The notes under the pieces: generated by a model
What the model saw: only the letters and a program-made list of their open reading frames with translations
Databases searched by the model: none
What the model was told of the DNA's origin: nothing
NCBI GenBank assembly: GCA_002104945.1
Contig: MCFH01000051.1
Coordinates: 1-64,000, forward strand
Length of the DNA stretch: 64,000 nt
Source: Piromyces finnis finn
Lineage: Eukaryota > Fungi > Neocallimastigomycota
Direction of reading: 5' to 3'
Made by a program: the position numbers and the translations under genes
In this document: piece after piece, positions 1-64,000 of the stretch
How the letters are laid out: each line of letters opens with the position of its first letter
Position numbering within the stretch: position 1 is the first letter of the stretch

Positions 1-3000
1 TAATTCAACGATTTAACTAAATTGTGCAATAAAAATTTCTAATATATATATATATATATATATAATATAATACCTATTTTAATTTTTTTTTTTTTTTTTT
101 TTTTAGAAATAATGCAAATAGTTAAAAATTCTTAGCAAAGTCAATAGTAAAATAATGCTCTATTAATATAATAAAATATTTTTTTTTTAATTTTTGAATT
201 TTCTATTGGATAAAATAAAATAATTTTTTATTTTGTACTACCATATATTTTCGTTATAAATAAGAATTAAATCAAGATATTATATTTGGTATAATTGTTA
301 ATTGTAAAGTTGTAAAGTGTATTATCTATTTATTTATTTTAATATATAATTATATAAAAATAGTAATTCAACAAAATTTATTTTGGTTATGTTTTATTTT
401 AAAGGGAAGATATTATTTTTAATAAGTGTTTTTCTTTTCTTTTTTTTTTTTTTATTTTTTTTTTTATTTTTTTTTATATGACAATAAAATAAATCAATAT
501 TATAAAAATAACTTTACTTTTTATAAATTATTATTTTAATATTTGATATATTAAAAGAAAATGATAATTAGAAATATAAATTATAAATTTAAGTGATTTT
601 TAGTTAAAAATATATTTCATTTAAAATTTATTAAGACGCTATAGTCTGATAAAAAAAGGAAAATTTCAGAATATTAAATTGATAACTTTATCTATTCTGA
701 CTTTCAATTAACTTATTTATAATGTATTAGAGTAATAAACTTTTTTATATTAAACATTTTTTTCATTGATAATAGTTTAACAGTAGATTTATTATCATGA
801 ATTTTATTTTAAGAAAATACTTTTATATAATCGTATTTTTTTTTAAAAATAATTATTTACTCTCTATTTTCCATTTTCCATTTTCCATATAAAACAATAA
901 AAAAAAGTAAAATATTAACTATTAAAATTATACTTTATTTTAAAATTAACAATAAAATATAATACTTAGTTTTTATAAAGGTTAGTAGTGTGCTTTAAAA
1001 ATATTATATGAAATATATCATATAATATATGCCAAGAAATATTTTTTTTTTGAACAGAATTAAAAATTATCATTAAAAATGGTAGAGCTTTCAATTATTT
1101 TCACATTCATATATTTATATTATATTGGTATAATTAATTATTCAATATATTGCTCAAATAATATTTTCTATATATTCAATAATTTATTAAATAAAAAAAA
1201 TTTTAAAGACCATTCTATTTTTAATGTTATAAAATAAATATTATGTTACCTTTATCTTGAATGATATTTAGATGGTATATTAATCATTTTAATTTTCAAA
1301 AATTATCAAAATATAAATATTATTTTATAATTATAATTATTATAATTTAACTTTGAATGTCAAAACCTGATGATAGTATTACAACAAAACCTACACAAAA
1401 TCTATTATTTTTTATATTTCAAAAAGATAATTCTATTTTTATGTAAAGAGAAAAAATTTAAAGTTTTATACTTTTATTTAAATAAAATCATATAGAGTAT
1501 ATATTTATAATAAAATTAATTATTAAATATTTCCAAATATTACAATGACTTTATAGTATGAAGTTATGAAAAGAAAAATTTTTATTTAATATACTTTATT
1601 GAATTATAGATTTATATACTCATTGATTCTTTTTTTTTTTTTTTTTTTTTGAATTTCCTTTGGTTTTATTACTATATTTAGAATCGCCAAGACCAACGCA
1701 TATTAATATTTACTTAAAATCAAAGATGATGATGCTCATATATAGAAGAAAATATGTATTTATGTATTTATTTAGTATTTTCTTAATTACAACTATTTTG
1801 TTAAATAAATAAATATAGAAATGCTATTATGCTATTATTTCTTATTATTATACTTGTACCTACATAAATAATTATTAGATGTTTCTTTTTTCCTAAAACC
1901 AATCTTTTTGTTCTTTTACCACGTTCGTTTTGTTTTATGCCTATAAAAGATCATTTGACCTATAAAATAAACCTAACTCATATTTCTTATTAAACACCAA
2001 TATTTTATGATATGATTCGTTAAACTTATTGTTAATAACCAACTTTAATTTACACTTTTTGTACCTGTGATTCAATGATCATTAAAGTTTTTTAAAATGG
2101 AAATTTTAATTATTAATAAATTTATTTAAAGGTTAGGATTCATTTCTCTACATAATAAAATTATAGGAATTAAAGTTGAAAAACTTAAATATCAACCAAA
2201 ATTTAAAATTCAATAATATTAAGTTGTGGTTGATATTATTGAATAAATTTAATTAAATTTTATAAATGAGGCGTATGATATTTAAACTAAATATATTAAT
2301 TAATGAATCATATGTTTAAATTGTAAATATTAAAAAAAATAATAATATATTAATTCAACATTTAATAATTTGTCTCTTGCTATATGCTATTTATATATTA
2401 CAGACCAGGTTAATTATTCAAATAGACTGGTTAGTTCACATTAAATGAGTAATAAATTATACAGGTCATAATAATAAGAAAAATTAAATTGTCAGACATT
2501 TTTATATCATATTATACATTATAATATAATAGTCATTATAAAATTATTACTTGTTTTATAAATTGTATGTTATGAATGAAAATTAGTTTAATAAGAATTG
2601 TGATGTATGATGTAGTAATAATATATTACCACTTATAAAAAAATGATAATTATAATATATTATTACTCCATCATACATCAAATAAGTGGTATATCACATT
2701 CTATTTAAAATTTAAAAAAGTTTCATTAAATATAGTGGTTAAAACATTTTATTTTTTATTCTATTGAACAATAATAAAAATTATTTTTTTTTTACTTAAA
2801 AAACATAGAAAATAATTTAAACCTATTTCAAAATTATTAGAGTTTAATATTTTAATATTTAGTAAAGAATAATTAATACAATTATATTACTATAGATGCT
2901 ATAGGATTAAAAAAATTAAAAGAATTAATACGTAATATCAACTAAATTATTTTGATATATATTATAAAACTTTAAAGTCATATATAGATATTAATATAAT

Positions 3001-4472
3001 GTTTATAAAGTTTTTTAGCAATATTTTCAAAAGTAATTATATTCCTTTTTTTTATATATACATATATACACTGTAGAATGATAACATAAAAAACAAACAA
3101 ATAAATGACTAATTTGTATATCAAAAATTTATCTAATCATTTTTTACTTCAAGTGATGATATATTGGAATGGTTAATAAAGTGGAGTAAGCATAAAAAAT
3201 GTTACATATTCATTAAAGTTTGTATAAAAATATGTTTTTTGTTTAAAACAAGTCATATTATTCGTCTTTATTTTAAAAAATTAAGATTATCTATATTCAA
3301 TACCATATTTATTTTTTTTTTTAAATGAAGACAACTATCCCTTCACAAAAGTGTAATATAAAAGAAAAAGTATAGAAAAAATAAACTTAAAACGTTGAAT
3401 ATTGAATTTAATAAAATCAATTCTATTGTAAATTATCAAATATATTATATTCAATCTTTAAATATATTTTCAATATACTATTTATATAAGTGAAAGAATT
3501 ATTGTTACATTTAATATTATTGTAATATAATTTATCATTACTAAATTTATATTATAGCATAAAACAATTTATTAAATAATAATTAAAATTACTATTTAAT
3601 TTTTACTTAATAAATTGTATTAAAATATTAATATAATAAATATATTAAAAAAAGAAAGATAAAAAACAAATTAAAAAACAAAAGAGAATTTTATTAATGT
3701 AATAATTAATTATATATATATATAAAACTATAAATAGCATTTCATTTATTCATTTTTAATTATTTATATTTTCTTTTAAAATATAAAATATACCTTTATT
3801 TCCTTTTATTTTTTATATATATTTTTAAAATTTTAAATGTTTATATGTTTATTATCATAATTTCTGTTTGAAGAATTTACTTTTTTTTTTAAAGAAAACT
3901 ATTTTAAATATTTAATAGTATTTTTTTCTATTCGTATTAATCGCATTGCATATTTTATTTTTTTTATAAACATTTTGTAATATTCAAAAAGAAAAAAAAA
4001 ATAATTGATACCATTTTGTGAAAAAAAATCTTAAAAGATATTAATATTAGAAATAATAAATAAAAAAAAAAGTATAAATATTTTGTAAATATTTTAAATA
4101 CATTTTTATTTTTTTCTATATATATAAAAGATAATTGATAATTTACTGACATTAAAACAAGAAATAAAAAAATAAAACTTTGAAAGTTTATATTTTTATT
4201 AGAAAATAAATTAAAGCAAAAGTTAAAAATATAAAACAAACGTTAAATAAAAACCATTTGAAAAAGAAAAGGCATAAGAGTGCTAAACTAATTATAAAAG
4301 GAATAAGAAATAAAATAAAAAAAAAAAAACAAGCAAAAAAACAAAACAAAACAAATAACAGAAAAATAATTTTAAACATTCAAAAATAATAAAAATAAAA
4401 ATAAATCATAATAAAATAAAATAAAAAAAAAATAAATATATTTTTTACAAGAAAAAAAAAAACTACTCAAAA

Positions 4473-4706
4473 ATGAGACAACTTTTCCATAACTTTGACG
4501 GATTTTTTAATAATAATACCATTCAACAACCACAAGTTGAAAAAATGAAGATACCAGAAACGAAAACAACTTATTCGTTTTCATTATTTGGAATAAAAAA
4601 ACAAAATACAGAAATAAAGACAGCTCCAGTACTAAAAACTGAGTCAAAAAATTCAAAGGATAAAACATATTATCCACATAGTGGAATGGGACTTTTCTTT
4701 GTTTAA
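4473..4706 (+). CDS. Candidate small protein (77 aa), unknown function
   Basis: Single-exon ORF with complex, non-homopolymer sequence in an otherwise low-complexity region. The start context (caaaaATG) matches the AAAATG context of VPS60, the PFLs, Amt and the EF-hand gene. No homolog recognised. Confidence 0.55.
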   Translation: MRQLFHNFDGFFNNNTIQQPQVEKMKIPETKTTYSFSLFGIKKQNTEIKTAPVLKTESKNSKDKTYYPHSGMGLFFV

Positions 4707-7622
4707 TTTTTTTTATATACAAATAACTGTACATCTGGAAAATAATTTGTATATACTCGTTCTATCATTTTCTTCTCTTTTCAATTTAAAAGTCATTATC
4801 GTATAATTATTAATTTACCTATAGTCGATAATATTATTATTGATATTATTTTTATTTAGTAAAAGAAATAAAAAAAAAAAAAAAAAAGAAAACAAAATAC
4901 AGAAAAAAATAACAATAATATTAATAAATGCCATATTATTTTTTTTTGTTTTTTATTATATTTATATATATTATAAAAATTGATATTCACATTATTTTTA
5001 TTAAAAAAATGATAAATAATTACATATATTAATATAATAATGATAAAAAAAAAGTTTCAAACCGTATAACACAATAAAAACATTACAACTAAAAGAAAAA
5101 AAAAGTAAAAAAAAAATAAAAAAAAAAAAAAAAACAACTAAAAAATAATGAAAGTTATAATGCTGTTTTACTACTTTGTCGTATTTATTGTAGAATTCCT
5201 TATACATTTAATAAGAAATTTAGTGATATTTTTTTAAAAAAATTGATGTTAAACAAGAATATTATTTAGTTTAATATCTTTAATAATTAACATACTTCTA
5301 CTCTTTTTTATTTTAATGAATACGAGTTTGATATATTTTTTATTTTATGTATTTTGGTATGTATTTTGAATATCAAATTCGATGTAAAATAGCATAAATA
5401 TAAAATATTTATGGGAACTTATTGTACAATAATTCAGATTTTACAGTTTTTTTATTATTCTTTGTATATTATTGCTTGTTTGGAATATTTGAGTTAATTG
5501 TTTAATATAAACTATTTATATTTATATGTATAGATTAAAAACATATATTTTTTATAATACATTAGATCTATATTAAATGTTTTACAAAAAAAAAAAAAAA
5601 AAAAAAAAAAAAAGAAAAAGAAGGAAATCTTTTCTTTCTATGTTTTATTATTCATGAGCTAAAGAGACATACTTATTATATACAAGGATTTTATTAAAAG
5701 TAAAACTTTTTTTTTTTTTTTTTACTATTTTCCTGTAATAAATATAAGAGTCTTACTTTTTGAAAGTGATATAAGAAAAGCAATAAATCTATTTTTTAAT
5801 ATCAAGAGCGCCGATGACATTATATGAAATTTAATAAATGAAATCATTAGAACTCCTAGGCGAGTTTAGTGAACATCACATATCTGATGTTACTTCAATT
5901 AATTTATTAGGTAGAAATATATTTAACAAAGTACAAATTCCAGAGCCCATCAAACTATTATTCATCTTTTTAAAAAGTCTTATATATTTTTATTTACTTT
6001 ATTACTTAGTATATCATAATTTTAAATCATATAAATAAATACAAAAAAGTGTATTTATTTATTTATTTATATTTTCTTTCTTTTCTTTTTTTTTTAATTT
6101 CTTATTATTATTTCTCCTTTAACATATATATACATATTCATTTACTTTATCTTTCTTTAAAAAAAGATTTATTTAAAGTATTATCTAAAAAATCATAAAA
6201 TAAAAAGGAAATGTTTATACCTTTTTTTTTTTTTTTGACTTGTTTTTTTATTTACTTTTATTTATTTATCATTATTATTGTTATTTTATTATTATTATAT
6301 ATATATATATTTATATATATATTTTGTTTTGGTTTTTAAGTTTGGTTTAACCTTAATTGCTATAAAAAAAAAAAAAAAAAACTTTTTCTTCTCAATTTTC
6401 ATTTCTATTTTTGCTTTTTATTCCTTCTTTTATTTTCTAAAAAAGAAAATTTTAAAAGTCAAAATTGAAATAAATTTAAGAGAGAATGAGTTAAAAAAAA
6501 AAGAAAAAAGGAAAAATAAAATAAAATGTATATATAATGAAGATTTTATATATATATATATAAAAAAAGATATTCTTTTATGTATTTACTATACGATTGA
6601 AAAAAAAAAAAAAAAAAATAAAAACAATAAAAATGTAAATATTAATAATAATAGAATTGGATAGAAAATAAAGAATATAACTATATATTTTGATATTAGT
6701 TGAAAATATATTACTGTATTGTATTCTTTTTTTTTTTATTATTATTATAATATTATAAGTTTTTGGTTGGTTAGTTGATTATATGATATATTGAATATTA
6801 ATAATAATAGATAATAATATATATTAATAAATTAAATAAATAAATAAAAAAAGATCTATAAATAATAAAGAAATTAAGGAATATTATATCAAAAAATAAA
6901 AATTCAAAAAATAAATTCAAAAATTATCTATTTTTTTAAGACTAATGAAAAAAAATATAAAAATATCTTCATTTTCTTTTTTCTAAATTAAAACTAAATC
7001 TAAAACATATTAATAAACATATAACTAATAAAGATGATTAATATTATACTGATAATATGTTGATATATTGTTTTATGTATTTTGTAAAAAAAAAAGTTTG
7101 AATTTTTTTTTTTTTTTCATTGATGTACTTATTTCATTAATTGATTATTTCAAGTTTCATATAATAATCTCATTTATTTGTATTTCTATTATAGATATAA
7201 TTTTTGCATTTTAATTATCTTTAATATTTATGGAATTTTAATGAATAAAAAAACTGGATAAAATGATATTTATAGTGCGCTTGTTAATAAAAATTTAATA
7301 ATTGTAGTGTTATTAATAAATATATATTATGTATGGATAATGCATGCTGTTATGCTGTAGGTTTTTTTTTTTTTTTTACTTTTCATAAATAAATAAATTT
7401 ATTACTAATATTATATGTTTGTATTTTTTTGTATAACATAATAAAACGTGGTAAGGTGAAAATATTGAATATTTTTATTAACATATAAATAATTTATACA
7501 TTAATAAAAGTTGGGAGTATAATCTGGAATATGTTGTTTTGATTTACTACTTTGGTATTTTTTTTTTTTTAAAAAAAGAAAATGGTATCTTGTTTATTTT
7601 ATTTATTATATTGCGAATTGAT

Positions 7623-9419
7623 TTAGTCATTCAAATGACTAAAGTTTCTCTCAAATTCGGCTCTTTCTTCTGCTTCTTCTCTTCGACTTCTTTCAATAAT
7701 TTCTTGATTTCTACGAGATACATCAGCATCGACTATTCGTCTATCATTTTCTTTATATATAGAATAGCAAACCATAGCTTCTATACAACTCCAAATCATC
7801 ATTACGGTGAAGAAAAACATAATAACATATTGATAGACCTTTTCTAAAGTAAATGGTGTTTTCTTGGAGTCAATATAATAGTTCATACATGCTAATAAAA
7901 TAAAGAAGAGAAGAGCAACTATACCATAAAAATATGTTGATAATGCAGGTGTTCTAATCATAAATGTCAAAACCTTCCTTTTCTTTATACTTAAAAGGAA
8001 GTCAACTAAAAATATAATATATCCAATAGTTAATGTAATTATAATAGCATAGGAAGCAAATATAAATCTATCATGGCCATCTAAAAAACTTAATATAGAT
8101 GTAACAATTCCAAAAACAGTTAATGCTAGATAACCAATCATAAAGAAGAAAAATCTGATATAAATGTAGGCCTTAAAGTTTATCCATGGCATATGATTTG
8201 CCATATAATTTTTTACTAATTCTGGAGTGAGTACAATATCAAAATCAAAAGAATTGTTATAACGGGGAACAACTAATGGAAGAGGTTCTTCCTTTACTTT
8301 AATAGAAATATCAAAACGCTTTTCAATAGCTTCAATTTCATAGTGTTTAATTTCCATACGACAAATTGGACAATTTTGATTTCTTTCCAACCACTGGGCA
8401 ATGCAGGAATAATGGAATTTGTGCATGCAATGAAGTTTACACTCATAATTATCAATATCTTCTTTTGATGGAGAAACAACAGTTTCATTAGATCCATCCT
8501 TATTGAGATTTTCTATGTCTGTTGGCTTTTGAGTTTCTATAAGACAAATAGCACACGTATTATCATCATCATCATCATCAATAGTTACTTTATGTTCAGC
8601 ATTACAAATATCAGCGGTAGCTTTATCTATTTCATTATTATCAATTTTCTCTTGATCATTAAAAACTGGTGGTACAGATGTAGTATCAGTTAGTCTCTTT
8701 ACATTGGTATTAACAATATCTGATTTTTCTTGCATAGAGAGATCAATATTGCTACGTGGTATTTGGGATTGATCATTATTAACATATGTAAAATCACCAC
8801 CAGAAGTAGTAAGTGAGATACGATTTTCAGCCATTTCAAGTTTTTTCTTTAAATTTTCAGCGTTCAAGTTATTCATTTGCTTATCAATTACAACAAAACT
8901 GTCATTAATGTTATTATTATCTATATCAATTATTTCTTCATCTTCATCATTAATTTCTACAACAATGCTTGAAGTATCAATATCTGATTTTTTATTTGAA
9001 GATAGAGATTTACGCTTATTATCAATAGAGTTTAAATTGGATGGTAATATTTTTGAAGCATTCGATATTGGGGATAAATCAGGAGTATTATCATTTATAT
9101 TATTTTGAAGAGAAATGTTAATATTATTTCCTAAGATTTGATTTTTCATATTTTTAATACTTTCTGATTTTTCTTTACTATTGGAACTGCTTAAATCTGG
9201 ATTAGTAATTTTTAATTGTTTCTTTGGTTTAACATTTTTTTCATTTATGTTTTCATTATCAGTACTTTCTTCTTCGCTGTTGTAATACATAGAACTTGTT
9301 GGAATCGAATAGCTACTAGTATTTATTTTTTCTTTTTCTTCTGAATCCATTGTTTCATAATTATTGTATTTTGGTGTAAATTCAATAATTTCTACATCTG
9401 AAAACGAATTATTCTCCAT
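7623..9419 (-). CDS. RING-H2 E3 ubiquitin ligase-like membrane protein (598 aa, intronless)
   Basis: C3H2C3 motif CAIC-x-CMHKFHYSCIAQWLERNQNCPIC. Long acidic/Asn/Ser-rich N-terminus and about four hydrophobic TM-like segments C-terminal to the RING. Confidence 0.85.
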   Translation of the reverse strand: MENNSFSDVEIIEFTPKYNNYETMDSEEKEKINTSSYSIPTSSMYYNSEEESTDNENINEKNVKPKKQLKITNPDLSSSNSKEKSESIKNMKNQILGNNINISLQNNINDNTPDLSPISNASKILPSNLNSIDNKRKSLSSNKKSDIDTSSIVVEINDEDEEIIDIDNNNINDSFVVIDKQMNNLNAENLKKKLEMAENRISLTTSGGDFTYVNNDQSQIPRSNIDLSMQEKSDIVNTNVKRLTDTTSVPPVFNDQEKIDNNEIDKATADICNAEHKVTIDDDDDDNTCAICLIETQKPTDIENLNKDGSNETVVSPSKEDIDNYECKLHCMHKFHYSCIAQWLERNQNCPICRMEIKHYEIEAIEKRFDISIKVKEEPLPLVVPRYNNSFDFDIVLTPELVKNYMANHMPWINFKAYIYIRFFFFMIGYLALTVFGIVTSILSFLDGHDRFIFASYAIIITLTIGYIIFLVDFLLSIKKRKVLTFMIRTPALSTYFYGIVALLFFILLACMNYYIDSKKTPFTLEKVYQYVIMFFFTVMMIWSCIEAMVCYSIYKENDRRIVDADVSRRNQEIIERSRREEAEERAEFERNFSHLND

Positions 9420-11674
9420 CTCCTTTTATATTTTATGCTATTTAAAAGAATTATTTTTTTTTTGATTTATTATATATTATATATTTTTATAAATTTATTT
9501 ATTTAATAGAGCTGGTAAATTTTATTTTTATTACCAAATAAAAATTTCAATTTTTTTTTTTTTAAATATTGTTTGTGCTTATGCGTATGTATGAAATATA
9601 ATACTACAGTCGAAAAAAAGGATATATATATATATAATAAAATAAAAAACTTTTTAACCAAAAATGTTAAATATATATCGCTTATAATATCTATTTTTTA
9701 ATTTATATAATCCATATATTTCAATACTTTTTATAATAAATATTAGTGTGCGTGTGTATGTTTTTTTTTTTTTTAATTTTTTTTTTCAAAAGAAAAGAAA
9801 AAAGAAAAATGTTTACTGAAGAAAAATAACTTTTTTATATGTTATTTTTTAATTTGTATTTTAAGCTAAAAAAAGTAACATAAAAAAATTATCGTTTTTA
9901 TTCTATTAATTTTTTTATTATAAAAAATAAACTAGAAAATTTTCTTTTTCAAAACGATATTTATTAGAAATATTATGCTTTAAACAAATCAAATATTATT
10001 TTCAACTTAAAATTTAGAAACCAATGCTAAATCTTTTTTTTTCTTTTTTTTCCTTTCTTTTTAAATCTTCATTATATAGTGTCTTTTTTTATTTTATTTC
10101 ATTCTTTTCTTTTCTTTTTTTTTAATTGAAAAAAATATTATTTAATAATAATATTTTATATTTTTTTTTTTTTTTGAAAATTTTTTGTAAAAAGGAAGTT
10201 TTTTTTCTTTTTATTCTCTTGATAATGAAATTTTAATTTAATTAAAATGGAAATATATTAAATATATTACAGTTAATTTATTATTATTTAAAATTTAAAT
10301 TGGAATATAATATTCAACAAATTAAATTTCTTATATAAGAAAGTTTGACAAAACTTTTAATGAAAAATGAAAAATTTATTAGTTGAAAATAAATCATAAC
10401 ATTTCAAAATATTTAAATCATTGTGTTACAATATATTATTCAATTTCCATACTAAATAAACTTCATTAATAATCTATATATTAACAATATAATACAATAT
10501 ATTATCAATATTATAAATTAGATTTAAAATGAAATAAAACTTTTTTTGATAATAAAAAATAAAGATTTATATCTAGGGTCATTTCATATATTAAAATATA
10601 TTGTAATAGGATTATAAATTTATAAACATTTAATATAATTGTTTAATAATTTTAATATAATATACCATATATATTAAATGTAAACCAATATATAACAAAA
10701 TATATTATAATTGAAGAAACAGAAATAAAAAACATATGAAAAACAGAACAAACAATTTCAAGACATAAAAAAAGGTAATTTCATATTTTGTAGTTAAGTA
10801 ATAAAGTAGGAGGAATTAATATTTAAAAAGTAATTGTAAGATTAAAAGCTGATGGAACTTTTATATTATTATGAAAAAGGACTTGTTAGAGTACTATACT
10901 ATTTATTATCCATATTTTATAAATACCATCAAATAAATATAAAATGTCATAAACTTTATAGAACTAAAAAAGGATTGGATGATATCTCCATGTGAATATT
11001 ACATTTCTCTTCTTAATTATCAATTCTTTATCTCCTATTCTCTTAATTTTAACCATTCTTATTTCATTTAATCTATTTTCAATTTAAATATTAATATACA
11101 ATATTAGTATTATTTATCAAAAATTGCGGTGATATAACTTGTATACATTTTGATTTACAATAATGTATTAGCCACTACAAGAAGTAATATATTTTTTATT
11201 CTATTAATAATGCATAATGAGAATTTTAATATTATCACAAAGTATTTTTTTAAAAAAAAAAATCACATATATTAAAATAACAAAGAAAGATAATTTCATT
11301 TTAACATACATTACAAATTTACAAATGCTGAAAATTAAAGTATATTTAATATTTATCTTTCTTCTTTTAGCAATTTATGGTGGAGAGAAGTTAACAAAAT
11401 TTAAGTCACACAAAAGTTTAAAATTTTTATTTGATTAAATTTTAATGCATAACTTTAATTTAAATAATTGCTGTACATGGGAATTATTAATTAGTAATAA
11501 TGATAATATATAAAATGTTTCGTAAGAAAATACTATCATTATTATTATTAATATTATTATAATTATATAATTTTTTTAAAGAAATATCATTTAATTATGT
11601 AATAGGAAAGATTTAAATGATTATTAAACAATTGTAAATTTTTAATCTTAGCTTTCTTTTTATAATTTTATTTA

Positions 11675-11940
11675 TAAAGTATAATGTAATTATTACTTCA
11701 TAAATAGGAGAGTTAGATTACTTATTTCTATAATTTCATTAATAAAGTATAGCGTAATTATTACTATACAAATAATTTTTATAATTTCATTTTATTTTAA
11801 TAAAGTATAGTGTAATTATTACTTTATAAATAGGAAAGAGTAATACTAATTATTTTTATAATTTCATTTTATTTTAATAAAGTATGGTGTAATTATGTAA
11901 TTATTACTTCATACTTCATAATTAGGAAAGAGATAGATTA
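11675..11940. repeat. Degenerate minisatellite, 4 copies of a TAAAGTAT(N)2(C/T)GTAATTAT core
   Basis: The core recurs at 11675, 11743, 11801 and 11878 (spacings 68/58/77 bp), with shared downstream ATAATTTCATT and TAGGA(A/G)AGAG segments. Confidence 0.7.
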
Positions 11941-12840
11941 ATTGACAAATTATTACAAGTACCAAAGAAATAATTAAAATGATTTATTATCTAATTAACA
12001 TTTATAGAAATTAACTTTTATTTTTTTACCATATATTTATATATTATTAAATTTTTACTATTAAAAATGACTTCCTTTTTTAATCTAATAAAAATCTAAC
12101 CCTATAGTTATAACAATAAAATATTGAAAATTGAAAACTCAAAAAATTCATATATTAAATTTATATTAATTATTTGTATTAAAAACTACATTTTTTTATA
12201 TCTAAAAATTTTTAATATATACTATTTCAAAATAATTTTATATATAATGATAACTAAATTAGTATAAATTTTATTTTGCGTCTAATGTATTACATAGTAT
12301 AATTTAGATATTTTATTATTAATCATCAGGGTGTATAATACTTATTATAATAAAGAGTTCTCTATAATAAACAAATTTTTTTATATATTTGAAGTGCTAT
12401 TATTGTGATTACAAATATTCATTAATTATAATAATAGTGATTAAATTTTTTAACTAGTAAATATTTTAAACATTTTTTTTAGTTAAAAAAAAAAAGATTT
12501 TGACCAATAAAAATTTAATAAAAGGATCATACATTAATATAATTAATATGTCTGTAAAAAAGATAAAAAAAAATAAACTTTTTTTATATTGTTCAAATTT
12601 TATTTTTATTGATTCATAATTTATAAATTTATAGTGATAATAATAATAATAACATAATAATAAGATAAAAATCCTTAAAAATTAATAAGATTTATTTTAA
12701 GACTATATAATTTAATATTATTTGTATCTTCATCATAATAATTTAAAAGAATTACAAAGCATAATTATATATTTAAACAATACTAAGTAATAATTTATTA
12801 AAAAATCATTTTATTTTTACAAAAATTAAATTCTTAAAAA

Positions 12841-15800
12841 ATGAATTCAGACAAAACTACTCTTATTAATTTATTTACTAAGGAAGTATCTTGTTTCAAT
12901 AAAGGTATAAATAGTTTATTTTTATTACTTTATTATTTTGATAAGTTTTCCTTTTTTCTTTCTTTTTTTTTTTTTTCATTCCAATAAAAATTAGTAAAAT
13001 TCAAATTAGGAAAATGATTGAAAAGTGAAGTATTGAAATGCAATTAAGAATAATACACCAAAAATCATTGCATATACAAGAAAATGTTCATTTATAATAA
13101 ATATAAATTACAACAAATATATAATACTTTTTTCAATTTGTATAAATTTCATTTATATAATCAATTATTATTGATGAAATTAAAATTCAATTTTTAATGA
13201 ATTAATGATTATTAAATTATGGTTCTTTACTTTTTCTTTTCTTTTCTTTCTTTTTTAAAAAAAGAAAGAATAAAAGTAAATAATTATTAATAAAATTACA
13301 TAATAAATTAATAGAATTCTTGATTAATTAAAAAAAAAAAATAGAATTTAAAACAAAAGAAAAAAAAAAAATTAAAATGCTTTTTTGATATAATTGAAAC
13401 ATAATTTTATGCAAGTACTCAACATATATGCTATTTTAATTATTTTTACTCATCATTTATTTATATCAAATACTTAAAATTATCTATTATAAGATGAATT
13501 AAAAGAAGTTGAAAAAAATTTATTGGCAATGGAGAAATGTCAAAATTTCTCTCTTTGTGTACTTGAAATTATTGCTGATGAATCAATACCTGAACCAACT
13601 CGTTTTTCAGCTGCAATTTACTTTAAAAACTATATGAAGAAACGTTGGCCACAAGTAAAATTATTAATATATTACTACTGATGATAATACATGCTTTTTT
13701 TAATAAAAAATATCATGAATATATAATTAAAATAAATATCATAGATTGAAGGAGAAGCCGATTATTTACCAGAAAATGATCGTATAAGAATAAAAGAAGG
13801 TATTATTAGTCTTATGATCAATGTTCCTGTTAAACTTCAACGTCAACTTAATGAAGCCATTTTAATTATTGCTGATAATGATTTTCCACAAAAATGGCCA
13901 AATTTAATTCAAGTAATATTAATTTATAATATTTAATTTTAAAAAAAGTGTTTTCCTTATAATGATTAATTTAATATATATTTTTAGGAATTGGTTGCTA
14001 ATTTATGTGATGATTATAGAAAAAATAATGGTATATTAGAAACAGCTCATTTAATATTTAAAAGGTTAGAAATACATCATGCATGAAACATTTACAATTG
14101 AAAAATATATAAATTATTAATTTAAAAATAATTATTTAAATAATAGATGGAGATCTCAATTTCGTTCAAATGAACTTTTCTCTGAAATTAAGTTAGTTTT
14201 AGAACATTTCTCTCAACCATATTTAGATTTCTTCAAGGTATTGTATTTTTAATATATATTACCATAATTTATAAGAATGTGTAAATAATTCAGCGTATTA
14301 CAAATAAATTGTTAGACTTGATTATAAAAGCATTAAAAAATATTGTTTTAATATAATTTTTTTATATATTTAATATTAGGCTACTGATGCTTTAATTGAT
14401 TCAAACAATAATAATAAAGAAGCATTAGATATTTTATTCCAAGCATTATTTACAATTACAAAAATCTTTTATAGTTTAAACTGTCAAGATATACCTGAAT
14501 TTTTTGAAGATCATCAAGAAGAATTTATGACATTACTTCATAAATATTTAGTATATTCTAATCCTCTTTTAGAAAGTGATGTAAGTTTTATTATAATAGT
14601 TATTATTGCTACCTATGTTAAAAAAAGTTTTTTATTAAATAATTTTTATTAAATAAATATTGAATATTGAAATAACTATTAAATAATTTGACTTTTAAAT
14701 TATGAAATAAAGGATGATGAAGAAACTGGTATTATTGAAAAAACCAAAACTTCTATTTGTGAAATTATTGATTTATATGCTAAACGTTATGAAGAAGTTT
14801 TCCCAAAGTTACCAGAATTTGTTCAAACAATTTGGGAATTATTAACTCATTATGGATTAGAACCAAAATATGATTTAGTATGTTATTTATTAATAATAAA
14901 AGCCTAAAATGAGATAAACTATTTTTAAATTGTTATGATTAACAGATTGTAAAATATATATAATATTGTTTATAGTTGGTCAGTAAAGCTATTGGTTTCT
15001 TATCATCTGTTGTTAAGCCAATTAGACATAAAGAATTATTCCAAAATCCAGAAATTTTAAGCAATATTTGTGAAAAGATTATTTTACCAAATATGACTCT
15101 AAGAGGTTCGTATTTCTTTTTTTTTTTTAAAAAAAAAAAAAATAATAAAATAATTACAAAACTATATAATTTTCAATATATTTCAAATAAATTAAATATA
15201 AATCAATTAATAATTAATAAATAGAATCTGATGAAGAACTCTTTGAAGATGATCCAATTGAATATATCCGTAGAGATTTAGAAGGATCAGGTATATTAAA
15301 ATTATTATTATTTTTTATATTAATATAGCTTGCTTAACATTTAAATATTTAATTATAAAAAGATTCTGAAACAAGAAGAAGATCATCTTCTGATTTAATT
15401 CGTGGATTATTAGAACATTTCGAAAAAGAAGTTACAGAAATTTTCTCAAATTATGTTACAATGTGTCTTCAAGTATTTTTTTTAATAATAACTATTTATT
15501 ATATATATATATATATAAAGCAAAATATTAATTATAACATTTTATTATAAATACTAGAATTATAATTCAAACCCAGAACAAAATTGGAAAGCTAAGGATA
15601 CCGCTTTATATTTAATTATTTCATTATCAGCAAAGAACTTAGCTTCTCAAGTAAATATAAAAAAATCATAAAATAAGGCATAAAGAAAATATTTGTATTA
15701 AAATATTTTTTTTTTTTTGATTTAATATAAAAATAGTTTGGAGCTACTAAAGTCAATGAATATATTCCACTTATGAATGTATTTAATGAAAACATTTTAC

Positions 15801-18258
15801 CAGATTTAAGGGCTCCAGTTAATGGAAATATTCACCCAATTATTAAAGTTGACGCTTTAAAATATTTAATTACTTTTAGAAACCAAGTAATTATTATAAT
15901 TATATAATTCTATTAGTAATATTTTTTTTATAACTACTATTGAAAATAATTTATTTATTTAAAATATTCTATATAGTTTTTACAAGATAAAGCAAGATTT
16001 AAGGAAATATTCCCAATTATTGTTGAACATTTATCTTCCTCAAATTATTTAGTTCATACTTATGCTGCTATTTGTATTACCAATATTTTATCTATGAAAC
16101 AAGGAGCTAGATTAATGTAATAACAATACTATTTTTTTAATCCATCATGGAAAAATTGACATTAATCAAATTTTACATTTAATAGATACGGCCAAGATGA
16201 TATTCGTGAATACGTTCAAGTATTATTAATTAGTTTATTTGGTATATTAGAAAAGAGTGGTCAAAATTCAGCAAAATTATCTGAAAATGATTATCTTATG
16301 AAAAGTAAGTTTTCATTAAAAGTTGTATTATGTATTATAAGCAATAATTAATATTATATTTAATTTGTATTGATTGTAGTAGAAATTCTTATGTTTTATA
16401 TTAATAATAATTTCTAATATATTTTTTTTTTCTATATAAAAATTATACATTATGTAAAAGCTATTGCAAGAGTTATTGTTACCTGTCATAATGATATTGT
16501 TCCATTCATTGATGATATATTATCAAAGTTAACCAATATTATTGGTACTATTAGTGTTAATCCAAGTAATCCAAAATTCAATCACTTTGCTTTTGAATCA
16601 ATGGGTGCTTTAATTAGGTGAATATTAACATCTATGCACTCTTTTATTTTTTTATTTTTTTTAATACTAATTTTCTATATATATATATATATAGATATAC
16701 ATGTAATAACAATCCAGCTACTGTTCAACAATTCGAACAATTCTTATTCCCACACTTCCAAGAAATTATTAGAAGAGATATTTCTGAATTCTTACCATAT
16801 GTTTTCCAAATTCTTGGTGAAATGTTAAAATTCCATAGCGAAAATTCTGTCCCAGAAGCATATCAAAATATGTTACCAACTTTATTAAAGCCATCTGAAC
16901 TTTGGGAAAATCGTGGTATGTATTTATTATATTTTTATCGAAAATAATATTTTGAATTCATTGTTTTATGTTTTATATAAATATTTATGACGAAAACAAA
17001 AACAATATTAAAATAAATATAAATTATAATAAACATAACAATTAAAGGTAATATTCCTGCCATCGTTAGACTCTTAAAAACTTACTTAGAAAAAGGATCT
17101 GCAAATATTATTGCTAATAACCAAGTTCCAAATTTCCTCGGTGTATTCCAAAATTTAGTTGCATCAAAGTTGAATGATCAATATGGTTTTGAACTTTTAA
17201 CTAACATTTTCTTATATATCCCAATGTAAATAATAAATGCCACTTTCACTAAATATTAAATTTTATTCTATTCGTTTATTAATGACAATATAATAAAATA
17301 ATATTATATATTAATTTTTTTAGGAAAACATTACAACCATATCTTGTAAACATATTTTTACTTCTTCTTACTCGTTTACAAACTCTTCGTACTGCTAAAT
17401 ATACAAGATCATTTGTTATTTTCATAAACTTTTTAGTTAGTGTACCAATTAATGATATAACACCATCCTTCATCTTTGAAGTATTTGATTCTGTTCAACC
17501 AAAGTAATTTTTTTCTTTTACTGGATTTAAAATTATTTTATTAATCTTATTAAATATATATTTGGTTTACAGCATTAATTTAATATATTTTTATTAACTA
17601 TTTATATTTTTTATTTACTGGTACAGATTATTACATAATTTATTAGATAGCATCATTATTCCAGAAATTACAGAAATTTTATCTCCACGTGATAGAAAAC
17701 TCTGCGAAATTGGAATGACTAATTTATTAACAGAAAATGACAATATGATGGTTGAACCATACATAGAATTATTGTAAGTCATTTATATCTTTAAAAAATA
17801 TTATTAAAATATATAATTTATATTCATTTTATTAATTCATATTATTATATATGTATTTATATTAGGCCAAAATTGATTTCACAAATCGTTTGCTTATTAG
17901 ATATTCCACAAGCTCAAACTGAAAAGAATGTTTATGATATTGATGATTACAGTATTGAAATTGGAGAAGCAGGTTATCAAACCACTTATAGTCGTTTATC
18001 TAGTTTAAGTGAAACCAGTGAAAAGATTGATTACCATCCAAATATTACAAATACAAAACAATTCTTTACTCAAAAAATGTTATTACTTCAACAACGTAAA
18101 CCAAATGAGGTATTGTTTTAAATGTATTAATAATTCCCATTTCATTAAATAATTATTAATTATTAAAATATTTTAAATTTAAAATTTAATAGTTTGCACT
18201 TGCTTTAAGTAAAATACCAAAGGATGTTGAAATGAAGATGCAATCATTTACACAATAA
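12841..18258 (+). CDS. CSE1: Exportin-2 / importin-alpha re-exporter Cse1 (CAS), multi-exon
   Basis: Spliced exons give MNSDKTTL..., AAIYFKNYMKKRW, DFPQKW, DIPEFFED, FEDDPIEYIRRDLEGSDSETRRRSSSDL, ENDYLMK, NPSNPKFNH, RGNIPAIVRLL and GYQTTYSRL, all matching Cse1/CAS. Exon 1 (12841-12904) joins in frame to 13494; TAA ends at 18258. Confidence 0.92.
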
Positions 18259-18342
18259 ATATGATATTGTTTTAAGCGATGTATAACAAGGGAAACTCTT
18301 TATTTCAATTAAAAACTTTATTGAATTATCTATTAATAGTTT

Positions 18343-18347
<5 letters not shown>

Positions 18348-18394
<47 letters not shown>

Positions 18395-18401
18395 TAATGA
18401 T
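18348..18401. repeat. (AAT)n microsatellite downstream of CSE1
   Basis: Run of aat triplets with one aac interruption; explains the spurious poly-Tyr ORF 18244..18432. Confidence 0.9.
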
Positions 18402-19344
18402 AATGAAAATAAAAACACATTTGATTTTCCAAAATATATATAATTAAATTATTTTATTTAATATTTTTTATTATTACTATAATTAGAAAATAGAAAATAT
18501 TTATTATTTAATAAAAAAGAAAAAAGTAAATATAATTGTTTTAATAAATTTTTAAATTTGTATTTTTATATAATTATATTTGATTTTGTTTTGCTATTAT
18601 AAAATTTCTTACATATTAAAAATTAAAACTAATTGAGTTTCATAATCTATATTGGGAATTTTATTCAGGAATATATATTTGTAATTAATATTGTAATTTA
18701 TCATATACATGCAAAAGTTTTTACAATTTATAAAAAAAAAAGTAGAATTGAAGAGGAAATTTTTATTAATTAAAAAAATCATTTTTCAAACTGAAAAGTT
18801 ATCATATATTAGTAATTATATTTATGTTATTATTTTTTTTTAAAAAATGTATATAAAGAATAAAATTGATAAATGGTTGTTATGTAAACAAACAAAAATA
18901 ATAACAAAATTTTATTTTGTTTTTCTATATTTATAATAAATGAAATAGTTGAATACCTAAGAAATTTCTTTCTTTTATATCAACATTTTCTTTAAATATA
19001 AGGTTTTTTTCTTTTTATTATTATAAAATGAAAAGTTAACTTTTAATATATTATTATTACAATAGTAAATATTATTTTAATTTAAAAATTATTGTCAAAA
19101 CTTTATGGAAAAATCTAAATTAAGTTTATAATTAAAATTATATATATTAAATTATTTTTTATTATTGTAAAAAAAAAAAACATTTTGAATAAAAAAAAAC
19201 ATAAAAAAAAATATTATATTTATTTTTTTTCCCTTTAAAGTATACGCATTATATAAAAGTATTTATTATTTTTTTTTTAAAAAGAAACTTCAATAGGAGT
19301 GATAATTATCTATCTACATATATAACATTAATAATATATAAAAA

Positions 19345-20843
19345 ATGAATCGTTTATTCGGAGGAAGCAAAAAACCAGCTCCAACTTTAGAAGAAGCTAT
19401 TTCCAATGTAATTAAACATATATTATAATAAACAACAATAATACCAACAATAAATACATTATAAATAATTAAATCAAATGCTACAATATATAATACTTTC
19501 TATTAAATGTAAATATAATATTAATCTTTTTTTTACAATTTTAAAAATAATATATGTGAATGAACAAACAAAATAATATAATAAATAGACTGATGGAAGA
19601 GTTGATTCTGTTGAGGTTAAAATTCGTCGTTTGGATGCTGAATTAGCAAAATATAAAGAACAAATGAGTAGAATGAGAGAGGGCGCAGCAAAAGTAATAT
19701 ATTTCATTATTAAATGATGATAATGATAATAATAATAATATAATAATAATAATAAAAAGGAAGAAAGAAAAGAGAATGTCGTCTAAATTGGATTATAACG
19801 AAATTAACTTTTCAAATTTAAAATATTTTTTTTTTTTTTATTTTTAATAAATACTGTTTTTTTGTTTAAATAGAATTCAGTTAAACAAAAAGCCATGAGA
19901 GTTTTAAAGCAAAAGAAAATGTAATATATTTGTATATTAAATTCATAATAATAATGATAATATATATTTTTGTAGTATATGTGATATATATGTGATTGGG
20001 ATAATAATTTAAATCCAAAATGCTAAACTTTTAAATAGGTATGAAAATCAAAGAGATCAATTAATGCAACAATCTTTCAACATGGAACAAACATCATTTG
20101 CCACAGAAAACTTAAAGAATACTGTTACTACTGTAAATGCAATGAAACAAGCTAACAAGCAACTTAAAAAACAATATAAAAAAGTCAATATTGATAAAAT
20201 TGAAGTAAGTATTAAAACATTTAAAAAAATAGAAAGGGAAATAGAAAAAAGAGTATATACATTAAATATAAATTCTAACAAAAATACTATTAAAAATTAT
20301 AAAGGCTATGCAAGATGAAATGGAAGATCTTCTCGATCAAGCTAATGAAATTCAAGAAGCACTTGGTCGTACTTATGGCTTACCAGAAGATATTGATGAA
20401 GCAGACCTTGAAGCTGGTAAATAATATTACTTTAAATTTTAATCTATTTATATTGTATTAAAAAATAAATAATAAAAACTATAATGTATAATGCTTTGTA
20501 TTATAATCATAATATGCTTCATTTATTAAACTAAAATATTACTAATTTAATAATATTATTAACAACAATAATAATAAAATATAGAATTAGATGCTTTAAA
20601 TGATGATTATTTAGAAGAAGAAGAAATGCCAGCATATCTTGAAGAACCAGATATTGCACTTCCAGATGTTGGTGACCAACCATTACATAACGAAGTAATT
20701 TCTTTTTTTATTTATATTATTTTATTTTTTTTTTTTTTTTTATGAAAGTATATTTATATTAACTTTTAATTGCACATATTAATTAGGAAAATGGTGTTAA
20801 ATTAGATGAATATGGTCTTCCAGAAGCTCCAATGAAGGCTTAA
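19345..20843 (+). CDS. VPS60: ESCRT-III subunit Vps60/CHMP5 (Snf7 family), multi-exon
   Basis: Spliced product [15 protein letters not shown]...[14 protein letters not shown]...[30 protein letters not shown]...[24 protein letters not shown]...[13 protein letters not shown] is diagnostic of Vps60/CHMP5. Confidence 0.93.
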
Positions 20844-21566
20844 ATAGAATAAGTTATTTATGTTTTAAAAAATTAATTCCATTTATTTTTTTTTTAAAAA
20901 AAAAAAAAGAAAGAAAAAATGCAATGGATGATAATGCGTCAAAAAGTCAAAAAGTTAAAAAGTCAAAAAGTCAAAAAAAAAAAAAAAAAACAAAAAAACA
21001 AAAACAAAAACAAAAACAAAATTGATATTATTGACATCTATAAATTAAAATAATATGCATTTTAAAAAAGTATCATATATCATATACTATTATTTCTTTA
21101 TGATTTAAATATGAGAATATAAATTATTTAACATCCGTATTATTTATTTAATGGTAAATTCCTTATAAAATGAAATTAAATAATTAGAATTATTTTATCT
21201 ATTAAATTCTCATATTAATTAAAAAGAAATATTTAATTTTATAATAAATTCATTGCTAACTATAATAACAAAATAATAATAACAATAATATAACTATATT
21301 TTAATATAAACTCTATCATCGCGTTCTCAAATGTAAATAAGATATAATAATAATAATATATTATAAGATATATATTTTTAAAAATATATTAATGATGGTA
21401 AAAAAAAAAAAGTAATATATATTAAAACTTAAAAGTTAAGACTAAACAGAGAAATAAATAAAGTAAAAAAAAAAAATGTAATAGTCTTTGCTTTTTTTTT
21501 TTTTTTTTCTTAATACTTATATATTTGAATTCTCAACATCATAATAGTGTTATATAATAAATATAT

Positions 21567-23713
21567 TTATTTTTTAATAATTATTGGAGTATTTACATTA
21601 TTAACATCTTGAATAATGCAGGATAATATTTTGTAATATTGTAGAAATTCATTAGTAGACAGAGAATCATCATCTAATTGGGGTATTAATTCATTTTTTA
21701 TATAAGATTGAATTGAATATTCTAGTTCTGCTTTTTGAATTTCAAAGCATATCATTGCATGTTTTAATAAATCTGATAAGGACTGATAATAATATATTTT
21801 ATTAGTAGTCAAGTCTTTTGATTCTATATTAATAGTAATAGTAAACATTTTTTAAATAAGAAGTTTGGTAAATTATTGATTTTATGATATAATAGATATA
21901 TATTATATATTTATTCATTTATTATTCATATCATTTACACTTTTTATTATTACCTTTTTTTATCATTGATAAGTGATCCTTCCATTGTTTATTTAATGTT
22001 GATGATGTTTTATTTATGTTATTATCTAGTTTTGTTTTTGTATATATCATTATAAATAATCAAATAATTTGATTTTTTATTTTTATAATTATTAATTTAA
22101 AAACTTAATCTTTATTATAAGTTAAATGATATATAATAATAAAATATTACAATTAATTAATATATAATTTTCAATTTCATCAGTCATTTCTGTTAAGGAA
22201 TAAAGTTCATTAAGTAATGTATCATCGTTACTTGTCGGTAATTCTTTTATTAATATTTATTATAAATAATTTGGTAAATCAATACAGATAAATAAATATA
22301 TTAATATTATAGTAAATGTACCATTCATCAATAATTCGCTTATATATGAATATTTTTGTAAAAGAGAATCCATATTATCTATAAGAATATCAATGTTTTC
22401 CTTTTTACGGATAATATTATATTAAATCAATATTTTTATGTCTTATATATTATTGTCTTTTATTATTATTTTAATACTACTTCATTATCTGACATTCTAT
22501 TTGAAAATTCTAACAGTGCAAGTTTTGAATTTTTATAAGTTTCATATACTGAATTTAATTTACTATATATTAAAAAATTATTGGAAAAAATAAATTAAAA
22601 ATTAAAATTTATATTATATGAATTTTTTTATATATTTTGTAAAGATATAATAAGAAAATTATTAACATACTTAAAATGTTCTTCATACTTCATAGTAATT
22701 TTATTAGATATATATATTTTTCTAAAAGAAAAATAAATAGATATAAATAATATAGCTATTAATTTTTATGATTATTTTTAGTAAAAAAAAAAAAAAAAGA
22801 AAAAGAGAATAAAATATTATACCTTTTTTCAGGAGCAACTTTTTTACATTTTATTTTTTCTGTTTTTATTTTAAGGTCACTTTTAGTTTTTTTATTCATA
22901 TTAACGATATTATTATTATTTTCTCTTATATTATTATTATTAAGTCGTTCATCTAGTTTTTTCTTTTTCTTATTTGTCAATTCTTCAATTTTATATTGCT
23001 AATATACATGATATATATATGAATTAATTGCATTACATGCGATATAGTAATGTAATTTTACTTTAAATTTATATTTTATAGATATTTTAAAAATAATATT
23101 TATTTCAATATTTAGTTATTATCGTATATAGTTACGCTTTTAATATATGGGTGATTTAATATTCTCTCTGATTTTTCAATTAGTTGATGTAAGTGTTCCT
23201 CTATATCAAATACATATGAAAGCCATTAATATTTGTAATTTGGTTTATATAGATATTTATTAAAATATTGTATATATAAGATTTTATTATTATATTAAAA
23301 ACATTTAAAAAAATTAAATGATATAGCTTACCTTTATTCTCAATTAAAGCATCATTCCTAACAAATTGAAATGTTAATATTGTTATTATTATTATTAAAC
23401 AAATTATTAAGTTATATTTTTAGTATATACTTATTTGATTCCTCTTTGTTATCTCTTGTATTAGTATCTATAGAATTTAAATTAAGATTTTTTCTTTCTG
23501 AAATAATTTGGTTTAAAATTGAATTTTCATACTGATATAATAATTGTAATTGTAAATTAAAATAATTTATTGAATTATGAATTTTATTAATAAATAATAT
23601 GAAACTAAAAGTAAATGTATTTTATATTAGTGTAATTGATAAAAAGGAATATATAATTAAATATATATAATTATAAATTACTTTTTTATTTTATCATTTG
23701 TTGTACCGCTCAT
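21567..23713 (-). CDS. Hypothetical multi-exon protein, helical/coiled-coil-like, unrecognised
   Basis: About ten GT-AG-bounded exons join in frame from the ATG at 23713 (MSGTTNDKIKN...EEHLHQLIEKSERILNHPYIKS...ESKDLTTNKIYYYQSLSDLLKHAM...). The 3' end is uncertain; further exons near 21290-21530 are possible. Confidence 0.65.
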
Positions 23714-24190
23714 TTTACTCTACTTTTTACAAATTTCACTTTTTATTAAAAAAGTCTTAAAGTATTATCTATAAATATAGTAATAAAAATAATTATATTA
23801 ATTAAAATATATTCAATAATTGATTAAATTAGAATAAAAAATCTGTATAAATGTAGGACAAGGACAAGTTTTTTTTAAAAATCTTCATTTTTAATATAAA
23901 TTAATATATTTATAATATATAAATAATATATTGATTATAAATTAAATTGAAAGTTTTTTTTAAAAAAAGAAATAATAATGATTTTTTAAAGGTAATAAAT
24001 CCTTTTTATATTTTAAATTCAAAAATAATTCGAAATTCATTTATGAAATCATTGAATTAGATAAAATCTCCAAAGGTTAAATTAATTATTTTTAAATCAG
24101 TTTTTTTTTTTTTTTTTTAAAAAAAAAAAGAAAATAAATAAATAAGTAAAATAGAAAAATAAAATAAAATAAAAAAAAAAATTTTGTTCA

Positions 24191-25848
24191 ATGGACAAAG
24201 TATACCAAGGTAAAATTATATAAATTGAATAAAGTCTATAAACACAATTCTCAAATTTAAATTAATACATTTAGAAATTTAATTTTTTCTTATTTTTTTT
24301 TTTTTCTTTTTTTAAAAAAAAGGAAAGAGAAAAATGAAAAAAAAAAATAATTTTATTTTTAATTTTTTGTTTTAAAGTGTTTTTTAAAATAAGCTATAGT
24401 TCTATTTTACATTCACAAATGAGTAGAATTTTAAAACATTTAAATATTTTTAAAGTTTTTTTTACTCCTTTTTAAATATATATATATATTATTTATGAAA
24501 TACTGTATATAAAATTTATTATTTTATAAATATTTATAAAATTAATATAAGTATTTGTCATATAGATAGTAAATTAATTCTATTATATTTTTATAATATT
24601 TTAAAAATATATCAATTTCAATGTACATTCATAGCTCATTTACTGTCAGGTAATTATTAAATAAAATATTTTATCATAAAAACAATAATTAATATTAATA
24701 AAATAAACATGTACATTATTATAATTAATACTATAATTATTATATATCAATTAACAATAATAACAGTATGCAGTGCACTTGGTGGTTTCGAAACTGTTGA
24801 ACTAAGCAATGGAGAATCTGTAAAAAAATATGTTATTGGTGATGAATGTTATGGTAATTTAATTATTTTAAAAATTAATGTTAAATATATTTTTAGGGTT
24901 ATATAATTATACAATTTAAATTTAAGAAATCATTAATCAGAGTAGTTAATGTTAATAAAAATGAAATTCTATATATTTTTTAAATAACTTTAAAAAAAAA
25001 ATGTAGACTGTTTAAAAGATTTGAAAAAATTCTTACGTCAGGATGATTCAAATGTTGAAAAATATGTTTCTCGGTCATTAGGTTCTTGGATGATTGTTCA
25101 AAAAGATTTAATTCCAATATTAATAGAATATAAAAATGACGAAAAAATTTCCATGGCTGTTGGTAAATAAAATTAATATAAAATTTATATAAATAAGTAG
25201 TTTACCTAAAATTAGTAAATATTGTTACGCTATTGATTGATTTACCAAACTCATATTAACATTGCTTGTGTTTAATATAATTAATATATAGTTGAAGTTT
25301 TAGTTCCATTAACTTGGCCAATTGAAGTTACTCTCGATGAAATAAAAACAAATGATCAAGATATACCAAATCAAATAGAATATTTGGAATCATATAAAGA
25401 AGCAATGGTTTCAACTGAAGCTCTTGATGCATTATTTGAAATTATTGTTAAACCATTATCAGTTTCATTTCATGATCGTAATTATAAGGAAACAGCATTA
25501 ATTCGTTTGATTTTTACATTGATTAGAAATTTATTATGTATAAAGGATAAAGAAGCTTCAGTATTAACATCTACAGATAAACTACGAAGATCTACTTTAC
25601 AAGTAAAGATTATAATAAAAAAATAAAATATAATAACAGTTATTAATTTAAAAAAAATATTAATTGTATAAACATTCAATACAGGAACGATTAATGATAA
25701 AATTACAAAAATCGAACTTTATCGAATTACTTTTGTCATTTTCAGGATCTTTAGATGAAAGTGAATATGTTGAATGGAATATGTTAATTTTAGAAATATT
25801 TTATTATATGTTCATTGGAAGAGATCCTGAAGAAATTCTGTCAAATAA

Positions 25849-25889
<41 letters not shown>

Positions 25890-28369
25890 ATATTATTATA
25901 ACATTTAATATTTTATATATTAACTATCCTATAAATTAGGTTGCTAGTAATGGTCATAAAGTTACAGAATTATTGCAAAAAGAACAAAGAATAAATAGTA
26001 TTGAAAATAAAAAAAGACATTCAAGACATTCAAGATTTGGTGGATCCTATTTTATTGAATTAGATGTAATGATTAAATATATAATTATATAATTATTATA
26101 TTTTAAACATATTTTTAATAAGTATTATTATTTGAATAATTTTTAATAAAAATAACTAAATAGAATGGAAAAAAATTCAATTTTCTTCAAAGTAATGCTA
26201 TAAACTTATCAATGGAAGAAATTCTCGATCATAATAAAAAAACAAAAGCGAAGATTGTAAAAAAAGATGTATGTAAATGTTTTCATTATTAATTTAAAAA
26301 ATAAAAATTAAAAAAAATTATTTTATTCAATAATTAATATAAAATATTTCTTACCTTTAAAAATATTTTAGGAAAAGTATTTATATACCAAAAGAATCAC
26401 AGATGAAAAGGCTTTAATTGTATATAAAGAAACAATTGATTCATTTATAGAAAATTGTTTTAATAGTAATATTTATAAAAACATATAATATCTTTTTTTA
26501 ATATAAATATATATTAAATATATTATTACTTGACATATTGAAATAAAAGATATTTAACATTCATTATTTTATTATAAATAGCATTTTATATATCTATTAA
26601 AAAAGATTTTGATATGCAAAGAACAAAAGTTAGAGAAAAAGATTATATTAGATTTATATGGTTCTGTTCATTCATTTTAAAATATAGAAATTATGCATAT
26701 GAAAAAGCATCTAATGAAGATAAAGTAAAATATTCTTTTGATAATATCAATAGTATGCTAAATGTTAAGGGATTATTATTTATTGTTTATCGATTAAAAT
26801 TATATCAAGATGAAAAGGTAGGTAAATAAAATATATTTTTTTTTTTTTTCATAAAAATATATTTCTAATATTTTTTACACTTTATATATATTTATTTATA
26901 TTATAAGAAATGGCAAGAAATTGGTTTGACTCTCTACTGTCTAAAATATGTTGTAAGTATATATAATATTATTTCTTAAATTACATATGTATAAGTTATG
27001 AATAATAATAATATTCCATTAAAAATAATAGTTAATTACTCTGCATGGTATGAATAATTCAAATAACGAAGAATATAAAGAAGCTTCAAAAAATTTACAA
27101 CATAATATATATTATGAAGAAGAAACTCTTAATATCATTATCAGTTTATGTCGTAATTATAAAACAAGAAACTCAAATAAAGTATTCCTTGTAAATTTAA
27201 TCGAAACTATTCATATATTATTAAAAATGCTTGAAAAATTTTCGGAAGAAAATAAATATTTATATACCCGTAAACAGAAGAACGTTAAAAAGAAAAATGA
27301 AAATGGTATTTATTCTTTTATCTTTCTTATATATCTATACATATAAAAATAATTAATATTGATTTTTTAAGAGATAATTAAAAAAAATAATAATTACACA
27401 ATATTGAAATTTTAAAAAATAATTAAAATATTAATTAGAAGAATCAAGTCTAATGGATGATGAAGAAGAAGTAACAAAAAAATATTATGAGCATAAATTC
27501 CATTTTTCTGATGTTGAACAAGTATAAAACAAAAAGAAATAAAATAAATAAATAAATAAATAGTATTGTTATCGTTAATTGATAGTACTAATAATAAAAT
27601 ATTATTTTAAATTATATAATATACATATAATAAAATGAATATTACAACAGAGATTTGCATCAGATTCAATTATAAATACCTATATATATTGTTTAGACGA
27701 TTATCAAACAATGAAAGAGAGTACAATTCATCAAATAACAAAAATGTTCTATAGAATAGCTATTAAATGTGGTTTAGAACCAATGTTTTACAAAGTATAT
27801 TTTAAAATCTTACTTTATATTTGTATATATAAATGTCAAAAATAAACATACACCTTTTTAACATTTAAAATTTTATAATAGCTCTCAGTTTTCGAATTAT
27901 TTAATAGAATTTTATCTCAAAAAGATGTACTACCAAAAACAACTGCATATAAAGAATTATTCGATTTTATAAACTATATTGTAAATAGTTTTTTTATATA
28001 TTTGGAAAAAGATCCAATGCTTTCTATAAGTGTAAGTAAAAAAAAATGAATTATTATATATTAAATAAGTGCTAAAAGATTAATTTTTTTTCTTTAATTC
28101 TTAACTTTAAAATATACATAATGAACAGATTCTTTTCCAAAAATCAAAGAAAGAATGTATGGAAATAAAATATGGAAGTGAATTTCTGGATAATAATAAA
28201 GAATTAGTAAATATATATTAATGATATAACAATAATAATAAAATAAATTATTATGATTTTATTAAATATATAATATTTTTTTATATTTATTTATTATATT
28301 TCATATTAAATCAATAGGAGGAAAAAAAATACAAGTAACTTTTTCTATTTATATATTTATTTGTTTTGG

Positions 28370-28444
<75 letters not shown>

Positions 28445-28621
28445 TTCTATAATATAATATATTTGAAGTTCTGATGATGAACTTGAAGTAAAAGCTAGTC
28501 TTTCATGGAATGAAAAGCTTTCTGTTGCTATATCTCTACTTAAAGAAAATAATAAAGAACAGTACATCCAATGGATTAAAGATGTGATTATAAATTATAA
28601 TTTTCATTTAAAAATGAAAAA

Positions 28622-28663
<42 letters not shown>

Positions 28664-30043
28664 TTAAATTATTTATATTGCTTTTTTATAATATTATCAT
28701 AGTTACTTAGTAAAGTAGCTGAAACAAGAGATGTTATTAATTACAAAAATGGTGAAAATGATCAAAGCAAAACAGAAAAACAAGAAAATGTTGATTATGT
28801 TATTGAACCAGAAAATGATGATCAGAAGAAAATTATGGAAAAAGATCAGCAATTAAGACTTTTTATGAATTTATTAAATTTTAAAGAAATAAAAGGTAAC
28901 TGATATAACAATAAATATGTTATTTTTGTTAACGTTTTTAGTAATGATATTAATATATATATTATTTATTTGCCCATATTCTTTAATATTATAAATAATG
29001 TAGAATTTGAAACACCCGAAAATAAAGAAGGTAATGATAATGAAGATAATGTTGAGTTAACTTCAAATAATATATGGATTGTTCCAAAAGAATATACAAG
29101 ATATAAATTAATAGAAACTAGAGAATTAATTCTTCGTTATGAAAATGAGCCAATTGATATTTTAAATAAAAAGTCAGCCAGCAAGTTAGTAAAAAAAATT
29201 AAGAAGAGAGGTCAAAGAAAAAGAGTAACACGTAAAACTGATAGCAAAAATAAGTCTACTGAAACTATTATAACCGATCTATCAGCACCATACATTTTAG
29301 ACGAAAAAGATAATACAAGTGATGATGATAGTGATGATGAAGCATTTAATGAATTCTTGAAAAGAGAAGCAGAATTAAGACAGAGAACAAGTGAGAAGCA
29401 TGAAAAGTTAATTGAAGAAGAAAATGAAAAAAGAAGTCAAGCATCATTAAAGAAAGATAAAATATTAAAAAATATTGAATCAAGAATAAAGAATAAAAAA
29501 GCAAGACAAACTAAAAGGAGCAAAAAATCATCTGAAGTCATTGAAATAGATGATGATAATAATAATGAAAATAAAGATATACAAATGGACTCTACATCAC
29601 AACCAAAAAAGAAATTAATAAAACATAATAAGGCACCCATTATTCTTGAAGATGATGACTATGATGATGATACTAATAATATATCATCTCAACAAAATTT
29701 ATCACCTACAAGTGTAAATCAAAAAATTGGTTTTGGATTTGAAAGTGATACTGAATCTGATTCTGAATTTGTATTTAAAGCCCAAAATGCCTTAGCCTCG
29801 TCTTTAGTAAATGAAAAGGATATTTCAATATTGGAATTATCATCATTCAATAATAATAATAATAATCAAGACCAAAATAGTATGTCAGAGGAAACATTAA
29901 ATAAAGATAGTTCAAATTCTAATAAAAGAAAAATTGATGAAAATGATATACAAGAATTAGAAAATGATATTGAAAATATTCAAATTAATAATAAAAAAAG
30001 AAAAAAGATGTTAATTGTAGAATCAGATTCTGAAAATGAATAA
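24191..30043 (+). CDS. TOF1: Replication fork protection complex subunit Tof1/Swi1/Timeless, multi-exon
   Basis: The spliced N-terminus ...LLSVCSALGGF...YVIGDECYDCLKDLKKFLRQDD...SLGSWMIVQKDLIPIL... is the Timeless N-terminal domain. Also LIFTLIRNLL, WNMLILEIFYYMF and SRHSRFGG; acidic low-complexity last exon to 30043. Confidence 0.9.
28372..28445. repeat. (TTTA)n microsatellite inside a TOF1 intron
   Basis: Long ttta/tatt tetranucleotide run. Confidence 0.85.
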
Positions 30044-30840
30044 GTTTTAATTATTTAATCTAATAATAAATATTCAGGATAAAAAATAATAATAATAATA
30101 ATAATAATATTGTCAACCTATAAAAATATTTTTATTATTGTTGTTGTTACAACAATTATTAATTTATTAAATCATGTTTCATACATAATTGAATTTTTTT
30201 TAAACTTTTTTTTGTTCGTATGGAGCAATACATATATATATAAAAATAGATGTAATTTATACTAAAAAGACTTACATATTAATATTATTATTTAAACAAA
30301 TAATAAAATTATTTAATTAATTTTTATAATTTAATTTTATTTATTTTATTTAAATTTTTCATTTGTTTAAATGAATAATTTTATTCTTTCTAAAACACTT
30401 ATTATTTATAATTATTAATAAATATACAATATTATATTTATATTATTAGTGAATTATTGATTATTATTTTAAGTAGGGTATAATAAATTAATACATAAAT
30501 TGTTTTTTCTTTATAATAGATAAAACAATTTAATTATAGATAATATTTGATAGTTTTTCTATTAAAATTGTTTTTAACTAATACTTAAATTTTAAAATAT
30601 TTAAGTATTAAGTATTATTATATATTATAATTAAAATTATTATTATTATTATTTTTTTTTTAGTGATGTTATCGTTAAATTAGTAGTTGTCAAATAAATA
30701 TTTTTTTTAGGATTATTAATATATATTATGTTTAATGATATTTAGTTGAACTTAAATTATTTTAAGTTTTATCACATTTCGTTTTGATTTTAATTATTAT
30801 TATTTTTTTTTTTTTTGTTTTCTTTATATTTTGAATTGAT

Positions 30841-33282
30841 TTACATCTTTTCATGGAAGGTACGAGCAATAACTTCCTTTTGTTGTTGTGGTGTTAATTT
30901 TACAAAATTGACAGCATATCCAGAAACACGAATAGTTAAGTTTGGATAGTTTTCTGGATGAGCCATAGCATCTTCTAAGGTTTCACGTTTAAGAACATTA
31001 ACATTAAGATGATGGGCACCTTTGGTGAAGTATCCGTCTAGTAATCCTGAAAGATTACCTTGACGTTCTTTCAATGATTTACCAATGGTATTTGGAACAA
31101 TAGAGAATGTGTTTGAAATACCATCCATGCATGAATCGTAGTTAACCTTAGCAACGGATGAAAGAGAAGCAACAGCACCTGAAAATTCACGACCATGCAT
31201 TGGATTACAACCTGGAGCAAAAGCTTGACCTGCTTTACGACCATCTGGAGTAGAACCTGTTTTCTTACCATAAACAACATTGGAAGTAATTGTAAGGATA
31301 GAAAGGGTGTGAGTAGCATTACGGTAAGTTGGAGTCTTTCTGAGTTTGTTAATAAGCTTATCAGTGACAGTTTTGGCGAAATAATCAACACGATCATCAT
31401 CATTACCGAATTTTGGGAAGTCACCTTCAATCTTGAAGTCAACAGTTAAACCGGTCTTTGGATCACGAATTGGAGTGACCTTGGCATACTTAATTGCAGA
31501 GAAAGAGTCAGCAACAACAGAAAGACCAGCAACACCAAATGCCATAAGACGACGAACATCGGTGTCGTGAAGAGCCATTTGAAGTGATTCGTAGCAGTAT
31601 TGGTCATGAGAATAGTGAATAACATTCATGGTATTAACATAAAGCTTAGCAATCCAATCCATGGCTTTATCATAAGCTTCCCACATCCATTCAAATGGAA
31701 TTGGACCTTCTGGAACTGGTCCGAAATCTGGACCAACTTGCTTACCAGTTCTTTCATCTTTACCATGATTAAGAACATAAAGCATAAGTTTAGCGAGATT
31801 ACAACGAGCACCAAAGAATTGCATATCTTTACCAATTCTCATGGCAGAAACACAACAAGCAATTCCATAGTCATCTCCGAATCTAGCTGACATGAGAGCA
31901 TCGGATTCATATTGAATAGAAGAGGTATCGATAGAAACCTTGGTAGCGAAATCTTTAAAGTTTCTTGGAAGTGATTTATTCCAGAGAACAGTGATATTTG
32001 GTTCTGGAGCTGGTCCTAAATTATAAAGAGTATTAAGAATACGGAAGGAAGTCTTGGTGACTAAGGTACGACCATCTCTTCCCATACCACCAACTGACAT
32101 AGTAACCCAAGTTGGATCACCAGCAAATAAATCATTGTATTCTGGAGTACGTAAATGACGAGCAAAACGTAATTTTAAAATAAGATTATCAACGATTTCT
32201 TGAGCTTCGGATTCGGTGATGACTCCATTCTTTAAATCATTTTCAAAGAAGCAATCGAGGAAGGCATCAACACGACCAAGAGACATGGCAGCACCATCTT
32301 GTTCTTTGATTGAACCTAAGTAACCAAAATAGACAAATTGAGTGGCTTCTCTGGCATTTTTAGCTGGTTTAGAAATATCAATTCCATAAGATTTAGCCAT
32401 TTGAGTGAGCTGTTTAAGAGCCTTGATTTGGTCAGCAACTTCACCAATTAATTTCATGGTTGGTTCATCCATCAATTTCTTTTGTAATTCAACTCTATCC
32501 ATTTCTTTTTGAGCAATGAGACGGTCAGTACCGTAGAGAGCAACACGACGATAATCACCGATGATACGACCACGACCGTAACCATCCGGTAAACCTGTCA
32601 TAATAGCATTAGAACGTCCAGATCTCATTTCTTTAGAGTAAAGATCAAAGACAGCAGTGTTGTGAGTCTTACGATATTCTGAAAAAATGTGTTCAATATT
32701 TTCATCCATTGGAACATTAACAGCATTAAGAGCATTTTTAACCATGTTGACACCACCGAATGGTTTGATGGCTCTCTTCAATGGTTCGTCGGTTTGATAA
32801 CCGAAAATAACTTCATTTTCCTTGTCAAGGTAACCAGGTTTATGAGAAGTGATAGTTGATGGAGTATGTGGATCAACATCGTATAAACCGCCATTTTCAC
32901 GTTCTTTAGCTAAATATTCTTCAGCCTTTGCATAGAGCTTCTTTGTCTTATCGGTTGGACCAGCAAGGAAAGAACCATCACCTTCATATGGAGTGTAATG
33001 TTTCTTAATCCAACCTTCAACATCGATTTCGGTCTTTGAAGCAGCATCGCCGGTAATGGATGGAGCTTGAGTAGCGTATGTTTTAGTTTGAACAGATGAG
33101 AAAGTTGATTTTTTGGAACACTTATTCTTGAGACCAGAGGTAGTCATAATTGGAGTTGAAGTATGAAGAGCACGAGATGGTTTAGATAATCTAACACCAG
33201 CAATTTTTGTGGCAGAAACAGCATTAACTGGAACTGACTTAGCAATAGCGTTGTTAATTTGACATAAAGTTAAACTTTCCAT
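30841..33282 (-). CDS. PFL: Pyruvate formate-lyase with N-terminal organellar (hydrogenosomal) presequence, 813 aa, intronless
   Basis: Catalytic IACCVS, glycyl-radical loop [19 protein letters not shown] and QFFGAR. About 70-aa Ser/Thr/Lys/Arg-rich extension ending ...QTKTY|ATQ, resembling a mitochondrial-type presequence and the published hydrogenosomal PFL of anaerobic fungi (from memory, not searched). Confidence 0.97.
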
Positions 33283-35651
33283 TTTTAAACTGAGTATTGA
33301 TATATAGTTAATATTAGAGTATTTTAAAATTGATGAAGTAACTACGTAATATAGTAATATAGATTATGATTGATTATTTATTTACAATAAAATATAATAA
33401 ATATTTTAATTTATATAATTAATTTCTTTGGTTTATAATATTATTTATAATAAATAATGTTAAGAAATATAATATAATTTCTTAAATGTCGTTTTTTTAT
33501 ATATTTATATTAAAATTTGAATAGCTTATAATGTATAAAACTGATGAAGAAAAAAAAAAAAAGAAAATTTATTGATTTTTATAATAAAAATTTTTATGAT
33601 TTATAACTTTAATTAATAATATTAATTATATTATAAATATTATAAATATAAATACTGTTACACAGTATTGATTTACTATATTTTTAGGAAAACGATGCTA
33701 AATTTTTTTTTAATTTTTTTATTTTATAATATATTAATCTTTTTTTTAATTTAATAGATTAAATAGTAATATATTATTTAAATGTATAAAATAATATATT
33801 AAAAATAAAAATTTATAATTCAATATATGGATAATTTTCCTGTTAAAATTTATACCACACCAACAGTTTTATTCTATGCTTATTTAACCTAACAATTTAA
33901 TAATTAAAGAATCTAGTATTTAACAGCTCATTCTTTTATAATATAAAACTTTATAATACAAAGTTAATTTAAAATATTATTAAATTATCCTTTTTAGCTT
34001 GTTAATATAGTCATAGTCAATAATTTAATAATTTAACACTACTATTGAAATAAATACTATATATACATAATTCATTTTATTTTTACAAAAGATAATTAAA
34101 TGTAATAACATTAAATAAAATAATAAATACTTAGGTTTAGTTATAATTTTTTTATATATATTTATGAATGTATATGTACTTGTAACACTGTTGTATGTAA
34201 AATAGTTACATTATATTTACATAAAATATATGTACTTGTAATTAATCTTCCAAAATAAAATAATTTATTATAAATTTTGTAGGATATTTTAACGAAAAAT
34301 TTATTAACTATTAAATTTATATATATTATATATTACAATACAATCTATTAAATTAAAAAAATACTAATATTAATAAAATAAAAAATATATACATAAAAAG
34401 TGTGAAAAAAATATATTTTAACTACCTTTTCATCTTGATATAATTTTAATTTTAAGCGATAAACAATAAATAATAACTTTTTAGCATTAATTATTGAATA
34501 GAATAATAAATGTAAAATATAATAAAATTGAAGATTATTTACAAAGAATAATTAATAGTAAAAAATAACAATTAATAAAGCATCCTGTTATATAATTTTT
34601 CATAAATTTGATTCAATAGTTAAAATTTTTCATTATTTTTATTACTATATTCTAATAGATATACCTATGTAATTTAAAAAGGAAAATTAAATATTTTATT
34701 ATATATTCAAGATTTTTTTTAAATTTATGAGATAATATATTTATTATTAAATATTAAATATAACAAATAATAAATATAATTATAATAGTACAAATGAAAT
34801 ATTTTAGTTTTTATTTTTTTATGCCTTAAAAATTTATAATTCTTTTTTTTAGTTAAAGGGTTAAAAATATATTATTAAAATTTTAACATTTTAAATCCTA
34901 ACCCTCACTTATGTATAAATAATATAAATTGCTAAATAAAAAAAGTTTTTTTTTTTTTTTTTTTAACAATGCACTATTTTAATAAAATTTAACTTTTATA
35001 AATATATATTTATTTTTTAGAAAAAGAAGAGAATATACTTTTTTTATTTAATTTTTATTGGAAATAATTATATGTATAATAGGATAAAAAATAAATATAT
35101 ATAAAAGTAATATACTATATATTAGTAAAAATATGAGTTTCAACTTTAACTTTTATATTTTAGTGGACATCATACATCATGCCCGATAATACTTTCTAAA
35201 TTTATTTCATTTGATTTATTAAGTAGAAATAAAACTCACACAATATATATTACATATTACAAAGTTCATCAAACAGTTATACAACTTAAAAAAACTCATT
35301 TTATATATATATTTTTTTTATATATATATCTTAATTTTATATTTAGATAGTTCAATAACTTTTTATTACATACTTCTAATGTTTATTTAATCAAATTAAT
35401 AATTTATATTAAAAAATAATAAATCTATTATCTTTACTAATAAAAATTAATAACATAGTATAAAAAAGGTTTGCTTTACATTTTAGTCATATTATTTAAT
35501 ATTTCTTTTTAAAGTACTGATTTTTTTTTATTATATTTTTTTAAAAGAGAAAATAAAAGATATTTATTATTTTTATAATTTTATTTATACTTATTTTTTT
35601 ATATTTATTAATAATAAGTAGTATTAATGTTATTTTTTTATTATTATATGA

Positions 35652-36229
35652 TTTTTTTTAAAGGCATCAAATATTTTAAACTTTATTATTAATTAAAATT
35701 ATAATACATGTTATAAAAAAACAAAATTAAAAATAAAAAAAAATATGTTTAAATAAATACAAATGAATAAAAATTGGTATAATGTATTCTAGTAATTTTC
35801 ATTAAAGTATGAAAGCCATTATTATACTAAAATATAAAATTGTAGTTGACTTTCAATAGGATATCAAGCCAAAGATCAAAATTTTGTAATGAGACAAAAT
35901 TATGATCTCCATTGGTTGCGCTGGCCCTCCTGGCCTGTCTTACTGTTTCTTCAGCATTGACCCTCTTGGATGTTGCTTTAAACTTTTTGAATATTAACCA
36001 TTTCTAGCCAATAACAAAAATCATGATTTTGGTTAGAAGTTCCGCTGTTACGGTCAAGAATGGTGTTCCTTCGTAAGTGCTCGATTGAATCTGACACTTG
36101 CAAAGTTCTTTCCATTCCATTGAATTAGAATAATTGATATTATTAAAATTTCTTTCCTCAAGAAAGAATTTAAATATTTTATTACACACACTAGAATAAT
36201 CATACACATAAATATTCACACGATTATTA
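35652..36229 (-). mobile_element. 5'-truncated, degenerate copy of the 3' end of the non-LTR element at 42844-48420
   Basis: Aligns by eye, at roughly 85% identity, to 42890-43470 (3'UTR plus ORF C-terminus). Premature TAG at the IGQQW codon position and a short T-run remnant of the poly(A) tail at 35652-35659. Confidence 0.92.
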
Positions 36230-36797
36230 TATGATATCCATGGCATACATAACCATATTTATATAAATGATACAAATTATAAATTTATATGTAAATTCAT
36301 GTTTAAATTATAATATATTGTAAAATTAAGTATTAAATTTCATAATATTATTAACATAAATATTATTATAACTATAAATTATTTTTTTATATATATTAAT
36401 AGTATAGTAATAATGTTATTAAAGTATTACCAGAAGAAGAATGGTTCATTTATAACTTTTACAATTTTTGATATTTACAATATATTTATAATATTCTTAA
36501 TTATTATTTATTAATAATTAAACACAAGCATACACACACACAGAAATAATAAAAAAAAAAGTTTAAATTTAAATATATCTCTTTTGTATTATATATTTTT
36601 ATTTTATTACATTTATATATACTTTTTTTTGTAATAAATAAAAAAAAGATTATTTACATTAAAATAATAGAATAAATAAAATGATAGTATTTAATTAAAT
36701 ATATATATTTTTAAATTATTAATTATTGGTTATTGGTATATTTATTGATTGTTATATTTATTAGTCTACTTAAAATAAAAAGGTATTTAATTTATTT

Positions 36798-38999
36798 TTA
36801 AAGAGTTTCATGGAAAGTTCTGGCAATAACTTCTCTTTGTTGTTGTGGTGATAAACGAATAAAGTGAACTGCATATCCTGAAACACGAATGGTTAAGTTT
36901 GGATAGTTTTCGGGATGAATCATGGCATCTTCTAATGTTTCACGAACTAAAACATTAACATTTAGGTGGAATCCGCCTTGACTAAAGTAGCCATCTAATA
37001 ATCCTGTGAGATTAATAATACGTTCCTTTTCAATTTTACCTAACACGGTAGGAACAAATGTAAATGTATTGGAAATACCATCTTTACAATATTCATATTC
37101 AACTTTACTAACGGAATTGAGTGAAGCTACTGCTCCATTAGTTTCACGACCATGCATTGGATTACATCCTGGTGCAAATGCTTCTCCACTTTTACGTCCA
37201 TCAGGTGTGGATCCTGTCTTCTTACCATAAACAACATTAGATGTAATGGTTAAAATAGATAATGTATGTTCTGCTCCTCTGTATGCTGGATATTTCTTTA
37301 ATTTGCCAAGGAATATTTTAGGGAGTTCAATGGCAAATTGATCAACACGATCATCGTCATTTCCGAATTTGGGGAAATCGCCTTCTATTTTGAAGTCGGT
37401 AGTTAATCCTGTTTCAGGATTACGAATTGGAAATACTTTAGCATGCTTAATAGCTGAGAATGAATCAACAATGACAGAGAAACCTGCAATACCAAATGCC
37501 ATGTAACGATGAACATTTGTATCATGTAATGCCATTTGAACAGCTTCATAGCAATATCTATCATGAGAATAGTGAATGGTGTTCATGGTGTTGACATAAA
37601 GACATGCAATCCAATCCATTGCTTTATCATAAATTTCCCATGCTGATTCGAAATTAATAGATCCATCTTCATTTAATTTGATATCTCCGAAATCTGGTCC
37701 GACTTGCTTTTCTGTTCTTTCATCATAACCATGATTGAAAGCATAAAGTAAAAGTTTGGCCAAGTTGCAACGAGCTCCGAAGAATTGCATATCTTTTCCA
37801 ATTCTCATTTGTGAAACGCAACAGGCAATTGCATAGTCATCTCCAAACATGTCGTTCATGAGATTGTCATTTTCATATTGAATGGATGAAGTATCAATTG
37901 AAATTTTGTTACAGAAATTTTTGAAAGGTGTTGGAAGTTTATTATTCCATAAAACGGTGATATTTGGTTCAGGAGCTGCTCCAAGAGTTCTGAGAGTATT
38001 AACAATACGATAAGAAGTTTTACTAACTAATGGTCTTCCATCTATTCCCATACCACCAACAACCATGGTAACCCATGTTGGATCACCGGCAAATAAGTCG
38101 TTGTATTCAGGAGTACGTAAATGACGAACTAATCTAAGTTTGATGATTAATTGATCGATTAAATCTTGAGCTTCTGCTTCCGTTAAAATTCCTTTCTTCA
38201 TATCATTTTCGATGTATACATCGAAGAAACAATCAACACGACCAAAAGACATGGCTGCTCCATCTTGATCCTTAACACTAGCAAGATAGCCAAAGTAAGT
38301 GTATTGAATGGCTTCTTTAGCATTTGTAGCTGGCTTAGAAATATCAAATCCATATCTTTGACCAAGACCTTTTAATTCGTTGAGAGCTCTGATTTGTTCT
38401 GAAATTTCTTCTCTTGTACGCATACTTTCTTCTGTCATGGTGATTCCAAGAGAAAGTTTATCTTGTTGTTTCCATTCGATTAATTGATCAACACCGTATA
38501 AAGCAACACGACGGTAATCACCAATGATACGACCACGACCATATCCATCTGGTAAACCTGTGAGAATAGCATTAGATCTTGCTTTTCTCATTTCTGGAGT
38601 GTAAAGATCAAAGACACAATCATTGTGAGTTTTACGATATTTGAATATCTCTTCAACAGAAGGATCAATATTACGATCATAAGCTTTTAAAGCATTCTTG
38701 ACAACACGAACACCACCGAATGGCTTAATAGAACGCTTGAGAGGTGCATCAGTTTGTAAACCAACAATATCTTCTTTTTCTTTTATAATATAACCAGCTT
38801 CATGAGAATTAACTGTTGAGATAGTTTTGTTATCAACATCGAGACAGCCATTACTTTTTATTTCTTCAACACGGAGTTCACAACATTTAGCCCATACATC
38901 CTTAGCATTTTGAGATGCTTCAGTTACGAGGAATGAAGCATCACCTTCATATGGAGTGTAATTTTCTTTAATCCACTTGGCAACGTCAATAACTTGCAT
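36798..38999 (-). CDS. PFL: Pyruvate formate-lyase without presequence (putative cytosolic), copy 1, 733 aa, intronless
   Basis: [25 protein letters not shown] and QFFGAR intact. Starts directly at [20 protein letters not shown] with no targeting extension. Confidence 0.96.
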
Positions 39000-39459
39000 T
39001 TTGATAATTTATTAATTCTTTTAAAAATGTAATTTATAAATAAAAATGAAAAATTCTATACTATTCTTTAATGATATTTAACAGTTATTATAATTATTAA
39101 AATTGTTTTATTATTATTTATATTATTATTAATATTAGTATAATATATATTTTTTTTAATTATTAAAGGTATATAATATTTTTTATTGAAAAGAAAAATA
39201 TTTTAAATTTTAAAAATCTTTAATAAACTTTCTTATTAAAATTTAATATTTAAATTGCTAATGAATAATAAAAAATTTTTTGAGAAATTTTTTTCTTTTA
39301 TATTGATTTTTAAATAAATAAAAATTTATAAATCTAATATATTAGTTTATAATTTAATATATAAAAATTTATTAAAAATAATATATTTTGTCATACCTTT
39401 TTAAATAAAAAATAAAAATAAAAAATTTTATTAATGAAAATTGAACGATAAATTTTTGC

Positions 39460-39973
39460 TAAAACAACCGAAAAAAAAAACTTTAAATCTAGGGAGAATT
39501 TTCTATATTTAATTTTAATCTTTTTGAATATTTCAAATAACTATATTAATTATTTTACAGAATTAAGTATTAAACAGAATTAAATATTAATATAAATAAA
39601 TTAACTCAAAAATGCATGGCGTTTTATTATTATTTAATATTTTTCAAATATTCAAACAATTACTTTCATTATTATAATTGAAATTATTTTAATCTACTTC
39701 TTATAAACATCAAAGTATTAAAGAATTAAGCAATAAAAGAGCATATAATTAATAAAAAAATTAAAATATAAAATATTTATTTAAAGTGTCAATAAGTAAA
39801 ATTTAATTTTTCCAGTATAAGGTCCTATAAAAAATATTTTTGCAATCGTAAAAAATTCCATTAAATTTAATATAAGGGTTAGTTTATTGAATATTAAAAA
39901 ATAGTTATTAATGTAAATTATTCCTGTGTTTCCTGTGTTTCAAAATAAAGTTTTCTATAATTTTGGCTATTTC
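39460..39973. promoter_or_regulatory. Unique spacer at the centre of the divergent PFL pair (probable shared upstream control region)
   Basis: Lies between head-to-head PFL starts (38999 and 40435). Contains a tandem TTCCTGTGT x2 at 39921-39941. Function inferred from position only. Confidence 0.45.
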
Positions 39974-40434
39974 GCAAAAATTTATCGTTCAATTTTCATT
40001 AATAAAATTTTTTATTTTTATTTTTTATTTAAAAAGGTATGACAAAATATATTATTTTTAATAAATTTTTATATATTAAATTATAAACTAATATATTAGA
40101 TTTATAAATTTTTATTTATTTAAAAATCAATATAAAAGAAAAAAAATTTCTCAAAAAATTTTTTATTATTCATTATCAATTTAAATATTAAATTTTAATA
40201 AGAAAGTTTATTAAAGATTTTTAAAATTTAAAATATTTTTCTTTTCAATAAAAAATATTATATACCTTTAATAATTAAAAAAAATATATATTATACTAAT
40301 ATTAATAATAATATAAATAATAATAAAACAATTTTAATAATTATAATAACTGTTAAATATCATTAAAGAATAGTATAGAATTTTTCATTTTTATTTATAA
40401 ATTACATTTTTAAAAGAATTAATAAATTATCAAA

Positions 40435-42636
40435 ATGCAAGTTATTGACGTTGCCAAGTGGATTAAAGAAAATTACACTCCATATGAAGGTGATGCTTCA
40501 TTCCTCGTAACTGAAGCATCTCAAAATGCTAAGGATGTATGGGCTAAATGTTGTGAACTCCGTGTTGAAGAAATAAAAAGTAATGGCTGTCTCGATGTTG
40601 ATAACAAAACTATCTCAACAGTTAATTCTCATGAAGCTGGTTATATTATAAAAGAAAAAGAAGATATTGTTGGTTTACAAACTGATGCACCTCTCAAGCG
40701 TTCTATTAAGCCATTCGGTGGTGTTCGTGTTGTCAAGAATGCTTTAAAAGCTTATGATCGTAATATTGATCCTTCTGTTGAAGAGATATTCAAATATCGT
40801 AAAACTCACAATGATTGTGTCTTTGATCTTTACACTCCAGAAATGAGAAAAGCAAGATCTAATGCTATTCTCACAGGTTTACCAGATGGATATGGTCGTG
40901 GTCGTATCATTGGTGATTACCGTCGTGTTGCTTTATACGGTGTTGATCAATTAATCGAATGGAAACAACAAGATAAACTTTCTCTTGGAATCACCATGAC
41001 AGAAGAAAGTATGCGTACAAGAGAAGAAATTTCAGAACAAATCAGAGCTCTCAACGAATTAAAAGGTCTTGGTCAAAGATATGGATTTGATATTTCTAAG
41101 CCAGCTACAAATGCTAAAGAAGCCATTCAATACACTTACTTTGGCTATCTCGCTAGTGTTAAGGATCAAGATGGAGCAGCCATGTCTTTTGGTCGTGTTG
41201 ATTGTTTCTTTGATGTATACATCGAAAATGATATGAAGAAAGGAATTTTAACAGAAGCAGAAGCTCAAGATTTAATCGATCAATTAATCATCAAACTTAG
41301 ATTAGTTCGTCATTTACGTACTCCTGAATACAACGACTTATTTGCCGGTGATCCAACATGGGTTACCATGGTTGTTGGTGGTATGGGAATAGATGAAAGA
41401 CCATTAGTTAGTAAAACTTCTTATCGTATTGTTAATACTCTCAGAACTCTTGGAGCAGCTCCTGAACCAAATATCACCGTTTTATGGAATAATAAACTTC
41501 CAACACCTTTCAAAAATTTCTGTAACAAAATTTCAATTGATACTTCATCCATTCAATATGAAAATGACAATCTCATGAACGACATGTTTGGAGATGACTA
41601 TGCAATTGCCTGTTGTGTTTCACAGATGAGAATTGGAAAAGATATGCAATTCTTCGGAGCTCGTTGCAACTTGGCCAAACTTTTACTTTATGCTTTCAAT
41701 CATGGTTATGATGAAAGAACAGAAAAGCAAGTCGGACCAGATTTCGGAGATATCAAATTAAATGAAGATGGATCTGTTAATTTCGAATCAGCATGGGAAA
41801 TTTATGATAAAGCAATGGATTGGATTGCATGTCTTTATGTCAACACCATGAACACCATTCACTATTCTCATGATAGATATTGCTATGAAGCTGTTCAAAT
41901 GGCATTACACGATACAAATGTTCATCGTTACATGGCATTTGGTATTGCAGGTTTCTCTGTCATTGTTGATTCATTCTCAGCTATTAAGCATGCTAAAGTA
42001 TTTCCAATTCGTAATCCTGAAACAGGATTAACTACCGACTTCAAAATTGAAGGCGATTTCCCCAAATTCGGAAATGACGATGATCGTGTTGATCAATTTG
42101 CCATTGAACTCCCTAAAATATTCCTTGGTAAATTAAAGAAATATCCAGCATACAGAGGAGCAGAACATACATTATCTATTTTAACCATTACATCTAATGT
42201 TGTTTATGGTAAGAAGACAGGATCCACACCTGATGGACGTAAAAGTGGAGAAGCATTTGCACCAGGATGTAATCCAATGCATGGTCGTGAAACTAATGGA
42301 GCAGTAGCTTCACTCAATTCCGTTAGTAAAGTTGAATATGAATATTGTAAAGATGGTATTTCCAATACATTTACATTTGTTCCTACCGTGTTAGGTAAAA
42401 TTGAAAAGGAACGTATTATTAATCTCACAGGATTATTAGATGGCTACTTTAGTCAAGGCGGATTCCACCTAAATGTTAATGTTTTAGTTCGTGAAACATT
42501 AGAAGATGCCATGATTCATCCCGAAAACTATCCAAACTTAACCATTCGTGTTTCAGGATATGCAGTTCACTTTATTCGTTTATCACCACAACAACAAAGA
42601 GAAGTTATTGCCAGAACTTTCCATGAAACTCTTTAA
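40435..42636 (+). CDS. PFL: Pyruvate formate-lyase without presequence (putative cytosolic), copy 2, 733 aa, intronless
   Basis: Same motifs as copy 1. Differs by two amino acids (GIDGRP/GIDERP, DGSINF/DGSVNF). Confidence 0.96.
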
Positions 42637-42841
42637 AAATAAATTAAATACCTTTTTATTTTAAAAAGAATAATAAATATAACAATCAATAAATATACCG
42701 AAATATATACCAATAATACATTAATAATAATAATTAATTAACTATTTCAAAAATATATAATTTTAATTTTTAATTTAAAACTATCATTTCATTTATTTTA
42801 ATATTATAATGTAAATAACCATTTTTTAATAATTAAGGAAT

Positions 42842-42843
<2 letters not shown>

Positions 42844-42898
<55 letters not shown>

Positions 42899-45800
42899 GG
42901 CATCAAATATTTTAAACTTTATTATTAATTTAATTAAAATTATAATACATTTAACATAAAAAATTAAAAATAAAAATAAAAAAAAATATGTTTAATTAAA
43001 CACAAATGAATAAAAATTGGGTATAATGTATTCTAGTAATTTTAATTAAAGTAAGAAAGCCACTATCATACTAAAATATAATAATTGTATTTGACTTCCA
43101 ATGGGACACCGAGCCAAAGATCAAAATTTTATCATGGGACAAAATTATGATCTCCATTGGTTGCGCTGGCCCTCCTGGCCTGTCTTACTGTTTCTTCAGC
43201 ATTGACGCTCTTGGATGTTGCTTCAAACCTTTTGAACATTGACCATTGCTGGCCAATAGCAAAAGGCATGATTTTGGTTAGAAGTTCCGCGGTTACCGTC
43301 AAGAATGGTGTTCCTTCATTAGTACCAGATTGAATCTGACGCTTACAAAGTTCTTTCCATTCCCTTGAATTGTAATTGATATTGTTAAAACTTCTTCCCC
43401 CAAGAAGGAATTTAAATATTTTACTGCACACACTAGAATAATCATACACATTAATATTCACCGGATTATTAGAACTATTACTATCATTAACTAAATTACT
43501 ATCTAAATTAGAATTATTATCTTCACTATTGTTATCATTACTAATATTATTATTTCTATTACTACTATTGTTATTATTACTATTGTTACTATTACTATTG
43601 TTAATACTACTATTGTTACTATTACTATTAATGTTATTGCTATCTCTACTGATATTAACATTTTCATTATTATTGATAGGACTATTGGAATTACGTTGAC
43701 TGAAAAAATTTAATAGATGGACTATGGAATCATAATGTTTAATACGGATATCTCTAAATGTTGGACAATCTAATAACCAATGTTTAATACTTTGATCTCC
43801 ACACTTGCAACATGGACAGTAGTTAGGACAAACTGGATCAACAAATTTAGCAGCTTTGGCAACTCTAGCATCCAACTTGTATCCGTTTCTTGCTTTCAAT
43901 AGCCAGTAGAAGCCATAGGCAAACTCTGGGTACTCATAACATAATTTAATAAAATCTTTAGTTTCAATAAATTTATTATCATCATAATATTGCGCTTTGA
44001 TTGAATTCCCTTTGAGATCTTTCCAATAAAAGTTTTTAACTGCTTTAACATCTCCATGCTTCTTTAATTTTTTATCAAGTGTCCTACTTGATTTGCACCA
44101 CGTGTATTTTCTAAATTTAGGAATGTAATTGACAAGGTGTGAGATAATACAACTTGAGTTTTTCCATTTGTTAAAACATCTAACCTGAGCTAACGCACAT
44201 TTGGCTGACAATGGAGGAATATTCAAATCTTTTGAGATAGAGTATAAAGATATAAACGATACAGCTTTATGAACTCCGGCAATCCATCGTATTCCTTTGT
44301 TAACATGCTTCTGAGCAATCCTAGACCTAGCTTTGTTGGATCCAAGTAATGGTGCAAAGTATGAAACTCTGCTAATCACTTGTGAGTTAAGTACTAGTTT
44401 TTTGAAAGGAATAGGAATATTAGGATTTCTTAAGAATTTACTGACTGAGAAAAGCCCTTTCAAAACCTTGTTATTGAGAGTTTTAATTACTGGTTTAAGG
44501 GACAGATTCTTATCAAATGGAACACCAAGATAAGTATAACAATCAGTAGTTGGAATGGGTTGTCCTGCTAAGTAAAATGTTGGATCTCTCTTGTTCTGAT
44601 TTTCTATTGATTCAGGACGAATCACCATCGTTGAACACTTCTGGATACCAAATTCCATTTCATTATACAAGGCCCATTCATTAACTCTTCTAAGCATCTT
44701 TTTTAAGTATCCTCTTGTTGGAGCACAAATAACTATATCATCTGCAAAAAGTCCACCACAGCATCGAGTGTCACCTAAACTGACTCCTAGATCTTCACAC
44801 TCTTTAAATATATCATTAATAAAGAGATTAAGGAGAATAGGAGAAAGAGGGCAACCTTGACGGACTCCTTTCTTCACATCAAAAGATTTCGAGAATTGTC
44901 CATTTAATTTGACATTAGCCTTAGATGTTAAATATAAATTTTTGATGAATTGTAAACTCTTACCTCGGATTCCTAAACAATCTAATTTATGGAGAATATT
45001 ACCGATTGGGACTGAATCGTATGCTTTCCTGAGATCTAAAAAGGCCAAATATGTCTCTTTATTATCTAATTGACGTCTACGGCATATTTCTTGGATTGAA
45101 ATGAAAAGACTGATACTTTCTTCCTTTTTTCGAAAACCAAATTGTTCAGGTCTAATGAAATTATTCTTTAAACCATATTCTGAGATTCTAGTGGTGACAA
45201 TTTTGGAAATCAACTTAATACCATTATTGATAAGTGATATACCTCGATAGTTATCACAATCTGTCAAATCTCCCTTCTTAGGAATAGAAACAATACTGGA
45301 TTCATTCCATGAGTTGGGGAAGTCTCCATCCCAAATACGGTTAAATAATTTAAGAATAAAATTTAAACCATGAGCGTCATTATCTGAAGTGGTATTACCG
45401 GAAGAATTATTATCTGTAGCATTATTAGAATCATTACTTGATGGAATTAATGCTTTGTAAAATTCAATTGGAATACCATCCGGACCTGATGCTTTATAAT
45501 TCGGAGTAGAGAGGATAGCTGACTTGACTTCATCAATACTAATATCTTGGTTGATATCCCACTCATCAAGCATAAGAAGTGAAAAACGTTTATTCGTTGG
45601 TTCTTCATACCAATGCTCCAAATCAAGACTTACACCACTTGGATCTGATGCAAGGTTTTCGAAATGATCATGCCACACTTCAAGTTGTTCTTCCGTAGCA
45701 ACAACTAATTCTCCATTTTTGTTTTTAATTGGTTGAGCAATAAAGAAAGAATCTTTTCCAATTTTTGCAGTTTTCTTGATCCATTTCCAGGCCTTCTTAG

Positions 45801-48420
45801 GATTATGACTCTTCATATACTCACATCCTGTTTTAATCCAATGAAGATATTCTTGCTTCCTAAATTCATTACATCTTTTGTGGATGTAATCAATGAGCTT
45901 ACGGTAGATTTTAATTCTTTTAATAAATTCATCTATATCATAAATTCTTTCTTTTTTAAATCTCTTATACAACTTCATTTTGATTTTTTGGAGATTAAAA
46001 ATTTGTTGTGAAATATGAAATGAAGACTTTATAACATTATTTGCTGAGGTAATACTGAGCTCGTCTGCAATTGAAAAAGCAGTTGAAGTAAATTCTTTGG
46101 AAAGTTCATCTGTAGAAACATTAGGATCGTTGAATTTTGCTGAAAGTATTTGGAATTTATTATGACTGAGAATAGATTCCTTTTCCTCAATACATTTTAA
46201 TCTATTCCATTTCAGAATTTTCTTAGGAACGTTAAAGTCATTAGAAAAATCTTCCATAGGAATAATTTTACCATTAATAAGAAGTGGCTTATGGTCTGAT
46301 ACTGGATAAAAATTATTTATAAATGATCCTGAGTGAATAAGATCTTTCATCTTCGAATTGATAAGAGCATGGTCAATGTCGGAAGATTGTTCACCTCGAG
46401 TCCAAGAGATAGTAGACCCTCTAAGCGGAAGAATTTCCCAATCTCCTAATCCATTAGTTGATAACCAGTTGGATAATTTTACTTTAGACATATTAAAATC
46501 ACCAACAAGAATCGATGGATGGGATGAATGAGTTTGTAACCACAAGCGAACTTCTAACTTTGCATGATCAACATAGATGTTGTGATGACTATGAGGCATA
46601 TAAACATTTCCAATCGAGCATTTGAATCTATTCCAGAGACTAAAAGTATAAATAGAAATAATATACTTTCCAGAGAAGTTTTCAAGTGAGGCTTGACACG
46701 AATTGTGAAAACCTAAATATAAACCTCTCATTCCAGGAACTGATTCGTCAGCTTTCTTGAAAAAGTGTCTATAGTTTCGCAAAGTAACACGACAAGGATA
46801 ATCTGTATTCGATCCAGAACCATTACCAGTTTCTTGGAAACATAAGAATAATGGTTTGAAAATAGCTGTGAAATAGCTAATACTATCTCTCTTTTCATGA
46901 TTCCACCCATTGGTGTTCCAACTAAGACAAAAAGAAAAGTTATCAGGCTTGTTGGATGAGGAAGAATCGTTGCTATTATTATTATTATCAAGGTCATCAT
47001 TATTAATGGATGATGCATCAGAGGAATAAGTAGAACTATTACTAGATGGCTGTGAAACTGAAGAACTATCAACTATTGAACTGTTAGCAGAGTTGATAGA
47101 GCTATTAGAATTAATTGTTGAATGTTGAGATTGAAATTGTGTTTGCTGTAGATCTGGAATATTTTCATGATTGGAAACTTGTTGAAGATCTTGTTGAAGA
47201 TCTTGTTGAAGATCGGATTGTTGATGAGATTGTTGAACTGATTGTTGAAATGATTGTTGAATAGAATGTTGATGTTTATTAGAAACTAAAATTTTACGTT
47301 TGAGAGTGGAAAAAGTGTATTTGTGATTCCTTCTACTACGAGCTGAAAAGGAAATTGAGGTAACTGAAAGTTTCTTCTTTAACATGTGTAAGATTTTAAT
47401 ACAATCTTTTGATGAACCATGAACCTTGACTAAGAAAAAGTGATCATTAAAAGTTTGAAAATATTTAACACTAATAACTGAATTAAATTTATCTTCTAGA
47501 ATAACCTCGAGTTTTTCCCATAGCATATTTACTGACCATGATCGAATACCACGGATAAAGAAGGAGCGAATATCATCTAAGGGGATACCATAAGACCGGG
47601 TACCACGTCTGATATAATTCTTATCTTTAATATAAAGGACTGACATGATAATAAATTCTAATTAAAAAATATTGAATATAAAATAAATACTAATAAAAAT
47701 TACAAATATAACGTATATGGAAAAAAATCTGTCTCTCTCTCTCTTCTTAAAAGTACTGGATAGTACAAAAATTGTTACGATGCTTTGTTTAAAGTTTCTT
47801 TTTTTTGAATTCTAGTTGTAAATTTTCTTTAAAAATTCTAGTTTTGGTTTGTTGTTAGTAAATTCGATTCGCTTTTTGACACTAAAATTGTTTGACTTTA
47901 CTTTTCATTAAATATTTAAATTGGTAAAAAATTTGAATCAAGAATGTCGACACCAGAAAGCTTGTGAATAGTATTTTTACATGATGTAGAGTGAATCAGT
48001 CTCTTACAAGAAACAATACAACAATAGCTACATGAATATAAAAATACAATGCAAATGCTAAAGTTGACTACATTGGATTCTTACAAGAGAAGAGTAGTAC
48101 TACATGAATACATGAATAAAAGAAAAAAATACAGCAACAAAATGTATTACTCTTCTAATTAAATACTATACAAACTTACCTGAGTATCAAACATTCAACT
48201 TATTCATCAAATACTTAAATTCGATGAATAAAATGTTTTTTAATCGCTCAGTACCATGAGCTTAGTCCTAATAATTTTCCCTTAAAGACTAACCAAGCAT
48301 CCATTGCGCAATGCTTGGATTTAATTCTTTCTACTCTCTCAGTACCATGAGCATGAGTAGACCCCCTTGATAAACTACATTTATTAAATAAATGAAAGCA
48401 CGTTCCCAAGAGGGAAATAT
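42844..48420 (-). mobile_element. Apparently full-length non-LTR retrotransposon (LINE), single ORF, poly(A)-tailed
   Basis: 52-nt T run at 42844-42895 (poly(A) on the minus strand), ~235-nt 3'UTR and an intact 1504-aa ORF. The GC-richer structured leader ends near 48420, where composition returns to extreme AT. The 5' boundary is inferred and no convincing TSD was found. Confidence 0.9.
43132..47646 (-). CDS. Non-LTR retrotransposon polyprotein: RRM-like / APE endonuclease / reverse transcriptase / CCHC knuckle
   Basis: APE motifs SWNTNG, CFQET, ILVGDFN, DIDHAL and SDHKPL. RT motifs KASGPDG, NYRGISL, QFGFR, FLDLRKAYDSV, GVRQGCPLSP, LFADD and YTYLG. C-terminal C-x2-C-x8-H-x4-C (CPCCKCGDQSIKHWLLDC). 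No RNase H recognised. Confidence 0.96.
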   Translation of the reverse strand: MSVLYIKDKNYIRRGTRSYGIPLDDIRSFFIRGIRSWSVNMLWEKLEVILEDKFNSVISVKYFQTFNDHFFLVKVHGSSKDCIKILHMLKKKLSVTSISFSARSRRNHKYTFSTLKRKILVSNKHQHSIQQSFQQSVQQSHQQSDLQQDLQQDLQQVSNHENIPDLQQTQFQSQHSTINSNSSINSANSSIVDSSSVSQPSSNSSTYSSDASSINNDDLDNNNNSNDSSSSNKPDNFSFCLSWNTNGWNHEKRDSISYFTAIFKPLFLCFQETGNGSGSNTDYPCRVTLRNYRHFFKKADESVPGMRGLYLGFHNSCQASLENFSGKYIISIYTFSLWNRFKCSIGNVYMPHSHHNIYVDHAKLEVRLWLQTHSSHPSILVGDFNMSKVKLSNWLSTNGLGDWEILPLRGSTISWTRGEQSSDIDHALINSKMKDLIHSGSFINNFYPVSDHKPLLINGKIIPMEDFSNDFNVPKKILKWNRLKCIEEKESILSHNKFQILSAKFNDPNVSTDELSKEFTSTAFSIADELSITSANNVIKSSFHISQQIFNLQKIKMKLYKRFKKERIYDIDEFIKRIKIYRKLIDYIHKRCNEFRKQEYLHWIKTGCEYMKSHNPKKAWKWIKKTAKIGKDSFFIAQPIKNKNGELVVATEEQLEVWHDHFENLASDPSGVSLDLEHWYEEPTNKRFSLLMLDEWDINQDISIDEVKSAILSTPNYKASGPDGIPIEFYKALIPSSNDSNNATDNNSSGNTTSDNDAHGLNFILKLFNRIWDGDFPNSWNESSIVSIPKKGDLTDCDNYRGISLINNGIKLISKIVTTRISEYGLKNNFIRPEQFGFRKKEESISLFISIQEICRRRQLDNKETYLAFLDLRKAYDSVPIGNILHKLDCLGIRGKSLQFIKNLYLTSKANVKLNGQFSKSFDVKKGVRQGCPLSPILLNLFINDIFKECEDLGVSLGDTRCCGGLFADDIVICAPTRGYLKKMLRRVNEWALYNEMEFGIQKCSTMVIRPESIENQNKRDPTFYLAGQPIPTTDCYTYLGVPFDKNLSLKPVIKTLNNKVLKGLFSVSKFLRNPNIPIPFKKLVLNSQVISRVSYFAPLLGSNKARSRIAQKHVNKGIRWIAGVHKAVSFISLYSISKDLNIPPLSAKCALAQVRCFNKWKNSSCIISHLVNYIPKFRKYTWCKSSRTLDKKLKKHGDVKAVKNFYWKDLKGNSIKAQYYDDNKFIETKDFIKLCYEYPEFAYGFYWLLKARNGYKLDARVAKAAKFVDPVCPNYCPCCKCGDQSIKHWLLDCPTFRDIRIKHYDSIVHLLNFFSQRNSNSPINNNENVNISRDSNNINSNSNNSSINNSNSNNSNNNNSSNRNNNISNDNNSEDNNSNLDSNLVNDSNSSNNPVNINVYDYSSVCSKIFKFLLGGRSFNNINYNSREWKELCKRQIQSGTNEGTPFLTVTAELLTKIMPFAIGQQWSMFKRFEATSKSVNAEETVRQARRASATNGDHNFVP

Positions 48421-49034
48421 TAAATTACATCCTTTTTAAATAATAATTATACTAAAAATTTTAAATATGTGTTAAAATATCTAAAAAAAATTTTCTAATT
48501 ATTATTCCAATAAGTTATTATTATTTTAAAGAAAGTAAATATTTTAAATATAAATGAATAAAAATAAATAATTTTTAGATAATTATTCTAAAAAATTATT
48601 TTGGAATTGTCCATAACGTTTTTTAATATAAAATATTATACATAAAATGAATTTTGATTACACATACACATTTAAACTACTATATATGCAATTATTAGAA
48701 TAAAACACAATTTTTATATTTTTATATTTTTTTATTAATTAAAATTATTTTCTATTAAATACATAAAATTAAAATTACTTAAATTAAAGACGCTTATTAA
48801 TTATTTGATAGTAAATTTAAAATAAAAAATTTATAAATATATTATAAAATTTTTATTTTAAAAGTATTAAATTATTATTACTAAAATATTTAAAAAAAAA
48901 AAAATTAAATTAAGTTTTATGAAATAATCTTAATAGATGATTTAAGTCTATCCAAAAAAAAAATTAAAAGTGATATAAAAAAGTATATCTACTTTAAATT
49001 CATTAATTATTCTTAAATAATAGGGTTATTAAAT

Positions 49035-50435
49035 TTATGATTTACTAGCAATATCCTTTTCAGTAACGATTTGTGGAAGTTGTTCAACAGATTCAACTGG
49101 AAGGTTGTTGTTCATGTTAACGGCAGAAGCCATGTTCATTAAATCAGCTTGAGAGTAAGAAACATAATCGTAAGCAACTTCACCCATTTCAGATTGATCA
49201 ACACCGAATACTTCAGCATCACGTTCAACACGAATTCTTAAACCTGGAATCATGTCCATAACCTTAAGAATAATGAAAGTAAGACAGAAGGACCAGCAGA
49301 AACCAGAAACACAACCAATGAATTGGTATAATAATTGATTCCAGTCACCATCAATCCAACCACCTTGTTCCTTGTAAGATAAGGCACCATCTAAATCTTG
49401 AATGTATCTTTGTGAGAAGATACCAGTTAAAAGGTTACCAGTGATACCACCAACACAGTGTACACCGAAGACATCAAGGGCATCATCAAAACCAATCTTA
49501 TCCTTAATCTTAATACCAAAGTTACAAACGCAAGCGGTAATGAAACCAATAGCAGCAGCTGGACATGGAGAAACGAAACCAGCACCTGGAGTAATACCGA
49601 CTAAACCAGCAACAGCACCAGAACAGAAACCAAGAGCAGAAAGCTTCTTTTCACGGTGATAATCAATAAGAACCCAAGTAATACCACCAACGGCAGTAGA
49701 TAAGTTAGTAGTTAAAAGAGCCATACCAGCACGAGCATTAGCACCAAGAGCAGAACCAGCGTTGAAACCGAACCAACCGAACCATAATAAAGCAGTACCT
49801 AAGAAGACATTGGAAAGGTTGTGTGGCTTGAATTTTTCCTTACCTAAACCTTGACGCTTACCTAAAACAATTGAATAAGCTAAACCAGCAGCACCAGAAG
49901 CAATGTGGACTGGTGTACCACCAGCAAAATCGACAGAACCTAATTTTCTTAACCAACCATTTTCAGACCATGACCAGAAAGCAATTGGATCATAAACAAC
50001 AGTGGTCCAAATGAAAATGAAAACAATAGTTGGAAGAACTCTCATACGTTCGGCTGGACCACCAAAAATAAGACCAGCAGTAATAATAGCGAAAGTCATT
50101 TGGAAGCAAGCAAAGACAGAAATTGGAAGGGTTGGAACAAATGGTAAAGCATCATTTGGACCATTCATGTGACGACCAAAAGCATATTGGAAATCACCAA
50201 TAAGACCATTCTTTGAAGTTTCAGAGAAAGTTAAAGAAAAACCAAACATCCACCATTGAACAGAAACAACAGCAATAGCAATGAAACAAACCATAATTAA
50301 AGAAAGGGCAGACTTTGAACGAGCCATACCAGAATAGAAATAAGCAAGACCTGGGGTCATAATCCATACTAAACCAGTACAGATAATTTGGAAGGCGACA
50401 TCACCTGTATCAAAACTAACTTTTTCATCAGCCAT
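49035..50435 (-). CDS. AMT: Ammonium transporter, fungal Mep/Amt type (466 aa, intronless)
   Basis: MTPGLAYFYSG, FQMTFAIIT, DFAGGTPVHIASG, LLWFGWFGFNAGS, GLVGITPGAG, DDALDVFGVHCVGG; about 11 TM segments; both pore histidines present. Confidence 0.97.
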   Translation of the reverse strand: MADEKVSFDTGDVAFQIICTGLVWIMTPGLAYFYSGMARSKSALSLIMVCFIAIAVVSVQWWMFGFSLTFSETSKNGLIGDFQYAFGRHMNGPNDALPFVPTLPISVFACFQMTFAIITAGLIFGGPAERMRVLPTIVFIFIWTTVVYDPIAFWSWSENGWLRKLGSVDFAGGTPVHIASGAAGLAYSIVLGKRQGLGKEKFKPHNLSNVFLGTALLWFGWFGFNAGSALGANARAGMALLTTNLSTAVGGITWVLIDYHREKKLSALGFCSGAVAGLVGITPGAGFVSPCPAAAIGFITACVCNFGIKIKDKIGFDDALDVFGVHCVGGITGNLLTGIFSQRYIQDLDGALSYKEQGGWIDGDWNQLLYQFIGCVSGFCWSFCLTFIILKVMDMIPGLRIRVERDAEVFGVDQSEMGEVAYDYVSYSQADLMNMASAVNMNNNLPVESVEQLPQIVTEKDIASKS

Positions 50436-53127
50436 TTTGTTTTATGTTTTATTGTATTATTATTATTATTGTATTAAATTAATGTATATATTATTTTAAT
50501 CCTTATGATTTTTAACGAATATTTCTATAAATAGTTCTAAACGCGATATATTATTAAATTATGTTCTAAAAGTCAAATAAATTGAACTTTTTTAAAAAAA
50601 GGTGTTTAACATTTGTATTAATATATAGTTTATTATTTAAATTATTAAATAATGAATAATGAATTTAAAAAAAGGAAAGAAAAAAATTCATTCTTTATAT
50701 ACTTTTTTTTTTTTTTGCTTGACAATTACACTTTTGAAGTCCAATAAAAATATTAACAATTAAGATTTATTATAATATTTTAATTATATATATTATATTG
50801 AATTATATTATATAATTCAATTAAAATAAACTTATTGCTTAATTGTTTTTTAATATTATTTTATTATATTAAATAGTAATACATCTTTGATTCCATAATC
50901 AACTATTTTTCATTTATTATTATTTTTTTTTGATATGAGAATTTTTGAAATAACAAAAATTAATATATAAAGTTTTTGATAAAGATTAGTACCAATAAAA
51001 GAATTCTATTGATAAAATTTTAAAAATAATTATATATTAATAGTATATTATAAATATATTGTTAATATATATTAATATATTGCAGTATAATATATTTTGA
51101 TTTAATCATATAAATTGTAATGTATTATAGACTTATTTTCTATCAAATTTTTTAATTTATTTTCTTTAAATTATAGATGCAATAATAAAAAAAATTTTTT
51201 TTGTAAATAATTAGTATATTTTATTATATAATTATATAATAATTATACTTTGAAATAAGATTTTGATGACTTTAAACAAAAGAGTAATTAAGGAATAGAA
51301 TAATAGAAAAAGAAAATCGTTTTTTTTATTTATCTGATCACAAATATTCTTTATTGAATAAATTAATAATACAGAAAAAAATAATAAAATACATTTGCAT
51401 TATTCAATTAAACACCTAATTTTTTATTAATTGAAATAATCAAAAAAAAAAAAAAAAAAAAAAACTTAAATTCATATAATAATAAAAAAATAGATATTCC
51501 TTTTTTAAAAAAATAAAATAAAATAAAATAATAGCTTAGAATATTATTTCTCATTTTAAATGACCTATAATTTATTTGTAATTTTTTAAAATTATGCACT
51601 GTATATGCATTTTTTTAAAAACAAAGAATATAAAAAATATGTATATATATATAATATAAATTTTAAATAATAAAAATGAAATACTAAAAATATTAAAAAC
51701 ATACATATTACAAAAATAACTTCACCTAAATTTACTGTTTCTTTAACATATAAAAAATAAAGAATTTAAATTAATAAAACTTTAAAAACTTTAATCTACA
51801 CCATGTTTTTATTATTATCATTATATATTTCTTTTTTTTTTTAATATTTTTAAGAGTTTAAAAGAATTATCATAGCATAAAATAAATCTAATTTTACAGA
51901 AATTATTTTTATAAATATTTTGATAACATCAATTTAAAAATGGCAAAGTTACACGAACCAAAGTTTAAATTTAAAGATATTAAATTTAATTATCTAAACC
52001 TATTAAATCAATAAACTCTAAAAACTATAATAATAAGAAAGATAAGTTTATATTAAAACTAAGACAATTTTGTAATAAGAATAAAAAAATTACTTATTAA
52101 AAGAAATAAAGAAAAAAAAAATATATATATATATGCACATGGCTATTAATTATTTTTAAAAGAATTTTTCTTTAATAATAACAACTACATTAAAATATGT
52201 ATTTACTTACATAAAACGTCATAATATATTTTATACATTTAACAACTTTGCATTAGCATAATCTATACATTTTTTTATCACCAACATTTTTTAAACTATG
52301 ATAATGTCTTTCAAATAATAATAAATGAATAAATTTATTAAAAACAAGCAATTTATATTAAATAAAATTATATTGTAAATTATCCAATTTCCTTATTTAG
52401 ATAATTATAAAAAGTTTAATAAATTAAAATTAATCAAAAAAAGATAAATAATTAATAGACAGTATCACAAAATGATAAGATAAAAAATGTTGATATATTT
52501 TGTAATGATATTTGATAACATTAATTAATATTTGAAGATAAATTATCACTTTTTTTTAAAATTAAAAAAATCTGAGAATAAAAAAAAATTATAAGTTTCA
52601 TTATTATATTATGTACTAATAGTGTTTAATATTAAAAAACAAAAAACTTGACATAGTTAAATATTTACTTCAAATAGACATTATATAAAGTTGGTTTTTG
52701 AAAATTACATTTTTTATAATATCAATAACATTAATAATTATTCTATTTGTTAATTTAAAATATAAATTAAAAAAAAAAGCCTCTACAATATTTTACTGTT
52801 ACAAACAAAATGAATTATTATATATAATAATATATAAATAAAAATTAATAAATTAAAACTGTAATATAATCTTATCACTTAAACTAATAGATAATAATAG
52901 ATAATAGTAGACGACTTGTTTAATTAATGTATTAATGTTACATTTTTATAAATAGAATTTAAATAACGTAATTAATTGTATATTATAATTGTAATTGGAA
53001 GCTATTATCATTCTCTAATCATTAAAAAAATATTTAAAGGGTTATGACTCTAAATTAAAAATTAAAAAATTTTATCTAAATAATAAAACCGTTGTTGCTC
53101 TTAATACTATTATTACTAACTACTGTT

Positions 53128-53200
53128 ATTTATTATTATTATTATTATTATTATGTTTATTATTATGTTTATTATTATGTTTATTATTATGTTTATTATT
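53128..53200. repeat. (TTA)n plus TGTTTATTATTA-type micro/minisatellite
   Basis: tta run followed by about four copies of tgtttattatta. Confidence 0.75.
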
Positions 53201-54249
53201 TATAATAATTAAAAAAATATTTATTTTATATTTTTGGCAATACTCATATTGTTGTATCTTATTTTTTTAATAAATACAACAATATTTATACTTTCATTAT
53301 ATTATGATTAATAAATATATATAATATTACTATTCTAAGTTTTTTGTTATAATTACTATTCAATCAAGTTAATTATTATTTATTATGTTAAAAAAAGTAT
53401 CACAGCTTATTTAATATTTTTTATAATATTTTTAAAAAATATTAATGCTCTATAATATATAATATATAAAATTATAAACTAATTGATTATTTAATAGAGA
53501 TAATATACTTATATACTTACCTGAGAAAGAATTAAACTTTAAAATCAAAAATATAGATATATTTAATTTTGTATAGCTAAAAAATATAAATTTTAAAAAC
53601 ACTTAACCCATAACCTTTTCGTTTATGAAAAATAATTTTTTATAATAAATTTTATAAAAAAAATTAATGCTATTAAACTACTAAATAATAGTAGCTTTAT
53701 TATACCAAAAATAAATAAATATAAGTTTATTAATAATAAAAGAGTATAATAACAAGTATAATTTTGTAAAATCTAAAAAGTATAAAGAAATTTATTCTCT
53801 ATTTATATGGAATTTTAAAAAGTAAATTATTAAATTATAAGTTATCATTTTTAAACTTATAGATATGACTTGTTCCTTTTCATTCTATGCATTAATTTAT
53901 ATAATGATTATGAGTAATAATAATATCTGTTATATTTATATCGCCACATTAAATATTATTAAATATAAGAAATATTTTATATTAATAAATAATATTAATG
54001 TAAAAATTATTAATACGCCATTTCTTATTCTATTTCCTTTATTTTAAATACACTGCCTTTATCATTTTATAGAAAATAGAATACAAACACAAAAATGAAT
54101 AATATATAATACTAATTACTAGAAATATTAAAATATATATTAAAATAATTTTATCTTTATAAATTTATTTAAAAAATGATGATGAATAGTATCTTGATTC
54201 GATGAAATATAAAAATCCGACATCTCATGCTTTTTTTTATTACTTTTAC

Positions 54250-54280
<31 letters not shown>

Positions 54281-55674
54281 AATAATATTATTATTTTATA
54301 TTATTTTCTATAGTTAATATAATAAACAATAAATATTGTATTTATTATTATACATTATTCCATAGCAGATATGTACACTACTCTTTAGTTTTATATATTT
54401 TACATAGAAATAAACTGAATATAAAAATATAATATTTAATAATTTTTAATACATAATAATAAATAATATCATGTTGAAGATTTTATTTGATAAAAAAATA
54501 GAATAAAGATATTTTGCTTTTTCTGAAAAAAAAAAAAAAAAATAGTAATAGTTATTAATATTTCAAGTATAACTTAAAACTTTTATCAATAATTAATTCA
54601 GATAATTTATAATAATAGTTAAAGTTTATTATATAAAGCAATTAAATATTAAATACCATTGGTTAAATAAAATTACTATTCTTGTTTTTTTTTTTTTTGA
54701 AAATATCATTATTTATTCCTATATAAAATTTGATTATTTTTAAGTGCGGATATAGAAAATTTTATATTAAATTTTAATTAATAATATTATGTATTATTTC
54801 ATATTTCAAAATTATCCATAGTATATGAAATTTTTAAGTTTTGACAGGAAAAATAAAAAAAAAAAGGGAGATTTTCCATAACTTACAACATTATTTAATG
54901 AATAAATAAATGATTATTTTTTTTTTTTATAAAAAGATATACTATTATAATATATATTACTGTTATTACATAGAAAATAAATATATATAATAACTTAAGT
55001 CATTTTATTCATTATTAAATATTATTTAATATTTGTATACACTTGATTTATTATTTTAATAATATTATATTCTATATTCTATAATATAGTAAATATTTAG
55101 ATAAGTATATCAATCATTAAAAAATATAAATGGTCATCCAAATTTATACAACCAATTTATCACTATTTCTATATCCAATAATATAGTTATAATCATGAAT
55201 ATTAAAAACTTTTTTTTAAATTAAATATATTTATAACAAAGTAATTAATATTAATTAGTCGTAATATAACTATTTTTATTTTTATTTTATTATTTTCTTT
55301 TAATACATTTTATAAAATTAAAAAAAAAAAAAAAAAAAAAAGAGAGAGAAAAAAAAATATTATTTAATAGTTAATTATTTTATATAATATTGTTTTTGTT
55401 TTAAACTGTAAAATTCTAAAACAGAATTATTCTAATTCCAATAACAATTTGATATTAAAAGGAAATATTACATTATTTTCTACATTTATTATATATTTCT
55501 AGAAAGAAAAAATAAAATAAAAAGCCTTATTATAATCTTTTTATTTTTCCTTAATTAAATGTACTTGGTATAAAATTTGTACTAATATAATATATATGAA
55601 TGGTTTTAAGGAAATGACAATACCTAAAATATATAAATATTGAAATGTCTATATGTCTATAGATTGCTCTAGTT

Positions 55675-57780
55675 TTAAGATAAATTATCATTTAAATAAT
55701 CCGTGAAAAGTTCTGCAACCTTATTCAAACTTAATGATGTAAATGTTTTATTGATATTAATAAATTGACGTTTTAATTTACGTAATTCACTTAAAGTAAT
55801 AGATCTAGATGGGACATTTAAGTAGATATTTGAGAATTAAAACATAAATAATAAAAAAAAAAAGATTAAGGATTAATAGTTTTTGTTAACATATATTCAT
55901 AGAATTATAGAAATTAATTTATTATAATTATAATTTCTAAATATGAAAAAGGATATTTTTTTATCACAATTTGGAACTTTGGTTTCACCAAATTGACCAT
56001 TCTTTTGTGCTTCAACAACAACATTTGTAATGGTTTGAGTAATTTTATCTAATTTATATAAATAATTGGTTTCTTGTGGCTTTTTCTATTTATTATTAAT
56101 ATCATTAATAATAATAATATATAATTAATAGTGTGATTTTTTTTAAAACATTTATAAAGCATTATTTTCTTTTTTTATCTAGCGTATTAAGTTTATCAAT
56201 GACTTACAGAAATAGTTGAAAGATTTGGTGGTGGTGCTTTTCTTAAAATTAAAGCATCAACAATATTTTGAGCAAAATCTTCTATATTATCGTTTGGTAA
56301 AAGAGTAAAAAGAGGAGAATCCCATCTATTTCTTGAATCTGGTTCTTCAAATCTTGTAATTAAATTTTCAAACCTTTTTTTTTTTTTGAATGGAAATGAA
56401 TTAAACATAACGTAACATAAATATATTTATAATTATAAATAATAGATATAAATAATTATATAATTAATTGTTTATTCAATTTATGCTGCACGATAAAATA
56501 TATGTTAATTAAATAAATTCTTTAAAAGTAAAATTGCATTATGTTTTTGATTAATTTATGATATCAATAATTTATTATAATAATCAAATATTTAAATATA
56601 CTTGAATATACTCGATAAGATTTAAAAAGGTATTGAAATTTTTTATATATTTAAAATTTAAATTAATAATTTCTAATCATTCAAAATCTACTTTTGATAT
56701 GATGATATCTATGAGTTATAAAATAATTATTGAATATGATATATTGTATTTATCTTTAATTATTGTTGTTGTTATAACGATAATAGAATGAATTTATTTT
56801 CGTCTCCTTCATTTATGTTTTTACTCTTTTTTTTTTTTTTTTCTGATTATGTCTTGAATCGGTAAATCAATCTTAACAATAAAGAATTTATAAATTTAAT
56901 GAAAGAATATTAATTATTAATAAATAAATAAATACATTTCTGGATCGTATTTTTCTTCTTCCTTTCTGTTATTATGCCATTCTCTTGCTTGTTGAATTGG
57001 AATAGCAGCATGTACCTTTAAAAAAATAATAAATGTCATGATTATATATTAAAATTTCAAATTATATACATATATATATTTAAAAAAAAAATGGAAATAA
57101 TGAATATATTGTTATAATATAATTTGAAATAAAATAAAATAAAATAAAATTGAATCCTTACTATACAATGAGGTGTTCTTAGTTGTTTTGCTAAACAATA
57201 TAATTGATATCTAAAACCTTTAATATAATTCATAGCATCGGCAATAACAATAGTATCTTTATTTAAAAGACGTTCAACAGATGACATAAGCATTGAACGT
57301 GCTTTTTTTTCTTCATTAATGGCTATAACACATTAATAAATTTTAATTGTTATCATTATTGTAATTTATATATATATAATATATAAAATAATGTTATGTT
57401 TTATCAATGAAACTGAATTTTTATAAAATTTATTTTTCTTCTAAAAAAAAATACAAATATATAAAATAGCACTGAATAAAAAATTATATATATATAATAT
57501 TTTTATTTTATTTACATGAAAAAGTATTAATTCTGTCTAAACCAAAGCTATCGTCGTTAAGTAGATGAACAACTCTTGGTTCTTTTAATAATTTAACTAC
57601 TTTTTCTTTAGGTTTTGGTGGTTCTACACTTTCTGTATTTTCAGTAGAATTTTTTTTGGAACTCTTTTCATTTTCATTACTAATTTCTGAAGGACAATAA
57701 GTTTCCATAATTTTTTTCAATTCATTTGCTCTTTTAGTTTTTCCACTACATGGAAGTCCACAAATAATAATTAATGGCAT
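55675..57780 (-). CDS. KTI12: Elongator-associated ATPase Kti12, multi-exon
   Basis: MPLIIICGLPCSGKTKRA (P-loop), IADAMNYIKGFRYQLYC, FENLITRFEEPDSRNRWDSPLF, and a C-terminal ITLSELRKLKRQFININK; stop at 55675-55677. Confidence 0.93.
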
Positions 57781-58188
57781 TTTTTATTATTATAATGTTA
57801 TATTTTATGAATAAATAAAATTAAAAAAAAAGGTTTTTTTTAAAAAAAAAAATTTAAAAAATTTGAAAATCTATTGGACAAAACAAATCAACATTTAAAT
57901 TAAAATAAAAAAAAAAAATACTTTAATAAATGACTAAATCTAATGAAGAATTGAATATTTTTTATTATAAATAATGTTATTAATAGTAATAGTAAATCCT
58001 ATTTTAATACATTAATATGACTATGAGCATTATATATTATATTTTTTTCATTATAAGCAAAAAAAAAAAAATAATCACAATAATATAAAAAAATATTATT
58101 TGTGAGGTTAGAAGGTTAGAATAAGAAATTTTAAAAATTTTCACTACCATAAAGGTTATGTTATTTTAATTTTTATATCAAAGTTAAA

Positions 58189-58288
58189 CATTCTTTTTTT
58201 TATAAAAAAAAATAATAATGAATTTCTTAAATATATATCATTCTTTTTTTTATAAAAAAAAATAATAATGAATTTCTTAAATATATAT
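58189..58288. repeat. Perfect 50-bp tandem duplication
   Basis: cattcttttttttataaaaaaaaataataatgaatttcttaaatatatat at 58189-58238 and again at 58239-58288. Confidence 0.9.
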
Positions 58289-58861
58289 AAGTTAAATATA
58301 AATAATAAAATAAATTATTTTTACATAATTTTATTGTTATCATTATTATATTTTAAATGAGCTTTTATTTATTATAATTTTATATTTTTTTAAAGTTGAA
58401 ATATAGTTAATTAAAACTATATAAAAAAATATATCTTTTTAAAATTAAAACTATTATAAAAAAAAGTTATAAATAATATAAAAATTTATAACAAATAAAA
58501 AAAAATAAAATAAAATTCTTATAATTATTAGATCTAAAATAAAAATAAAATAATATTTAAATTCTTTGATAGTCATTTTATTTATTTGTTAATACACAAA
58601 TATATTTATTGTGGTAACAATAAATTTAATTACTGGTTATCGTTATCTATAAAATAAAAAAGTTAATAATGTATTACAATATATATAACCTTATGGATAA
58701 TACATAAAATATTTAAAGACATATTTATTATTAAAATTAATTAATTAATTAATTATTATTAACTTTAATTTTTATTTCTATTTTATAAGTATTTTTTAAA
58801 ATTTAAAAATTTATAATAGTTTATAAATAAATTTTATTTTAAAGATATTATATATATTAAA

Positions 58862-59807
58862 ATGTTTTATCCAAACGCTCCACTTTCAAAAATTATGTTT
58901 AATAAATATGATACTGATGGAAGTGGCAGTATCACTGTACAAGAATTTAAATATATGGCATATGATTTAGGTTATTATCTTTCTGATACTGAACTTGAAT
59001 TTGCTGTAAAGAAGCTTGACAAGACTGGTTCTGATTCCATTACTTATGATGATTGTAATTAATAAATAGTGATAAAAATACATTATAAATATTAATTAAT
59101 ATTTATTTTTGAAACTATATATAAGAATTATTATCTTTTTTTTTTTTTTTTTTTTTTAAAATAATGAATATATATATATTAGAATCAAAAGAATAAGAAT
59201 TTAATTAACAAATTTATGAATTATATTTAATTATTTATTCACACTTTTTTTTTTTATTATTATCATTATTTGAAATTGATTAAAATTATCATATTTAAAT
59301 ATAAAGTCAAGAAATGGTGGGGAACAACTGATCGTTGGAATCAACTTAAATTATCAGAAGAAAATATGGCTATTCTTTCTGCTATTAGTGGTCAATTTCA
59401 AATGTTTGACGTAGACAAGAGTGGTTCAATTGACAAACACGTAAATATTTGTTTATATATATAAATATATATCTAAGAATTCATTTTGCTAAATTCTATG
59501 AATAATTTTTAGGAATTCCAAAATTATTGTAAGGAAATTGCCAAAAAGGGAAAAATTACTACTGCAGAAGAAGAAGAGATGTTTAGAAATTTAGATATTA
59601 ATCATGATGGAAATGTTTCATTCAATGAACGTAAGAAGTTAATAAATTAATTATTATTATAAAGACTCAAAAAATTAATTAATTAATTATTATTATTATT
59701 ATTTATTTATTAAATAAATATATAAATATTTATTTTTTAAAATTCATTTAGTTATTGATTATCTTTATGCTAAATATGAAGGTGACCTTTCAAGATATTT
59801 TTCATAA
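58862..59807 (+). CDS. Calmodulin-like four-EF-hand Ca2+-binding protein, 4 exons
   Basis: EF loops DTDGSGSITVQE, DKTGSDSITYDD (degenerate), DVDKSGSIDKHE and DINHDGNVSFNE. Exons join in frame to TAA at 59805-59807. Not canonical calmodulin. Confidence 0.88.
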
Positions 59808-62325
59808 GTGTAATATAAAGTAATATAAAATTAAAACTTTAAATAATAGTTATAATGTATGCTAATATTTCAGAGTGTCCCTATATTTACTTTTATATAA
59901 AATTTATTAATAAAAAATAGTATATTTATAAATCTTACATATACTTGTATGTTGTAAAAATAGAAAGATAAAACAAACCAAATGAAAATTTCAATAAAAA
60001 ATGAAATAAAAAAGTTTTATAAAGTAAAATAAATATACATCAAAATAATTTATTCAATCTTATTGCTATATTCATCCTATTTGTTTAGTTTATAATATAT
60101 TAATATATTTCATATATTTTATGAAAAAAAAATATGTATAAAATAAAATATACAGTATATTAACAATATTATTTATAATAATCAATATCAATATAAAAGA
60201 TTCATGTCTTATCAAAGTAATAAGATATATTGATAAAATATATAGTCTTTTAATAATTATGAATATAATTATTTTCTTTATGGGATAAATTGGAATTTTA
60301 TAAATAAGGATATTCTATTTATTATTATAAAAGAAATAAAATAACATAAGTTCTTTTTATTACTTCAATTTAATATATATATATATATTTAACATGAAAG
60401 GGTTTGAGGTTTGATAATACAAAAGTTAAAAGTTTAAGTACTTATTAGAATTTACAGAAAATATATATATATATATATATAAAGCTTTATACATTACATA
60501 TTAATTAATAACATTTCATTTAATTAAGTATAGTGAAGATATTAATATTGATGTCTTTTTTACTTATATTTTAGGATTTCATAGAAATTATTTGAATTAC
60601 TAATATCAATAATAATAATAATATATATATGAGAAGAAAGGTTTATTTATTTATTATTTTTTAAAAGTTTCAAGAGTTAATAAAAGTTATTCTAACATAT
60701 ATGCCTGAAAAAAAGCTTCTTTATAATTATATTTTTTTTTTAAATTTCTTTTTTTATTAAAATGTCTTGATTTTTTCAGTTTGGATACTTTTTTAAGCCT
60801 AAACAAATTATTCCTTGATATATTTGGAATGTATTTACTATCAGATTTTAAAATAATATAATTTTAATAATGATAACACGATATTAAAAAGTAAAAAAAA
60901 AAAAGAAACATGTATTATATGTATTTTATATTTATACAATAAATTATCATTAAATAAAATTATCAACTTTGCATAATAAAGCAAAAACAAGACAAAATAA
61001 AAGGAATTGTTCTATAACCCTATTAATATATCAATATGACAAAAAATTAAAATGTCTAGTCGTTTTTAAAAAATTTTTATTATTTAAAATATTCAATTTC
61101 ATATTTAAAAAATTATAGAATACATGTACATATTTCATTACATTCTTATACATTAATAATATATATTAATATTTATTCATTCCTATTATTCATTATCAAA
61201 TGTAGAGTTACATTTTATTGTAATTTGTATTGCATTCTTTTACTTATATAAGTAATACTTCATTTAGATATATTATAAGATATATTACACTATATTCTAT
61301 TTAATTATTATTCATATATTATGAATACATTACATTATATAATTGATATTCAATTATATTATAGGAATTTTAAAATATAAAAATATTCATGTAAAATAGT
61401 TAATATAAAAAAAAGAGGTTTAATAATTAATAAAAAAATATAAAAAGAAGTAAATTCTAATAATGAAACATTTTCAACTACAACATAAAAGAAGTACATA
61501 TCAAATATTACATATCATATATATGCAATATATTTATAGTTTTGTTCTAAAAATGTTATAGTAGTACTAAGAAATTCTTTTATAGATTATCACATTAATT
61601 AGTAATAATGGAAAACTAAGGTGTGTAGCTTTGTTGGTAAGTGATCTATTATAAAAATGAATTATAAAAAGAAATTGTAAAGGTAAAATGAAGTAAAATA
61701 AAAAAATTAGAAACTAAAGGTGTTCACAAATTATAACTACCTATTTTCCATTATTTAAATATTATCTTTAAAGTTATTATTATTTAAATACAATCAAGCC
61801 TTTAATTGTATAAAAATAAGTGAATACTTAAAATAATTTATTTAAAAAGTAGATAAATGGATAAATAAATAATCTGCTTATTTTTTCATCATAATTTTCC
61901 TTTTTTGAAATTTACATTTTTGATTTTTAATTTAATTTTTTTATTAAATTTTTTGCCATCCAAAACTTCCATAAAAGGAAAGCTTTAGTAATTGAAGTTC
62001 TTTTGTATTACATATAAATAAAAAGACAATTTAAAACTGAATGGCTATATAATATAAATTAATATATTAATCTATTATTTAATTGATGTTCTGCCATACT
62101 CTCTTTATATTATTATGTGTGAAATAATTAGATAATATCTATATATATAAAAAAATGAATTAAGTTTTATTTAATATATTAATAATAAAATTAACATCAT
62201 ATAATAATTATAATAATTATAAAAATTAATGTAAATTAATATGAATAATATGTTAATAGTTGACCAACAAAAAATGTTGAAGACATTTTTAAAGCTTTTC
62301 TTATTATTATTAATTTTATATCATA

Positions 62326-62481
62326 ATAAACATAATAAACATAATAAACATAATAAACATAATAAACATAATAAACATAATAAACATAATAATAATAATA
62401 ATAATAATAAACATAATAAACATAATAAACATAATAATAATAATAATAATAAACATAATAATAATAATAATAATAATAAAC

Positions 62482-62532
<51 letters not shown>
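62326..62532. repeat. Compound microsatellite (AATAAACAT)n/(AAT)n
   Basis: 9-bp cataataaa units interleaved with aat runs; explains the spurious ORFs 62241..62549 and 62316..62612. Confidence 0.95.
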
Positions 62533-64000
62533 GAAAGTGGTTTAATTGAATTAATATAATTAATATACATAATTTTTCTTATAAAAGTTTTTTTTAATTC
62601 TAAATAGTACAAGTATTCAACATTAATATATAAAAAATAATAAACTAAGTTCGTTGTAAAATAAATTAATAGTTTAGCACTTAAAACTTTAAACTTTTTA
62701 TACTTTAGTATAAAATAGGAAATTTTTTTTTTTATGTTTCAGGTAGATATTAAATAATATCAGTTAAAGAAATAGATGCCAAATTTAGTAACAATAAAGA
62801 AAACTAATTAAAGGATATTAGTATACTTTAGAAAAAATTAGAAAAAGAGTAGTGGACTCTTTTCTTCTTCTATATCTTATTAGTATTGATTAATGCTTAA
62901 TTTACAAAAATTTAAAATATAATTATATGTGAATAATATTACTAGTAGTTCGTAAATAATTTTTAATATATCTTTTTAGTTAATTTTATTATAATGGATA
63001 AATGACAACATACAAATAATAATAAACATCACTTTTATGTCTTTCATATAATATATTATAGTTTTATATATTATAATGATGGCTAAATCAATAATACTAA
63101 ATTGAAAATATAAAAAATGATATATATTTAAATATTAAATTTTATTTTTATTGTATATATTGAAAAACAAGTTAATATAATATCATAACAATTTAAGTCT
63201 TTTCATTTTGATAAATTCATAAGTAACTATTATTTACATGTGGTCATATATATATTATCATTATCTAGAAGGCTTTTTTCATAGTATTTATATTTGTCTT
63301 TATCCTATGTTTTCCTTTTTTAACTCCATTTTTTTTGGCGTATAAACCATGGTATCTTAATTAACTATTTATATAATCTTGTGATATAAATAATATAAAT
63401 ATTATAATTACTGATATATATATATTGACATGAACAAAGAAGGTAATAATTGTTTTAACAATTGTTATAATTTTTTTATTAAAAATTGTATTATTCTTTT
63501 AAATTTAAAAAAAATTTAATAATAAATTGTATTTTATATTAATTTTTTCCTTTTTTCCTTTATTTATTTCTTTTTTTTTATTGGCCAAAGCAAATTAACC
63601 TCCATATATTATTTTAATTTTAATATATTTTACAAATTGAAAAATGCATTTATCAATAATTTTTTGTTTATATCAACAGAAAAAGAAAAGTAAAATTTAA
63701 TAATTATAAAATTGAATTTATTAAAAAAGAATAAAATGTATATGAAAAAGGGGAAATTATAATGATCTTTTATGGCAATGTAATAAACAAAATATAGAAA
63801 GTAAATAATTAATATTATCATTGCCATAATTATATAAAAATAATTTTAAAATATTAATGTTTATTATTAATAATGAAGTTTATTGAAGTATACTATTATT
63901 CTTTTTATTATTATTTTATTAATATTTATTGATATATAAATTTTTAATATATATATTAATAAAAACAGTCAACAAAATAAAGTAAAATAAATACAAAAAG

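Follow-up and report, generated by a model that had tools for sequence, protein, structure and literature searches.

A head-to-head PFL gene palindrome in the anaerobic gut fungus Piromyces finnis and its probable concerted evolution by gene conversion

Two PFL genes of Piromyces finnis lie in inverted, nearly identical arms within a window of 64,000 nucleotides (assembly GCA_002104945.1, contig MCFH01000051.1, positions 1 to 64,000), and the sequence just outside these arms has diverged. The question raised by this locus is whether the gene pair is young, or whether an older duplication has been kept uniform by exchange between its arms. The structure of the palindrome, the patterns of variable sites, the divergence of the flanks, and a second palindrome on another contig (C164) are described here, all from one long-read assembly of P. 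finnis. The history behind them was probably that of an old head-to-head inverted PFL duplication whose arms have evolved in concert by gene conversion.

The inverted repeat was delimited by a repeat search and exact global alignment. The left arm (36735-39463, reverse strand) and the right arm (39970-42699, forward strand) each consist of 465 bp of upstream DNA, a short-form PFL coding sequence, and about 64 bp of 3' UTR; the arm size is 2,729 bp, or 2,694 bp when the ends are set at 36770 and 42664. The initial annotation had described two inverted arms of about 2.69 kb around a 514-bp spacer; the arms are as described at its limits, but the spacer (39464-39969) measures 506 bp. It has 16.6% GC, is unique and asymmetric, and showed no mirror symmetry within itself (score 38 versus 34 +/- 5 for shuffled sequences); a search for functional elements found no tRNA, no Rfam family, and no meaningful ORF in it, only two junk ORFs of less than 40 aa. 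The two head-to-head genes (left copy 36798-38999, reverse strand; right copy 40435-42636, forward strand) are intact, intronless, and encode 733 aa each, and both products matched the Pfam domains PFL-like (PF02901, E about 3e-196 to 3e-195) and Gly_radical (PF01228, E 2e-36). Alignment with the long form of the enzyme located the motifs IACCVS and RVSGYAV in the short form, and both ORFs keep the Cys-Cys pair and RVSGYAV. From knowledge of E. coli PflB, we take the adjacent cysteines and RVSGYAV to be the catalytic and glycyl-radical motifs of a putatively active enzyme. The short form lacks the N-terminal extension and is presumably a cytosolic PFL.

The pair belongs to a larger family, with at least 15 PFL genes in the genome, of which five are near-identical short-form copies; the effect on dosage is therefore not the simple doubling that had been suggested from the window. 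Three PFL palindromes were found in the genome, in the window, on C164, and on contig C175; at the last, a third, direct copy shares 447 bp of upstream DNA running into the spacer beside one arm. The fifth short-form copy is truncated exactly at the start of contig C164. In anaerobic fungi, PFL is described as highly expressed, as carrying most of the pyruvate flux, and as occurring either with an N-terminal extension or lacking one (Akhmanova et al. 1999, as cited in PMC7142291; PMC8561657), and the model of N. lanati contains PFL 1 and PFL 2 (PMC8561657). The P. finnis genes belong to this same enzyme family and are distinguished by their copy number and palindromic arrangement; in the literature searched, no description of PFL genes arranged as palindromes was found.

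Exact alignment of the two coding sequences gave exactly ten substitutions, eight synonymous and two non-synonymous, at right-arm positions 41151, 41211, 41253, 41396, 41616, 41625, 41776, 41910, 42048, and 42129. Their number, their kinds, and their range (about 41150-42130) had been read correctly by eye from the sequence, as had the near-absence of differences in the upstream non-coding DNA, where 465 bp contain 1 substitution and one 1-bp indel. All ten are contained in a central island of 979 bp (41151-42129, forward strand; mirror 37305-38283), for which dS between the arms is 0.041, compared with 0 elsewhere. Their clustering is non-random (span test, P = 0.0007-0.004); two differences occur in the remaining 1,716 bp of the arm (Poisson P = 4e-6 for two or fewer). 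Because the proportion of synonymous changes is higher than random errors would give (P = 4e-4), the ten differences represent biology filtered by selection and not sequencing noise. The dN/dS ratio is about 0.07, which, together with the retained Cys-Cys and RVSGYAV motifs, indicates that both copies are under selection; both are presumably expressed. The non-synonymous changes are G321E in the right copy and V448I in the left copy, the former being private to the right arm at a residue that is Gly in 22 of the 24 PFLs compared. By arm of change, the differences run in the block order LL RRRR LLLL, a possible hint of a reciprocal swap (runs test counted by hand, P about 0.05).

Beyond the stop codons, the first differences between the arms occur at +29, +30, and +34, in agreement with the abrupt loss of identity noted earlier at about 28 bp; the sequences are then identical again to +64 and indel-ridden thereafter. 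Diverged homology continues outside the homogenised arms in the left (36600-36734, reverse strand) and right (42700-42835, forward strand) 3' flanks, which are 75% identical over about 195 nt, with homology ending at about +195 to +200 (36600/42835). The flank homology had been traced by eye to about 36650/42820 and is genuine: the right flank matched the left with 142 bits (E 2e-33), whereas no unrelated AT-rich sequence of the 56-Mb genome scored above 72 bits. Past +200, or across the retroelement insertion beside the right flank, no specific homology was detected, only low-complexity noise of about 60% identity, whichever register or strand was compared. Substitutions occupy 18.5% of ungapped flank columns (+65 to +200), in addition to many indels, compared with 0.2% in the upstream DNA of the arms. 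Since both regions have 7-9% GC, composition does not explain this jump in divergence. The duplication had been called ancient, a term that corresponds here to no more than about 18% flank substitutions. The left-arm flank is closest (6.5%) to that of a third copy, the partial gene of C164 (C164:1240-1442). The topology obtained from the flanks, ((left arm, C164 partial copy), right arm, C164 left arm), is at odds with the tree of the arms.

A second whole palindrome is located at C164:57555-60312 and C164:60919-63677. Its inner arm junctions match those of the window palindrome to the nucleotide, and the two spacers are homologous along their whole length except for a 100-bp indel. Across the genome, these 2 loci alone contain the spacer sequence, and the upstream arm segment has just 4 occurrences; the palindrome was therefore inherited as a unit. 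The initial annotation had proposed that paralogous arms should be closer within than between species, a comparison that was made here in a within-genome form, between two palindromes of one genome. Coding sites were classed as AABB where both arms of one locus agree and the loci differ, and as ABAB or ABBA where an arm is grouped with an arm of the other locus; the counts were 16 AABB, 6 left-arm-only, 4 right-arm-only, and 0 for both ABAB and ABBA. Outside the coding sequence, 5 further AABB sites lie upstream and an AABB block lies in the 3' UTR. Four outgroups served to polarise the changes, and 7 derived states proved common to both window arms and 6 to both C164 arms. Those of the window arms include T32A and N658K, which are clear at the protein level; residue 32 is T in every other compared PFL that has a residue there, bacterial ones included. 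Three derived states common to both window arms (41568, 41865, and 42078) fall inside the central island, which must therefore have been homogenised at an earlier time.

The window arms showed a synonymous divergence of 0.017 and the C164 arms, whose coding sequences are identical to each other, one of 0; between the loci it was 0.035-0.039. Near-identical repeats can be made falsely uniform when a consensus is polished, and this could inflate arm identity, above all that of the identical C164 arms. A maximum likelihood tree joined the window arms at 80-85% support, a moderate value that reflects the distance of 11-17% to the nearest outgroup. Between the two palindromes, orthologous flanks are only 73-83% alike, so that transfer of the arm-spacer-arm unit between loci is also needed and a simple two-step history does not suffice. 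Reticulation was considered for the single-arm sites that carry the outgroup state (41151, 41211, and 41616) and was set aside, since about 1.5-2 such sites are expected by chance reversal (a rough estimate). Homogenisation of all PFL genes across the genome was rejected, long-form copies on other contigs being only 83-91% alike.

Inverted arms around a unique spacer, closeness within the locus, derived changes shared by its arms, and older homology outside them were thus found together. An old inverted duplication with arm-to-arm conversion and diverged flanks, as first proposed from the window, is what the AABB pattern, the shared derived states, and the discordant flank tree point to. Under this reading, a break in one arm would be repaired from the other by non-reciprocal recombination, and a new change would be lost or else passed on to the other arm. 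In this inverted orientation, a crossover between the arms would only flip the spacer and delete neither copy, leaving the pair stable. Conversion would extend over the 465-bp upstream region, the coding sequence, and about 64 bp of the 3' UTR, with its inner limit at the unique spacer and its outer limit within the 3' UTR, past which the original homology has decayed. The latest tracts may have covered a spacer-proximal 1.18 kb and a distal 0.53 kb and spared the 1-kb central island with its ten differences. Such conversion would be mitotic, given that the host has no demonstrated sexual cycle (PMC6883316).

Recent and independent inverted duplications by fold-back replication errors at a single upstream hot spot, without conversion, would account for the AABB sites as prior divergence between two single-copy progenitors. 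This account is rather unlikely, although the C175 palindrome resembles a fresh fold-back product and an inverted microhomology of 8-9 bp (AAAACTTT) lies some 15 bp in from each end of the spacer. It would require junctions identical to the nucleotide to have arisen twice, and it leaves unexplained the significant diverged homology for about 130 bp past both outer arm ends, the contrast between ten differences in a 1-kb island and two in 1.7 kb (P = 4e-6), and the closeness of the left flank to the third copy.

An artefact of assembly or polishing, through chimeric fold-back reads, redundant re-assembly, or reads mis-assigned between near-identical copies, is unlikely, and more clearly so. The window and the C164 region are both near contig starts, and the truncation of the fifth copy at such a start indicates that the assembler struggled with the PFL family. 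Fold-back chimeras, however, lack a spacer and occur at contig ends, whereas this palindrome has a unique spacer and lies 36.7 kb inside a contig of 401,682 bp, and the same architecture recurs at two loci with non-collinear surroundings. The coding differences between the arms are moreover all substitutions, mostly synonymous (8/10, P = 4e-4), and raw long-read errors are expected to be indels. That the C164 region is a haplotig or a re-assembled version of the window was rejected, since the match is limited to gene-sized units (the long PFL, the palindrome, and the LINE), which differ in order and orientation and are separated by unrelated DNA. A recent duplication with 3' flanks changing fast by microsatellite-like slippage in AT-rich DNA, and with little or no conversion, has slightly less still to recommend it, for although indels in simple AT repeats make up many of the differences between the flanks, the upstream arm DNA, with 8% GC, has accumulated 1 substitution and 1 indel in 465 bp as against 18.5% substitutions in the flanks, and the AABB pattern across two palindromes would still require conversion.

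Palindromes homogenised by conversion are well known elsewhere, in the Drosophila Amy and Hsp70 genes and on sex chromosomes, and no report of gene conversion or palindromes in anaerobic gut fungi was found in the literature searched. According to the account in PMC3924832 (citing Hickey 1991; Shibata and Yamazaki 1995; Bettencourt and Feder 2002), the small inverted pairs Amy-p/Amy-d and Hsp70Aa/Ab, of a much-used enzyme or stress gene, have paralogues that are closer within a genome than orthologues are, concerted evolution is limited to the core while the flanks evolve independently, and an inverted crossover flips the spacer without deletion. The PFL palindrome is similarly a small inverted pair of a heavily used gene, with a homogenised core and diverged flanks. 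It differs in that the homogenised tract includes 465 bp of promoter-side DNA and in that the comparison was made between paralogous palindromes in one genome, not between orthologues of different species. Primate sex-chromosome palindromes are described as having gene-bearing arms more than 99% identical, a unique spacer, arm-to-arm conversion, and little or no allelic recombination (PMC6790999), and the PFL palindrome shares with them its inverted, near-identical, gene-bearing arms around a unique spacer. Its arms, however, are 2.7 kb long with one gene each, it is not on a sex chromosome, and a second locus is also involved. The arms of the primate palindromes range from about 9 kb to 1.45 Mb.

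It is possible, and is offered only tentatively, that small head-to-head gene palindromes are a general route of amplification for heavily used genes in anaerobic gut fungi, with mitotic conversion between arms and between loci as the main error-correcting and homogenising force. If true, a lineage of fungi without demonstrated sex would have its own equivalent of the Y-chromosome solution; in the gut fungi, a sexual cycle lacks experimental confirmation and there is a shortage of genetic tools (PMC6883316). The probable conversion between the PFL arms itself implies that homologous repair acts between inverted repeats as short as these over evolutionary time in Neocallimastigomycota. It bears on how multi-copy metabolic genes stay intact in genomes of such extreme AT content, and is relevant to engineering of the genome through homologous recombination. 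In annotation and expression work, the five near-identical short-form PFL genes are indistinguishable by short reads except at a few variants, and the identity of paralogues in the P. finnis genome is no guide to the dates of their duplication.

Other matches to the window were also recorded. In one metagenome scan, the homology of fungal metagenome contigs (1.8-5.7 kb) to the window ended 15-40 bp upstream of the ATG. The long-form PFL of the window (30841-33282, reverse strand) encodes 813 aa with an N-terminal extension of about 80 aa, is 68% identical to the short form, and has a coding sequence 99.7% identical to C164:5132-7573. A full-length non-LTR retroelement (42841-48414, reverse strand) lies outside the palindrome, its poly(A) tail (T run at 42841-42898) adjoining the right flank; its ORF (43132-47646) encodes 1504 aa with an RVT_1 domain, and two tandem copies at C164:17867-28870 match the element with 98.2% identity.

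The window is extremely AT-rich (GC 14-33% in 2-kb windows), and a repeat search placed within it an inverted repeat at 36735-39327 / 40107-42699 with an inner continuation at 39270-39463 / 39970-40163. Exact global alignment gave a left arm (36735-39463) and a right arm (39970-42699) separated by a spacer of 506 bp, rather than the 514 bp of the initial annotation, whose description of the palindrome was otherwise correct. No recognisable element was found in the 506-bp spacer. Each arm carries an ORF of 733 aa for pyruvate formate-lyase (PFL), here termed the short form (36798-38999, minus strand; 40435-42636, plus strand), and the pair is oriented head-to-head. The full PFL-like domain and the glycine-radical domain are present in both ORFs, and the adjacent cysteines and the RVSGYAV motif are kept in both copies. 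Exactly ten CDS substitutions, eight of them synonymous, distinguish the arms; as had been estimated by eye, all are confined to a central island of 979 bp (41151-42129, right-arm coordinates). The few upstream differences noted by eye amount to a single substitution plus an indel of 1 bp within 465 bp, and the abrupt drop in identity placed about 28 bp past the stop codons begins with three substitutions (+29, +30, and +34, in nt past the stop), followed by identity to +64 and indel-ridden sequence beyond.

A second palindrome, with arms that are 99.82% identical (57555-60312 / 60919-63677) and a spacer of 606 bp, lies on another contig of the same genome, C164. When it was reverse-aligned to the window, the match was unbroken across both inner arm junctions, and the two spacers were homologous over their whole length with the exception of one 100-bp indel. 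The spacer sequence occurs in only two places genome-wide (the window and C164) and the upstream arm segment in only four (their arms). These shared junctions and exclusive segments argue that the palindrome was inherited as a unit rather than made twice. Identification of the C164 locus as a haplotig or re-assembly of the window was rejected, because the DNA around the two palindromes lacks collinearity: matches are limited to units the size of a gene (long PFL, palindrome, and LINE), which come in a different order. The two are therefore paralogous loci. The indel separates a 182-bp spacer segment with 11 substitutions between the loci (39464-39645, compared with C164:60313-60918), seven of them within its last 54 bp, from a 324-bp segment with none (39646-39969); the adjoining 150 bp of arm also have none. 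Such uneven divergence is suggestive of recent conversion between the loci, with a tract ending at the indel.

Independent formation of each palindrome by fold-back at a hot spot is made conceivable by a third head-to-head PFL palindrome, of a long 820-aa form, on contig C175 (148347-151436 / 152608-155699; arms 99.6% identical, spacer 1171 bp). A third, direct PFL copy located 23 kb from it (C175:125702-129104) has 447 bp of upstream homology that extends into the palindrome spacer adjoining one arm, an arrangement that points to a possible way for palindromes of this kind to form. Fold-back would, however, need identical junctions twice, and it leaves both the old flank homology and the central island of the window unexplained.

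Independent evolution of the arms after copying of the palindrome would leave single-arm differences only. At 16 sites across the four CDS copies, the two arms within a locus carry the same state and the window differs from C164. Grouping of an arm with a single arm of the opposite locus occurs at no site; private sites number six in the left window arm, four in the right, and none in either C164 arm. Five upstream sites and one block in the 3' UTR further separate the loci. Polarization against four outgroups (an 83% paralogue and three metagenomic relatives) identified derived states common to both arms, seven in the window and six in C164. The fungal contigs recovered in the one metagenome scan were all short. 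T32A is found in both window arms, the residue being T in all other compared PFLs that have a residue there, bacterial included. Three of the derived states common to both window arms fall inside the central island; homogenisation of this stretch thus postdates the split of the loci, and its ten differences have accumulated since. The dS between window arms was 0.017 (0.041 in the island, 0 elsewhere), compared with 0 between C164 arms and 0.035-0.039 between loci. In a maximum-likelihood tree the window arms were grouped at 80-85% support, which is moderate because the outgroup is distant. This arm-versus-arm test, made between paralogous palindromes within one genome, supports and extends the proposal of the initial annotation that the arms are kept alike by gene conversion.

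In such conversion, a double-strand break would be repaired using the other arm as template, and crossovers between the inverted arms would flip the spacer without loss of a copy. The process would presumably be mitotic, as anaerobic gut fungi have no confirmed sexual cycle (PMC6883316). Recombination between inverted repeats has been reviewed for Drosophila, whose palindromic Amy and Hsp70 pairs are the closest cases, with concerted evolution limited to the core and independent flanks (PMC3924832); sex-chromosome palindromes (PMC6790999) are the other. Within the literature collection searched, no report of conversion-homogenised palindromes was found for anaerobic fungi or PFL.

The ten differences are clustered within the island (span test, P = 0.004 for the CDS and 0.0007 for the arm), and only 2 differences fall in the remaining 1,716 bp of arm, where 17.5 would be expected at island density (P = 4e-6). 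The synonymous bias has a probability of 4e-4 under random error and dN/dS is about 0.07. The differences are thus of biological origin, and purifying selection acts on both copies. An artefact of assembly is unlikely: to the argument already made from the substitutions and the unique spacer are added the C164 locus, the synonymous bias, and the location of the palindrome, 36.7 kb into a contig of 401,682 bp. The degree of arm identity may be exaggerated by polishing. One difference, G321E (41396, codon 321), is private to the right copy, and Gly is conserved at this codon in 22 of 24 compared PFLs from fungi, bacteria, and protists; it may be slightly deleterious, and so far neither removed nor passed on by conversion. 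Along the gene, the single-arm differences are ordered in blocks (left x2, right x4, left x4; P about 0.05 in a runs test counted by hand); a segment may have been swapped, or there may have been two distinct tracts.

Diverged but homologous flanks were found outside the arms, as had been claimed. The right 3' flank matches that of a truncated C164 copy (C164:1-1442) at 153 bits, that of the left arm at 142, and that of the C164 left arm at 108, compared with 72 bits for the best unrelated genome match; homology extends to about +195 and then ends. Over ungapped columns between +65 and +200, divergence is 18.5% between the left and right window flanks and only 6.5% between the left flank and that of the truncated copy. 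Divergence thus jumps about 90-fold at the outer arm boundary, and the flank tree contradicts the arm tree, both as predicted for core-tract conversion inside an older duplication. Hypermutability of the flanks, as another account of the divergence, is at odds with the upstream DNA, which differs by only 0.2% at the same composition (GC 8%, compared with 7-9% in the flanks). Similarity between the flanks of the window palindrome and those of the C164 palindrome is just 73-83%. On this comparison, transfer of the arm-spacer-arm unit between loci must also have occurred, making the inferred history reticulate. The end of right-flank homology is directly followed by the poly(A) (~58 nt) of a full-length non-LTR retroelement (42841-48414, minus strand). 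The element encodes a reverse-transcriptase domain within an ORF of 1504 aa and shares 98.2% identity with a tandem pair of copies at C164:17867-28870. On the left side of the palindrome, a 5'-truncated copy (35633-36229; 88% identity) has the same orientation, and a unit of ~115 bp at the element's 5' end is repeated three times at C164:17615-17981.

A six-frame search of the genome (56,455,805 bases, 232 contigs; the window is C180:1-64000) identified at least 15 uninterrupted PFL genes, in addition to the fragment-filled contig C44. The initial annotation proposed a doubled dosage; with this number of copies, dosage is far above a doubling. When copies were grouped by nucleotide identity, the short forms of the window (two) and C164 (two, plus the truncated fifth copy) were all 99-100% alike, compared with 83% for the paralogue at C164:14598 and 74% for the copy on C209. 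Long forms, which have a ~80-aa N-terminal extension, comprise window 30841-33282 and C164:5132 (99.7% to each other), three on C175 (99.9-100%), and those on C57, C1, C173, and C154 (83-91%). Homogeneity is therefore local, not family-wide. C44 (28,038 bp) is crowded with PFL fragments on both strands, many with in-frame stops and 40-80% identical to the short form, and looks like a graveyard of PFL pseudogenes. The 83% paralogue (C164:14598-16799, P0002) is an open frame starting IIVIDVAKW, with no ATG where other copies start and 733 aa in the public annotation; translation may begin in a short exon further upstream or from a codon other than ATG. The C209 paralogue (161966-164149, 760 aa) is 74-76% identical to the short form, and its N-terminus, MANKSSIDRIRAIYQHL, looks like a PTS2 peroxisomal signal.
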